Shown in pieces: positions 1 through 38,476 of a DNA stretch of 38,476 nucleotides (position 1 is the stretch's first letter; the number at the start of each line of letters is the position of its first letter). The position numbers were made by a program, and so were the translations under genes. The stretch is from a virus (taxonomy: Duplodnaviria > Caudoviricetes). The notes below the pieces were generated by a model. It had not been told where the DNA came from and did not search any database. It saw only the letters and a list, made by a program, of their open reading frames with translations. The stretch lies in IMG/VR virus record IMGVR_UViG_3300020043_002188, positions 1 to 38,476 of that record; one strand, written 5' to 3'.

Positions 1-121
1 GGGTTCTTGGCTTTCCAGCCGAAGTTGACCCCGCGCACTTTGTACTTCTGCTCGGTCAATCTGTCAAGGATGCCGTAGCCCAGCCCACCCTCGTCGATCA
101 CGGTCAGGGCAGGGCGGTACT
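1..121. repeat. Terminal direct repeat, left copy (contig circularity overlap)
   Basis: 1-121 matches 38356-38476 except C84 vs A38439; the terL frame reads through the join. Confidence 0.95.
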
Positions 122-1229
122 CCTCGATGGCGTCGATGACGTGGCCCACGGTGGTCATGGTGTCGTCACCCCGGAACCGCTTGATCGCCACGATGTCCCG
201 GCCTTGGCGCACGGCGATCACGGTGCTGTCCATGCCGCCCCGGGCCGGGTCAACGCCGATGATGATGGGCGCGGTCATGTCTTTGTGCAGCGCCCGTTTC
301 ATGGCGTCATCAACAAGGTGCGGTGCGATGAACTGGTCTTGGCCCGACTTGGGGAAGTCCCCATAGACCTCGACCCGGGCCTCGTCCGAGTCCTCACCGT
401 ACTCGTTGATGATCTGCTGGTAGATGGTCTTGTCGGTGCCCTCGACCGTGCGGGCGTCGATCTTCTCGCTCTCCCAGAACTCCCGCTTGCTGCCGTCCAC
501 GGCCTCATAGAAGTACCCGGTGTTGCGCCGTCCGTTGCTGAACGCCAGCCAGTACCGGTCCAAAATGTTCTCGGTAAAGAAGCCCGCAGCCACGGACCAG
601 ATGCTGTCTGGAATACCGCTGGCCTCGTCGAAGATCACCATCATGCCGTCCATGTTGTGCACACCGGCATAGGCGTCTGGGTTCTCCTCGCTCCACAGTT
701 TGCCCTCGGCACCCCAGTACCGGGTGCCTTTGCGCAGGTCACGCTCGACCAGTTCAGTCAACCAGTTGGCCGGGTTCAGGCTCGTGGCCGTGGGTTCCCA
801 CCAGTGGGCGTTGATCGCCATCGTGACCCACTTGGTCAACTCACCCCATGTGACTTTGCGCAACTGGTTCTCGCTGTTGGCCGACACGATGACAGATGAC
901 CCGATCCGAGTGGTCAGCATCCACAGGATCAGCCACGACACGAGGGCAGACTTACCCACCCCTCGGCCAGAGGACACAGCCCTGCGCAGCGCGTCGATCA
1001 ACTCGTCGTTGCTCTGCTTGCCCCGGTTCTCTTTGATGAAGTCCCGTATCCTGCGCAGGGCTCTGCGCTGCCATGTGCGCGGGGCTTTGAAGTGTTCGAG
1101 TGGGGTGTTCTTCTGCCCCCAAGGGAATGCGAACAGCACAAACGCCTCGGGGTCATCCTTCAGAGCAGGACTCCAAAGCTGCGACATGAGCGTCTGCTCA
1201 TCTTCTGGGCTGTACCGGGGTTTCTGCAT
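1..1229 (-). CDS. terL: Terminase large subunit, 5' part (continues across the join to 38043; about 513 aa in total)
   Basis: Absent from the ORF track because it runs off the end. Manual translation from the ATG at 1229 gives MQKPRYSPEDEQTLMSQLWSP...RAVSSGRGVGKSALVSW (Walker A). It is in frame with the 38043-38456 ORF and lies downstream of terS. Confidence 0.93.
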   Translation of the reverse strand, partial: MQKPRYSPEDEQTLMSQLWSPALKDDPEAFVLFAFPWGQKNTPLEHFKAPRTWQRRALRRIRDFIKENRGKQSNDELIDALRRAVSSGRGVGKSALVSWLILWMLTTRIGSSVIVSANSENQLRKVTWGELTKWVTMAINAHWWEPTATSLNPANWLTELVERDLRKGTRYWGAEGKLWSEENPDAYAGVHNMDGMMVIFDEASGIPDSIWSVAAGFFTENILDRYWLAFSNGRRNTGYFYEAVDGSKREFWESEKIDARTVEGTDKTIYQQIINEYGEDSDEARVEVYGDFPKSGQDQFIAPHLVDDAMKRALHKDMTAPIIIGVDPARGGMDSTVIAVRQGRDIVAIKRFRGDDTMTTVGHVIDAIEEYRPALTVIDEGGLGYGILDRLTEQKYKVRGVNFGWKAKN

Positions 1230-1387
1230 CAATGTTCCTTCAGTTCGCCGGTTTCGTACTTCTCACGGCCATCAAGTGAATTGTGGATCAACACATCATG
1301 GTCCTCGTCGTACTCGGGGTGGCACCAGCATTCCCGACCCTCGACGATGTGGTCGCGCAAGTCGTTGATTGGATAGACGTGGGTCAT
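1229..1387 (-). CDS. Small His/Cys-rich hypothetical protein, 52 aa
   Basis: Manual translation MTHVYPINDLRDHIVEGRECWCHPEYDEDHDVLIHNSLDGREKYETGELKEH; TAATG and TGATG overlaps couple it to both neighbours. Confidence 0.75.
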   Translation of the reverse strand: MTHVYPINDLRDHIVEGRECWCHPEYDEDHDVLIHNSLDGREKYETGELKEH

Positions 1388-1590
1388 TAGGTGGTCTTTG
1401 CGCGGATGGCCTGATCTACACGTTTTGCAAGACCACGGTCAGCGCCAAGAAGTGCGATTCCCGCCCTGTACGCACACGCTTCACGCTCGGCAGCAATCTC
1501 ATGCTGCATGTACTCCAGCGTCACCGTACCGTACTGTGTAGGCTGGTTCTCTGGATCGATAAATAGCTGCAACACGCCACGATCAATCAT
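1387..1590 (-). CDS. Hypothetical protein, 67 aa
   Basis: Stop/start overlaps on both sides; contains an AAEREACA motif that I recall from small phage proteins. Confidence 0.7.
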   Translation of the reverse strand: MIDRGVLQLFIDPENQPTQYGTVTLEYMQHEIAAEREACAYRAGIALLGADRGLAKRVDQAIRAKTT

Positions 1591-2153
1591 CAGTCGTTCT
1601 CCAGTCTTGAGGTTACGTCAATCACCTCACCCTCGATCACCCGGGCTTGGGCCTGCGCCAGCGCCTCAGTGATGGAGATGGTGCCGCCGAGTTCAACTTG
1701 TTTGATCTCGCCGTAGCGTTTCTTGTTGTGTGCGCTCATGAGCCACTTGCGCGTGTCGATGCGCAGCTTGTCCCTGTTCACCGTGTCGTTCGAGTTGGCG
1801 TCGATCGCCTCGACCCCATCCGCAATTTCCAGAATCTCCCCGGCAAGAAACTCAGTGCGCATCTCCTGCGCTTCCTTGAACCGTTCATGGCGGGTGGCAT
1901 CCCGCTTGACCCAGCGCAGGAAGTCCTCATACGAGATGGCCCTGTGGTCATCCTCAATCAGCGATTGCAGGGACCGGCCACGGTAGATGTCTTCCACGAC
2001 TCTCTCGAAGATTTGCTCATATTCGACATGCAGCAACGCCCTTGCCTCCTTCGAGGTTCTGAGGGGTTCTGGGTCAGGCACGGACAGCCAGTTGGGCAGT
2101 TGATTCTCACTGGCGACAGCCGTGCCTACAAACGAGGTGTTCTCTTGTTTCAT
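1590..2153 (-). CDS. terS: Terminase small subunit (Sf6 gp1-like)
   Basis: N-terminal HTH-like segment (GRSLQSLI...FLRWV) and motif KLRIDTRKWLMSAHNKKRYGE typical of Sf6-type TerS; upstream of terL. Confidence 0.88.
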   Translation of the reverse strand: MKQENTSFVGTAVASENQLPNWLSVPDPEPLRTSKEARALLHVEYEQIFERVVEDIYRGRSLQSLIEDDHRAISYEDFLRWVKRDATRHERFKEAQEMRTEFLAGEILEIADGVEAIDANSNDTVNRDKLRIDTRKWLMSAHNKKRYGEIKQVELGGTISITEALAQAQARVIEGEVIDVTSRLEND

Positions 2154-2174
2154 AGTGCCCTCAGTGTACTACGG

Positions 2175-2239
2175 GATTTTCACGGTGTCTATGGAACCCA
2201 CTGGGTTTCTGATTTTTGAAAAAATTTTCACGGTTTCTG
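2175..2239. repeat. Direct repeat ATTTTCACGGTnTCT (2 copies) upstream of terS
   Basis: Copies start at 2175 and 2225 and flank an AACCC-ACT-GGGTT palindrome. Confidence 0.55.
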
Positions 2240-2783
2240 TGATACCGCCCGGCCAACAGCCCACCTCGCTCCGGCCCTCACCCGCCCCCATCGAACCGCT
2301 GGCACGATTTATGCTTTGCGCCGCGCCGCCGCGCCGCGGACCGATCGCCCAGCGCCGCCGCATCACCGCGCCGCCCAGGATATCGCAGCCCAGCGGGTCC
2401 AGATTATCCGCGGATCCTGGCGCTAATCGATCACCCAGGATAATCGGATCCCCTGGGTTTACGGGTCCAGGGACTGGATCACCCAGCGGGTTAAAGGAAC
2501 CCAGGGGATCTAGGGAAATCCTGGCGACTGGATCACCCAGCGGGTTAAAACGGGGGTTTTGGGGGCGATTGTGACAAGTCGCCCTTTCGCGCAGGCAAGG
2601 CGAAAGAATATAACTTTTTCCACTGGGTCATTTAATCTGAAAATCCCGAAACCTTACCCCAGCGATAAAAGGAACAATTGTCACCACCCCCAAAAAGAAC
2701 CCCTGAAGCATCACCCAGCGGGTTAGGGTTTATCCTGATGCAAATATTTTGTCGTACCTGTTGACAATCTAACCCGCTGGGTT
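2195..2783. promoter_or_regulatory. Array of pseudo-palindromic ACCC-N3-GGGT(T) sites, putative operators
   Basis: Sites at 2195-2207, 2388-2398 (GCCC variant), 2481-2492, 2535-2546, 2713-2724 and 2771-2783. Includes a perfect 24-bp direct repeat at 2472-2495 and 2526-2549. Confidence 0.65.
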
Positions 2784-2788
2784 ATAAT
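2761..2788 (+). promoter_or_regulatory. Consensus sigma70 early promoter
   Basis: TTGACA (2761-2766), 16-bp spacer, TATAAT (2783-2788); AT-rich upstream; about 65 bp before the first early gene. Confidence 0.85.
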
Positions 2789-2852
2789 TACATCACCGGA
2801 ACAAATCCGGCACACTGTAACCCGTAACCTGTAACCCCGAAAGGACCTGATC

Positions 2853-3041
2853 ATGAACAAATCCGAAACCCGCGAAGTCGCCAAGATCGCCCAATACCAC
2901 GCCGCAGGCCTGGGCGCTGATTTTGTCGCCCGCGCTCTGTCTTCCCTGATCCGCGCCGCCCGTACAAATAAGAGCGCCGCCGCGCTGCAGGATATCGCCG
3001 CTGATTTTGGCGTCACCGATCACCCTGAATTCATTTGCTGA
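2853..3041 (+). CDS. Early hypothetical protein, 62 aa (first gene after the promoter)
   Basis: GAAAGGA RBS within the leader repeat; no family recognised. Confidence 0.8.
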   Translation: MNKSETREVAKIAQYHAAGLGADFVARALSSLIRAARTNKSAAALQDIAADFGVTDHPEFIC

Positions 3042-3050
3042 TCTAACCCA

Positions 3051-3067
3051 GGGGGCGCGAAGCCCCC
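3051..3067 (+). other. Intergenic GC hairpin without a U-tract
   Basis: GGGGGC-GCGAA-GCCCCC between early genes 1 and 2. Confidence 0.5.
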
Positions 3068-3101
3068 GCCCTGTAACCCGTAACCCTGAAAGAACCTGAT
3101 C

Positions 3102-3242
3102 ATGAATAAGCACCAATTGACGTACATCGATATGTACCCCGCCCCTGTCGATCGTGAACCGTCCGCCCTGGCGATCTGGGCAGGCGCTGCCCTGGCGCTG
3201 ATCGCCCTGTACCTGATCACCCTGTTTTTGTTCACCCTGTAA
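3102..3242 (+). CDS. Small membrane protein, 46 aa (not in ORF track)
   Basis: MNKHQLTYIDMYPAPVDREPSALAIWAGAALALIALYLITLFLFTL; starts at the ATG of one 38-bp repeat and stops inside the next; C-terminal hydrophobic helix. Confidence 0.8.
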   Translation: MNKHQLTYIDMYPAPVDREPSALAIWAGAALALIALYLITLFLFTL

Positions 3243-3267
3243 CCCGTAACCCTGAAAGAACCTGATC

Positions 3268-3576
3268 ATGAAAACTGAAAACCCCGTTATCCTGTCCGCC
3301 CTTGTCGATCGCCTTGCTGCGATCAAAGCCCAATTGGCGGATCTGTCCGCGGAAGAGAAAACCCTGAAGGGTGAATTGATCGCTGCGGATCTGCCCACGA
3401 TCGAAGGAACCGCGCACCGTGTCGCTGTTTCGTTCTGCCCTGGACGTGAAACGATCGATTGGCAAGCTGTCGCCGCTAAATTTAACCCGTCCCGCCAATT
3501 GATAACCGCGCACACTGCCCAGGGCGCGCCGTTTCATACTGTCCGCGTGTCCGCCAGGAAAGGGGTGAAATCATGA
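3268..3576 (+). CDS. Early protein with N-terminal coiled coil, 102 aa
   Basis: Starts at the repeat ATG; heptad segment LVDRLAAIKAQLADLSAEEKTLKGEL. Confidence 0.85.
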   Translation: MKTENPVILSALVDRLAAIKAQLADLSAEEKTLKGELIAADLPTIEGTAHRVAVSFCPGRETIDWQAVAAKFNPSRQLITAHTAQGAPFHTVRVSARKGVKS

Positions 3577-3806
3577 TCGACGCTAAATTTATGCGGGATC
3601 ACTTTACCCTGGTGACGATCACCGATAACCCCGCGCCTGCTGGGGTCCGCCTGGATCCTGAAGACCTGCGGGAAATCCTGGACGCCGTTAAATCTGGCGC
3701 TGCCCGCCTGCGGGGTCCGCGCTGCGAGTTTTCCGATAAACGCGCCGCCGCGTCACTGACTTTCGCCGCCGCCCTGATCACTGAAGCCCTTGAAAGGACC
3801 GAATAA
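3573..3806 (+). CDS. Early hypothetical protein, 77 aa
   Basis: ATGA overlap with the previous gene; GGGGTG RBS. Confidence 0.8.
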   Translation: MIDAKFMRDHFTLVTITDNPAPAGVRLDPEDLREILDAVKSGAARLRGPRCEFSDKRAAASLTFAAALITEALERTE

Positions 3807-4489
3807 TGCCCGCCTATCATTTTGTCGCCGTGTCTGCTAATCGTAAAACCGGAAAAATCCCCGTCACTTATTCTGAGCGGGACACCTGCCCGCCGTCCTG
3901 CCCGCATTATCGGGCGGACTGTTACGCGGAAGATTATTACACCCGGATGACCTGGGACAAGGTTCCCGCCCGCGGGGGATCCCTGGCGGATCTGTGCGCA
4001 TCGATCGCCGCCCTGCCCGCTGGGTCCCTGTGGCGTCACAATGTAGCGGGCGATCTGCCCGGATCTGGGGAAGACCTGGACCCCGCCGCCCTGGGCGATA
4101 TCGTCCGCGCCAATATTGGGCGGAAGGGTTTCACGTACACCCACAAAAAAACCGCTGACGCCCTGTACTGGGCAGGGCAGGCGACAAGCTGGGGTTTCAC
4201 CGTGAACCTGTCCGCGGATGACGCGGGCGAAGCTGACGCCCTGGCGGACGTGTCTGATTGTCCGATCACCTGTATTGTCCCGATCGATACCCCGCCCAAA
4301 ACCTATACACCGGACGGGCGCGTGATCATTGTCTGCCCTGCCCAGGTCCGGGACGATATCACCTGTCAATCCTGCGGACTGTGTGCGATCGCTGATCGCG
4401 CCGTGATCATTGGGTTTCGCGCACACGGAACCCGCGCCGCGGTTACTGACGCGAAAGCCCGCCGCGTGATCCCGATCGTGAAAGGATGA
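3806..4489 (+). CDS. Cys-rich radical-SAM-like phage protein (Gp88/DUF7227-like)
   Basis: Motifs NRKTG, TCPPSCPHYRADCYA (Cx3Cx6C), RHNVAGD, FTYTH, VNLSAD, CPAQ...TCQSCGLC and IGFRAHG; family assigned from recall. Confidence 0.7.
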   Translation: MPAYHFVAVSANRKTGKIPVTYSERDTCPPSCPHYRADCYAEDYYTRMTWDKVPARGGSLADLCASIAALPAGSLWRHNVAGDLPGSGEDLDPAALGDIVRANIGRKGFTYTHKKTADALYWAGQATSWGFTVNLSADDAGEADALADVSDCPITCIVPIDTPPKTYTPDGRVIIVCPAQVRDDITCQSCGLCAIADRAVIIGFRAHGTRAAVTDAKARRVIPIVKG

Positions 4490-4493
4490 AATC

Positions 4494-4838
4494 ATGCCCA
4501 AAAAATTGATCTTTAACATGATCCGGGCTAATGACGTCCGCGAAGCTGTCCAGTATTACCCGATCGTTTTTCTGCGGGGGTCCAGGTCCTGGCGGTTAGC
4601 CTTGCACCGTGAACCCGTCCTGGCGGGAAAGGGTGATTGGATTGTTTCGGACCCTGTGGGCGGTCACCGGGTTTGCCGGGTCACCGCGTCATTTAAAGGG
4701 GTCCCCGTATCGTCCAGGGACCTGCCCGTAAATCATGCCCGCGCCGCTGCCCTTATCGATCTGGATCTGACTGTTGACCGTATCGGCCTGGATCGTTTCG
4801 CCGCCGTCCTGGACGCCGCCCAAAACCCGAAACCCTGA
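4494..4838 (+). CDS. Early hypothetical protein, 114 aa
   Basis: Flanked by the 21-bp direct repeats, which carry an AAGGA RBS. Confidence 0.8.
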   Translation: MPKKLIFNMIRANDVREAVQYYPIVFLRGSRSWRLALHREPVLAGKGDWIVSDPVGGHRVCRVTASFKGVPVSSRDLPVNHARAAALIDLDLTVDRIGLDRFAAVLDAAQNPKP

Positions 4839-4850
4839 AAGGATGAAATC

Positions 4851-5054
4851 ATGCCCCTGGATCTAATGAAGCTGCCCGCCCCTGAAGCTGAAGCCCTGGC
4901 TTATGCTGAAGGGTTCACAAATACCGCGCACCTGTTCGCCAGGATCGCGGATCTACAAAAAGCCCTGGGCGAAGCCGTGAACGAAATCGAACAATTGAAA
5001 ACGGATCTTTACGCCGCCCAGTATGAGCGGGCATATCCCCGGGGGGATGAATGA
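4851..5054 (+). CDS. Early hypothetical coiled-coil protein, 67 aa
   Basis: Starts at the repeat ATG; segment IADLQKALGEAVNEIEQLKTDL. Confidence 0.8.
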   Translation: MPLDLMKLPAPEAEALAYAEGFTNTAHLFARIADLQKALGEAVNEIEQLKTDLYAAQYERAYPRGDE

Positions 5055-5137
5055 TCACTTTTTCGATTGTCGTTTCACTCATTTTCGCCGCCGTCCGCGC
5101 CTTGCTGCTGCTGATCGCGTCACTTATCAAGCCGTAA
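5051..5137 (+). CDS. Hydrophobic 28-aa peptide (not in ORF track)
   Basis: MITFSIVVSLIFAAVRALLLLIASLIKP; ATGA overlap with the previous stop; ends just before the terminator. Confidence 0.55.
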   Translation: MITFSIVVSLIFAAVRALLLLIASLIKP

Positions 5138-5148
5138 CCCGAACCCGT

Positions 5149-5176
5149 CCCCCAGGTGATCCCTGGGGGCTTTTTT
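5149..5176 (+). terminator. Rho-independent terminator of the early transcript
   Basis: CCCCCAGG-TGATC-CCTGGGGG-C-TTTTTT. Confidence 0.85.
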
Positions 5177-5196
5177 GACCCTGAAAGAATCCGATC

Positions 5197-5493
5197 ATGA
5201 ACGATACACCCGCCCCCGCCGCCCTGCCCAGCTTCGCCCAGGATCTGGGGGCGCTGATCACCCGCCGCGGACTGGATGAACCCCGCGCCGCGGGTCTGCT
5301 GGGGGTTCCTGTCTTCACCCTGCGGAAGTGGATCGCCGGGACCCGCGCACCGTCCGCCGCCGCCGTCCGCCTGCTGGACGTCCTGGGAACCCTGGACGCG
5401 ATCGCCCCCGCGCTGCTGGACGCGCTGACGCCCGCCGCCGCGCCCGCCGCCCCCAAGCGGCCCCGGGGACGACCAAGTGTCAAAATAGACTAA
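5197..5493 (+). CDS. XRE/Cro-like HTH regulator with C-terminal AT-hook
   Basis: RRGLDEPRAAGLLGVPVFTLRKWIAGTRAPS fits an XRE HTH; the tail contains KRPRGRP. Confidence 0.8.
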   Translation: MNDTPAPAALPSFAQDLGALITRRGLDEPRAAGLLGVPVFTLRKWIAGTRAPSAAAVRLLDVLGTLDAIAPALLDALTPAAAPAAPKRPRGRPSVKID

Positions 5494-5605
5494 GGCTCCC
5501 AACTAACCATCGGGCCTTTGGTTTTAAGGCATCGAACTAACCGTCAAGCCCTTGGTTTTAAGGCTCCCAACCAGCCGTCAAGACCACTTTTTAAGGAATC
5601 GAACC
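5491..5605 (+). repeat. Imperfect tandem repeat, about 3.4 copies of 34 bp
   Basis: Units start at 5491, 5525, 5559 and 5592 (TAAGGC[TCCC/ATCG]AACTAACCGTCAAGCCCTTGGTTT); the last partial unit supplies the RBS of the 5606 gene. Confidence 0.85.
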
Positions 5606-5818
5606 ATGAACCCTTTTGCACATTTCCAAGCCCTGTACGGCCACCTCGAACTGTCCGAAGATGACGCAGCCCTGCACCTGTTCCTGTCGGGCTGGAACAC
5701 GGCCATGACCGAGATGATGCAGCGCGTGAACGCCATGCCCTTCGGTAACGATACCCGGGCCAGCTTCGCCGTGTATTTCCAGTCCCAGATGGTCGATGTC
5801 AGTGAGATTGAAAAATGA
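5606..5818 (+). CDS. Hypothetical protein, 70 aa
   Basis: TAAGGA RBS before the ATG at 5606 (MNPFAHFQALY...). Confidence 0.75.
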   Translation: MNPFAHFQALYGHLELSEDDAALHLFLSGWNTAMTEMMQRVNAMPFGNDTRASFAVYFQSQMVDVSEIEK

Positions 5819-5925
5819 AGCCCTGCACCGACTGCAAGCGTGACCGACTGCCCGAGGGTGGGGTGCAGATGTCACCGACCCGGTGGATTTGTGCCCAGTG
5901 TTGGCGAAAATTCTTTACCAGCTAG
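5815..5925 (+). CDS. Small CxxC...CxxC zinc-finger protein, 36 aa (not in ORF track)
   Basis: MKPCTDCKRDRLPEGGVQMSPTRWICAQCWRKFFTS; ATGA overlap. Confidence 0.65.
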   Translation: MKPCTDCKRDRLPEGGVQMSPTRWICAQCWRKFFTS

Positions 5926-5931
5926 GTAAAC

Positions 5932-5956
5932 AAAAAAGGGGACCAGCGGTCCCCTT
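5932..5956 (-). terminator. Terminator between convergent genes
   Basis: AAGGGGACC-AGC-GGTCCCCTT; the A-run gives a U-tract on the minus strand just after the primase stop. Confidence 0.8.
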
Positions 5957-5957
5957 G

Positions 5958-8456
5958 TCATTCGTCCATGTCCGGGGTGTACCCCTTGACCAGCTTACGA
6001 TCGTACCCCTTGGCCGTGGCGTGGCGGTAGATGTAGTCAGCGTGGCGCTGCTTGGCCTTGATGACCGTCTGCCGGTAATCCTTGAACATCTCAGGCAGCG
6101 TGGGGTTGATGGCCCATGTGACCTTTTTCTTGTGCAGTTCACTCTCGATCTGCACCGCCCAGCCAGCCTGCTCGATGACCAGCATGGCGTCCATAATCGC
6201 CTGATCCTTCTGCCAGTCGGTCTTGCCCTCCAGTGGCCTGCGGGCCGACCGTTTGAGGCTGCGCAGGTCAATGGTGTGCACCTCGCCGCTGATCTGCACA
6301 ATGTAGTCAATTACCCACTGATCAAACGTGTCGGTGATGACCCCGCCCACCTCGCCCAAGGCGTAGCGGTAGGCCGGGATGATGTACCCGCGCACCAGAC
6401 TGACCACCCTGTGGACAACATCGACTGACACCACGGGGTTGAAGGGCGACTCGATGACGTGGAACATGAGAATCAGACGGCCAGCTAAACCTTCCAACTT
6501 GCCGAAAGCCGTCATGTACTCTGTGCCGCTGTCCAGCACCCGCTCGTCCTGCTTAGCCGACTCATACCACTGCTGGAATTCCCTGAAGGCTGTGTACGCT
6601 TCTGTGGATAACTGGTACGTCTGCACGGGCAGCGCGTAGGTCAGGCGCAGGGTGTTCTCCCATGCCCCGGCGCTGCTCATGTAGTCGGGGATGGGCTGGC
6701 CCAGCTTGGTCTTGCTTCCGCGCAAGATAGCGGGGATGAACCGTTGCAACAGGCCGTCAGCCGACAGCGCGGCCAAATTGGCCTTGAACACTTGGGGCTG
6801 GATGTTGCCGTAGATTGACACAGCAAGGTTCTCGGCATAAATCGACCCAGCGCCCACTCGGTCCATCTCGTAGTGTTCTGACTCGTAACTGACAACCCAC
6901 GCTGACCGGTCCTCGCCGCTGCTCTTGTCTGTCAGCTTGCGCACCCAACTGTTCATCTCATCGAGGTAGCACAGCAGGCCACGGGGCCGGTCTGCCGCTT
7001 GGCGCACCAGCTTCTGACTGGTGATGTCGCTGACTGTGATTTTGAGCGGCACCGGCTGCGTTGACAAGTCGGGCACAAGCGGTGCCTGATCGCCGCCCAG
7101 CATGGCCTCGGTCGACGATGACCACTCTAGGAATGCCTTCTTGGCGCTGGCGTGTTGGGCCTCTTTGCCCTCCCAGTCGAGCAGTTCCTTGCCGTAGCGG
7201 GGCCGGTCCTCGGCCTCGATGTTCTTCAATGGCGACAGCATGGGCCGCGATCCGGGTGACTTCTTGTCCGCTGGGTCGCCCAAAGTCATGAGCCACAGCA
7301 CCGGGGGCACCTTGAACCCCGGCATGAGTTCCAGCCGTGTGCGGGCGTCAATCACCCCGCAGACAGCGGCCAACCCAGCGAACAAAGGGACCAAAGGGTC
7401 ACAGCCCACGCTTTCTGAAATCTCAGTGGATCGGGTCTTGAGGATGCTGGGCCACAGGGACAGGTCCATCTCGGGTGGCTTGGGCCGCAGGCCGTCCATC
7501 ACGCTCAATGGCTCCATCACGGGGATGTCGATCTTGCTGAACAACTCGGACGCATCGGGCATGGGTCGCTGCCACCCGTGCTGCTTGGCAATATGGAACA
7601 GTGTCCCCAACTTGACAGCGGTGGCCTTGTCAGTCTTGAAGCTGATCCACTGCGTCAGAATCTCACGCTCACCGGGGTACTTTGTCTGTGCGGTAGCACT
7701 CCATTCGTTCCACAGTGCCAGCGCCTGCTCAAGCTGATCGGTCTGAGTGCCCGCCCAGTGCAGTGCCATGCCGATGTTCACCCACTCGTCGCGGGTGCAG
7801 TCGGCAGGTACAGCATCAAGGGCTTGCCTGATCTCTTCCCACGAGGCGTCAACCGTGCCGTCTGTGGCGATGGTGCGTTCTTTGTCCTGCGCCAGCATCC
7901 CACTCCACAGGTCCAGCAGGGCTTGGGGGATGACGGGCATCCGGGTCCAGTGGCCGTGGCCCGCCCAGTGGTAGGGCTGGCGTGTCTCGGGGTGGATTGA
8001 CGGGGGCAGCACGTCTTGCACCGTGAGGCCGCTGACCGTGGCGCAGCGCAACTCGTAGGCCGTGATGCCACTGTGCATGATCTTCTTTGAGGGCAGCGCC
8101 GCGCCGAAGGGCATTGCGTACAGCAGCTTGCCGTGCCCGGGCTTGCCCGAGTTGATCACCACGGCATCAGGCGCATCGTATAGGGCTTGCAGGTCGATGC
8201 CGTGCTCGGCCAGCAGACTGGTGGTCACGGTCCAGTTGTCGATGTCAAGGGCCATCGTGCCGCTGTACGCATGGGCCAAGCCGATGCCGTAGCCTTGCGG
8301 CAGATCGCCTTGGGCCTTGAGGGCGTTCTGTTTGAGGTTCCAACCCGGGGTGCGCGGCCCCTTGGTGTTGGCTGGGATGGGGACAAGTGACCAGCCGTGT
8401 CTGATGTAGGCATCAACAGACGCTGGATGTGATTGCACAGTCTGTGGTGCTGTCAT
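5958..8456 (-). CDS. Bifunctional primase-polymerase with PriCT-2 and DUF3987 (YfjI-like) helicase-like domain, 832 aa
   Basis: Prim-pol N-terminus (YIRHGWSLVPI...KGP...ALDID...VLPPSIHP); PriCT-2 (RDEWVNIGMALH...WNEWS...KY); DUF3987 motifs (PPVLWLMTLGDPADKKSP, LDEM, DGLLQRF). Likely start is MTAPQ at 8456. Confidence 0.88.
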   Translation of the reverse strand: MTAPQTVQSHPASVDAYIRHGWSLVPIPANTKGPRTPGWNLKQNALKAQGDLPQGYGIGLAHAYSGTMALDIDNWTVTTSLLAEHGIDLQALYDAPDAVVINSGKPGHGKLLYAMPFGAALPSKKIMHSGITAYELRCATVSGLTVQDVLPPSIHPETRQPYHWAGHGHWTRMPVIPQALLDLWSGMLAQDKERTIATDGTVDASWEEIRQALDAVPADCTRDEWVNIGMALHWAGTQTDQLEQALALWNEWSATAQTKYPGEREILTQWISFKTDKATAVKLGTLFHIAKQHGWQRPMPDASELFSKIDIPVMEPLSVMDGLRPKPPEMDLSLWPSILKTRSTEISESVGCDPLVPLFAGLAAVCGVIDARTRLELMPGFKVPPVLWLMTLGDPADKKSPGSRPMLSPLKNIEAEDRPRYGKELLDWEGKEAQHASAKKAFLEWSSSTEAMLGGDQAPLVPDLSTQPVPLKITVSDITSQKLVRQAADRPRGLLCYLDEMNSWVRKLTDKSSGEDRSAWVVSYESEHYEMDRVGAGSIYAENLAVSIYGNIQPQVFKANLAALSADGLLQRFIPAILRGSKTKLGQPIPDYMSSAGAWENTLRLTYALPVQTYQLSTEAYTAFREFQQWYESAKQDERVLDSGTEYMTAFGKLEGLAGRLILMFHVIESPFNPVVSVDVVHRVVSLVRGYIIPAYRYALGEVGGVITDTFDQWVIDYIVQISGEVHTIDLRSLKRSARRPLEGKTDWQKDQAIMDAMLVIEQAGWAVQIESELHKKKVTWAINPTLPEMFKDYRQTVIKAKQRHADYIYRHATAKGYDRKLVKGYTPDMDE

Positions 8457-8500
8457 AGAATAATCCCGTTGGTGATTGCAGTTGCCGACACTTTGTTCAT
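8453..8500 (-). CDS. 15-aa leader ORF coupled to the primase start
   Basis: AAGGAG-7nt-ATG, MNKVSATAITNGIIL; its TGA overlaps the primase ATG (ATGA). Confidence 0.5.
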   Translation of the reverse strand: MNKVSATAITNGIIL

Positions 8501-8514
8501 TGAGCTTCTCCTTC

Positions 8515-8548
8515 AAAGCCTCGGTCTAACCACCGGGGCTTTTTCTTT
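8515..8548. terminator. Stem-loop in the divergent control region
   Basis: AAAGCCTCGGT-CTAACC-ACCGGGGCTTT followed by TTCTTTT on the plus strand. Confidence 0.55.
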
Positions 8549-8570
8549 TCCAAAAATAATTTCAAACCAG

Positions 8571-8600
8571 TTGCACAATCGTATCACAGTGGTGTACACT
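8571..8600 (+). promoter_or_regulatory. Putative sigma70 promoter of the replication operon
   Basis: TTGCAC-18bp-TACACT with an AT-rich upstream element, just before the RHH gene. Confidence 0.5.
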
Positions 8601-8626
8601 TGCGCCATCGGTCAAGGAAATTATTT

Positions 8627-8839
8627 ATGACATCACCCAAATCCAAATCAGCGTTCATGACTGTCCGAGTGACAGACAAGACGCGCACCAAGTTTCATGA
8701 GAAAGCACGGAAGATCGGAACACCGAGCGAAGTGCACCGTGAAATCGTCGAGGCGTTCGTAGAAGACCGCCTCACAATTCAACCCCCCGTAAACCGTAAC
8801 CCTCTGGAGAAACTTTATGTCACTCGAACTCAAGATTGA
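8627..8839 (+). CDS. Ribbon-helix-helix (Arc/CopG-like) regulator, 70 aa
   Basis: AFMTVRVTDKTRTKFHEKARKIGTPSEVHREIVEAFV has a strand-helix-G-helix pattern; AAGGA RBS. Confidence 0.7.
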   Translation: MTSPKSKSAFMTVRVTDKTRTKFHEKARKIGTPSEVHREIVEAFVEDRLTIQPPVNRNPLEKLYVTRTQD

Positions 8840-9242
8840 AGCCCTGACTGCCGCTGTCACTGCCCTGACCGCACAACTGCAATCCGGCAATGTAGCAGCA
8901 CCCGCACCTGTTGCACCAGCACCGGCCCCTGTGGTACAAGCTGCCCCCGTTGCTGCTGCTCCTGCTCCTGTTGCAGCACCTGCTCCTGTGGTCGCTGCTC
9001 CGACCATGCCAGCGCCTCCCACCTTCGCAGCCCCTGTGGCCGCACCCGCTACCACTGGCGCACCGTTCACTGACCCCAAGGGCTTGATCGACTACGTGAT
9101 GGGTGCCTACAAGGCTCTTGGCCCACAAAAGGGTGCTTTGATTCAAGGCGTCTTGACTGGTCTGGGCTACCAGAACATCAACGATGTCAAGCCCGAGCAC
9201 TATGCTGCACTGCACACTGGCGTTGAAGCCCTGAAAGGTTGA
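8817..9242 (+). CDS. Ala/Pro-rich linker protein of the DUF2800/DUF2815 module
   Basis: MSLELKIEALTAAV N-terminal helix, AP-rich linker and small helical C-terminal domain; GGAG RBS. Confidence 0.8.
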   Translation: MSLELKIEALTAAVTALTAQLQSGNVAAPAPVAPAPAPVVQAAPVAAAPAPVAAPAPVVAAPTMPAPPTFAAPVAAPATTGAPFTDPKGLIDYVMGAYKALGPQKGALIQGVLTGLGYQNINDVKPEHYAALHTGVEALKG

Positions 9243-9244
9243 TC

Positions 9245-9637
9245 ATGAAGAAACTCGTCATTCTTGCTGCAATTGTTGCTGCTTTGACGGGTTGCTCAAA
9301 GGATGCTGACGTGGCATCCCGCAACCTGTCCAATGCCGCCGACATGTTTGAAATCAATCGCCGTGTGGTCTTCTACAACGGCATCAATGGTGAGTACATG
9401 TTGACCGTTGAAGGACTTTGCTCTCTTGGGAACAACGACCGAGCCGGTCAACTGTCCATCACATGCAAAGTCGGCCCCACCTCATACAAGAAGCACTTTC
9501 TCGGACTGTCCGACAACGTGACTTATTTTGTTGAGCAGCTTGAGGCCAGCAAAGTCAGCGCGTACCACTACCGTGTGATTTTCAAACCGCAGTCAATCAT
9601 TCCAGATGTTGATTTTCGTGCTGGGGTTGGTAAATGA
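9245..9637 (+). CDS. Lipoprotein
   Basis: Signal peptide MKKLVILAAIVAALTGC with LTGC lipobox; mature part resembles a recurrent phage lipoprotein family (ADxASxNLSxAADxFEIxRRVVF). Confidence 0.85.
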   Translation: MKKLVILAAIVAALTGCSKDADVASRNLSNAADMFEINRRVVFYNGINGEYMLTVEGLCSLGNNDRAGQLSITCKVGPTSYKKHFLGLSDNVTYFVEQLEASKVSAYHYRVIFKPQSIIPDVDFRAGVGK

Positions 9638-10929
9638 GCGCCCACGCCATGCTGTCCCCATCGAAGCGCAGCCGCTGGGCCTTGTGCCCCGGCAGCATTC
9701 GAGAGGAGGCCAAGTACCCTGACACCGGTAGCGGCCCCGCTGCTGCCGATGGCACACACTCGCACACGCTGCTTGAGCACTGCATCAAGAACGGCTTGTC
9801 GGACCCAATGGATCAGGTGGGGGAAACCTTCACAGGTCACGAGGGCACGTTCAAGGTGGACGCTGACCGCGCAGCCCGGGTCAAGTCGGCCATCGAGTAC
9901 ATCCGCAATCGTTCAATGAACGGTTTGTTCCCGGTGATTTCCGAGCAACGTGTGGACCCCGAGTTCCTGCTGGGTCGCAAAGACCTGTCGGGCACCGTGG
10001 ACTGCCAGATCATCGGCCCTGACTTTCTTGAGTTGATTGACTACAAGGACGGCATGGGTGTGGTGAGTGCCGAGGGCAACATGCAGCTTGAGCAGTACGC
10101 CTACGGTGTGCTGGCTGGCTACAAGCTGCCTGTCAACGGCAACTTCCCGTTTGACCGGGTGATCATGACCATCATTCAGCCCAAGCTGGCGCTGAAGGGC
10201 ATGACGCCGATCACTTCACACGCTGTCACGGTGCGCTCTTTGTTGGACAACGCAGGTACAATCATTGTGCAAGCCGCTGCCACTGACAAACCAGATGCAC
10301 CGCTTGTACCGGGTGAAAGTCAATGTAAATTCTGTCGTGCGAAAGGCTCTTGCGCCGCGCTGGCAGGTAACGTAATGAAGGAGGTAGGAATCATGTTCCA
10401 GCCAGTCGTAACCGAAACACTCGATGTCGCGCAGCAGTCTGCCGATAAAGACCCGGCCCAGATGGACGATGCCCAGATTCGTCAGATCATGGAAGCCGCA
10501 CCCCTGATGCGCCAACTTCTCGAAGCTGTGGAAAAAGAAGCCATGCGCCGCATGGAGTCAGGCATCTCGATCCCCGGCCTCAAACTGGTTAACGGTCGCG
10601 GCTCCCGCGCTTGGGCACTGCCCGAAGCCGAGATGGCCGAGAAGCTGGTCAAGATGGGCATCCCCAAAGGCGCGATTTACGAAACCAAACTCGTCACACC
10701 CGCCAAGGCTGAGAAGCTGACGTGGGAGAAGAAAGACGGCACCAAGGTGTCGTTGACCGAGCGTCAACTCAAACGCATGGATCAGGAGTACGTCAGCAAG
10801 CTGGCGGGCAAACTGACCGTGGTTCCTGAATCTGATGGCCGTCAGGCTGTCATCATGAATGCTGCACCGATGTTCAGTGCAGTAGAAGCAGCACCCGCTG
10901 CCGAATCCCTGCCCTCGTGGCTTTCTTAA
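9634..10929 (+). CDS. DUF2800 Cas4-like PD-(D/E)XK exonuclease
   Basis: HAMLSPS..RWALCPGS, GTHSH, GTVD, IDYKDG, QLEQYA and CKFCRAKGSC. Confidence 0.9.
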   Translation: MSAHAMLSPSKRSRWALCPGSIREEAKYPDTGSGPAAADGTHSHTLLEHCIKNGLSDPMDQVGETFTGHEGTFKVDADRAARVKSAIEYIRNRSMNGLFPVISEQRVDPEFLLGRKDLSGTVDCQIIGPDFLELIDYKDGMGVVSAEGNMQLEQYAYGVLAGYKLPVNGNFPFDRVIMTIIQPKLALKGMTPITSHAVTVRSLLDNAGTIIVQAAATDKPDAPLVPGESQCKFCRAKGSCAALAGNVMKEVGIMFQPVVTETLDVAQQSADKDPAQMDDAQIRQIMEAAPLMRQLLEAVEKEAMRRMESGISIPGLKLVNGRGSRAWALPEAEMAEKLVKMGIPKGAIYETKLVTPAKAEKLTWEKKDGTKVSLTERQLKRMDQEYVSKLAGKLTVVPESDGRQAVIMNAAPMFSAVEAAPAAESLPSWLS

Positions 10930-10944
10930 ACTGGAGTAAATGTA

Positions 10945-11634
10945 ATGTCTGAAATCATCTTTTTATCGAACGTCCGTCTGTCTTTCCCACATCTCGCTGA
11001 ACCACAGCGCCAGATCAACGAGCAGACCGGCAAAGAACGCATCTCGTACAACTGCGAGTTCATCATGCCCCAAGAGCACCCCGGCTTCCAGCAGTTCATG
11101 GCCCGCTACGGTGCCTTGGCACTGGAGAAGTGGAAGGAACACGCTCAAGCTGTCATGGGCATGATCCAGCAGGATCGCAAGACCCGCTGCTTCGGTCGTG
11201 GCGAGGAGAAGGTCAACAAGAAGACCTTTCAACCCTACGATGGCTACGCAGGTCATGTGTTCATCACCGCAGGCCGGGACACCGCGCCTCAGATGATCCA
11301 AGCCGATGGTCAGCCCATCGACCCCACCAACACGATGGCCTACCAGCAGCTTGCCCGCAAGATGTACGGTGGTTGCCGTGTTAACGCTGCCATCAAGCCT
11401 TGGCCGCAGGACAACAAGCATGGCCGTGGCATCCGCTGCGACTTGATCGCTGTCCAGTTTGCTGGTGATGACACAGCCTTCGGTGAAGGCAACGTGGACG
11501 CCTCTGGCATGTTTGGTGCTGTGGCTGGCGCTCCCGCTGGCATGTTCGCCCCGGCTGCTGCTGCACCTGCTGCCGCTATGCCTGCCGCACCGTTTGGTGC
11601 ACCCACGGGCCTGCCTTCGTTCTTCGGCCAGTAA
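10945..11634 (+). CDS. DUF2815 ssDNA-binding protein
   Basis: NVRLSFPHL, YGGCRVNA and IAVQFAGDDTAFG motifs; usual position between nuclease and polymerase. Confidence 0.85.
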   Translation: MSEIIFLSNVRLSFPHLAEPQRQINEQTGKERISYNCEFIMPQEHPGFQQFMARYGALALEKWKEHAQAVMGMIQQDRKTRCFGRGEEKVNKKTFQPYDGYAGHVFITAGRDTAPQMIQADGQPIDPTNTMAYQQLARKMYGGCRVNAAIKPWPQDNKHGRGIRCDLIAVQFAGDDTAFGEGNVDASGMFGAVAGAPAGMFAPAAAAPAAAMPAAPFGAPTGLPSFFGQ

Positions 11635-11641
11635 TTGAATC

Positions 11642-11687
11642 GGGGCCACTGCCTCTGGGGGTTCCCGGGGGACCGGCCAGTGGCCCC
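11642..11687 (+). other. Long intergenic stem-loop before the DNA polymerase gene
   Basis: GGGGCCACTG (11642-11651) pairs with CAGTGGCCCC (11678-11687), enclosing an inner GGTTCC/GGGACC hairpin. Confidence 0.6.
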
Positions 11688-11706
11688 ACCTACACGAGTA
11701 ACCGTA

Positions 11707-13560
11707 ATGAGTAACGACTATGTATTCGACATCGAAACCTATCCCAACGTGTTCACGCTGGCAGTGGAACACGCAGAAGCACCTCTGCACTGGATGTTCG
11801 AGATCAGTGACCTACGCAACGACAGTCGTCAGATCGTTGAGTTCCTCCAGTTCCTCAAGGAAACCGACTCACGCATGGTCGGCTTTAACAACTTGGGGTT
11901 CGATTACCCTGTGATCCACACCCTGATCCGCATGGGTCAAAGTGATGCCAACACGCTGTATCAAAAGGCGATGGCAATCATCAACGCACAGGATGAAGAT
12001 GGTGGCCGCTGGATGCACTCGGTCAAGCCCTCGGACCAGTTCGTCGCACAGATCGACCTGTTCAAGATTCACCACTTCGACAACCGCGCCCGCGCCACCA
12101 GCCTCAAGGTGCTGGAGTTCAACATGCGCAGCGACAGCATTGAAGACCTGCCGTTCCCGGTGGGCACCGTGCTGACCCGTGACCAGATCGAAGTGCTCAA
12201 GCAGTACAACAAGCACGATGTGGCGCAGACCAAGGCGTTCTACTACCACACGCTTGACATGATCCACTTCCGTGAAGAGCTGACGCGCAAATACGCCCGG
12301 GACTTTATGAACCACAACGACACCAAGATCGGCAAAGACTACTTCACCATGAAGTTGGAAGAAGCCGGTGTCGCTTGCTACGACTTCGGCCCGAATGGCC
12401 GCACACCCCGGCAGACCAAGCGCCCAGTGATCCACCTCAAAGACGCCATCCTGCCGTGGATCAACTTCGAGCATCCTGAATTTAACCGGGTAATGAACTG
12501 GCTCAAGGCTCAGACCATCACCGAAACCAAAGGGGTCTTCACGGACCTCACAGCAACCGTCGATGGCTTCACTTTTGTTTTTGGATTAGGAGGCATTCAT
12601 GGCTCAATGGAATCGGTTGTGGTCGAATCCGATGACGAGAACGTCATCATTGATTTGGACGTTACCAGCTACTACCCAAACCTTGCAATCACGAACGGCT
12701 TCCATCCGGCCCACTTGGGTAAAGAGTTTGTCAGCATCTACAAGCACCTGTTCGAGCAGCGCAAGCAGTACCCCAAGAAGTCCGCAGAAAGTGCGATGCT
12801 GAAGCTGGCGCTGAACGGCGTCTACGGTGACAGCAACAACCAGTTCTCGATCTTCTACGACCCGCTGTTCACCATGTCGATCACGCTCAACGGCCAACTG
12901 CTGCTGTGCTTGCTGGCCGAGGGGTTGATGCACATCCCCGGGCTGCGCCTGATCCAAGTGAACACGGACGGCTTGACAGTGCGTGTGCCCCGGGCCAACA
13001 AGATGCTGGTCGATCTGGCCCGCGCTGCATGGCAGACGCGCACCGGGTTGAACCTTGAAGAAGCCGTCTACAAGGCCATGATGATCCGCGATGTCAACTC
13101 GTACATCGGCGTGTTTGAAGACGGCAGCACCAAGCGCAAGGGTGCCTATGAGTACAAGGTCGGCTGGCACCAAAACGCTGGTGGACTGGTGGTGCCCAAG
13201 GTGGCCGAAAAGGTGCTGGTTGACGGTGCACCGATCCGCGAGACAGTCGAGCAGTGGCCTGAGATTATGGACTTCATGCTTCGCACCAAAGTGCCCCGCA
13301 GCAGCCACCTCGCTATTGAGTGGGACGGTCAGCAGCCCCAGAAGTTGCAGAACATAACCCGTTATATAATAACCAAAAACGGTGGGCGATTGTTCAAATG
13401 GATGCCCCCTCTCAAGGGCAAGACCGAGTGGCGCAAGATCGGTGTCGAAAGCGGCTGGGGTGTTCAACCATGCAACAACATTCGTGACGCAGATGGTGTC
13501 GAGATCGACTACGACTATTACATCCGCGAAGTGGAAAAACTCGTACTGGGGCTTGTTTGA
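11707..13560 (+). CDS. DNA polymerase, family B, with 3'-5' exonuclease domain, 617 aa
   Basis: ExoI FDIETY, ExoII GFNNLGFD, ExoIII YNKHDV; motif A DLDVTSYYPN, motif B KLALNGVYG, motif C QVNTDG. Confidence 0.92.
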   Translation: MSNDYVFDIETYPNVFTLAVEHAEAPLHWMFEISDLRNDSRQIVEFLQFLKETDSRMVGFNNLGFDYPVIHTLIRMGQSDANTLYQKAMAIINAQDEDGGRWMHSVKPSDQFVAQIDLFKIHHFDNRARATSLKVLEFNMRSDSIEDLPFPVGTVLTRDQIEVLKQYNKHDVAQTKAFYYHTLDMIHFREELTRKYARDFMNHNDTKIGKDYFTMKLEEAGVACYDFGPNGRTPRQTKRPVIHLKDAILPWINFEHPEFNRVMNWLKAQTITETKGVFTDLTATVDGFTFVFGLGGIHGSMESVVVESDDENVIIDLDVTSYYPNLAITNGFHPAHLGKEFVSIYKHLFEQRKQYPKKSAESAMLKLALNGVYGDSNNQFSIFYDPLFTMSITLNGQLLLCLLAEGLMHIPGLRLIQVNTDGLTVRVPRANKMLVDLARAAWQTRTGLNLEEAVYKAMMIRDVNSYIGVFEDGSTKRKGAYEYKVGWHQNAGGLVVPKVAEKVLVDGAPIRETVEQWPEIMDFMLRTKVPRSSHLAIEWDGQQPQKLQNITRYIITKNGGRLFKWMPPLKGKTEWRKIGVESGWGVQPCNNIRDADGVEIDYDYYIREVEKLVLGLV

Positions 13561-13561
13561 T

Positions 13562-14074
13562 ATGTGGAAAGACGTACTTGATTTTGAAGGCTATGAGGTG
13601 TCGTGTGACGGCAGTGTTCGGTCATGGTTACCGGAACGAAACAACGCACCATCTCCGGCACAACCACGGCTATTGAAGTTCATTGTTACGCCCGGTGGAT
13701 ACCGGCAAGTGAACCTGTACGCAAACGGAAAGCGACGAGTGGTGCGGATTTCGGTGCTTGTTGCCGAAACTTTTCATGGTCCGCGCCCTGCGAATGCCGT
13801 GTTGCGACACTTGAACGGGAATCGTCAAGACGACAGAGCCGTGAATCTTAAGTGGGGCACCACGCAAGAAAACAATGACGACATGCGACGACACGGAACA
13901 TGGGCGCATGGTGAACCCATCCACACATCCAAATTGACTGAGCAGGACGTGCAGCACATTCTGCAAAGTGATGAACGAGGTGTTGATCTTGCGAAACGAT
14001 ACGGCGTTACGCCGGGAAACATTTGCCACATTCGCAAAGGGCGAAGCTGGAATCACATTGAGAGGACACAATGA
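13562..14074 (+). CDS. NUMOD4-HNH homing endonuclease, 170 aa
   Basis: MWKDVLDFEGYEVSCDGSVRS (NUMOD4), RHLNGNRQDDRAVNLKWGT (HNH) and a C-terminal HTH. Confidence 0.9.
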   Translation: MWKDVLDFEGYEVSCDGSVRSWLPERNNAPSPAQPRLLKFIVTPGGYRQVNLYANGKRRVVRISVLVAETFHGPRPANAVLRHLNGNRQDDRAVNLKWGTTQENNDDMRRHGTWAHGEPIHTSKLTEQDVQHILQSDERGVDLAKRYGVTPGNICHIRKGRSWNHIERTQ

Positions 14075-14340
14075 AAGCGCGTGACATTCAAATCGGTGGC
14101 GATCACTACAAGAACATGGGCGTCGAGCCTTGGGATGTGGTTGACACATGGCCCATCGAGCAACGCATCGGGTTCTACCGTGGCGGGGCGCTCAAGTACG
14201 TGATGCGCATGGGCACCAAAGACGAGAACGCCCAAGAGATTCGCAAGGGTGCTCACTACCTGCAAAAGCTGGCCGAGGTGCTGGAGCAGCGCGACATGGA
14301 AATCAAACACGATCTTGATGCGGGGTGCCAAGGTGCTTGA
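14071..14340 (+). CDS. DUF3310 protein (T7 gp1.7/SaV-like)
   Basis: QIGGDHYK...EPWD...GFYRGGALKYVMR...EIRKGAHYL. Confidence 0.85.
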   Translation: MKARDIQIGGDHYKNMGVEPWDVVDTWPIEQRIGFYRGGALKYVMRMGTKDENAQEIRKGAHYLQKLAEVLEQRDMEIKHDLDAGCQGA

Positions 14341-14617
14341 GAGACAAATTGAAGCCAAGGTCTGCGAGTACGCTCGTGACAAGAATGTGCTGGCCTACAA
14401 GTTCACCAGCCCTGCCCGCGCCGCTGTACCTGATCGACTGTTCATTGGACCTGATGGGCGCATGTGGTTCTGCGAGTTCAAGCGTGAGGGTCAAGTGCCC
14501 ACACCTGCGCAGTATCGTGAGCATGACAGGCTGCGCCAGCAGATGGTCAACGTATTCGTGATTGACAACGTGGTCGAGGGTAAGCTGATGATTGACGTGA
14601 TGGTGATGGGATGCTGA
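14333..14617 (+). CDS. VRR-NUC domain nuclease
   Basis: LERQIE...YKFTSP...VPDRL...FCEFKREG...TPAQ; the start (GTG 14333 or ATG 14318) is uncertain. Confidence 0.88.
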   Translation: MLERQIEAKVCEYARDKNVLAYKFTSPARAAVPDRLFIGPDGRMWFCEFKREGQVPTPAQYREHDRLRQQMVNVFVIDNVVEGKLMIDVMVMGC

Positions 14618-16017
14618 CACCTGACCTGCTTCACGACTACCAAAAGAAGGCGGTCAACTTCCAGTCCACGCATCCCAACTCGATGCTGTGGCTGGACATG
14701 GGTCTGGGCAAGACCGTGATCACACTGACCACGCTGGCCCACCTGATCCGCACCAGCTTTCTGCGCGGCGTGATCATCGTCGCCCCCATCCGGGTCATCC
14801 GGCTGGTGTGGCGTCAAGAGGCGGCTAAGTGGGAGCACACCAAGCACCTCAAATTCAGCATGGTGGCAGGCACCAAGGACCAGCGCACCCGCGCTCTCTT
14901 GCGCCCTGCTGACGTGTACATGATCAACTACGAGAACCTCGGCTGGCTTTCTGAAACCTTGCAGACTTACTTCGTCAAGAAGGACCGCCCGATGCCGTTC
15001 AACGGAATCATCTGGGACGAGATCAGCAAGATGAAGAACAGCGCCACGAACCGGGTCAAGGCGTTTCGCAAGATCGCTGACCAGTTCGAGTGGACCACGG
15101 GCCTCACCGGCACACCGGCCAGCAACGGGTACAAAGACCTGCACGGTCAATTCCTCGTGGTGGACAAGGGTGAACGTCTGGGCACCAGCAAGACAGCGTT
15201 TCGCACCCGGTTCTACAAGAAGGCCGGACCCTACAAGGAAGTGCCCTACGAGGACACCGAGGACACCATTAAGAAGCTGATCGGGGACATCACGCTTGAG
15301 ATGTCAGCCGAGGACTACAACCCGCTGCCTGACCTGATCGTCAACAACATCGAGATCGAGATGCCTGACGAGTTGAGGGCCAAGTACGACAGGCTGGAGA
15401 AAGAGTTCTTCATGGTGCTCGACAGCGGCAAGGAGATCGAGGCGTTCAACCAAGCGGCGCTGACCAACAAGTGCTTGCAGTTCTCCAACGGTGCCATGTA
15501 CCCCATCGCCGGGATGCCGCTGTGGGAGCCGGTGCATGACATGAAGCTGGACGCGCTGGAGGACATCATTGACGAGGCCCAAGGATCACCGATCTTGTGC
15601 GCCTATGCGTACCGCAGTGACGCCGAGCGCATCATGACCCGGTTCAAAGACCTGCGGCCCATCAACCTGACCGAGTGCAAGACCGAAGCATCACTGACCA
15701 ACGCCATGCACCGTTGGAAGACTGGCGATTGCCAACTCATGATCGGCCACCCTGCCAGCATGGGCCACGGCATCGACGGCTTGCAGAAGAACGGCCACAT
15801 CCTCGTGTGGTATGGCCTCAACTGGTCGCTGGACCTGTACGAGCAGTTCAACGCCCGAGTGCGCCGCCAAGGCCAAGGTGCCCCGGTCATGTGCCACCGC
15901 ATCTTGATGCAAGACACACTGGATCAAGCGCAGGCACTGGCACTCGATGAAAAAGCATCAACCCAAGCTGGGCTGCGCAACGCAGTCAAACAATATCGTC
16001 AATCCAAAGGAGTATGA
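14611..16017 (+). CDS. SNF2-family helicase
   Basis: DMGLGKT, WDEIS, LTGTP, GHGIDGLQ and QFNARVRRQGQ motifs. Confidence 0.93.
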   Translation: MLTPDLLHDYQKKAVNFQSTHPNSMLWLDMGLGKTVITLTTLAHLIRTSFLRGVIIVAPIRVIRLVWRQEAAKWEHTKHLKFSMVAGTKDQRTRALLRPADVYMINYENLGWLSETLQTYFVKKDRPMPFNGIIWDEISKMKNSATNRVKAFRKIADQFEWTTGLTGTPASNGYKDLHGQFLVVDKGERLGTSKTAFRTRFYKKAGPYKEVPYEDTEDTIKKLIGDITLEMSAEDYNPLPDLIVNNIEIEMPDELRAKYDRLEKEFFMVLDSGKEIEAFNQAALTNKCLQFSNGAMYPIAGMPLWEPVHDMKLDALEDIIDEAQGSPILCAYAYRSDAERIMTRFKDLRPINLTECKTEASLTNAMHRWKTGDCQLMIGHPASMGHGIDGLQKNGHILVWYGLNWSLDLYEQFNARVRRQGQGAPVMCHRILMQDTLDQAQALALDEKASTQAGLRNAVKQYRQSKGV

Positions 16018-16451
16018 GTATGAGCACTGAAGCAATTGAACTTTGGCACAAACGTGCCCGCCCAGAACCCACCGCTGCCGACTTCAACGTGCAGCTTGGG
16101 TGCCACTTCGAGGAGATCGAGGAGATGATGCGATCCATCGACACCAATGATGAGGAGCTATGGACTGATGTGCGGTTGCACATTTACGCATTGTCGAAGA
16201 TGCTCAAGATCAACGAACTCAAGGCCACCATCAATGACCGCAACGAGTTTCTTGACAGCATTGCCGATCAAGTGGTCACCGGCATTGGCGCGGCCTACTG
16301 CGCAGGCATGAAGGGCGCTGTGGCCTGTGACCGGGTGAACACCAGCAACTGGTCTAAGTTTGACCACAACGGCCAGCCCATTCGTGACGCCAACGGCAAG
16401 ATCAAAAAGGGTCCAAATTATCAGCCACCAGTGCTTGACGGCCTCTACTGA
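16014..16451 (+). CDS. MazG-like nucleoside-triphosphate pyrophosphohydrolase
   Basis: EEIEE, DSIADQ and SNWSKF...RDANGKIKKGPNY motifs. Confidence 0.8.
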   Translation: MSMSTEAIELWHKRARPEPTAADFNVQLGCHFEEIEEMMRSIDTNDEELWTDVRLHIYALSKMLKINELKATINDRNEFLDSIADQVVTGIGAAYCAGMKGAVACDRVNTSNWSKFDHNGQPIRDANGKIKKGPNYQPPVLDGLY

Positions 16452-16495
16452 AAGTGTGATACACTTGTTGCACATCAACCATTGGAGTAACTGTA

Positions 16496-16702
16496 ATGAT
16501 CCGAGAAACTATTGAATGGGTAAAAGGTGCGTATGCGACACCAAGCGCCGAAACACTGGCACTGCGCGAGTTGGAAGACAGCAAGCGCAGGCTGCTGGAG
16601 GCCCAGACAGCGCGTGAATACGCTGACAGCATGTGCAAGTACCGCGAGGCCCAGATCAAGCGCCTGACGGCCTATCTGCACAACGCTACGGAGGCAGCAT
16701 GA
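16496..16702 (+). CDS. Hypothetical protein, 68 aa
   Basis: GGAG RBS; coiled-coil character. Confidence 0.75.
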   Translation: MIRETIEWVKGAYATPSAETLALRELEDSKRRLLEAQTAREYADSMCKYREAQIKRLTAYLHNATEAA

Positions 16703-16821
16703 CTCAATGCCAACACCGCTGGATACTGACCCCATCACCACACCGCACTCAGTATCACTACCAATGCGCCCGATGTGCCCAAGTGGCATGGGCAACATTG
16801 AAAGAAAAGGCCGCGTTGTGA
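16699..16821 (+). CDS. Small zinc-ribbon protein, 40 aa
   Basis: MTQCQHRW...YQCARC; GGAGG RBS; ATGA overlap. Confidence 0.65.
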   Translation: MTQCQHRWILTPSPHRTQYHYQCARCAQVAWATLKEKAAL

Positions 16822-17051
16822 AAATCAAAATCTACACCAAGTCGCAGTGTCCCAATTGCGTCACGGCCAAGGCGCTGCTGAAATCCAAGGGGTTGGTGTA
16901 CGACGAGTTTGATGCGGAGAACATTCACATCCGCGCAGACATCGAACACAACCATCCACACATCCGACAGATGCCTGCGATCTGGGTCAATGGTCAATAT
17001 GTCGGTGGATTGGCTGGTCTTCAGGCTGCGCTCAAGCAGATGGGTCTATGA
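16818..17051 (+). CDS. Glutaredoxin
   Basis: KIYTKSQCPNCVTAKALL...MPAIWVNGQYVGG; GTG start at 16818. Confidence 0.9.
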   Translation: MKIKIYTKSQCPNCVTAKALLKSKGLVYDEFDAENIHIRADIEHNHPHIRQMPAIWVNGQYVGGLAGLQAALKQMGL

Positions 17052-17158
17052 ACACATGGCCCTTTCCTCCCCCGGGTGGCCCGGTGCCTTGGACTCCACA
17101 GCAGGAGTCCGAGTACCAGCGCCAGCAGCGCAGCCAGCTACCGGAGGCACCATTTTGA
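17048..17158 (+). CDS. Pro-rich 36-aa peptide (not in ORF track)
   Basis: MNTWPFPPPGGPVPWTPQQESEYQRQQRSQLPEAPF; 4-bp overlaps with both neighbours. Confidence 0.6.
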   Translation: MNTWPFPPPGGPVPWTPQQESEYQRQQRSQLPEAPF

Positions 17159-17523
17159 GCAGTCTCAACCGTGGGCAGCGGGTCATTGACACCACTGCCG
17201 CCATTGTCGAGTTTGGCGAGATCACTGCGATGGAGTTGGCCGAGTATTTGGACATCACCCGGTACGATGCCCACGCCGTGCTGAACCGCATGAACAAGCG
17301 CACCAAAGCCGGACTCAAACGCATCTATGTCGTGCGCTACATCGACGACCACGATGGTGCCCGCACCTATCCCCGGGCTGTCTTTGCGATGGGTGACAAG
17401 CCTGACGCCAAAAAGCCCAAGGCTGACCAGCTTGCCGTCAAGCGCCGGTACTATGCACGGCTGAAGTCGCGCACCACCATGAACAGCGTGTTCAACCTCG
17501 GGATGCACTGGAGAGCAGCATGA
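17155..17523 (+). CDS. Putative winged-helix DNA-binding protein
   Basis: ITAMELAEYLDITRYDAHAVLNRM HTH pattern; TTG start inferred from the overlap. Confidence 0.65.
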   Translation: MSSLNRGQRVIDTTAAIVEFGEITAMELAEYLDITRYDAHAVLNRMNKRTKAGLKRIYVVRYIDDHDGARTYPRAVFAMGDKPDAKKPKADQLAVKRRYYARLKSRTTMNSVFNLGMHWRAA

Positions 17524-18005
17524 GAAAACGCAGCAAGTACAGACCGAAGCCTGTGTTGGTCAACCCACTCGGGTACGTCATTGAGTCCCTGACTCCAGTG
17601 ACCCGGCACGAGAACTTCCTGTTGGACCTGAAGATCAAGAACAGCGAGTCGATGGTGTCATTGATGCAGGGCCGCGCCACCAAGGCCGACATGGACATTC
17701 TGATTGCCATGTCGAACGTCACCGAGGCGCTGCATCAAATGGGGTTTGGCGCAGAATATCAGGATGTTTGTGTCGGTGGCCGTATTGCCATTTTGACCAT
17801 CATCGAACGTGCCCGCCAGCATGGCCGATTCACACCCACCGGTCCAGAGATTCAGTTGCTCAACTTGCTCATGGAACTGCATGATGCCCAAATGGACGTG
17901 ATCACCGTGCGCGACATCGAGAAGGCGCTGGCGCTGGTGAAGTTCAAGATTCAATACGACAAAGACACGATCAAATTGGCAAAAGTACCGGAGATGATGA
18001 CATGA
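17520..18005 (+). CDS. Hypothetical protein, 161 aa
   Basis: ATGA overlaps; basic N-terminus MRKRSKYRPK. Confidence 0.75.
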   Translation: MRKRSKYRPKPVLVNPLGYVIESLTPVTRHENFLLDLKIKNSESMVSLMQGRATKADMDILIAMSNVTEALHQMGFGAEYQDVCVGGRIAILTIIERARQHGRFTPTGPEIQLLNLLMELHDAQMDVITVRDIEKALALVKFKIQYDKDTIKLAKVPEMMT

Positions 18006-18214
18006 ACTGCTGCGACGAATACGGAAACTGCAACCAAGGGCGCGACTGCCCAGTGCGGGTTGCAAGAATCAAACAACGGTACCCAAAACACCCTGATGGA
18101 AAATATCAGCCGTATTTGAACCGGCACCTCAAGCGGCTGGCGTATTGGATGCTGATGGCCTTGATCGGCCTGACCGTGTGGCCGGTGCTGGCTTACTTGG
18201 TCTTGCGGGCGTAG
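18002..18214 (+). CDS. Small membrane protein with N-terminal CxQGRxCP motif
   Basis: MNCCDEYGNCNQGRDCP followed by a C-terminal hydrophobic segment. Confidence 0.7.
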   Translation: MNCCDEYGNCNQGRDCPVRVARIKQRYPKHPDGKYQPYLNRHLKRLAYWMLMALIGLTVWPVLAYLVLRA

Positions 18215-18561
18215 AACAGGGTGCGGTCACCGAACAGGTAGAACCCAACAGCACCGGCAAAGTTGTCCACGGACTCGCTGTCGATGCTGTTGACCTTGAG
18301 GTAAGCCCAAGTGCCCAGCACAACGACCCCGACAGCAGGGCGCATCAAACGCACAGCAGCCTCAACCCACGGGTATGAGGGGTTGGTGCCCCCTGCATCG
18401 TTCATCGCCTTGAACATGTTCAGATCGAGTTCGCGCATCTTGACGTACTCGTCCACGTTCACCGGCTTGTAGCTGTCGGTCTGGATGAACCTGCCGATCA
18501 GGGATTTGCCCAAGTCAACGGCCAGCGGGCCAAGGGCTGCGAGGATGGTCAACGGGTCCAT
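18193..18561 (-). CDS. Holin-like membrane protein, 122 aa
   Basis: Start MDPLTILAALG overlaps the endolysin stop; RPAVGVVVLGTW and GFYLFGDR resemble 3TM holins. Confidence 0.65.
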   Translation of the reverse strand: MDPLTILAALGPLAVDLGKSLIGRFIQTDSYKPVNVDEYVKMRELDLNMFKAMNDAGGTNPSYPWVEAAVRLMRPAVGVVVLGTWAYLKVNSIDSESVDNFAGAVGFYLFGDRTLFYARKTK

Positions 18562-18953
18562 TATGGGTACTCCTTTTTGGGCAACTGCCAGTGCGGTCCG
18601 TCTCTCATTTTCCAGTTGCCGCCCCATTCGATTGGCACACCGACCAGCTTGGACGCCTCTTGCATGGCGGTATTGATCTTGTGGTACAGCGGCCACGACC
18701 AGTCAACTTGATCGTCAACCCATGCGCCCAGATCGACGGCTTTGGCAAACCCATCGGCACCCGGAATGTGGCGCGAGTTCATGGTCTGACTGGCTCCCGA
18801 CTCCACCAGCTTCTTTTGGCGAACCGCATCGCGGACACCTTCAAGCACGGTGAAGTCCACGGTAGTCAGTTGAATGGCCTTTTCGACCACCTTGACCAGA
18901 TCGGGGTGAACACCCTTGAGTCGCGCTTTAGATCGGACACCAAGGCTGTACAT
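18561..18953 (-). CDS. Endolysin, M15 peptidase (T5 lysin-like L-Ala-D-Glu peptidase)
   Basis: LKGVHPDL, EGVRD..RQ, SRH...AVD and WGGNW...DGPHWQL motifs. Confidence 0.92.
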   Translation of the reverse strand: MYSLGVRSKARLKGVHPDLVKVVEKAIQLTTVDFTVLEGVRDAVRQKKLVESGASQTMNSRHIPGADGFAKAVDLGAWVDDQVDWSWPLYHKINTAMQEASKLVGVPIEWGGNWKMRDGPHWQLPKKEYP

Positions 18954-18954
18954 C

Positions 18955-19194
18955 TCAATGACCCTTGAGCCAACTTAGGGCAAACCCTATGGCGCTGGAG
19001 ACAAATGAAACAAAGGCCATCCCGGCCCAGAAGCCGCCGCGCCCTTGGTTGGCAAGGGCCACCAGCTTTTCGACGTTGGCTTCCATCTTGTCCATTTTGT
19101 TGGACATTTCATCGAAGCGGCGCTCGTAATTCTGAACGCGCTCCCACAAAACTCCGTATTTCACTGGGTCAATCTCGGCACTCTCGAAAGCCAT
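18955..19194 (-). CDS. Coiled-coil plus C-terminal TM protein (holin/antiholin-like)
   Basis: Next to the endolysin; coiled coil followed by GFWAGMAFVSFVSSAIGFALSW. Confidence 0.65.
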   Translation of the reverse strand: MAFESAEIDPVKYGVLWERVQNYERRFDEMSNKMDKMEANVEKLVALANQGRGGFWAGMAFVSFVSSAIGFALSWLKGH

Positions 19195-19200
19195 CTCTTG

Positions 19201-21156
19201 TTACTCCATTGCCAACGGCTCAAAGCTGATAAGCGAATTTTGGACTTCACTGGCAGGGGCCAGCATGTTTACGGCAGCAGGGGTGCGCAACGCTTTGGAT
19301 GCGGCTTTGCCTGTTTTTTTGAAAGGATCGGCCAACTTTTGACCCTTGGCTTGACGGGCCATTGCCTTCTCAAGCGCAACAGCAGCGGCAGCAGGGTCCA
19401 GCATCTCAGCGGCCAACTCGATTGCCAGCTTTTGATCCAGCTTGCCTTGCATCCGGCGCAGCAGATCGTTGGCGACCGTGGTGACGTTGTTGATGAAGTT
19501 GGGAGCGCGGACGCTGCCCATGACCTCGGTGCCCATCAGGGTCACGTCAGGACCAGCGCCCCGGGCGGCAGCGGCTTGAGTCTCGGCTTGACGAGCACGG
19601 GCCAGATCGGCGCGGACATCATCGACGATCTTCAGTTGCTCGGGGGTCAACACTTCAGACAGGTTTTGGAACCGCGATTCACCCGTGGCCCGCTTGATGG
19701 TGCCCGGGGCGTTTTCCAATGCACCAGCGTACCCTGCGGCCCGCAGGCGGGCGGTTTCCTCACCCAGCGCAGGCTTGAGTTTGCCTTCAAGGAACTGGCC
19801 GACTTCCATCTGGTTGATCGGCTTGCTCTGGGCGGCAAAGGTTTCCCGGGCCGTGCGATAGGACGGGGCTTTGCTCTCGGCCCAGTTCAGGAACTGAGCG
19901 CGGGTTCTGCCAATCGCCTTCGCTTCAGCCGAGCCGATGCCGAATGTGGCTGGGTCTTTAATCAGGTCGTCAAACGCCATCTTCATTGCGTGAAGGCTGC
20001 TGCCCGGATACTTAGCCACTTCGCCCGGGATCACTGTCTGACCCATCGGACGACCAGCTTCATCGACGATGCTGGACGGCACAACCTGTGAGGGTCGATT
20101 CTGACCGATCTGGAATGGCTGACCCTTCTCAGCGGCCAAGTCGCTGGCGCGGGCCAACACTTTGTCCATCGAGGGGCGACTGAGTAGCGACGAGAATGTG
20201 TCATCAGCCACCACCATCGCATTGTCGGAAATGCCATACAACTCCTTGGCCGTGGCGCTTCGAGCAGCCTCGGCGGCTTTGAGTTCTGCGGGTGTCTTGC
20301 CGACCTGTTGCACAGCGGCAAGCTGCGCAGCCTTTTGAGCCTCGGCCCGCTCATAAAACGGGGTCGGGGTGGTGCGGGCAGCAGAGTCGCCCATTGCCGA
20401 GAACCGGGTGGCTCCCACGGGTGCGGCGGCTTGCGCAGCAGTTGGGCGGCTTCCGGGCACGATCTCGGTTTGACCACGCAGGGCATTGACGATCTCAGGA
20501 CCACGACCTTCAGCGGCTGTCAGGTACGCTGCCGACTTTGGGTCGAGTGCGTTGTAAACAGCACCCACACCCTTTGCGGCCAGCTTGATGGGCTGCTCGA
20601 TGATGGGCGCGATGGGGCGCATTGGGTTAATGGCAGCACCGGTCCGCGAAAGCGCAGCGCCGGTCTGCGTGGCACCCAGCTTGGTCGCGGCAGCACCGCC
20701 CCCAGTCAGCAGGGTGGACAGATCAGCAGCAGCGCCCACTGGGTCTTCGGCAAACGTGCGCTTGATACCCTCGTAGCTACCGTAGCGGTCCTTGTACATG
20801 CCACCGATGGCGTTGGCTGTCTGGACAGCCCGCTGCGCAGCTTCAGGGTCGACTTCAAACCGGTCGATAAAGTTGACCACGCCTTGCGGCAGCGAGTTGC
20901 GCAACGCACCAGCACCAGCATCGAGGATGCCGGTGAGGGTTTGAAGCGGACTGGTCACGGCCTGCACGACACCGCCGACAAACTTGCCTGCACTCTCGGG
21001 CAGGTTCTTGACGGCCTCCACGGGCACCTCGGTCAGCGAGTAACCACGGCGTGGGCCGGGGATGCCACCAGAAGGTGCTGCGGGGGCGAACTGAGCAAAC
21101 GGGTTGTCGGACTTTGCGGGCTGTGCTGCAAATTGTGCAAACGGGTTCTCTGCCAT
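19201..21156 (-). CDS. Internal virion / DNA ejection protein, 651 aa
   Basis: Ala-rich helical protein with repeated NPFAQFA at the N-terminus; third of three genes in the P22 gp7/gp20/gp16 position. Confidence 0.75.
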   Translation of the reverse strand: MAENPFAQFAAQPAKSDNPFAQFAPAAPSGGIPGPRRGYSLTEVPVEAVKNLPESAGKFVGGVVQAVTSPLQTLTGILDAGAGALRNSLPQGVVNFIDRFEVDPEAAQRAVQTANAIGGMYKDRYGSYEGIKRTFAEDPVGAAADLSTLLTGGGAAATKLGATQTGAALSRTGAAINPMRPIAPIIEQPIKLAAKGVGAVYNALDPKSAAYLTAAEGRGPEIVNALRGQTEIVPGSRPTAAQAAAPVGATRFSAMGDSAARTTPTPFYERAEAQKAAQLAAVQQVGKTPAELKAAEAARSATAKELYGISDNAMVVADDTFSSLLSRPSMDKVLARASDLAAEKGQPFQIGQNRPSQVVPSSIVDEAGRPMGQTVIPGEVAKYPGSSLHAMKMAFDDLIKDPATFGIGSAEAKAIGRTRAQFLNWAESKAPSYRTARETFAAQSKPINQMEVGQFLEGKLKPALGEETARLRAAGYAGALENAPGTIKRATGESRFQNLSEVLTPEQLKIVDDVRADLARARQAETQAAAARGAGPDVTLMGTEVMGSVRAPNFINNVTTVANDLLRRMQGKLDQKLAIELAAEMLDPAAAAVALEKAMARQAKGQKLADPFKKTGKAASKALRTPAAVNMLAPASEVQNSLISFEPLAME

Positions 21157-22563
21157 TTACTTCCCCTTGAGTACTCTTGCTGCCGACCCAGCGCCAAAGA
21201 TGGCATCGAACTGCTCGGGAGTGCCTTGACCTGCTTGCAGCGCCTGAATCGCACCACTCGGGATTGTCATGACAGACGAGGTTTTGCGTGGCGGCACAAC
21301 CACCGGATCGGTGGAAATACCGGTACCTTCGAGAGCAGCGGCGGGAATCTGCTGGACACGCTTGTTCCACGAATCTGCGCTTTTTTCGGCAGCAAGGCGG
21401 GACAGACGTGCCAGTTCGGTAAGTGACTTGGCATCGTAGCTGAGTTGACCGGCCTTGGCCTTTTCCAAGAAGTCTCGGTCGGCGTTGGTGAAGCCCTGAC
21501 CTGCGCCAAGGTTCGACGATTTGATTGCACCCAGCGTTGTCTCGGCCAACGAGGAAACCAGCACCTCGGTGTTGCGAATCTTTTCCGAGTCGGTACCACC
21601 GGCCAAATTCAGTGCTTTGGCGATCTGCAAGCGGGCGTTGGCACCCGTACCGGTAATCACTTTACCTGTACTGATCAGGTCCATCACTCGGTCGGCAGTT
21701 GCCGCAGCTTGCGGTGCATTCTCAGCAGCACTTAGCTTGGCTGCATCTTGATCGGCAATCAGACCACCAAACCGCTCACCGTACTTTTTCTCGGTGCTGA
21801 CGTTGACGTTGGTTGCACCAGACTTGGCGATGCGCGATTTTTGCGCCTCGACAGCAGCAGGCAGCGGAACATCGGCGTAGGTGCCCACGGTTGTAGGTGT
21901 ACCACCGAGACCGGGAATCTGAATGACTTGACGCTGCCCGCTCTGGTCCACCACCTGTGTCGTGGGCTTGTTCATCTCCATGAACTTTTCGGTGCCCAGC
22001 TTGGACTCGTTGATCAATCGAGCAAGGCCACCGGGTGTCTGCATCAACTGCTGAATGCGCTGCATCGACTGATCCACCGTAATACCACGGGCTTCCAGTG
22101 CCTTGCCGATCACGGGATCGGCATGGTTGGCGCGATGCCACTGCATGTATGCCTCGGCAGCACCGGGCGAAGATGGGTCCAGCGTGTCGAGAAAGCTGCG
22201 CGACTGCTTCAGCTTGGAGTCCAGCAGTTCCACTTGCCCTTTTTGCTGCGCTGTTCTAGCAGTCTGCAATTCACTCAGACCCTTTTCAATACCGGGCAGC
22301 TTGGAGCCAAAGCCACCAGTCGAAAGCGACCCGCGCAGCTTGTTGACATCCACTTCACCGGTTTGCGGGTTGTATGCTTCAGCGTAAGCGCGGTTCAGCG
22401 CATTCGTTGATTCTTGCTCACGTTGCAGATTTTGCATTTGCAACTGAGCGAGTTGATTTTGTTGCTGCGCACCTTGGATCGCGGCCACACGGCCATACTG
22501 AGCCAGTGGGTCTTGCAGTTCGATACCTTTGACAGCCAGTGCGATGTTTGGATTGATGGGCAT
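21157..22563 (-). CDS. Internal virion / DNA ejection protein, 468 aa
   Basis: Gln/Ala-rich helical protein; synteny. Confidence 0.72.
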   Translation of the reverse strand: MPINPNIALAVKGIELQDPLAQYGRVAAIQGAQQQNQLAQLQMQNLQREQESTNALNRAYAEAYNPQTGEVDVNKLRGSLSTGGFGSKLPGIEKGLSELQTARTAQQKGQVELLDSKLKQSRSFLDTLDPSSPGAAEAYMQWHRANHADPVIGKALEARGITVDQSMQRIQQLMQTPGGLARLINESKLGTEKFMEMNKPTTQVVDQSGQRQVIQIPGLGGTPTTVGTYADVPLPAAVEAQKSRIAKSGATNVNVSTEKKYGERFGGLIADQDAAKLSAAENAPQAAATADRVMDLISTGKVITGTGANARLQIAKALNLAGGTDSEKIRNTEVLVSSLAETTLGAIKSSNLGAGQGFTNADRDFLEKAKAGQLSYDAKSLTELARLSRLAAEKSADSWNKRVQQIPAAALEGTGISTDPVVVPPRKTSSVMTIPSGAIQALQAGQGTPEQFDAIFGAGSAARVLKGK

Positions 22564-22566
22564 GAT

Positions 22567-23280
22567 TTATCCTTGCACAGACGATGCGTCGATACCGGGG
22601 CCGTAGTTTGGGGTTTGCCACGAGTATCCACCGCCGCCACCAGAAGGAGCCAGTCGGTTCATCAACTGCTGACCCTGATAATAGTTCAAGCCGGTGTTCA
22701 AAGCACCCGTCAGCGCGTTGGCCTGACCCACGTAACCCGAGGCTCGTGCGGCTGCACCAGACTGCTGAATGTCGCCCACGTTCGATGCCATCTGCATCCC
22801 GGACTGACCGATCTGCTGTGCTGTGGTTTGACCCACACCGGCCAGCGATTGCAGTGGCTGGAGTCGGGCAGCGCGTTCAGTTTGGTACCGGTTGAATGCG
22901 TTCATGTACTCTTGCGATCCGAGGTCTTGCCCGAATCGCTGAATGCCTTTGAGTGTGGCACCGGACAACAGACCACCACGAGCAGCAGCGGATCGCTCCA
23001 GACCCTTCATGCCTTCGGACATGCGGAACGAATAACCGGGGTCAGCTTGGAACTGGTCCATGCCGAAGTTTTGGTAATCGGTCAGCGGAATCAGCTTGTT
23101 GAGAGCCTGCTCACCAGCTTTGCGCCACGGTTCGGACAGTTCAACCTGTCGCTCAAACATGCGCTCTTGACCAGCCGCTGCACGATCGGCAGCAGCGGCT
23201 TGAGTTCCTGCGGCCTTGTTAGCAGAAATACCCCCGATTACAGCACTGCCGACTACGGCACCAGCTACCCAAAATGTCAT
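22567..23280 (-). CDS. DNA transfer protein, P22 gp7-like
   Basis: Hydrophobic Gly/Ala N-terminus; DPGYSFR...ERSAAARGGLLSGATLK motif. Confidence 0.82.
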   Translation of the reverse strand: MTFWVAGAVVGSAVIGGISANKAAGTQAAAADRAAAGQERMFERQVELSEPWRKAGEQALNKLIPLTDYQNFGMDQFQADPGYSFRMSEGMKGLERSAAARGGLLSGATLKGIQRFGQDLGSQEYMNAFNRYQTERAARLQPLQSLAGVGQTTAQQIGQSGMQMASNVGDIQQSGAAARASGYVGQANALTGALNTGLNYYQGQQLMNRLAPSGGGGGYSWQTPNYGPGIDASSVQG

Positions 23281-23750
23281 GGTGACACCTCAATTTGTTT
23301 GTTCTTGACCGTGTTGCCCAAAGCATACATCGAATCGGGTTCCACCTCAACCAACTCGGCCTCGGCTTCCTCGACCGTTGTCGCGTCGATGGCGTGAAAC
23401 GTCATGCAAAGCGCGTCAGTGATTGCGTACACTGCCCGCTTTGTCCCGGGTTTACTTTGGAACAAGTGAGGCCCGGTGACCTCTTGCACATTACCCTCGC
23501 CGTCCGTGATCGCCACGGTTCCAGACACGATAAGGTACAGGTGCTCTTTTTTGTGGATTGCGCCAACTACCAACACACCAGCATGACGAAACACCTCGCG
23601 GCAGTACATGCCGCCGTGGAAATAGTGCTTTGTCTCAGGTTCGTACTGTGGCAGTTTTGACAGTTCCTGCTGGAGCGATTCTACCTTTTGCCGCATCATT
23701 TGAGGCGGCGCAACGGCAAACCCTTCTCCGTAAGTCACTGTCATGTTCAC
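23277..23750 (-). CDS. Cupin-fold protein
   Basis: HYFHGGMYCRE...GAIHKKEH...SGTV...SKPGTKR beta-rich pattern. Confidence 0.65.
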   Translation of the reverse strand: MNMTVTYGEGFAVAPPQMMRQKVESLQQELSKLPQYEPETKHYFHGGMYCREVFRHAGVLVVGAIHKKEHLYLIVSGTVAITDGEGNVQEVTGPHLFQSKPGTKRAVYAITDALCMTFHAIDATTVEEAEAELVEVEPDSMYALGNTVKNKQIEVSP

Positions 23751-24085
23751 TGAGTCACCTCACGACCACTGACGCGCATGTTGATGGCGCTGGCGGTTCC
23801 TGCGATTGTACTGATGAAGTCGCCGGGGTTCAAAACCTGCCCCACGAGTTCGGGAAACGTGTAAACCTCAGACGGCTGAAGCGTCTTGGTCTTGGTGATC
23901 AGGTTGATGTTGCCAGCGGACCCGGCAGTCGTGACCAAGTTGACCGAGATCGTCGCAGCCGTGGCGCTGTAATTGGTCGCCGTGAACTTGTCGATGATTG
24001 CAGTCACGTTGTTCGCCGTGTACTGGGTGGTTTGAGTCGCCTCGACCGTTTTGGCCGGGATGATGTTCTTGACGATGACTGTCAT
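23747..24085 (-). CDS. Small beta-rich virion protein, 112 aa
   Basis: Thr-rich; AAGGAG RBS; within the tail cluster. Confidence 0.7.
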   Translation of the reverse strand: MTVIVKNIIPAKTVEATQTTQYTANNVTAIIDKFTATNYSATAATISVNLVTTAGSAGNINLITKTKTLQPSEVYTFPELVGQVLNPGDFISTIAGTASAINMRVSGREVTQ

Positions 24086-24097
24086 TCGGGTTTCTCC

Positions 24098-25396
24098 TTA
24101 TTCCAATTCCAACGAATTGTTGGAGTCGTATTGCGTCATTATCCAACTTGTGCCGTCAGACACCAAGGTGGCGTTGGCACCAGCAACTGCTTGCAGAATT
24201 GCCGTGGTAGCCGCACCACCAGCCAGCGGTACCACATTCGACGATGCTGACACGAGGGTCTGGGCTTGGTAGTTCTGGAAGTGCAACACCCGACCTGTGC
24301 TGGCGCTGGGGGTGGGCAGCGTCACAGTGCAGGTTGAGCCGGACTTGTTGTTGATCAGCCAGTTCTCACCAGCAGCAACGGTGAAGTTTGCAGTCTTTGT
24401 GACTGGGGCACCGCCTGCACCGGCAATCACGGAAGCTGCGGTTACGTTCTGCCAAATCGTGCCGTTGTACTGGAGCAAGTCACCATTGACAGGCGACACG
24501 ATATTCACATCACCTTCAAAGTCACCCAGCTTGCCGCCAAATGCAGGACGAATAAACAGCGACCCGTTGACGGCAGCATGGACCACCGCTGCCACAACCA
24601 CCTTTGGGTTGGGTGCCGTGGGTACAGTCTTTGTCAAACCACCGGCAACGGCTGGGTTCAGGTACAAAATCTGCCCATCGACCCAAGCCTCTGCACCACC
24701 TGTGGTATTGATGCCGCGCACCAGACCGAAGGAGGTCACGTAACCCCAGCCATTCGTGGCAATGTTCTCTGTTGCCACACCCATGACATACAACGCAGTG
24801 GATGCTGTCAAGCCGGTGGCTGGGGCACCCTTGAGCGCACCCGAGGCACCCACGGTGCCTGTGAACATGATGACCTGACCCTCGGTGATCGTGGAGTCAG
24901 CCTTGATGCGGTAATACTGCTCCTCGCCGATCTGCTGCGTGGTTACGCCACCAGCCATTACGAGGTTGAGTGTTTGGTTGCCGTCAGCCTCATCCCAGTA
25001 CAGAGTACCCGGTGTGGTGGTGGGCATACCCGATGGTGTTGTGTCAAACGTCACCCACGGCAAGTTGGCCTGCTGAAGCTGACTCAGGGTGCCCAACTCG
25101 GGGCGCACCTGAAGCGCCAGCGCATTGACTTGCTTTTGCAACTCAGCAATCTGGGCCAGCAGTCCATCTTGCGAGGGGGTGACGCTGCCAGTAGCCTTGT
25201 CGATGATGGCGCTGATCTCGTCAACCGTCAGAATCGGTGGACCTTTTTGCACATCGTCAAGGGAAATACTGCTGCCGCCCTGTGATTGACTCAACGACAG
25301 CAGAAACAAATACCACGGCGTTGAGACAAAACCTGTCTCCGGGTTTAGGAACGGAACCCGTGGCTGCGTGATTGGGACGATGGTTGGATTAGGCAT
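24098..25396 (-). CDS. Tail needle/fibre-like protein, 432 aa
   Basis: Occupies the gp26 position after the gp10-like gene; N-terminal coiled coil followed by Gly/Thr-rich beta domains. Confidence 0.65.
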   Translation of the reverse strand: MPNPTIVPITQPRVPFLNPETGFVSTPWYLFLLSLSQSQGGSSISLDDVQKGPPILTVDEISAIIDKATGSVTPSQDGLLAQIAELQKQVNALALQVRPELGTLSQLQQANLPWVTFDTTPSGMPTTTPGTLYWDEADGNQTLNLVMAGGVTTQQIGEEQYYRIKADSTITEGQVIMFTGTVGASGALKGAPATGLTASTALYVMGVATENIATNGWGYVTSFGLVRGINTTGGAEAWVDGQILYLNPAVAGGLTKTVPTAPNPKVVVAAVVHAAVNGSLFIRPAFGGKLGDFEGDVNIVSPVNGDLLQYNGTIWQNVTAASVIAGAGGAPVTKTANFTVAAGENWLINNKSGSTCTVTLPTPSASTGRVLHFQNYQAQTLVSASSNVVPLAGGAATTAILQAVAGANATLVSDGTSWIMTQYDSNNSLELE

Positions 25397-26819
25397 TCGT
25401 CGGACTCAGCAGCAGTTCAGCACCCATGATAGCGATCTTCACGGGGTCGGTACCCGACACCTCGTAGACGCGATCACGCAGCTTCAGGGTCATGCCCAGT
25501 CTGCGCCAGATGGCACGGCGGTAGTATTCGCCGATCTTGCCGATACTGACACAATGCTCGTTGGACCATGTGTGCCCACCATCGTCTGACCAGCGCAGCA
25601 TGACCTGTGGGTCGCTGCCTTGCCCGAGGTTCAGACCAGTGCCCGACTCGCAGTCAAGCTGGAGGCTGTGGTGCGCGGTGCGCTTCAAGTTGTTCTGGCC
25701 GGTGGGTAGTGCTCTCCACGAGCGTAGCCACTTCTGGATGCTGCCGTTGTCCGAGTAGTCGTCCAGATCGAACGAGTAGACGTTGGCGTTTTGATAATCA
25801 CCCACCATCACCATGTCGTTGAAAAACGATTGGCAGTTGCTGCGGTGACGGGTGAAGTCGCCGTTGGTGAACCCAGCGCGTTCATGCCATGCCTGCGTTG
25901 CCACATCGTAGACCCATGTGGTGTCTGCGGTGGGGAAGATCAGCACGTAGAAGCTGTGACCGTCTTGCTGGTACGTGTAGCCGATGGCGTCCGACAAGTT
26001 GCCGTACTGCTGGATGTGCCACTCGACTGCGTGAGTTGAGATGCGCTGACCAGCGTAGCCGTTGGCCCGGTAGACCATGCCCTGACCACGGGCGTCTTTA
26101 CCCAGCCAGAACAGACCGTTGTCCATCTTGGCAAGAGAATAGGCAGCAGCGCAGCCCAACTCGTTAAACGCGCCGGGGATGCGAGAGAACGGGAAGTCAG
26201 CGTTGCCGCTGTTGTACCAGACCTCGATGGAGTTGGTGCCATATACCCACAGTTGCCCGTGGTCCACGATGATGCCGACCACGCCGTCAGGAGAACCTTC
26301 GGCGCTGGCAAAGTCGAGTGGGTCAACGCTGGTGCCTTCCAGCAAACCAGTGACCCAGATTTTCTGGCTGTTTGGTTCGTTGAACACAAAGTAGCCGTCC
26401 AAGTAGCCCACGGTCACAGCGCCGGGAAAATCCGGGTCGGTGATCTGCTGGAACACGTTGGTCAGCGAGTTGTAAATGTACGAGGGACCGTTGCAGGCCA
26501 CGAACAACTGAGTGCCGTTGTCGGCCATGCTGACAGGCCCAGTGCCCGTCACGCTGCCGATTAGGGTTACTGCGTATGCAGGGGTCACCTTGTACAGCTG
26601 ACTGCCGCTGACCGCGTACAGGTTGCCAGCCAGCACCCACAGCCCACGAACGGGACCAGTGCCCACGGCAACCTCCAGCTTGAGGCCGGGAGCGCGGTTC
26701 AGGAACGCAGGTTCTTTGCCCGCCTCGGGGACGATCTCGGGGAACAGGTTGACCATGCGGGCATCCGCAGCGTTGACACTGCGGGCCACGTAGGATGATC
26801 CGAGGATGGGCGTCTTCAT
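25389..26819 (-). CDS. Tail hub / packaged-DNA stabilisation protein (P22 gp10-like)
   Basis: GPVSMADNG, FASAEGSPD, YQQDGHSFYVL and WSDDGGHTWSN...WRRLG motifs. Confidence 0.9.
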   Translation of the reverse strand: MKTPILGSSYVARSVNAADARMVNLFPEIVPEAGKEPAFLNRAPGLKLEVAVGTGPVRGLWVLAGNLYAVSGSQLYKVTPAYAVTLIGSVTGTGPVSMADNGTQLFVACNGPSYIYNSLTNVFQQITDPDFPGAVTVGYLDGYFVFNEPNSQKIWVTGLLEGTSVDPLDFASAEGSPDGVVGIIVDHGQLWVYGTNSIEVWYNSGNADFPFSRIPGAFNELGCAAAYSLAKMDNGLFWLGKDARGQGMVYRANGYAGQRISTHAVEWHIQQYGNLSDAIGYTYQQDGHSFYVLIFPTADTTWVYDVATQAWHERAGFTNGDFTRHRSNCQSFFNDMVMVGDYQNANVYSFDLDDYSDNGSIQKWLRSWRALPTGQNNLKRTAHHSLQLDCESGTGLNLGQGSDPQVMLRWSDDGGHTWSNEHCVSIGKIGEYYRRAIWRRLGMTLKLRDRVYEVSGTDPVKIAIMGAELLLSPTNA

Positions 26820-27529
26820 TAGAAGTTCCCTGCGTAGATGTTGAACCGCTGACGATTCGCCACCACAGCGTAGGGCAGGCTCATTACGTCATACGGGTTG
26901 TTGATGCGCTTCAGGTTGCGCTTGCTGGTCATGGCGATGCGCTGCACCTGTGGGCTTGGCTCCACGCCAAACTCGGGTGCGATCTCCATTGCCAAGTTGT
27001 ATGCAAAGGCCCGCATGTAGCCGGGTGGAAAATGCAATTCGGTACTGAGCAGCGCAGGCTGCGTCAACTCTTGCACCGAGATGAAGTGCCACTCCAAGTC
27101 CTGTGTGGGTCGAGGGTACACGTACATCTCCACATCGGGGAAGGTGTTGTTGACAAAGATGACCTGTGGGAAGGTCGATGTCGATGTCTTGACAGCAATG
27201 CCGTTGTACTGGTCTTGGTTGATGAACTTGATGCCATATGACACGCCGCTTGGGGCTTTGTAGTAGGTGCCGTCATCGAGCTGGATGGGGCGGTTGCCAA
27301 CAAAGTCACCAGACGGGCCGAGGGTGCGCTTGATCTCACCAGAGGGCCACGAGAAGATTTGGTCTTGGGTGCAGAACACGGACAGTCGTTCCGTGTTCCA
27401 CGAGTCAATCATTTGGTTAAGCGCAACCAAAGCGTCTTGACTTGTTGCCGCTGACGCCGTTTCACCTTCGGCAAGAATGCCAAGCAGACGCAGTGCTCGG
27501 TTAATCTGTTCGCCAGCGGTATATGCCAT
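26819..27529 (-). CDS. Head-tail adaptor (P22 gp4-like)
   Basis: TAGEQINRALRLLG...LNQMIDSW and YNLAMEIAPEFG motifs. Confidence 0.8.
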   Translation of the reverse strand: MAYTAGEQINRALRLLGILAEGETASAATSQDALVALNQMIDSWNTERLSVFCTQDQIFSWPSGEIKRTLGPSGDFVGNRPIQLDDGTYYKAPSGVSYGIKFINQDQYNGIAVKTSTSTFPQVIFVNNTFPDVEMYVYPRPTQDLEWHFISVQELTQPALLSTELHFPPGYMRAFAYNLAMEIAPEFGVEPSPQVQRIAMTSKRNLKRINNPYDVMSLPYAVVANRQRFNIYAGNF

Positions 27530-27530
27530 T

Positions 27531-27776
27531 TCAGTTTCCTTCGGATTCGTCGCTTGCCGAAGTCAAAAAGGATGGGACTTCGTTGGGCTGTTCGACAGGT
27601 TGTTCGGTCACTTTGCGAGTCATCTTGTTGCGCACAGACTTTTCCGCTTTTGGTGCCACCTCGACGGGCGTAGCAGGATTGTACTGTGTCCAGCCGTTCT
27701 TTTCATCATTGGTGATCTCGACATCATTGATGGCGACTTTGGCACCGTGAAGGGGGTGTACAAGGGTGACGTTCAT
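27531..27776 (-). CDS. Hypothetical protein, 81 aa
   Basis: GGAG RBS before MNVTLVHPLHGAKVA; follows a terminator. Confidence 0.7.
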   Translation of the reverse strand: MNVTLVHPLHGAKVAINDVEITNDEKNGWTQYNPATPVEVAPKAEKSVRNKMTRKVTEQPVEQPNEVPSFLTSASDESEGN

Positions 27777-27791
27777 TTTATTCTCCATGTG

Positions 27792-27815
27792 AAAACGGGG
27801 CCGAAGCCCCGTTTT
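27792..27815 (-). terminator. Rho-independent terminator with UUCG loop, potentially bidirectional
   Basis: AAAACGGGGC-CGAA-GCCCCGTTTT on the plus strand. Confidence 0.85.
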
Positions 27816-27831
27816 ACCACTTGCTCGAAAA

Positions 27832-28230
27832 TTAAGCAATACGGTATGCAGTCCAAGCACCATCGCCGGTCTTACGGGCGCGGAATTGGGCCGATGTGGC
27901 TTCTGCCACAACAGCGTTGCCTACGATTGTCCAGCCAGTGCCGACAACCAAGGTCACGTCATCGGTCGTAGCGTCTGCGTTGATGACGATGAAGTCAAAT
28001 GCAGCGTTGACTTTTTGTGCGCTGGACACTTGGGCTTCCAGATCAGCCACGGTGGGCAGAGTCAAGTTACCGGCAGTGCCGTTGAACACAAACAGACCGC
28101 TTGCGATTTGAGCAGCAGTTGCGGTTGCACCTGCTGTCAATGCTGTGGGTGCAGCTTGAACGAAAAGAGTTGCTTCGCCGATGTTGCCATCGCCAACTTG
28201 ATAACCGCCTGCGCCGTTAGGGATTGCCAT
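27832..28230 (-). CDS. Putative capsid decoration protein, 132 aa
   Basis: Directly after the coat gene; AAAGGA RBS; Ala/Thr/Gly-rich. Confidence 0.65.
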   Translation of the reverse strand: MAIPNGAGGYQVGDGNIGEATLFVQAAPTALTAGATATAAQIASGLFVFNGTAGNLTLPTVADLEAQVSSAQKVNAAFDFIVINADATTDDVTLVVGTGWTIVGNAVVAEATSAQFRARKTGDGAWTAYRIA

Positions 28231-28258
28231 GATAATTTCCTTTCAGAGATTGATTTTG

Positions 28259-28279
28259 AAAACAGGGGCCGAAGCCCCC
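28259..28279 (-). terminator. Terminator after the coat gene
   Basis: Minus strand GGGGC-TTCG-GCCCC-TGTTTT. Confidence 0.75.
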
Positions 28280-28287
28280 GCCTTGGA

Positions 28288-29487
28288 TTAGCCCCAGATG
28301 CGGCAACCCATTTGTGGACGAATCGTGTTGTAGCCATACAGCACGTCAACACGGCAAGGCATACGGTCGTTGTTGATGTCGTACTGACGAACAACGCGCA
28401 GGCTGATACCGTTGTGAACGGCACGGCTAGCCATGTCAACGCCTTGAGGCAGCAACAAGTCAGCAGTGGCGAACGCGATGGCGTCACGGTGGTACACCAT
28501 GTTCTGTGGGTAGCTGGTGGAAGCAGCGCCAGTGAACACGACAGCCTTGCCGGAAGCAGGCAGGGTCACCATAGTGCACAGGGCGTTGCCAGCCGAGTAC
28601 ATAGGAGCCACGGTCACAGTAGCAGTGGTGGTGCTTGTCGAAGACGACAGGGCCACGAACTGGAACAGCGAACCGGTGGACTCGCGAGTCTGTGGGTTGG
28701 CAGCGTAGCAGTCAGCGATAGTGAACACGTCACCCACGTTGATGATTTCGCCGGAACCGACAGTCAGAGTCAGAGTGGTTGCGCCTTCGGAGGTCACAGC
28801 AGCGCCGGTTGTGTTGCCAGTGGCAGCACGGGTACCGCAGGTGTGAACCTTGATCGACTGGCTCATGTTGACTTCTTCGTAGCCCAACACTTGCTCACCC
28901 ATCATGCCGTTTTTGAACTGGCGAGAGATGACATCTGTGGGGTTGAAGAAACCAGCCAAACCGTTGACCAATGCAGCGTTAGCGGCAGGGTTCACGGTAG
29001 CGTAGCGAGGCGACATGGTGGCGGCGTTCTCGTTCAGCTTCTGCTGGGCTTGCAACAGCACCAAAGCAGTCGATGGGGCAGAGCCGGGAGTACCGACACT
29101 GTTACCGATCAGCTTGTATGCGTTCGCAACGTCAGCGTCCACGGTAGAGGCCAACTGGCTGATACGTGGCTTCAAGACACGCTCTGCGAAGTCGTCCAAC
29201 TGCATGGTCAATTCAGCGGATGTGAAGTTGATGCCGATGTGCTTCTGGCTGGAGACAGTCAGAGTGGTGAACTGTTCGTTGTCGTCCTGAACTTGCAGGG
29301 CGGCACCGTCAGTGACCAGAGCGCGGTCGGGCAAACGGATACGCAGTGTAGAACCGATCTTGGCACCGTTGACAGCAAAGCTGTCGTCGTACTGGCGGTT
29401 CACGTTGCGGGTGATCACCAAGTTGTTCTCGAGAATTTCGAGAGACTTGCGGGTGATCATGTCAATGGTTAAGAGCGAGTTACTCAT
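28288..29487 (-). CDS. Major capsid protein (P22 gp5-like)
   Basis: MSNSLLTIDMIT...LENNL, KIGSTLRIRLP and CRVDVLYG motifs; follows the scaffold gene. Confidence 0.93.
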   Translation of the reverse strand: MSNSLLTIDMITRKSLEILENNLVITRNVNRQYDDSFAVNGAKIGSTLRIRLPDRALVTDGAALQVQDDNEQFTTLTVSSQKHIGINFTSAELTMQLDDFAERVLKPRISQLASTVDADVANAYKLIGNSVGTPGSAPSTALVLLQAQQKLNENAATMSPRYATVNPAANAALVNGLAGFFNPTDVISRQFKNGMMGEQVLGYEEVNMSQSIKVHTCGTRAATGNTTGAAVTSEGATTLTLTVGSGEIINVGDVFTIADCYAANPQTRESTGSLFQFVALSSSTSTTTATVTVAPMYSAGNALCTMVTLPASGKAVVFTGAASTSYPQNMVYHRDAIAFATADLLLPQGVDMASRAVHNGISLRVVRQYDINNDRMPCRVDVLYGYNTIRPQMGCRIWG

Positions 29488-29501
29488 GATGATTTCCTAA
29501 A

Positions 29502-30299
29502 TTAGCGGTTGCGAAGTGCCCGTGCCTTGTCAAGTTGTCGTTGACGCTCGGCAGCAATCCAGTCCGATGTGCTCATGGTCTTGACAGACCGAGGATCGGT
29601 GGTGTCAGTGACACCGGGGTTTGTTGCTCGTGCAGTCACCGGACGAATCGGGTCAGGTGCGGACGAAGTTTTCTTTTGGAAAGGTTCGGCAGTTATCTTA
29701 GCCTCAATCTTTCCGATTTCTCGCGCTTGCAACAGTGGCGACAAGCGAGATATGCGATCAGCTTCTTTGGGGTTGCTGCCCAGCCAGTAGGCCAGATCAG
29801 GTCCAATGTCGGAGCTTTTGATTGTCTCGGCCATCACATCAGTGACTCGGAGATTCGGGTTGTAGGCGACTTGTTCAAAGTCGTCATACTTGTTCCGAAC
29901 TTCTTCTTCACGTTCTGCGTAGCTGTCCTCAATCGCTGCTTTTTGCTTCTGGAGTTCACGCTGGTGGAGCATCTCCTCGGCCCGCTTGACCGCCAGTGCT
30001 TCCGCATAGGCTTCAGGGGACTCAAATTGATCCACAGGCGGGAGTTCCTTGGGCACCGACTGCCGCACTTGCATCTCTGCTTGTTTGGCTTGCTGCTCAC
30101 GTTCCCATTTGCGCTGTTCTCTTGCGAGGCGCTTGCCGATCATCGAATCGAGTTCAGCTTGAGAGAATCGCTTCTCCTCGGGTGTCTCGTTGCTTTGATC
30201 AGCGACTTCCGGCAGATTTTGTGCATTGTCCGAGGTGGCCGTCACTTCGGGTGCTGGCGCGGAGTCTACTTCCGCTAGGTTTTGGACTTCATCAGTCAT
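29502..30299 (-). CDS. Scaffolding protein
   Basis: Acidic, coiled-coil protein with GPDLAYWLGSNP..A.RI...REIGKIE motif; immediately upstream of the coat gene. Confidence 0.85.
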   Translation of the reverse strand: MTDEVQNLAEVDSAPAPEVTATSDNAQNLPEVADQSNETPEEKRFSQAELDSMIGKRLAREQRKWEREQQAKQAEMQVRQSVPKELPPVDQFESPEAYAEALAVKRAEEMLHQRELQKQKAAIEDSYAEREEEVRNKYDDFEQVAYNPNLRVTDVMAETIKSSDIGPDLAYWLGSNPKEADRISRLSPLLQAREIGKIEAKITAEPFQKKTSSAPDPIRPVTARATNPGVTDTTDPRSVKTMSTSDWIAAERQRQLDKARALRNR

Positions 30300-30347
30300 T
30301 TGTAACTCTTGTGAGTTCCCGGTCTACTGGGCCGGTACAGTTCTCAG

Positions 30348-30374
30348 ATTATGCGCTAAGAAGGCGCTTGTCAA
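30348..30374 (-). promoter_or_regulatory. Putative promoter for scaffold and coat genes
   Basis: Minus strand TTGACA-15bp-CATAAT, followed by a CCGG...CCGG leader hairpin. Confidence 0.55.
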
Positions 30375-30376
30375 GA

Positions 30377-31822
30377 TCAGACCGTATACCAGCCTTCAAA
30401 AATGAGTTGACTGGACGCAGACACCTCACCAATAGTTAAATTTGCGGTGCCAGCGGTTGTGGAAAATTTTTGCAAATCAACGTGGCTGAAACTTGCGCCA
30501 ACAAACCCGGTTAACGCATTAGCTGCCACAATTGACATTCCAGAGGCAAGACCCACAGTCATAGCAGATTGAGAATTTGCAATGTTGCTGGACGCAAACG
30601 GCAGGCCACCAATTCGTGCAGTATTCCCTGTCGTCAGTGTGCCCAACGACGACATTTGAATATTGCCTTTGTAGAACACTTTGTTGCCAACACGGCTGTA
30701 AGTACCGTATTGAATGGTGTATGTCTGCCCTTCAGACGGGCTGAGAGAGTCATCAAACAGAACGGGCGTCCAGCTTTGCTCAATATCCACGGCTACGTTT
30801 GAACCAGCGACGATGGTTGGTGTACCAGACTCATATTGGTTGTTTGTGGCATTGATGAAACCACCCGGGGCATCGGTTTCAAAGTCATCACCGGATCGTA
30901 AACGGCAAGAATCTATGTTCACAATTCCAGACGTGGCGTAGATTTTTGAGCCGGTCGCGCTGAAATAACAACCCGTGGCCGAAACAGTGGCCTTGAAAGC
31001 GTCTGCGCCGTTGCCGTAAACACCAATGCAATTAATTGTGCAGACTTCAAAGTCTGTACCGTTAACTGCAATCGGCCCGTTGCCACGATCCACGTACAAG
31101 CCGTAGGCAAGTTTTTCAATAAACCCGCCAGAAATTGAAACACCGTTTACGTTGGCGACAGGTTGAATCAGGATACCGGAAACACCTGTTTTATCCTTAC
31201 CCCAAATGCGTGGGGATGTGATGGCAATTCCGTTGCAACCTTGACCAAGTGAAATAGCATTTTCTGAAAAATTCTCAACAACCACATTGTCGAGATGCAA
31301 CCCCCAGCAATAAGGACCAATGTTTACAGCACTGTTGCCCGCAATGGTGTTGATGACCTGACACGCGATGTAACTGTACGGCATACGCTCCATGTACAGC
31401 CCCATGCTGACCACATCATCACAATCAAGTGTCAAGCCTTGTCCGACAAATGCGTGTTCACGTTGAGCGCCGCTAATGTCGTTGTAATTGCCAAGAAGAA
31501 ACAACAGCAAGCAGTCAAGAACTACTGTGCCACCGCCGCCCGTGTTGGTTCGAGTTGCGCCTGTAAAAGTGGCAGCAGATTTGATTGTTGCGTTATCACC
31601 ATCAAGTCGATAGTTGGCAGGCAGCAAAAGAGGGCTGCTGATTTTGTAAATACCTGTCGGAAACCACACCAAAGAGTAGCCAACACCTGACACAAGACTG
31701 GCATCAATGGCAGCTTGAATTGCAGCAGTGTCATCCGTCGATCCATCGCCTGTTGCACCGTAGTCAAGGACGTTGATCACAGTGTTGTTGATTAACGAAA
31801 AAGATGCTTTTGTAAGCGCCAT
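30377..31822 (-). CDS. Tailspike with pectate-lyase-3-like beta-helix (receptor binding), 481 aa
   Basis: INVLDYGATGDGSTDDTAAIQAAID...FPTGIYKIS followed by beta-helix repeats; start MALTK with GGAG RBS. Confidence 0.88.
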   Translation of the reverse strand: MALTKASFSLINNTVINVLDYGATGDGSTDDTAAIQAAIDASLVSGVGYSLVWFPTGIYKISSPLLLPANYRLDGDNATIKSAATFTGATRTNTGGGGTVVLDCLLLFLLGNYNDISGAQREHAFVGQGLTLDCDDVVSMGLYMERMPYSYIACQVINTIAGNSAVNIGPYCWGLHLDNVVVENFSENAISLGQGCNGIAITSPRIWGKDKTGVSGILIQPVANVNGVSISGGFIEKLAYGLYVDRGNGPIAVNGTDFEVCTINCIGVYGNGADAFKATVSATGCYFSATGSKIYATSGIVNIDSCRLRSGDDFETDAPGGFINATNNQYESGTPTIVAGSNVAVDIEQSWTPVLFDDSLSPSEGQTYTIQYGTYSRVGNKVFYKGNIQMSSLGTLTTGNTARIGGLPFASSNIANSQSAMTVGLASGMSIVAANALTGFVGASFSHVDLQKFSTTAGTANLTIGEVSASSQLIFEGWYTV

Positions 31823-31834
31823 GAGTGACTCCAA

Positions 31835-32434
31835 TTACACGCAATAAGTTGCGGTGAAAATGATGTTGTTTTGACCAGCCGATGCACCAGAGACAAGATT
31901 TGTCTCATTTAACGCAGCCGTTGCACCATTTGCAAGTGCGCGATATTGAAGCACAATTGTTGTTGCACCAGATTCAACATACCCAGTTGACGGGAAATTA
32001 ACGTTCCAGTTTGCGGCGTACCCGATATTGACAACACCGTGCGCGGCAGATGTAAACGGCAATCCGCTAATCCGCAGCGTTCCAGACGCACCAGTTGCAT
32101 TCACATTGCTTGTTGCAATGTTTGCCACAATCGTCACCACACGACCAACTCGCGTATATGTTGCCGATGTAATCGACATCGTGTATGGGGTTGTTGGCGG
32201 CGTAGTGTTTGTGTATTGCGGCGTCCAAGTCCCTTCCTCGTACCAGTTCAGCAACTCGCTGGTCATGCCGGGCGCGTTGGAGTTGGCGGCGAAGTTGACA
32301 CCCTTGCCTGCGGCAGGCGAAAGAATTTGGTCGATGGTGGCTTTTTTAGTTGCACCGCCTTGAACAACGGGCACTACCTCAGTACCTGCCAATGCGGTTG
32401 CTGCGGAAAGCTGGGATATTTTTTGATCAGCCAT
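31835..32434 (-). CDS. Fibre/spike-associated protein, 199 aa
   Basis: ADQKISQL...VVPVVQGG.TKK N-terminus; YEEGTWTP...YTRVGR...ISGLPF domain. Confidence 0.75.
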   Translation of the reverse strand: MADQKISQLSAATALAGTEVVPVVQGGATKKATIDQILSPAAGKGVNFAANSNAPGMTSELLNWYEEGTWTPQYTNTTPPTTPYTMSITSATYTRVGRVVTIVANIATSNVNATGASGTLRISGLPFTSAAHGVVNIGYAANWNVNFPSTGYVESGATTIVLQYRALANGATAALNETNLVSGASAGQNNIIFTATYCV

Positions 32435-32445
32435 AATTTACCCTG

Positions 32446-32946
32446 TTAGTTGTAAAGCACTTCAATTGAGGACGTAATCGGAGGCGCTTCAGAAAAAAGC
32501 AATGTCGTTCCAGAAATGGAGTAGGTGTTTCGCTGCTGATATACACCATTGATGTAAATCATTGTTGAGTTTTCACTAAATGGCGCAGCGGACAAGGTAA
32601 ACGTAACCGTAACCCCATCACCTGTAAAATTTTGAGAAACTGATACTGCGGCACCCACACCGGAAACATTGTCCCAAGTGCCCAGAGTTACATCCGTGCT
32701 GGTCTTAAGCACAAACTTATATGGCGCAAATTGAAGCCATACCTCGCTGCTTCCCGGTACTCGACCCGCAGCATCCAGAACAATTGGGTTGGTGTGCGCC
32801 ACGTTACCCGCAGACGATGTGTACGTGACCTGCGGCGTGGTCGTACCAGCGGCATAGGTGTATAGCTTGCCCCCAGTCAGTGGGTTGCCGTTGTTGTCAA
32901 AGAACTGGGCACCAGCGCCGCCCACGGGAGAAAGAAAAACAGACAT
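32446..32946 (-). CDS. Tailspike head-binding / adaptor-like protein, 166 aa
   Basis: QFFDNNGNPLTGGKLYTYAAGTTTP...NPIVLDAAGR resembles P22 tailspike N-terminal attachment domains; short C-terminal beta domain. Confidence 0.75.
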   Translation of the reverse strand: MSVFLSPVGGAGAQFFDNNGNPLTGGKLYTYAAGTTTPQVTYTSSAGNVAHTNPIVLDAAGRVPGSSEVWLQFAPYKFVLKTSTDVTLGTWDNVSGVGAAVSVSQNFTGDGVTVTFTLSAAPFSENSTMIYINGVYQQRNTYSISGTTLLFSEAPPITSSIEVLYN

Positions 32947-32952
32947 CGCGGG

Positions 32953-33111
32953 TTACTCCAAAAGAATCAAGCCGCCGTCCTCTTGCACGAGGTTTGCGCC
33001 GGACTCAGTAAGAAGGTTGCTTTGGGCTTGTTCGCTATTGCGACCCCCAAAAAGCGAAATAATGCCACCCAGCCCGATACCGATGGCGTTGCGGGCAGCA
33101 AGGAAACTCAT
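32953..33111 (-). CDS. Small virion protein, 52 aa
   Basis: MSFLAARNAIGIGLGGIISLF...LLTESGANLVQEDGGLILLE; ATGA overlap with the upstream gene. Confidence 0.65.
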   Translation of the reverse strand: MSFLAARNAIGIGLGGIISLFGGRNSEQAQSNLLTESGANLVQEDGGLILLE

Positions 33112-33410
33112 TTGGTGTTCATCGGTTTGCAGTACACCGTGCCACCAGAGGAAATCTGGATGGCGCTCACTCGCCACAGGCCAGATGTGCCGGTGGGGAC
33201 TTTGAACGGGATCGGTGTGAAGGCAGGGATCGGTGTGCTGGCAGTTGTTGCCACGGCACCCTCACCCACCTGAACGTAGCAGGGTTCTGTGGACCAGACC
33301 ATGACGCCTTCGGGGCCAGCGGGCCAGCCAGATGTGTTGGCTGCGGTGCCTGTGAAAGCGGCAGTCTGAGCCGGAAAGTTGGCTTGGGCGAGAGGGTTCA
33401 AGAGTTCCAT
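33108..33410 (-). CDS. Small beta-rich virion protein, 100 aa
   Basis: AAGGAG RBS; beta-sandwich-like composition. Confidence 0.7.
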   Translation of the reverse strand: MELLNPLAQANFPAQTAAFTGTAANTSGWPAGPEGVMVWSTEPCYVQVGEGAVATTASTPIPAFTPIPFKVPTGTSGLWRVSAIQISSGGTVYCKPMNTK

Positions 33411-33419
33411 GATGGCTCC

Positions 33420-33782
33420 TTATGCGAGGAATTTTAACTTGTACAGGGTGGACAGGTAAAGCCCGACGATTTCATCAATGATATTCTGGATTGCGGTGTC
33501 GGTTTTGTCGCAGACCTTGTACCGGTTGTCCTCGATCTCAGACAGCGATTGTTCCAGAAACTCGATGATGTTGCCGTTTTTTGTGGCACTCATTAGGCTG
33601 ATCGGCCCAATTAGACCATGACGGCCTTGGTACGCCTCGGCAAACTTGTCGGCCAACTCGATCACTTCGTCGTAGAACGAGTTCAGCGCCATGTGTTTGG
33701 AAAAGCTGCGGGTGTTCAGGTGCACCGAGTGGGCCACATCTCGGGCCAAGAACAAAATACCAACAAAATCAGCGGATTTCAT
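33420..33782 (-). CDS. Ferritin/Dps-like four-helix protein (DUF5856-like)
   Basis: AHSVHLNT.SFSKHMALNSFYD...DKFAEAYQG matches the Dps pattern. Confidence 0.75.
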   Translation of the reverse strand: MKSADFVGILFLARDVAHSVHLNTRSFSKHMALNSFYDEVIELADKFAEAYQGRHGLIGPISLMSATKNGNIIEFLEQSLSEIEDNRYKVCDKTDTAIQNIIDEIVGLYLSTLYKLKFLA

Positions 33783-35967
33783 TCATCTCTCCTTGGGGTG
33801 CCATCATCTCAGGCTGCATTTGTGGTTCTTCCATCTCGGGCATTTCGCGCTGTTGGTTCATGATCATGTTGTCGTTGCTCTCCAGCGCAGCAGCCACGAC
33901 ACCCATAGCGATGTCTTGAATCTGCTGCTCACTCATGCCAGCCTGCACGGCGCTGATACGCTGTGTCTCGGCCTGATATGCCTTGATGTCAGCCTCAAAC
34001 TGCTTGATCTCCAGATCACGGGCTTCCATGCTCTTGTTGACGTTTTGGAGCATGTTGAACATGTTCTCCATTTCAGCGGCCATCGCCTCCATCTGCTGGT
34101 TGGCAGCGGCCAAGGCTGGATCGTCTTCGTCGGCCAGCACTTTGGGGTCGATGGTCTTCTTGAACCGCTTGGCGAGGTCTTGGGCACCGGGCCAGTCCAT
34201 GTTCTTGACGAACAGGTCACCAGCAACTTGCCACAACTGTGGGTTGCCTTGCAGCAACTGGGCCATGCTCTCCAAGGCTTCCTGACGCTTGGTAGCGTAG
34301 CCGGGGCCGGTGATCACGCGCACATCGTACTTGCCGACAGCGGGGTTGTAGATTTTCTCGATCAGCACACCCTCTTGGTCCACGATCCGCTTGACGGGTT
34401 CCTCTTGCATCGGGTTCATTTTGACGGTCGATGGCTCACCATCTTCGCCAATGATGCGAGCAATGCGCTCGGTGTCGTAAATCTTGGGGATCAGGTCCAC
34501 GAGTTGACGGCCAATGTGACGAATCGCACGGGCCAAGTTGTCAACGTAGTGGTAGGTGCCGATGTCGCCTTCGCGCTGGCGGGCCAAGATGGCTTTGCCG
34601 GAACGCTCGTTGCTGGTCATGCCCAGCGATGCGTTGTACTGACCGGTGGCCGACTTGATGTCCTCGGCAGCGCCTGCCTTGGCTTGCAGGAGGCCGCTGG
34701 AGGCCATCGGAGGCTGTGCCCGCTGGGGTAGTGGCAACACAGCGCCTTGACCGTCTGTAACGTCAGGATTGACCTCCAGATAGGGCCAGTTGTTCGTGTT
34801 GGCAGTCTTCCACTGCTGCTCGTAGCCTTCAAACTGCCCGCCGTACCCGATGAACGGGGCTTTGGGGGCCAGCGCCAGCATCTCAGCTTCCTGCGATACC
34901 CAGTAGTTGTACATGCGCTGGGCATCCTTGGCGTTGCGCACCAAGCCCGACACGTACATCTGGCCGTCCACCTCGAACTCGTTGCCGACCACGCGCACCA
35001 CAGGAATGTAGGCACCAGCCCACTCGCGTTCTTCGAGGATGTCGTAACCGTTGATCTTGCACCACTTGACCTTTTTGCGGTCAGCTTCGCGGCTGCGGAT
35101 CGGCTTGCCAAACATCATGCGCAGGGTCTTGTCCTCGGGCGTACCGCTGAACGCAGTCTGGTTGCCGGGGTACAGATTGAGCGTTTGCTTCTCGTACTCG
35201 ATGTAGAAGTACTCGGCGATGCGGATGGTGTTCTCACCAATCCACTGGGCGATGGACTGATCGCCCACGCCAAGGCTCATGAGGGTGCTGATTGGTGCTG
35301 CATCGGGATACATACGCTCGTATTCAGCTTTGGGCAGGTCTTCCGTCACAAAGCACCACTTGGCGTCTGCGCCCGTGGGGTCTTGGATCAGGGGGTCCAT
35401 GTAGACGCTGAAGCTGTTGCGGATGCGCCCGATCTTGATGTCCTGATCGAACGTGTCTTCGTCGCAGTACTCGGTCAGCAGTCGGATGTAGCCTTCGCCG
35501 TAGGACACTTGGTTCTCGCAGGCGGTGTCGTAGGCCACGTCAGCATCGGAGATGTACTCGATGTGGCGAATCACGCCGTTGAACACCTCGGCCACGTCCA
35601 CGTCAGCCTCGTCGTCAGCCGGGATCACTTTGATGCCGGGACGGTTCATGCGCTGCTCGTTTGTCACTTGATGAACGTGCTGCGGCAGCTTGTTGATGGT
35701 CAGGCAGGGGCGGGCGTTGATGGTTTGACCCTGCACGGCACCACGAGTCTGGAGCACGTCAGCAGGCCACTGCCACTGGTTGTCTGGGGAGCCTGCGTAA
35801 AACCGCAGGTCATCGAGTTCGTCTTCCCGAGTTTGGGAAAACGCCGTCATGGCCGTGTTCATGCGTGAACGGGCAACGGTCAAAATTTCCTCGGAACCGC
35901 CTTTTGACGGGTACGGTCCGTTTTTTGCCACATTGGCTGCGGCTACGATTCCGGTGGTGTCTTTCAT
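33769..35967 (-). CDS. Portal protein (P22 gp1-like), 732 aa
   Basis: [36 protein letters not shown] and GKYDV...[10 protein letters not shown] motifs. Confidence 0.93.
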
Positions 35968-36518
35968 TGAAATCGATTCCCTTTGCTCATGTTTTCAACG
36001 GCAGGTATCACTTGCAGGTTCCAAGGAACGTGCAAACCTGACACCGATTTTCCCCGCAAAGGGACAATATGGTCAACATGATAGTCCAAGCCAGCGGAAC
36101 GGAGTGCCGCACAGTATGCGTAAACCGTGTCGAATTCTAGTCGATCTGCGGAAGTAAGCCAATTTGGCATCCGCAAGTCTTTGGCGGCGCGGCGGCGCGT
36201 TGCCGATTCAGCCACCTTGCTCAGATTGGAGCGTTTCCAGTTTTTGGTCGATTGTCGGACCTTTTCGGGGTTGCTTTCCGACCATTTTGTGCGAATAGCT
36301 GAAACCTTGTCTGGGTTTTTCTGCCGCCATTTGTTGACGTGCTTCAAGTGATCCGCTGAGTGATCAGCGTACCATTTTTTAAAAGCATTGTCGGCGCAGA
36401 CACAACAGCCGTAATTCGTAACCTGTCGTTCGGCAACATGTCCATGCTTGCAAGGCGTGTTTGTGAAATAGCGCGGCAAACCCTGCGCCATTGCTTCAGA
36501 CCGGCTGATTACTTTCAT
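35964..36518 (-). CDS. HNH homing endonuclease, 184 aa
   Basis: [11 protein letters not shown]...CCVC N-terminus and [32 protein letters not shown]. Confidence 0.9.
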
Positions 36519-36763
36519 GCGTCAAATACACCAAGCGTGTGCGATTCCCTCATGACAAGCAGGTTATCGCCTTCCCACTTCAAATCCTGACCGATGGAAT
36601 CACCAAATAGCACCTTGTCGCCGACTTTCACGTCTTTGGCGTCTGGGCCAGCGGAGATTACCACACCTGTGCCCGTTTGTTTTTGCTTCAGAAGGATGAA
36701 AAGCTCGTGTTTCTCCATGTCTGGGCGCACGATCAGGCAGTCTTGCAGGGCTTGGAGGCTCAT
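36515..36763 (-). CDS. groES: GroES-like co-chaperonin
   Basis: [11 protein letters not shown]...GVVISAGP...VKVGDKVLF...[11 protein letters not shown] follows the Cpn10 pattern. Confidence 0.85.
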
Positions 36764-37209
36764 TTTTCGGGGTCCATTGGAAGTTTAGTTGCAGTTACGA
36801 TGCGCAGGCCAAGATGCTCAGTGGCCCTTTGCCAGCAGCAGGTGTAAACCCGGCAACCAGCAAAAAGAGCCTGCACGGTCGCCAGTGGCACGGGTTGACC
36901 GGCTTCGGAAGCCAGTGCAACGACTTGCTCGGGGTGGCCGGTGCTGTCAGTCGGGCGCGGGCCGGTGCGGTCTTCTTCCGGCGTTGCGTCCCAAATCTCT
37001 GCATCGTGCAGTGGCAGCAGATCAGCGAACGCGCCCCAGATTGACCCCGCGCTGATGTAGTGTGTGGGTGGTCTGCCGCTGTCGGGTGACAGCTCTGTTA
37101 CCCACATGCCCGTGCCTGATTCACCAGGAGCGGCAGCGACTGCAAGCGCCCGGGCCAGGGGCACAAAAGCTGCGGGCACGATCATGACGCGGTGTTGCCA
37201 GTCGTTCAT
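36760..37209 (-). CDS. Hypothetical protein, 149 aa (possible partner of the upstream fibre)
   Basis: ATGA overlaps on both sides; LSPDSGRPPTHYISAG motif. Confidence 0.65.
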   Translation of the reverse strand: MNDWQHRVMIVPAAFVPLARALAVAAAPGESGTGMWVTELSPDSGRPPTHYISAGSIWGAFADLLPLHDAEIWDATPEEDRTGPRPTDSTGHPEQVVALASEAGQPVPLATVQALFAGCRVYTCCWQRATEHLGLRIVTATKLPMDPEK

Positions 37210-38042
37210 ACAACCCCCTGAATGCCAAATTGCTTGGCGAGTGCTTTGCGGATTTTGGTGCGGATGGCGTCGGGCTGGGCGGGGCAGATGAGCAGCGCGA
37301 AATGACGCCCCCGAAATCCATAATCACTCCCGCTACTTGCGTAGGTGCCGATTTTTACACCCTGCCAAGCCGACAAATTGAGATTTGTCGCCTGCACGAT
37401 GGAAATCCCTGCCCCAGCCACCGCTGAATACAAAGCCCCACGCGAAGGGTTCGCAACATTCCCAGCCAGCTGACCATTGACGCTGAATGAAGCATTTGCG
37501 GTGGCTGCCCCATCTTGGCGCTGCGTGGAGCCTGACACGCCTGCATCCAGCGTTGCAAAATACCGCACACCAGCAGACGTGGGGTCATCAACGAGCACCG
37601 CCGTGGTTTCGCCCTCAGCAAGCGAGCAAACAACCCATGCGTCCATCGCGGAGCCAAATGTGCCCGCCGCGAAATTCGTGGCCAAGCTGTCATCAAGACC
37701 ATCGAGGTTGAGGGCAAGACCCGAAGCATCCACTAAGGTTGGCCGCGCCGTGCTTGTTGACTGCGTGGCATTGTTTCCTCTACCAGACAAGTCAACTACT
37801 CGCCCAACCGGTTGTCCAACAGCACTGACCGCAGTTGTACCCGCAGCATCTTGAAACAGTGTGGATGTAGCGCCAACAACACCGAACAAAAACTGCCGAT
37901 CGGATTCAGGCATCCACCAAAGACCCTGCTGACCATTACTGAAAAGCTCGGATAGTTGAAACAAGTTGCCGGGCGACACACCCATTGTCAAAACCGAAGA
38001 AATTGAAACAGATATGCCGTTGCGTGTAGACAAGAAACTCAC
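37206..38042 (-). CDS. Fibre/spike-like protein with LamG-like beta-sandwich, 278 aa
   Basis: TLFQDAAGTT.V...GQPVG...DLSGRGNNATQST...RP...LDGLDD.L pattern recalled from lectin-like phage fibres. Confidence 0.7.
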   Translation of the reverse strand: MSFLSTRNGISVSISSVLTMGVSPGNLFQLSELFSNGQQGLWWMPESDRQFLFGVVGATSTLFQDAAGTTAVSAVGQPVGRVVDLSGRGNNATQSTSTARPTLVDASGLALNLDGLDDSLATNFAAGTFGSAMDAWVVCSLAEGETTAVLVDDPTSAGVRYFATLDAGVSGSTQRQDGAATANASFSVNGQLAGNVANPSRGALYSAVAGAGISIVQATNLNLSAWQGVKIGTYASSGSDYGFRGRHFALLICPAQPDAIRTKIRKALAKQFGIQGVV

Positions 38043-38476
38043 TTACGCCCCCATCCATGAAGTAAAAGTAGCGCCGTTTTGAGCGTTGCGCCGGGTCATT
38101 GTTCGATCATTGTACTCCCGATGTGCCACGGGAAACGCAAAAGTTACGGCAATCGCATCGGCTGCGTCAGGTGAGGCCAGTCCACGGGCTTTCATTTCCT
38201 TCTTGCCTTCCAAAAAGATGGTGCCTGCCGAGTTGGGCTTCTTCATCGGGCCGACCAGATCGCTCTTGAGCAGCCTGTCTTGCGGGATGCTGGCGGTCTT
38301 GAGCCAGTCGCGCATCGCACCCCAAATCTCAGCCCGCTTGTTGCCCCACATGGTGGGGTTCTTGGCTTTCCAGCCGAAGTTGACCCCGCGCACTTTGTAC
38401 TTCTGCTCGGTCAATCTGTCAAGGATGCCGTAGCCCAGACCACCCTCGTCGATCACGGTCAGGGCAGGGCGGTACT
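38043..38476 (-). CDS. terL: Terminase large subunit, 3' part (nuclease domain)
   Basis: IDEGGLGYGILDRL...NKRAEIW...LEGKKEMKARGLASPDAADA; in frame with 1-1229. Confidence 0.93.
   Translation of the reverse strand, partial: YRPALTVIDEGGLGYGILDRLTEQKYKVRGVNFGWKAKNPTMWGNKRAEIWGAMRDWLKTASIPQDRLLKSDLVGPMKKPNSAGTIFLEGKKEMKARGLASPDAADAIAVTFAFPVAHREYNDRTMTRRNAQNGATFTSWMGA
38356..38476. repeat. Terminal direct repeat, right copy
   Basis: Matches 1-121 with one mismatch. Confidence 0.95.

Follow-up and report, generated by a model that had tools for sequence, protein, structure and literature searches.

In the Autographiviridae (T7, Murciavirus), the early genes are variable and Type I restriction sites matter only in the leading part of the genome, according to the available parts of PMC12455610 and PMC8594841; the first gene is known or presumed to encode an inhibitor, and the available part of PMC8594841 describes gene 0.3 as either Ocr or a SAM hydrolase. 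In T5 and BF23, restriction occurs only at sites in the first segment, which ends at a repeat-rich noncoding element (available parts of 10.1101/866236 and PMC10644984). Genome-wide surveys, as cited in PMC12455610, find Type I site avoidance to be uncommon in phages. The window analyzed here, the whole 38,476-nt record IMGVR_UViG_3300020043_002188 of an uncultured lake phage (Caudoviricetes), contains an early-gene block of about 3 kb with sharp bounds, which we call the leader. It resembles the Autographiviridae in that variable early genes lie behind a host-type (sigma-70) promoter, although its chassis is P22-like, no RNA polymerase gene was found among the scanned ORFs, and the inhibitor is a candidate only. 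We propose, with a probability of roughly 0.7, that this leader is the first-entering DNA and is kept free of Type I sites until a product that it encodes, likely the DUF7227 protein, disables the host Type I enzymes.

The first-pass annotation had described three motif biases, CCWGG and GATC raised and GAG/CTC nearly absent, which begin and end together in coding and noncoding DNA alike, and this description held. Thirty-eight of the 40 CCWGG copies in the genome lie within 2375–5391 (the remaining two are at 37124 and 37155), and within 2280–5500 we counted 61 GATC against 17.6 expected from the backbone rate and 8 GAG/CTC against 74. The biases survive a synonymous-codon shuffle of the leader with its proteins fixed (CCWGG 28 versus 12.9 ± 2.9, GATC 48 versus 30 ± 3, GAG/CTC 7 versus 38 ± 4), and the 720 noncoding bases of the leader have the same pattern (CCWGG 10, GATC 12, GAG 0). 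The list of three words was correct but incomplete: CAAC (2 observed/46 expected), ATGG (1/29), ACCA (5/38), CCAC (8/41), CCTC (0/20), and GGCC (3/21) are also scarce in 2280–5500. Change-point analysis by a likelihood-ratio walk, with 2600–5200 as the training set, bore out the sharp bounds and placed them at 2320 and 5453. The 4-mer G-statistic of the compartment is 1829, compared with 359 in the next non-overlapping 3-kb window and 315 in the early region of T7.

The underlying signal is a loss of Type I bipartite geometry, of which the three motif biases are only the surface. In 3-kb windows, A…T pairs 7–10 bases apart stand at 0.66 of control in the leader, against 0.94 in T7 and 0.94–0.96 in P-SSP7; same-length backbone windows of this phage give 0.94 ± 0.03, with a minimum of 0.87. 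The codon shuffle of the window gave z-scores of −3.8, −2.7, −0.6, and −3.1 at distances 7, 8, 9, and 10, so the deficit at distance 9 is not significant here, and the noncoding head of the leader has a weaker gap (A…T 0.82, T…A 0.91). The A…T ratio of the leader is below that of its own backbone in 75 of 75 dereplicated relatives, which represent roughly a dozen lineages and hence are not independent samples. Pooled over these 75 leaders, observed/expected values by distance are 1.15, 0.68, 0.69, 0.74, 0.89, and 1.04 at distances 6 to 11, whereas T…A pairs are flat at 0.94–0.97 (n = 75); in 51 of 75 relatives the leader falls below the backbone in T…A too, by a small margin. In Table 1 of PMC3874165, every one of the 33 Type I enzymes whose methyl interval is given has 6–9 bases between the methylated adenines, which corresponds to distances of 7–10 and is thus the same spacing as the leader gap. 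The gap is deepest at known Type I half-sites: by context, the A…T ratio falls to 0.52 for CCA, 0.57 for GCA, and 0.58 for CGA and stays at 0.98 for AAA, and over 16 contexts it correlates with a half-site tally counted by hand from the same table (Spearman −0.63, p = 0.009; backbone 0.10). In both geometry and half-sites, the sites depleted here match the Murciavirus Type I target AGAG-N6-GTG. Judged by generic geometry and half-site context, Type I sites are scarce in the leader and present elsewhere; the backbone retains the geometry and avoids Type II palindromes along its whole length. Unlike in the Autographiviridae, the purge is generic and can be seen without knowledge of any enzyme; it is also far stronger than in T7 or P-SSP7, and its right edge is sharp and defined by sequence.

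Relatives with terS identities of 38%–98% carry the same compartment, filled in the same slot by homologous, syntenic genes, and each lineage has recoded these genes with a different short-word code. In the DUF7227 gene (72%–78% identity), CAG/CTG occurs 34 times in the window, 5–8 times in one clade, and 39–51 times in another; five such codes each mark one side of a branch. A named relative is phage DSL-LC05 (OR003940), placed in the proposed family “Luchaoviridae” in PMC10611076, with TerL 91% and portal 95% identical and the same gene order. It has the same compartment (G 1313; A…T 0.65 versus 0.95) under another leader code, with no CCWGG and with CAG/CTGC lost; the available part of PMC10611076 makes no mention of its termini or composition. 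The distant phages MW202483, MW202898, RpY1, DU_RP_II, and P26218 have neither compartment nor gap, and a prophage and host search returned 19 genome loci, all short fragments in mixed-taxa metagenome bins, and no prophage. Published text on the Lake Biwa methylome gave no usable lead to the host either. Sharp edges, cassette repeats, and modular exchange would suit a recent transfer from a donor with this composition throughout. However, the own code of each lineage would need a separate donor for each, and the slot is syntenic and the gapped signature shared, so simple transfer, raised in the first-pass annotation as a way to refute its proposal, does not fit, and we give it almost no credence.

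The same annotation had also proposed that the segment faces a different methylation and restriction regime; the loss of Type I geometry agrees with the restriction part, but CCWGG and GATC are not the driver, since their excess is limited to a few lineages and many lineages show none or avoid these words. We consider the excess to be largely, and only partly explained as, what remains after other words are removed, mostly a residue that would arise in a host that does not cut CCWGG or GATC. The 38 CCWGG compare with 35 expected from the leader’s own 4-mers, and AAAA and CCTG, both non-palindromes, are raised as much as CCWGG and GATC. Alternatively, the leader might also be loaded with host-methylated palindromes, which would be CCWGG and GATC in this phage and GGCC in others, to mark the DNA as self or to bait defense enzymes, the loading itself being the function. 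A residual context preference for CCWGG and GATC would agree with this: the 5-mer preference for CCWGG persists in five related leaders (89/113 versus 65/118) and in the window is 19/25 versus 18/33 (p = 0.11). So would the GGCC density of another clade (about 20 versus about 5 per kb) and the weaker avoidance of six-base palindromes in leaders than in backbones (0.72 versus 0.42). Besides the points above, a codon model with penalties only comes close to the fit of a free model (−585 and −562; null, −1086), the two being hard to separate, and A/T positions embedded in CCWGG are not spared from the purge (0.42–0.48). Such loading therefore seems unlikely to us. The unspared A/T positions also reject a methyl shield in which methylated CCWGG protects Type I half-sites, and a shield through GATC was unsupported (0.84 versus 0.63 in the window, 0.72 versus 0.66 pooled). 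A drive by very-short-patch repair was dropped because GAG, CCAT, and CAAC disappear whatever their context and because such repair gives no gapped signal; CRISPR-PAM and phosphorothioate readings were dropped on the same grounds.

Adaptation of the early mRNA, whether to optimize codons or to shed the sites of toxin RNases, could also recode a block of genes, as could a mutation or repair bias confined to this region; plasmid leading regions show codon adaptation (available part of PMC13478746). Here, the CCTG excess is larger on the sense strand, and the strand correlation of log observed/expected is no higher in leaders (0.41–0.81) than in backbone genes (0.70–0.74). On the other hand, the scarcest words are depleted on the two strands alike (GAG 5/44, CTC 1/45), and neither codon use nor hairpins nor short-patch repair would be expected to open a directional gap at 7–10 bases in A…T but not T…A. 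The operators are recoded too: four operator-like ACCC-N3-GGGT copies on the plus strand (2481, 2535, 2713, 2772) avoid CCAC/GTGG in their cores, whereas the copy outside the compartment at 2196 does not. An origin at the RNA or mutational level is thus highly improbable. One of the inside copies lies in the spacer of the plus-strand sigma-70 consensus promoter (2761–2788, 12/12 match). This promoter, the operator-like copies, the cassette repeats, and the HTH gene of the earlier description were all found.

On the left, the compartment adjoins the Sf6-like terminase small subunit gene (terS, 1590..2153, minus strand; PF20901, E 3e-19), which has ordinary composition. In pooled relatives, A…T is about 0.9–1.0 left of the terS start and steps down just upstream of the gene. 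Between the two lies an element (2196..2290) with the ACCC-N3-GGGT copy, an A/T tract, and a C tract, which is conserved in nearly all close terS loci and may be the packaging-start or genome-end site. P22-type portal, coat, head-closure, and gp7-like ejection proteins are encoded, and together with the Sf6-like TerS these presumably indicate headful packaging. Under headful packaging, a fixed purged leader would be irrelevant (PMC12455610). A left edge this sharp, with neither terS nor terL purged, speaks against permuted, terminally redundant ends. Five of 80 terS loci end 108–140 bases upstream of terS; this carries little weight, as an assembly that breaks where conserved sequence meets variable sequence would give the same picture. 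No pile-up of starts or ends was seen in four sequencing runs, as assembled contigs whose depth is unable to test a terminal repeat, and our literature search returned no paper on the genome ends of TerL-related Liberibacter phages.

On the right, A…T in relatives is 0.57–0.65 in the last 400 bases up to the end of the HTH gene and 0.89–1.00 in the next 400. This step tracks the HTH end and not distance, as 20 long leaders still have an A…T of 0.61 past 3.2 kb, whereas 14 short ones already reach 0.90 after the HTH gene; leaders range from 2.3 to 4.9 kb, and the edges keep their places whatever the length. In the window, the HTH gene (5197..5493, plus strand; Pfam HTH_31, E 0.002, below the curated cut-off) is the last gene under the purge, and a repeat of about 34-bp units with four seed copies follows at 5491..5605. 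The repeat had been taken as the end of the compartment; it adjoins it, but with the edge at 5453 it lies just outside. The comparison with the T5 injection-stop signal stands as to position, 64 of 75 leaders having there one or more seeds of the four repeat types (11 unlabelled), and fails as to sequence: other iterated elements replace it in relatives, the four types are unrelated and covary with the adjacent HTH gene, and instead of a DnaA-box array there is a single match at 5614 (genome-wide 40, against 47.8 by chance). Also in contrast to T5 and BF23, the leader is 3 kb and not 9.7 kb, and no A1/A2 homologues were found among its ORFs (no Pfam or PHROG match). The boundary repeat is a candidate entry-pause site, HTH operator, or origin.

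These edges also bear on whether the leader is purged on account of its transcription before protection acts and not of first entry. The whole genome would then enter at once, coated or protected by injected proteins, with this region alone exposed, or the boundary would be a module-exchange junction. The gp7-like ejection proteins are compatible with this. Moreover, several leader types go with terS genes that are 95%–98% identical, so the leader is exchanged as a module while the backbone stays common, and this alone could sharpen the right edge. However, transcription makes no difference to Type I enzymes, which attack any site that is naked (PMC3874165), and the edge coincides with the repeat rather than with either terminator (5149, 5936). 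In no lineage is the backbone purged, and only the right side has a fading tail, faint in the primase/helicase gene (5958..8456, minus strand; 0.83–0.93) and close to 0.96 some 4 kb beyond the boundary. Early transcription with entry at once consequently strikes us as decidedly improbable, and we prefer staged entry of a site-free leader.

The leader genes, all on the plus strand, had been called anti-defense-like; no leader ORF matches a named anti-restriction or anti-defense family, including those in Pfam and PHROG. Behind 38-nt cassette-junction repeats (2820, 3069, 3235; weaker at 4818, 5164) lie small genes, namely a first 62-aa ORF (2853..3041; without family, its cluster in 25 of 75 leaders) and a 46-aa ORF with a hydrophobic C-terminal half (3102..3242; without family, cluster in 55 of 75). 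A 102-aa ORF follows (3268..3576), modeled as a long helix with a beta ribbon (pLDDT 93); it had no PDB hit at E ≤ 0.001, only weak HU/IHF-like fold rows, and its viral matches are all uncharacterized. After a 77-aa ORF without family (3573..3806) comes the 227-aa DUF7227 protein (3806..4489; PF23872, E 2e-71), then a 114-aa ORF without family (4494..4838), a 67-aa ORF found in almost every leader with a 28-aa hydrophobic ORF (4851..5137), and a terminator-like hairpin before the HTH gene (5149..5169).

DUF7227 is likely the candidate Type I inhibitor of this lineage, judging from its position, predicted fold, and exclusivity. The family (1846 representatives at 50% identity) includes gene 1 of the T7-like phage P-SSP7. 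In 11 DUF7227 loci without the terS-HTH context, the same A…T dip surrounds the gene in 10 (exception, 0.94), and in a Pakpunavirus stretch it is the lowest of 24 windows. The model is predicted to be a Cys-rich, radical-SAM-like partial barrel: the top four structural rows are all radical SAM enzymes (QueE, Z 6.6, rmsd 5.1, 161 aligned; QueE 6.2; viperin 6.2; PFL-AE 5.6), with the best Z below the tool’s 8, while Foldseek returned nothing at E ≤ 0.001 and a sequence search of the PDB no hit. The canonical radical SAM three-Cys Fe-S motif is CX3CX2C; in DUF7227, the spacing of C28, C32, and C39 is CX3CX6C, and these residues vary little or not at all among 111 sequences; four further Cys lie in the C-terminal part. 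An acidic ORF (≥90 aa, net charge ≤ −15) occurs in 0 of 51 DUF7227-positive and 17 of 24 DUF7227-negative leaders, and none is in the window’s own leader. One example has 114 aa and net charge −25, compared with 117 aa and −28 for Ocr. As with T3 SAM lyase/hydrolase and T7 Ocr, one slot appears to take either of two solutions, DUF7227 in some leaders and a small, very acidic protein in others. Sequence similarity to those proteins was not found: the acidic ORFs gave no sequence or profile match to Ocr or ArdA (one had a weak Lar zinc-ribbon hit), and no PDB sequence matched the 114-aa acidic family at an E below 0.08.

Taking these results together, we propose the following scheme. The leader lacks Type I geometry and half-site words, the backbone keeps both while avoiding Type II palindromes, and the word sets against which lineages recoded the same genes may mirror the HsdS half-site pools of different hosts. 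With a fixed virion end near 2200–2320 and packaging leftward through terS, the leader would be packaged last and ejected first. Entry would pause or slow at the HTH gene and repeat, the strong sigma-70 promoter would drive the inhibitor, and the rest of the genome would then enter safely. The inhibitor may be a SAM-consuming, radical-SAM-like enzyme here and an Ocr-like acidic protein in lineages without DUF7227. A wider reading joins all of this into a widespread freshwater P22-like family with fixed ends and entry halted at an HTH-bound repeat. Host-specific leaders would be swapped on a shared backbone and Type I enzymes beaten by Ocr-like mimics or by DUF7227 as a new anti-restriction class with a SAM-destroying radical-SAM fold, the A-N(6–9)-T gap being a general annotation-free marker of first-entering DNA and host HsdS repertoires. 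In this full form it is tentative, and we would expect some part of it to fail.

Type I avoidance here reshapes codons and even operators, yet only within 3 kb. The gapped-pair statistic presupposes neither a known host nor a known enzyme, so in uncultured phages it could show where the leading end and the entry boundary lie; comparing lineage codes with host methylomes could serve to assign hosts. The analysis also names a specific inhibitor candidate that is simple to test, DUF7227, whose family is large and uncharacterized. Finally, the sequence pattern suggests that fixed ends and staged entry are compatible with a P22-like virion.

The early-gene block between terS and the boundary repeat, which we call the leader, is a compartment of its own, and the purging of certain words from it is a real and strong feature of this genome. 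The first-pass annotation had claimed three motif biases here (CCWGG and GATC raised, GAG/CTC nearly absent), in coding and non-coding DNA alike and with sharp bounds at about 2280 and 5495. All three are real: 38 of the 40 genome copies of CCWGG lie within 2375-5391, and the leader holds 61 GATC against 17.6 expected and 8 GAG/CTC against 74. More words are affected than had been claimed, CAAC, ATGG, ACCA, CCAC, CCTC and GGCC being likewise nearly missing. The biases persist after shuffling of the leader's own codons, non-coding leader DNA is biased too, and the computed change points, 2320 and 5453, agree with sharp bounds. The 4-mer departure (G) is 1829 for the leader and 359 for the next segment; the early region of T7, the top outlier of that genome, reaches 315. 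The segment with G 359 is the tailspike region (30377-32434; GC 47-50% vs 57%), probably an exchanged receptor-binding module. The remaining two CCWGG sites, at 37124 and 37155, are spaced by 31 bases and fall close to the end of a 149-aa ORF (36760-37209).

The window is a complete circular phage assembly (terminal overlap of 121 bases, 120 identical) encoding P22-type portal, coat, head-closure and ejection genes, an Sf6-like TerS, and also a primase, a DNA polymerase and a helicase; a scan of 61 window ORFs gave neither a methyltransferase nor an RNA polymerase. Among GenBank records, DSL-LC05, a lake metagenomic phage, comes closest (TerL 91%). Two endonuclease genes have no counterpart at the matching places in the DSL-LC05 annotation: an HNH/NUMOD4 gene (13382-14074) next to that for DNA polymerase, and an endonuclease VII-like one (35964-36518) next to the portal. 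The window also carries DUF5856 (Dps-like in PHROGs), GroES and glutaredoxin genes at 33420-33782, 36515-36763 and 16707-17051.

For comparison, the best 80 of 261 terS loci and the best 80 of 269 DUF7227 loci were pooled with the window and four genomes from GenBank, making 165 records in which some contigs occur twice. TerS and the HTH gene occur in this arrangement in 105 of the 165, giving 75 representatives, which make up about a dozen lineages and hence are not 75 independent cases. The first pass had allowed that relatives might lack the compartment; it is present in all 75, where the same slot holds a leader with homologous genes and a word code that varies by lineage. Among the leaders listed, five are CCWGG/GATC-rich, ten are CAG/AGA/GAC-poor and others are GGCC-rich; five codes each mark one side of a branch. 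The DUF7227 gene (3806..4489, plus strand in the window), at 72-78% identity between lineages, contains 34 CAG/CTG in the window; one clade has 5-8 and another 39-51. Across several leader types, terS is 95-98% identical. Homologous genes, lineage-specific codes and near-identical terS together indicate that the genes were recoded where they stand while the backbone remained common; a single donor does not fit. One relative, L019, with terS 96% identical to that of the window, has a distinct code (GAG-rich and AAT/ATTC-rich; poor in ACT, CAG and CAC) and three different acidic ORFs in its leader.

What the leaders share is a spacing: pairs made of an A and, 7-10 bases further on, a T are depleted. 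Pooled observed/expected ratios for A..T at distances 6-11 are 1.15, 0.68, 0.69, 0.74, 0.89 and 1.04, and those of the T..A control are 0.94-0.97. In the window leader, counts at distances 7-10 are 86, 74, 100 and 108 against 128 expected each (codon-shuffle z of -3.8, -2.7, -0.6 and -3.1). The window leader scores 0.66 compared with 0.94+/-0.03 in backbone intervals. The leader ratio falls below that of the backbone in 75/75 representatives from about a dozen lineages (medians 0.72 and 0.94), and the T..A control is lower in the leader in 51/75, by small margins. The gap is weaker in the non-coding head of the leader (A..T 0.82, T..A 0.91). Codon adaptation has been proposed as an alternative, for plasmids (PMC13478746). 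Of the 38 Type I enzymes in Table 1 of PMC3874165, 33 are given with an interval, and in every one of these the two methylated adenines are separated by 6-9 bases, corresponding exactly to a distance of 7-10 with A before T. Gap depth also tracks half-site use (CCA 0.52, GCA 0.57, CGA 0.58, AAA 0.98), with a Spearman correlation to a hand tally of half-sites of -0.63 (p 0.009, 16 contexts) in leaders and 0.10 in backbones. Type IIB and similar enzymes with bipartite m6A sites share this geometry and may also lie behind the gap. For six-base palindromes, which mark Type II systems, the leaders show weaker avoidance (0.72) than the backbones (0.42), and strong Type II avoidance extends across the whole genome; many such palindromes are missing or almost missing outside 2280-5500, where CGGCCG, AGCGCT, GGCGCC, GCGCGC, AAGCTT, CTGCAG and CCATGG each occur 0 times against 27-37 expected. 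In a more distant relative (L082, MW202483), the equivalent slot holds a 5mC methyltransferase (30041-31018), and neither the Type I gap nor the compartment is present.

The excess of CCWGG and GATC calls for a separate account. CCWGG occurs 38 times against about 35 expected from the leader's own 4-mers, a codon model limited to penalties comes close to the fit of a free one, and words that are not palindromes are raised just as much. Therefore, most of the excess can be a by-product of the purge in a host tolerating these words. However, a context preference for CCWGG and GATC is retained in two lineages and reversed in others, and the A/T inside CCWGG is not spared by the purge. A positive role for these sites has a low probability.

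Along the genome, the A..T ratio holds at about 0.95 in terL and terS and falls, over no more than 150 bases on the upstream side of the terS start, to near 0.7 inside the leader. It rises abruptly where the HTH gene (5197..5493, plus strand) ends, from 0.63 to 0.92, and beyond that shifts gradually from about 0.88 to 0.96 across about 4 kb. Leader lengths range over 2.3-4.9 kb, and the right step tracks the HTH end, not the distance from terS. At the left edge lies a conserved operator/A-tract/C-tract element; 5/80 terS loci stop 108-140 bases upstream of terS, weak evidence on ends. Of the boundary repeat proposed at the right end, the position is conserved (seeds in 64/75 leaders) and the sequence is not, since it belongs to one of four unrelated types. 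Repeat type agrees among 3 nearest neighbours at 0.85-0.92 for HTH similarity and less for the left-hand gene (0.74-0.78), primase (0.66-0.70) and terS (0.60-0.65), which hints at the HTH protein as a candidate binder, in a comparison confounded by linkage. No DnaA-box array is present at the boundary. All five genome copies of ACCC-N3-GGGT lie at 2196-2782. This element is retained across lineages with differing HTH proteins, and therefore another binder may exist, candidates being TerS or a 70-aa ORF (8627-8839), which is ribbon-helix-helix-like by eye.

Comparison with named anti-restriction families gave no match for any leader protein. DUF7227 is a candidate inhibitor. It gives a good model (pLDDT 96), carries a CX3CX6C motif and four invariant cysteines, and shares Atlas clusters with GP88 (16-22% of members); its best structural alignments, with moderate Z, are with radical SAM enzymes (QueE 6.6, rmsd 5.1, 161 aligned). 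SAM is required by Type I enzymes (PMC3874165), and DUF7227 may consume it. The T7-like cyanophage P-SSP7 has a homologue as its first gene. The A..T gap surrounds DUF7227 in 10/11 further loci outside the terS-HTH context (0.71-0.87), one of them still belonging to the window's phage family, and the DUF7227 interval of Pakpunavirus C2-10_Ab1 (L188, HE983845) is the lowest of 24 (0.87; 38 of 93 kb examined). In that record the local dip (0.87-0.93) spans 80500-85000, 8-11 kb from the record end and not at it. Strongly acidic ORFs of at least 90 residues, outside a 67-aa family found in almost every leader, occur in 0/51 DUF7227-positive and 17/24 negative leaders (0/12 and 17/24 in terS-selected loci alone). 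They form several unrelated families, one of them with 114 residues and a net charge of -25 (Ocr: 117, -28). In T7 and T3 relatives, Ocr or a SAM hydrolase alternate at gene 0.3 (PMC8594841). In the leaders of four relatives (L026, L013, L019 and L054), small and highly acidic early proteins fall into at least eight families that are unrelated to each other and match nothing named; they are candidate DNA mimics.

P22 and Sf6 are headful packagers; in lambda and T7 the last-packaged DNA is ejected first. In Murciavirus (PMC12455610) and T5 relatives (PMC10644984; 10.1101/866236), Type I enzymes act on the first-injected region alone. In a search reaching main texts and a minority of subscription journals, we found no literature report describing a leader in the window's phage family, a generic A-N(6-9)-T signature or the function of DUF7227. 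The passages of PMC10611076 on DSL-LC05 do not mention termini. We put at roughly 70% the probability that the leader is first-entering, Type I-purged DNA, with far greater certainty for the purge than for the entry order. The leader would work like a T7 or T5 leader, yet it belongs to neither family, and T7 and P-SSP7 themselves show only a faint gap (0.94-0.96, against 0.66 in the window leader). Since such avoidance is described as irrelevant under headful packaging in the discussion of PMC12455610, a fixed leader on a P22-like chassis would imply fixed virion ends.

Follow-up and report, generated by a model that had tools for sequence, protein, structure and literature searches.

An early-gene segment depleted of restriction-type words and loaded with CCWGG and GATC in a phage genome

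Introduction

Avoidance of recognition sites is a textbook response of phages to restriction. The 38,476-bp stretch of DNA analyzed here in full (the window), the complete genome of a lake podophage, raises the question of how one genome can hold two compartments with opposite selection on the same motif, a signal that is hidden by whole-genome motif counts. An earlier note, made from the sequence alone, had described CCWGG, the target of Dcm, EcoRII and the class II DISARM methylase, as packed into about 3 kb and almost absent elsewhere, and had offered as possible roles a methylated self signal, a shield over overlapping restriction sites, or a decoy. The pattern is repeated, using different motifs, in an abundant group of lake phages.

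Results

CCWGG in the leader and in the body

Exact counting gave 40 CCWGG in the window, 38 of which (13 CCAGG and 25 CCTGG) start at 2375-5391 and span 2375-5395, within a segment that we call the leader; the other two, at 37124 and 37155, lie in the body. The clustering is therefore real, and the actual feature is broader. The codon-preserving shuffle that had been proposed as a check left the excess in place, with 28 sites in the leader coding sequences against 13.1±2.7 when their own codons were permuted (maximum 22 in 2,000) and 7.9±2.4 when they were re-encoded by body codon usage, and the excess also persisted under a dinucleotide-aware null (38 sites at 2300-5470 against 8.1, a number reached by 0 of 1,000 shuffles). 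A maximal-order Markov model fed with the numbers of CCAG and CAGG in the leader itself expects 34.5 sites and shows no excess, but it is circular, because these 4-mers mostly sit within the CCWGG sites themselves. The avoidance of the motif claimed for the body held as well (2 sites in body genes against about 108±8.4 under codon permutation; minimum 81 in 300). The near-miss CCAAG/CTTGG occurs once in the leader zone and 147 times outside, and the helicase codons that had been quoted as an example (CGC CAA GGC CAA GGT) are in frame at 15865.

Type II avoidance of the genome-wide kind was found in the body only, where 32 of the 64 six-base palindromes are absent and CCWGG stands at 2 against 107; in the leader, CCWGG, RGATCY, CCGCGG and GGCGGA are exceptions to it. 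Most words avoided by the body are missing from the leader too, and there is no general inverse relation between the two (5-mer rho 0.02).

A segment both purged and loaded

A change-point fit placed 23 occurrences of a banned word set in 3,165 bp inside the segment and 2,735 in 35,311 bp outside, a rate 10-fold lower within the leader, with sharp edges (Table 1). The purged words are left at 7 GAG/CTC, 2 CAAC, 0 CCAT, 8 CCAC, 4 ACCA and 2 GGCC, and the depletion holds for both strands. In held-out relatives, too, restriction-type words are locally rarer than in the body. An origin at the mRNA level (RNase targets, Shine-Dalgarno avoidance) was rejected, since both strands and non-coding DNA are depleted. 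The loaded words are 38 CCWGG, 61 GATC (against 17), 14 RGATCY, 11 GGCGGA, 11 CGATCG and 8 CCGCGG. Thus, of the earlier description of this zone the CCWGG enrichment stands, while it had missed that the zone is mainly purged and that GATC is equally loaded. The non-coding array at the left end holds 7 CCWGG against 0.8 and 7 GATC against 1.9 in dinucleotide shuffles, and the promoter sits in the longest CCWGG- and GATC-free stretch (318 bp from 2531). The vocabulary of the leader is reduced, with 1,023 distinct 6-mers against 1,350 in body windows of equal size.

A model in which 23 words are banned and nothing else is imposed predicted 16.6±2.8 CCWGG and 24.6±3.7 GATC in the leader genes, where 28 and 46 are found, so that about 4 SD for CCWGG and 6 SD for GATC are left once current bans are fitted. 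Roughly 8 of the 19.5 surplus CCWGG are thereby explained, as is all the excess of CGCG, GGWCC and CCGCGG, and unfitted or past bans could explain still more. The codon and ban-only nulls together rule out chance or codon bias as the cause of the CCWGG excess.

Table 1. Features of the leader and its surroundings in the window.
Feature	Position	Strand	Remarks
Terminase small subunit (terS), left neighbour	1590..2153	-	Body-type composition
Five ACCCRNYGGGT boxes	2196, 2481, 2535, 2713, 2772 (2196..2782)		The 2772 box lies in the promoter spacer
Putative physical end of the genome, or an assembly junction	2261..2283		Contig ends of relatives, just left of leader
Purged-and-loaded segment	2290..5455		Best change-point fit; 3,166-bp early-gene module
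Low-complexity non-coding array, leader left end	2300..2560		CCWGG and GATC sites lie around ACCCRNYGGGT copies
Sigma-70 promoter for early genes	2761..2788	+	Consensus 12/12
Four small early ORFs (62, 46, 102, 77 aa)	2853..3806	+	Repeated leader units upstream
DUF7227 protein, 227 aa, Cys-rich	3806..4489	+	Pfam E 2e-71
Two early ORFs (114 aa; 67 aa, acidic, net charge -6)	4494..5054	+
Terminator-like hairpin	5149..5179	+	Two CCWGG and one GATC in stem
Repressor-like ORF, 98 aa, final gene of leader	5197..5493	+	phrog_2104, E 3e-4
Tandem border repeats (three units of 34 nt; core in four copies)	5491..5600	+	Leader right edge
Only two body CCWGG	37124..37159	+	Both in one family-less ORF, 36760-37209, minus strand

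The loaded palindrome shifts among relatives

Relatives were compared as 54 dereplicated loci, which are mutually related and so do not count as independent points. Across them the early module behaves as an exchangeable unit. The loaded palindrome varies among them by lineage (CCWGG, CCSGG, GGCC or GATC), and their non-coding arrays are filled with each one's own palindrome: observed/expected (O/E) ratios in array and coding DNA are correlated over the 54 loci (rho 0.73 for GATC, 0.62 for CCWGG, 0.61 for CCSGG, 0.58 for GGCC), and the top coding palindrome reaches an O/E of 2.35 in its own array against 1.27±0.19 with labels permuted (maximum 1.88 of 2,000). Since coding and non-coding DNA are enriched in the same word, the force acts on DNA. 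As the packed word differs between lineages of one phage group, the effect is not confined to Dcm, EcoRII or DISARM.

On a 67-row DUF7227 tree the CCWGG-rich state changes eight times, at least three of them forced by well-supported branches, and CCWGG-rich leaders also occur in phages of different architecture (L053, L064). They sit on CCWGG-poor bodies throughout a clade whose primases are 86-98% identical, and the contrast between leader and body must therefore be long-lived. Relatives with terS 92-98% identical carry other leaders, and CCWGG is near zero throughout. DSL-LC05 (OR003940), a metagenome-assembled phage of the proposed family 'Luchaoviridae' for which PMC10611076, in its available text, gives a predicted host only, shares its gene order with the window phage and is 95, 91 and 74% identical in portal, TerL and DUF7227, but its 37.6 kb contain a single CCWGG, which lies outside the leader. 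Among more distant phages, 500-bp maps of VvAW1, X14, RpY1, ct8d5349 and P26218 inspected by eye showed no comparable CCWGG island, and in the 40 of 84 kb of Curvibacter phage P26059A that were examined CCWGG and CCSGG are nearly absent.

Evidence on the order of entry

Gene order, the promoter, the sharp borders, the border repeats and the contig ends of relatives lead us to infer that the leader probably enters the cell ahead of all other phage DNA. The border repeats lie at the compositional edge, where a repeat-rich stop signal that pauses injection in T5-type segments would be expected, and follow the HTH gene in 15 of the 54 relatives; in seven held-out loci depleted words number 2-9 per 100 bp before them and 11-14 beyond. 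ACCCRNYGGGT, likely a protein-binding site, recurs in all 54 relatives, each of which has 1-10 boxes within 1 kb upstream of terS, against 0.03 per kb in bodies. Among 35 contig ends of relatives mapped in 1500-6500, some of them duplicates, four fall at 2261, 2262, 2263 and 2283 and three more at 2129-2136, about one 127-base k-mer off; a physical end near 2261-2283, drawn from these 7 of 35, is suggestive only. Against first entry, portal and coat are P22-like according to Pfam, and P22 packages by headful. Contig depth does not double over the leader, although contigs alone cannot reveal a terminal duplication.

Position-dependent restriction has precedents (PMC12455610, PMC10644984), and the purging of first-injected DNA is already known from T5 and Murciavirus. 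As described in the available text of PMC10644984, the first-step-transfer segment of T5/BF23 (Tequintavirus) is likewise a discrete early-gene segment, in which restriction sites have an effect, with sites tolerated elsewhere and a repeat-rich non-coding border adjoining later DNA, but it is a 9.7-kb terminal repeat, as compared with 3.2 kb for the leader, and that text reports no enrichment of methylase sites, whereas the leader is purged of 3-4-base words and loaded with palindromes. The early-injected region of Murciavirus (Autographiviridae) is hypervariable too, with type I sites counter-selected there alone; it differs in involving one bipartite site and one host enzyme, with experimental proof, and the part of PMC12455610 consulted mentions neither Dcm nor GATC and describes no positive enrichment. 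Leading regions of conjugative plasmids are also first-entering DNA of distinct composition but, going by the accessible part of 10.1101/2025.04.03.647016, enter single-stranded, have no general type II depletion, and are explained by codon adaptation. Enrichment of methylase sites in a phage entry region was not found described in the literature searched (available text, with few subscription papers).

Methylases, hosts and defence systems

No match to PF00145 or PF02086, that is, no C5 or Dam-type methyltransferase, was detected in the complete record, nor any methylase among the 55 ORFs of the window by Pfam or PHROGs, in agreement with what the first reading had recognized; any marks would therefore be host-made. 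Portal matches fell in 21 genome contigs assigned to various taxa, probably mis-binned phage contigs; five of the 21 are Burkholderiales-related. No spacer-like match to the left 19 kb of the window was found among the matches listed for 401 genomes, a list that leaves aside 43 weak ones. Of 144 genomes of one candidate host genus, 7 have EcoRII-C and 19 have DUF1998, the latter mostly in frames of 1,700-2,200 aa.

Discussion

Our preferred reading, held tentatively and at slightly less than even confidence, is that the leader is a swappable, first-entering early module whose CCWGG and GATC the host methylates, the marks labelling the DNA as self; of the roles offered by the earlier note, the self signal would be the one left standing. 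This scheme would start from a leader whose two strands are both purged and whose loading exceeds what codon and avoidance nulls predict, with a palindrome that in relatives is lineage-specific and common to coding and non-coding DNA. On entry, the leader would be exposed before any early protein acts, as in the T5 first-step transfer. The purged words may be core parts of asymmetric recognition sites (type I, IIG, III and BREX-like) that could be tolerated in the body, since it enters later. The loaded words would be targets of resident host methylases, with virion DNA marked about every 30 bp; cognate enzymes would be unable to cut them, and the marks might damp methylation-repressed defences, such as DISARM, that mere site absence does not escape. 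The body appears to be a backbone common to phages with other leaders, and it avoids type II palindromes across the board, CCWGG included.

Methylation as an off switch of defence has a precedent in the available text of PMC9142583. As far as that text and the preprint 10.1101/2021.12.28.474362 describe it, methylation dampens DISARM, class 2 (CCWGG) as well as class 1, yet site-less DNA is restricted all the same, and such behaviour could favour phages whose entering DNA is marked. In the part of the preprint available, methylating donors raised conjugation 134- and 82-fold. DISARM, however, is a host system absent from the window, and several observations count against a self label: in the same part of the preprint, anti-phage protection did not track site number, and unmethylated sites raised targeting while a no-motif control went up 21-fold too; the leaders of 39 of the 54 close relatives are at a CCWGG O/E of 1.2 or less; the putative marks are unevenly spaced (CV 1.3 against 0.98 at random); and the density of loaded words has no gradient from the end. 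In addition, the Dam and Dcm sites of T5-like phages carry no methylation according to the available text of PMC10644984, so host marking of the window phage cannot be assumed. A stronger form, an epigenetic passport in which the first 3 kb evolved for host hypermethylation and actively silence methylation-sensing defences until early proteins act, we consider doubtful.

Unlikely too, though a serious alternative, is that shifting avoidance purged all words but those the host methylates, which accumulated passively as inactive safe filler in a module recombined onto a CCWGG-free backbone. The ban-only model, which doubles the expected CCWGG from 8.5 to 16.6 and covers the CGCG, GGWCC and CCGCGG excess, fits this explanation, as do the reduced vocabulary and the near-zero CCWGG of DSL-LC05 and of the relatives with similar terS. 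It has difficulty with the CCWGG and GATC excess that remains beyond current bans, with the 9-fold excess of CCWGG in the non-coding array, and with the long-lived contrast between leader and body across the clade.

A mutational origin is improbable. Very-short-patch T:G repair in leader heteroduplexes (for instance of a terminal repeat) would make T-to-C changes in methylase contexts while the body erodes by m5C deamination, consistent with the distribution of CCAAG/CTTGG, which in body genes is 31 over expectation, with inner C-to-T changes at body positions that are CCWGG in a relative (32 of 112 single differences, against 12 of 84 in CCSGG controls), and with low GGTC in GGCC-rich leaders (ratio 0.48). 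Yet transversion neighbours are in still larger excess in body genes (+91 and +48), which argues against deamination, raised in the earlier note, as the main cause of the loss. Nor do enriched leaders bear the repair signature, in which the inner C-to-T neighbour alone would be depleted: CTWGG stands at 0.74 and other neighbours are equally or more depleted (CGWGG 0.41, GGAC 0.29). GATT is undepleted, the T-ending codons GAT, AAT and TAT are up in the leader, and the purge of GAG or GGCC is left unexplained.

We give equally little credence to a signal internal to the phage, read by packaging, replication or entry machinery, or to a decoy that soaks up host enzymes. Clusters of GATC at the pac site of P1 are read in this way, and the densest cluster here adjoins terS and the candidate end among the family-wide repeated boxes; but the enrichment extends over 2.6 kb of coding DNA, the word differs between phages with terS more than 90% identical, and a decoy within essential early genes would get cut. 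Least probable of all is a shield of methylated CCWGG and GATC positioned to block overlapping restriction sites, to which both leftover GGCC of the window leader (inside GGCCTGG), the AGAT survivors of five leaders (mostly AGATC, 103 marked and 24 unmarked) and TCNNGA (27 of 46 marked, where 45% would be expected; P 0.04 in one test out of seven) would point, but surviving sites overlap putative marks no more than by chance (GGCC overlaps CCWGG in 11 of 54 contexts in related leaders against 22% expected; ATCGAT 10/13 against 86%, TCGA 25/56 against 45%, GGWCC 19/81 against 25%) and a putative mark is present in only 22% of 6-mer windows.

Should the marks be functional, as a self label would have them, this would be counter-defence written in DNA vocabulary, not a protein, and one could test directly if it is the entering end that methylation-repressed systems read. 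If the stronger form with active silencing were true, packed palindromes would report the host methylome and could assign hosts to uncultured phages, and a swappable leader would set host range via DNA words besides genes. Even as passive filler, the word list of the leader would predict which motifs the host methylates and restricts.

Proteins encoded in the leader

The promoter and eight small ORFs form an early-gene cluster, in which no anti-restriction protein was identified. The four ORFs at 2853-3806 and those of 114 and 67 aa belong to no family by Pfam or PHROGs; the predicted fold of the 102-aa protein matched uncharacterised phage proteins only, with no clear solved match. In DSL-LC05 the gene in the position of the repressor-like ORF is annotated as repressor protein C. 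The DUF7227 model is partial, TIM-barrel-like (pLDDT 76), with no clear match to a solved structure in the fold comparison; radical-SAM rows, at Z 5.1-5.8, score no higher than unrelated rows. The radical-SAM superfamily is characterized by a three-cysteine cluster motif in a partial TIM barrel; in DUF7227 three cysteines (C28, C32, C39) are invariant, in a poorly modelled loop. The best VIA Z was 6.4, and the protein is related to GP88, judging from its GP88 neighbours.

CCWGG loading of the leader

A direct count gave 40 CCWGG sites in the window, 38 of them starting within 2375-5391 and only two, at 37124 and 37155, lying outside the leader, the early-gene block at 2290-5455; the exact count (38 versus 2) agrees with the earlier note, which had described the motif as packed into about 3 kb and nearly absent elsewhere. 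The eight leader ORFs contain 28 sites, compared with 13.1±2.7 when their own codons were permuted (maximum 22 in 2,000) and 7.9±2.4 when they were re-encoded with the codon usage of the body (the remaining window), while the body ORFs contain 2 and 108±8.4 were expected, so that both the leader excess and the body deficit hold under a codon-preserving shuffle. In the non-coding stretch 2300-2560, 7 sites were found versus 0.8 in dinucleotide shuffles. The leader is a real compositional compartment, found family-wide.

Features of the leader and its surroundings
Feature	Position	Remarks
CCWGG zone	between terS and primase	array, promoter and eight small rightward ORFs, the last a repressor-like gene
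Perfect sigma-70 promoter	2761-2788	within leader
Palindrome-like box ACCCRNYGGGT	2196-2782	one copy inside early promoter spacer
Upstream repeat units with ribosome-binding site	2820-2857, 3069-3106, 3235-3272, 4479-4499, 4836-4856, 5164-5201	preceding most early genes
Tandem repeats	5491-5600	at right compositional border; in 15/54 relatives

Within 1 kb upstream of terS, all 54 of 54 relatives have 1-10 copies of the box, which might be bound by TerS, by the repressor-like protein or by the primase. The upstream repeat units may be recombination points for cassette exchange.

Site avoidance in the body

The body is a broad avoider of type II sites: 32 of the 64 six-base palindromes are absent from it, most of them being also rare in the leader. 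The near-miss codons cited earlier in the helicase are correct and in frame at 15865. Loss of the body sites by m5C deamination of CCTGG to CTTGG was not supported as the main cause, since transversion neighbours of the missing sites show larger excesses (C to G at the outer position, +91, and at the inner one, +48) than CTTGG/CCAAG (+31). Further excesses correspond to inner C to A (+32) and CCSGG (+28), and this spread over several neighbours makes the loss fit selection better than deamination, although the excesses may have other causes, which qualifies this reading. In aligned relatives the inner C-to-T change is modestly favoured, making up 32 of 112 single differences. Several non-palindromic words are also scarce in the body (ACGTCG, 0 versus 23; GCACGC, 0 versus 19; GGCGGA, 0 versus 18; GAGACC, 1 versus 13; TAAGG, 4 versus 34).

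Purge of short words and residual loading

The foremost trait of the leader is a purge of short words, with the loading coming on top. Compared with body-scaled expectations, 2290-5455 contains 7 GAG/CTC (73 expected), 2 CAAC (46), no CCAT (29), 8 CCAC (40), 4 ACCA (37) and 2 GGCC (20), and the depletion affects both strands. A two-rate fit placed the borders at 2290 and 5455; the rate of banned hits is 0.0073 per base between them and 0.0775 per base beyond, a contrast inflated because the banned words were picked from the window itself; no other 500-bp window came near the low leader rate. When 60 five-mers trained on 22 relatives were tested on 32 held-out loci, their frequency, 13-16 per 100 bp before the crossing of the terS start, fell to 4-8 after it. 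Words lost most consistently in relatives include AGATG, ACGAG, AGGAG, AGAAG, CCAAG, ACCAG and CACAG, which we take to resemble the ends of type IIG, type III and BREX sites. Examples in favour of this putative likeness are the sites GGTAAG, TAGGAG, ACACAG and AGACC (PMC10644984; 10.1101/2021.12.28.474362).

Leader counts were 61 versus 17 for GATC and 11 versus 4 for CGATCG, and RGATCY (14), GGCGGA (11) and CCGCGG (8) have no copies in the body. An avoidance-only model, with penalties solely on significantly depleted words (23 bans), asked if the bans funnel codons into the loaded words. It accounts for the levels of CGCG, GGWCC and CCGCGG, but lifts expected CCWGG only from 8.5 to 16.6±2.8 (28 observed) and expects 24.6±3.7 GATC (46 observed); the funnel thus explains under half of the CCWGG excess and leaves a positive residue for CCWGG and GATC.

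One search returned 2,669 homologues of the DUF7227 protein, encoded at 3806-4489; it is modelled as a partial barrel rich in Cys, predicted to be near GP88, and no paper naming the family was found in the open-access literature. In its orthologues, E to D and S to T changes in the lineage of the window remove banned words or create sites. Family and fold comparisons assigned no leader protein of the window to an anti-restriction role.

Lineage-specific words in relatives

Relatives were taken from the best 80 of 269 DUF7227 loci and the best 80 of 261 terS loci, plus 20 loci that were mapped only; 104 covered terS to the HTH gene and were dereplicated to 54 distinct leaders. Gene order is conserved and the leader is swappable: phages 92-98% identical in terS carry unrelated leaders with few or no CCWGG. 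Enrichment, defined as an O/E of 2 or more that also reaches 1.8 times the body value, was found for CCSGG in 16 of the 54, GGCC in 12, CCWGG in 8, GATC in 7 and CGCG in 3, with CCWGG O/E at or below 1.2 in 39. The word favoured in the genes is also favoured in the non-coding array, with rank correlations of 0.73 (GATC), 0.62 (CCWGG), 0.61 (CCSGG) and 0.58 (GGCC) across the 54 leaders, and weaker ones for TCGA, CATG, GGWCC and AGCT (0.15-0.27); the palindromes picked from the coding parts total 202 in their own arrays versus 86 expected (O/E 2.35 versus 1.27±0.19 with labels permuted), although P values overstate independence because the loci are related.

On a DUF7227 tree (67 rows) the CCWGG-rich state takes 8 changes, of which supported branches force at least 3. 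The state is seen again at loci L053 and L064, which belong to phages of different architecture. There, a DUF7227 island (L053, 6000-8250; L064, 1-3500) is packed with GGCC and CCWGG; neither locus matches the terminase or portal of the window group, and CCSGG is absent across each. Loci L035/L037 present the mirror state, with CCWGG at a normal 13 per 3 kb in the body and near-absent in the leader (2 per 3 kb).

Candidate entry end and possible meaning of the loading

The segment begins just outside terS, where four relative contigs end at 2261-2283 and three more about one k-mer away. Read from assembled contigs, the case for the leader as the entry end of the genome is circumstantial, and headful packaging, which is possible for a P22-like virion, would weaken the idea of a fixed entry end. 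The border repeats, a candidate injection-stop or regulatory array, are reminiscent of the repeat-rich DNA bordering the first-step segment of T5 (PMC10644984).

In T5/BF23 (PMC10644984) and Murciavirus (PMC12455610) it is established that the DNA entering first is purged; the loading needs a cause beyond this. If the loaded words were those methylated by the host, they would be safe from cognate enzymes and possibly useful too. We tentatively propose, at slightly less than even confidence, that putative host methyl marks on the leader are useful to the phage. Methylation reportedly represses DISARM, a system also reported to act against DNA without its sites (PMC9142583); plasmid entry was reported to be 134- and 82-fold higher from methylated donors, with a no-motif control also up 21-fold, and phage protection by DISARM did not scale with site number (10.1101/2021.12.28.474362). 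That the putatively host-methylated words are a passive filler with no active role is rather unlikely; it shares with the active-mark reading the prediction of a match between packed words and host methylome. Host methylation of the loaded words would be the reading left after the shield over overlapping restriction sites suggested earlier, which failed its tests, and a repair drive, whose own specific signature is missing.

Literature searches in open-access main texts turned up no account of a phage entry region packed with methylase sites. The leader would be a variation on entry-region adaptation, its packing undescribed in the open-access literature searched and its putative mechanism directly testable.

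Genome and host

The window ends (1-121 and 38356-38476) share a 121-base overlap within terL (99% identity), which makes the window a complete podophage genome, circularly permuted and about 38,355 bp long. It encodes P22-like portal, coat and ejection proteins, a primase-helicase, an Enc34-like SSB, a DNA polymerase and an SNF2 helicase; as previously noted, no C5 or Dam-type methylase was found in the genome. In L082 (MW202483), a relative with a 68% identical portal, a C5 DNA methyltransferase gene (30041-31018) is one of the small genes that separate terminase from primase.

The host was not found: portal matches fall in genome contigs of mixed taxa, and the window's left 19 kb gave no spacer-like match among the listed matches (401 genomes). 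One candidate genus has EcoRII-C in 7 of 144 genomes and DUF1998 in 19 of 144, which bears on the case only if it proves to be the host. The closest named record is DSL-LC05 (portal 95%, TerL 91%), metagenome-assembled from a lake, for which the family 'Luchaoviridae' has been proposed and a host only predicted (PMC10611076). The best-matching sequencing runs are mostly from lake water, each containing less than a third of the words. The genome also carries a GroES-like co-chaperonin gene (36515-36763) and a glutaredoxin gene (16707-17051).

Follow-up and report, generated by a model that had tools for sequence, protein, structure and literature searches.

A reduced DNA vocabulary with alternative dialects in the early-gene cassette of a freshwater podovirus

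The first-step-transfer region of phage T5 lacks a palindromic type II restriction site, that of EcoRI. The early-injected region of Murciavirus (Autographiviridae) is likewise devoid of the type I Mme2I motif, as experiments demonstrate (PMC12455610). A survey of phages (PMC6286503) describes genome-wide avoidance for type II systems only, with none for type I or IIG and little for type III, and gives types I and III as dependent on SAM; SAM depletion blocks BREX, according to 10.1101/2024.04.12.589305. Early-region site avoidance is already published (PMC12455610); literature searches found no description of a reduced vocabulary of short DNA words or of alternative dialects such as those reported here.

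The stretch of DNA analysed (the window, 38,476 nucleotides) is the complete genome of a freshwater podovirus of ~38.4 kb near DSL-LC05 (OR003940), with which it shares its genome plan, a capsid 96% and a primase 93% identical, and homologous cassette genes. Its structural genes are P22-like. In a host look-up 13 of 44 genome-bin matches were betaproteobacterial and the remainder scattered, and a literature search for Limnohabitans restriction motifs yielded none. The word signature described below is absent from the four distant relatives checked (Rhodoferax phage P26218, Vibrio phage 36E38.1, Xanthomonas phage PBR31 and MW202483), and a cultured model was therefore not found.

Positions 2280–5495 are the early-gene cassette, ~3.2 kb on the + strand and 8% of the genome, in which GAG/CTC, CAAC, CCAT and GGCC are almost gone and CCWGG, GATC, CCGCGG and CGATCG are plentiful. 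The terminase small subunit gene (terS; 1590–2153, − strand) on its left is written in body vocabulary, with 28 GAG/CTC in 564 nt. Upstream of terS lies a conserved element (2196–2290) with an operator-like repeat, an A/T tract and a C-run, similar among the 16 relatives displayed, which is predicted to be a packaging site or genome end. An 11-nt near-palindrome occurs five times (2196, 2481, 2535, 2713 and 2772; span 2196–2782), once within the spacer of a predicted sigma-70 consensus promoter (2761–2788, + strand, 12/12 matches, 16-nt spacer) that would drive the small early genes inward; these near-palindromes are likely operators to which the HTH protein would bind. All nine small ORFs of the cassette are in the same orientation (+ strand), and a 38-nt gene-start motif is repeated five times (2820, 3069, 3235, 4818 and 5164; span 2820–5201). 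No family match was obtained for g1 (2853–3041, 62 aa), g4 (3573–3806, 77 aa) or g6 (4494–4838, 114 aa), g2 (3102–3242, 46 aa) has a hydrophobic C-terminus and is frequent in related cassettes, and g3 (3268–3576, 102 aa) belongs to a viral family with no Pfam match, for which an atlas search returned unnamed viral clusters and nothing else. A DUF7227 (GP88-related) protein of 227 aa follows (3806–4489; Pfam E 2e-71), then g7 (4851–5054, 67 aa), of the biggest ORF family across related cassettes, g8 (5051–5137), a 28-aa hydrophobic peptide, an intrinsic-terminator-like hairpin (5149–5169), and the HTH protein (5197–5493, 98 aa; Pfam HTH_31 at E 0.002, under the curated cut-off), the final gene written in the dialect. 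Three 34-nt direct repeats (5491–5592, + strand) lie at the right edge; the array has a BLAST match in 27 of 76 related cassettes, the window counted, its repeats are identical in one relative of a different dialect, and other groups carry a second repeat type. They are candidates for an entry-pause signal, an origin or a recombination junction. Further right, the primase-polymerase/helicase gene (5958–8516, − strand) is in body vocabulary.

The first-pass annotation had drawn attention to about seven GAG or CTC across 2280–5495, and there are exactly seven (2935, 2972, 3355, 3726, 3875, 5025 and 5078), with CTC flanking the depleted stretch at 2265, 2269 and 2277 and again at 5496. Its expectation of roughly 100 is too high, a fair figure being 74–80, but the deficit itself stands: the remaining genome predicts 74.5 (Poisson P ~1e-23), and the minimum in any 3216-nt window downstream of the cassette is 51. 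The low counts it gave for GGCC (three) and CAAC/GTTG (two) are also correct, as is its statement that Glu is nearly always GAA here (27 GAA, four GAG). Both strands are low, with five GAG and two CTC on the top strand, and the depletion extends beyond codon usage, as had been proposed, since the 735 non-coding nt hold no GAG/CTC and all three frames are low. Codon usage as the cause is ruled out by random synonymous recoding with body codon usage, which yields 65.9 ± 6.6 GAG/CTC, and by permutation of the cassette's own codons, which yields 38.7 ± 4.3 (minimum 27 over 300 draws). GGAG or GAGG is found in none of nine ribosome-binding sites in the cassette, compared with 13 of 31 for body genes.

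The cassette contains 1028 distinct 6-mers, against 1316 ± 16 under codon permutation and 1280–1442 in ten body windows of equal size. An opposite signal, not mentioned in the first-pass annotation, is that 38 of the 40 CCWGG sites in the genome fall within this stretch, together with 61 GATC sites, where codon permutation gives 22.9 ± 2.6 and 43.5 ± 3.2 respectively; the body has two CCWGG against 82 expected. Six-base palindromes occur at 21 per kb in the cassette and 5.1 per kb in the body, and some are wholly missing from the body (CCGCGG with eight cassette copies, GATATC and GGATCC with four each). Purging of type II palindromes is thus seen in the body and not in the cassette, and an explanation of cassette palindromes that the body lacks needs an argument from swapping. 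It might be proposed that CCWGG and GATC are positively selected, with Dcm/Dam-like methylation from the previous host masking overlapping restriction sites, and the excess over codon permutation together with the CCWGG deficit of the body would accord with this. We regard it as very unlikely, however, because both words are missing in other dialects, family searches returned no methyltransferase match in the window, and the correlation of cassette with body CCWGG rates across phages (rho 0.67, n = 59) would be expected of a restriction target that some lineages stopped avoiding. Moreover, the cassette's own 4-mer composition already gives the CCWGG count (38 seen, 34.8 expected), so that selection for CCWGG itself is not needed; CCA is followed by G in 70% of cases, and GAT by C in 64%. 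Decay of CCWGG by deamination in the body was also rejected, the product words being hardly increased (CCAAG 144 against 126).

Comparison of 76 non-redundant related cassettes, which are not independent of each other, shows that the missing words differ among lineages. GAG rates range from 2 to 42 per kb, CCWGG is all-or-none (no copies in 26 of the 76, at least 15 in 24), and CCCAGG is missing from 41 and yet has a pooled rate 2.8-fold up. Of 64 cassettes, 55 use a smaller range of 6-mers than the body does, and the other nine are not compressed. Twenty-two phages whose terS is at least 90% identical have five dialects between them, and terminase DNA is 92–95% identical across phages of different dialects (terL up to 95.6%). 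In each of 52 cassettes (52 of 52), the 6-mers of the DUF7227 gene are reused elsewhere in the same cassette at a higher rate than in cassettes of other dialects (0.68 vs 0.54), the body control being 0.61 vs 0.59.

This variation bears on the suggestion in the first-pass annotation that GAG is a shared core of the avoided sites, which did not survive the comparison: the GAG rate is below half that of the body in only 27 of 76 cassettes and at least equal to it in five, one reaching 41.9 per kb. A single agent reading GAG, whether a CRISPR PAM, a DNA-modifying toxin or an enzyme family with a GAG core, would suit the depletion rank of GAG/CTC, which comes first among trimers in the window and second on average over groups, but it is highly improbable given that close relatives prefer GAG (in group 1 DUF7227 genes Glu is encoded by 97 GAG and 18 GAA) and that GAG-rich dialects sit on near-identical bodies. 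The DSL-LC05 cassette, unlike that of the window, contains GAG/CTC at 24 per kb and lacks CCWGG; the word that is scarce there is CAG/CTG. AGG is the type I-E PAM and TNTC the DarT target; AGG is enriched (116 vs 76) and TNTC is not depleted (98 vs 74), leaving a toxin-target reading unsupported for targets of the TNTC type.

A set of asymmetric words is nonetheless lost from most dialects. AGATG, ACGAG, ACAGC, AGGAG, AGAAG and GGAGT are more than twofold down in 15–18 of 19 dialect groups, and the lost 5-mers are scarce whichever strand is counted (AGATG 52 and CATCT 40, against 358 each). A 30-word set derived from the other 18 groups is counted 90 times in the window cassette against 231, and in the 76 pooled cassettes its density drops from ~80 to ~25 per kb immediately upstream of terS and rises again past the HTH gene, the same sharp edges confining the depletion to the cassette region. 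The proposal that the leader avoids asymmetric m6A-type sites therefore fits, the shared lost 5-mers being asymmetric. One-strand-only loss, as in type III avoidance of the T7/EcoP15I type, was not seen among the top shared words, and a few weaker words are strand-skewed (e.g. AGCAG/CTGCT, 82/298).

Assignment to particular restriction classes is less clear. In the Blow 2016 motif table, for which counts cover two of ten parts plus searched rows, every one of the eight rows that include AGGAG, ACGAG, GGAGT or AGAAG lists an m6A motif of type III or IIG, but the control is weak, six depleted 5-mers matching eight rows and six enriched ones four, and AGATG/CATCT, the top lost word, matched none of the rows covered. 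The window cassette carries listed motifs (type III CCCAGG 15 times, type IIG CGCCCAG seven times), and the pooled listed motifs are not depleted (853 vs 715 for type III, 276 vs 159 for IIG). Eight listed type I motifs are reduced (100 vs 289), although arbitrary bipartite pairs fall as well (medians 0.44–0.65) and reversed controls give 0.53–0.64; computed from independent halves the expectation is 224 and control pairs fall to 0.54–0.85, so that for these eight motifs no type I-specific depletion beyond control pairs was shown.

The synonymous sites of the cassette are under constraint. In the three closest sisters, comparisons that share ancestry and are blurred by recombination, the difference at 4-fold sites is 0.11–0.14 in the cassette against 0.18–0.23 in the body, even though cassette proteins differ more than body proteins, and only seven of 152 sister differences create GAG/CTC, compared with 14.9% of possible changes. 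Across dialects the relation is reversed, with 4-fold differences of 0.57–0.62 for cassettes and 0.18–0.32 for bodies. Local mutation, template switching, gene conversion, or cassettes derived from phages of other hosts, for which no defence selection need be invoked, would also produce the many short repeats, the palindrome excess and the cassette-wide sharing of words. That synonymous sites diverge less rather than more, with GAG-creating changes avoided, and that the same asymmetric words are missing from most dialects make such an origin unlikely; RNA folding is also ordinary (mean z of −0.4 over ten 150-nt windows, the body giving −0.7), and the single weak Rfam match (E 0.031; 21.5 bits, where the cut-off is 229) lies outside the cassette.

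Somewhat less implausible, though we doubt it, is a factor that reads short words, possibly a phage-encoded nuclease, modifier or DNA-binding shut-off factor at work while the cassette alone has entered the cell, each cassette being forced to spare the words of its own factor. For enzymes recognizing 5–7 bp, so nearly complete an absence of a trinucleotide is extreme, the bias passes the terminator-like hairpin and reaches the repeat array, and cassettes with DUF7227 are more compressed (median 898 distinct 6-mers in 52 cassettes, against 978 in 24 without it). Yet the constraint is soft, sister cassettes keeping 4–10 GAG per kb, no ORF family with at least two members is restricted to GAG-poor groups, and losses are common to dialects whatever their gene content.

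We favor a model, which we consider reasonably probable, in which the cassette enters the cell first and has been shaped by many restriction systems with asymmetric m6A sites, selection leading each lineage to commit to a few words. Until a cassette protein blocks them, this early-entering DNA would likely have to dodge many methylation-based defences, of type III, IIG, I and BREX-like kinds. A single copy of a site would suffice for attack and additional copies of a carried site would be cheap, which would lead each lineage to purge most words and reuse few. GAG would then have vanished in the window as the union of many lost 5–6-mers, and CCWGG and GATC would accumulate as the continuations still open once CCA or GA has been written. 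Only palindrome cutters that need no cofactor would confront the body, which would therefore purge palindromes instead, and cassettes would likely swap between bodies, acting as host-range passports.

An extension of this model, which we put forward tentatively and think rather doubtful, is that restriction evasion is blind to specificity, with minimal word sets, swappable passport dialects that each escape their own random selection of host enzymes, and a SAM-draining DUF7227 protein that would disarm type I, III, IIG and BREX systems and protect the rest of the genome. The predicted structure (pLDDT 96) is a partial barrel resembling radical-SAM enzymes, and its six best structural matches are all of that class, every Z being below 8 (QueE, Z 6.5, rmsd 5.1, 165 aligned; viperin, Z 6.1); a Foldseek search of the PDB gave no match at E 0.001. 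The canonical radical-SAM cluster motif is CX3CX2C, and in 90 sequences the invariant C28, C32 and C39 of DUF7227 form CX3CX6C instead. The protein is a candidate for counter-defence, a proposed functional analogue of the T3 SAM lyase; its relatives number in the thousands, Pseudomonas phage PAK_P1 included, and a literature search on GP88 function found no link. Family searches and a PADLOC scan of 13 proteins recognized no anti-restriction gene in the window cassette; a scan of 89 representative ORFs picked out an ArdC-type anti-restriction protein in one sister cassette (L002).

That the cassette enters the cell first is itself something we infer. Five of 80 terS-anchored contigs end 108–140 nt upstream of terS, although one of these ends lies in a low-complexity tail and the clustering may reflect assembly branching. 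In four lake or unlabelled metagenomes the summed contig depth of the cassette is mostly below that of terS; such depth cannot rank regions, and it is therefore not used as evidence. P22-like phages are headful packagers. The P22-like structural genes count against first entry, since PMC12455610 predicts no early-region site avoidance for headful packagers.

The clade suggests that asymmetric-site avoidance is present but hidden from whole-genome surveys in 8% of the genome, where it would consist in a smaller vocabulary for which lineages have alternative solutions. If this is true, cassette dialects would predict strain-level host range in a group of lake phages that is abundant but uncultured, the missing 5-mers that dialects have in common would predict host methyltransferase motifs, and DUF7227 would become a candidate counter-defence enzyme.

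The system resembles Murciavirus in having a variable early cassette and in avoiding asymmetric m6A sites in a sub-genomic region while tolerating them elsewhere. It differs in that Murciavirus involves one motif and one host, whereas here the whole vocabulary is cut and the dialects are mutually exclusive; the window cassette also relaxes palindrome avoidance, the virion is P22-like, and fixed ends are only predicted. With T5 first-step-transfer DNA and the T7 early region with Ocr it shares a strong host-polymerase promoter, small genes, repeated starts and an abrupt inner boundary at an array of repeats; unlike T5, cassettes are richer in palindromes than their own bodies (63 of 64), and unlike T7, no Ocr-like protein was recognized in the window cassette. 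Like the phages of the genome-wide survey (PMC6286503), the window body purges type II palindromes, but unlike them it has lost asymmetric words within 8% of its genome.

The loss of GAG/CTC in the early-gene cassette (2280-5495, plus strand) is one aspect of a broader word bias. The first-pass annotation described the trinucleotide as nearly absent from this block, and this holds up: all seven positions that it listed are correct, against 74.5 occurrences expected (P ~1e-23). Its view that codon usage is not the whole cause is likewise borne out, with no GAG/CTC in 735 non-coding nt and low counts in every frame relative to two recoding nulls; each cassette gene has 0-2, and GGAG/GAGG is missing from the ribosome-binding sites of all nine genes. 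There are 79 5-mers that are present in the body (the rest of the genome) and missing from the cassette, and among those with an expectation of at least 3, 54 of 386 A/T-containing 5-mers are missing, where Poisson predicts 2.3, as against 0 of 15 pure-GC 5-mers. Distinct 6-mers number 1028 where 1316 ± 16 are expected. There is also an opposite signal, in that the cassette contains 38 of the genome's 40 CCWGG, 61 GATC, and six-base palindromes at a density of 21 per kb (5.1 in the body). The CCWGG abundance needs no cause of its own, because the count equals the 4-mer expectation and tracks the body rate across phages. The sole two CCWGG outside the cassette lie in an ORF (36760-37209; 149 aa, 62% GC) that fits no known family and is possibly a recent arrival.

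The final bases of the window are identical to its first, indicating that the assembly is circular and the genome complete, at ~38.36 kb. PHROGs and Pfam assign a podovirus gene set (P22-like portal, coat, head-closure, and ejection proteins) and replication genes (primase-polymerase, DNA polymerase, and helicase); two scans with these profiles, of 57 and 30 ORFs of the window, matched no integrase or methyltransferase. A phage-encoded GroES co-chaperonin (36515-36763) lies upstream of the portal region, and two HNH or endonuclease VII-like genes (13382-14074 and 35964-36518) are likely mobile. The closest named record is lake phage DSL-LC05; genome-bin matches are betaproteobacterial in 13 of 44 and otherwise scattered, as mis-binned phage contigs would give. 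The left neighbour of the cassette is terS (1590-2153, minus strand), and the cassette contains operator-like repeats, a sigma-70 promoter with 12/12 consensus positions (2761-2788), nine small genes with repeated starts, a terminator, and an HTH gene (5197-5493, plus strand), with a repeat array ahead of the primase gene as its right limit.

Two IMG/VR scans provided 160 related loci (the best 80 of 261 matches and the best 80 of 269), to which DSL-LC05 and the window were added; retaining those with a terS-HTH gene distance of 1.5-6 kb and removing near-duplicates gave 76 cassettes. Their 4-mer profiles define 19 groups, at an arbitrary cut, each with its own dialect of short DNA words. GAG/CTC ranges from 2.2 to 41.9 per kb across these cassettes from the best-listed loci, with the window the most extreme, and from 18 to 36 in bodies (n=59 with >4 kb of flank). 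GAG loss is the dialect of the window's lineage only, and the phenomenon itself is real, strong, and conserved. Different groups code the same DUF7227 gene (3806-4489, plus strand; 227-aa predicted protein) in opposite ways: for Leu, CTG/CTC stand at 55/0 in the window's group and at 19/22 in that of DSL-LC05, which also uses GAG 97 times and GAA 18 times for Glu. Each cassette is internally coherent in vocabulary: in 52 of 52, the 6-mers of the DUF7227 gene recur more in the cassette's other, unrelated genes than in other dialects. A close clade of 22 phages has five dialects, and the terL sequences nearest to the window's sit in phages of another dialect, so cassettes have likely been exchanged between phage bodies. 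A cassette of opposite dialect (L020:3420-5329, minus strand; GAG/CTC 41.9 per kb, GAAT and GGAG rich, CAG poor) rides a body with a 96% identical terS. The three-unit, 102 nt repeat array (5491-5592) is 100% identical across phages of differing dialects (L013, L003, and L031, just after the HTH gene), and an unrelated repeat occupies its position in other cassette groups.

Some losses are common to dialects, with AGATG, ACGAG, ACAGC, AGGAG, AGAAG, and GGAGT more than twofold down in 15-18 of 19 groups and low on both strands. Palindrome density is above the body's in 63, and distinct 6-mers below it in 55, of the 64 cassettes with long enough flank (12 of the 76 are without). Both signals change at two shared points, one immediately upstream of terS and the other where the HTH gene ends. 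The right edge is beyond the terminator, at the tandem repeat array, and the unit thus looks like a DNA segment rather than a transcript; the strand symmetry suggests that it is read as double-stranded DNA.

The first-pass annotation proposed avoidance either of a shared core of asymmetric m6A-type sites or of the target of a DNA-modifying toxin. In parts 1-2 of 10 and the searched rows of Blow 2016 Table S4 (PMC4752239), the eight rows containing AGGAG, ACGAG, GGAGT, or AGAAG are all type III or IIG, no covered row contains AGATG/CATCT, and six control words match four rows. Eighteen betaproteobacterial motifs were drawn from the covered rows, leaving out three further Polaromonas rows. All eight type I motifs are depleted (window 0 vs 3.5; pooled 100 vs 289), but the same holds for arbitrary bipartite pairs, and the signal is thus not specific to type I. 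Motifs of types III and IIG show an all-or-none distribution across cassettes instead of depletion, and the window has CCCAGG 15 times. Zero counts make up 8.4% in 70 cassettes (3.3% by Poisson) and 3.0% in bodies (2.3%), an excess that a falling cost per additional site would produce. In the three closest sisters, the cassette differs less than the body at 4-fold sites and more at the protein level. Of 152 differences, 7 create GAG/CTC, versus 14.9% of possible changes; for seven sisters the figure is 31 of 316 distinct alleles, with ancestry shared among these comparisons. We somewhat favor selection of predicted first-entering DNA against many asymmetric m6A host restriction systems as the mechanism.

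The consulted sections report that SAM is required by type I and III enzymes and not by orthodox type II (PMC6286503), and that SAM depletion blocks BREX (10.1101/2024.04.12.589305); a SAM-consuming early enzyme would therefore explain the palindrome-only purge in the body, as SAM-dependent systems would be disarmed before the body is exposed to them. DUF7227 is a candidate, and its putative role as a SAM-consuming counter-defence protein is a lead from modelling: the predicted fold of the window's protein is confident, with weak likeness to radical-SAM enzymes (Z up to 6.5) and a cysteine spacing non-canonical for them. DUF7227 is absent from 24 of 76 cassettes. One cassette with no DUF7227 match carries a GP88-family gene (L006:6222-6875, minus strand), and the two related families may be interchangeable. 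Homologues of DUF7227 are present in 185 phage records; Pseudomonas phages account for 166 and include PAK_P1, through which the protein could be tested in culture. We also note an ArdC-type anti-restriction gene in a sister cassette (L002:3326-4087, minus strand; terS 97% identical), and an annotated C5 DNA methyltransferase where a more distant relative has its counterpart of the cassette (L209:30041-31018, MW202483).

The geometry would suit a genome end located upstream of terS and a promoter that points inward, and of 80 contigs five end 108-140 nt from terS; headful packaging, if used, would undo the first-entry argument (PMC12455610). For cassette-wide dialects we found no account in the literature searched, which extended to neither subscription papers nor bioRxiv supplements. 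Early-region site avoidance is already known: the consulted sections of PMC12455610 demonstrate it for one type I motif and cite it for T5 and plasmid leading regions, and the consulted part of the MANTIS preprint (10.64898/2026.09.23.753747) restates that asymmetric sites are not avoided uniformly.
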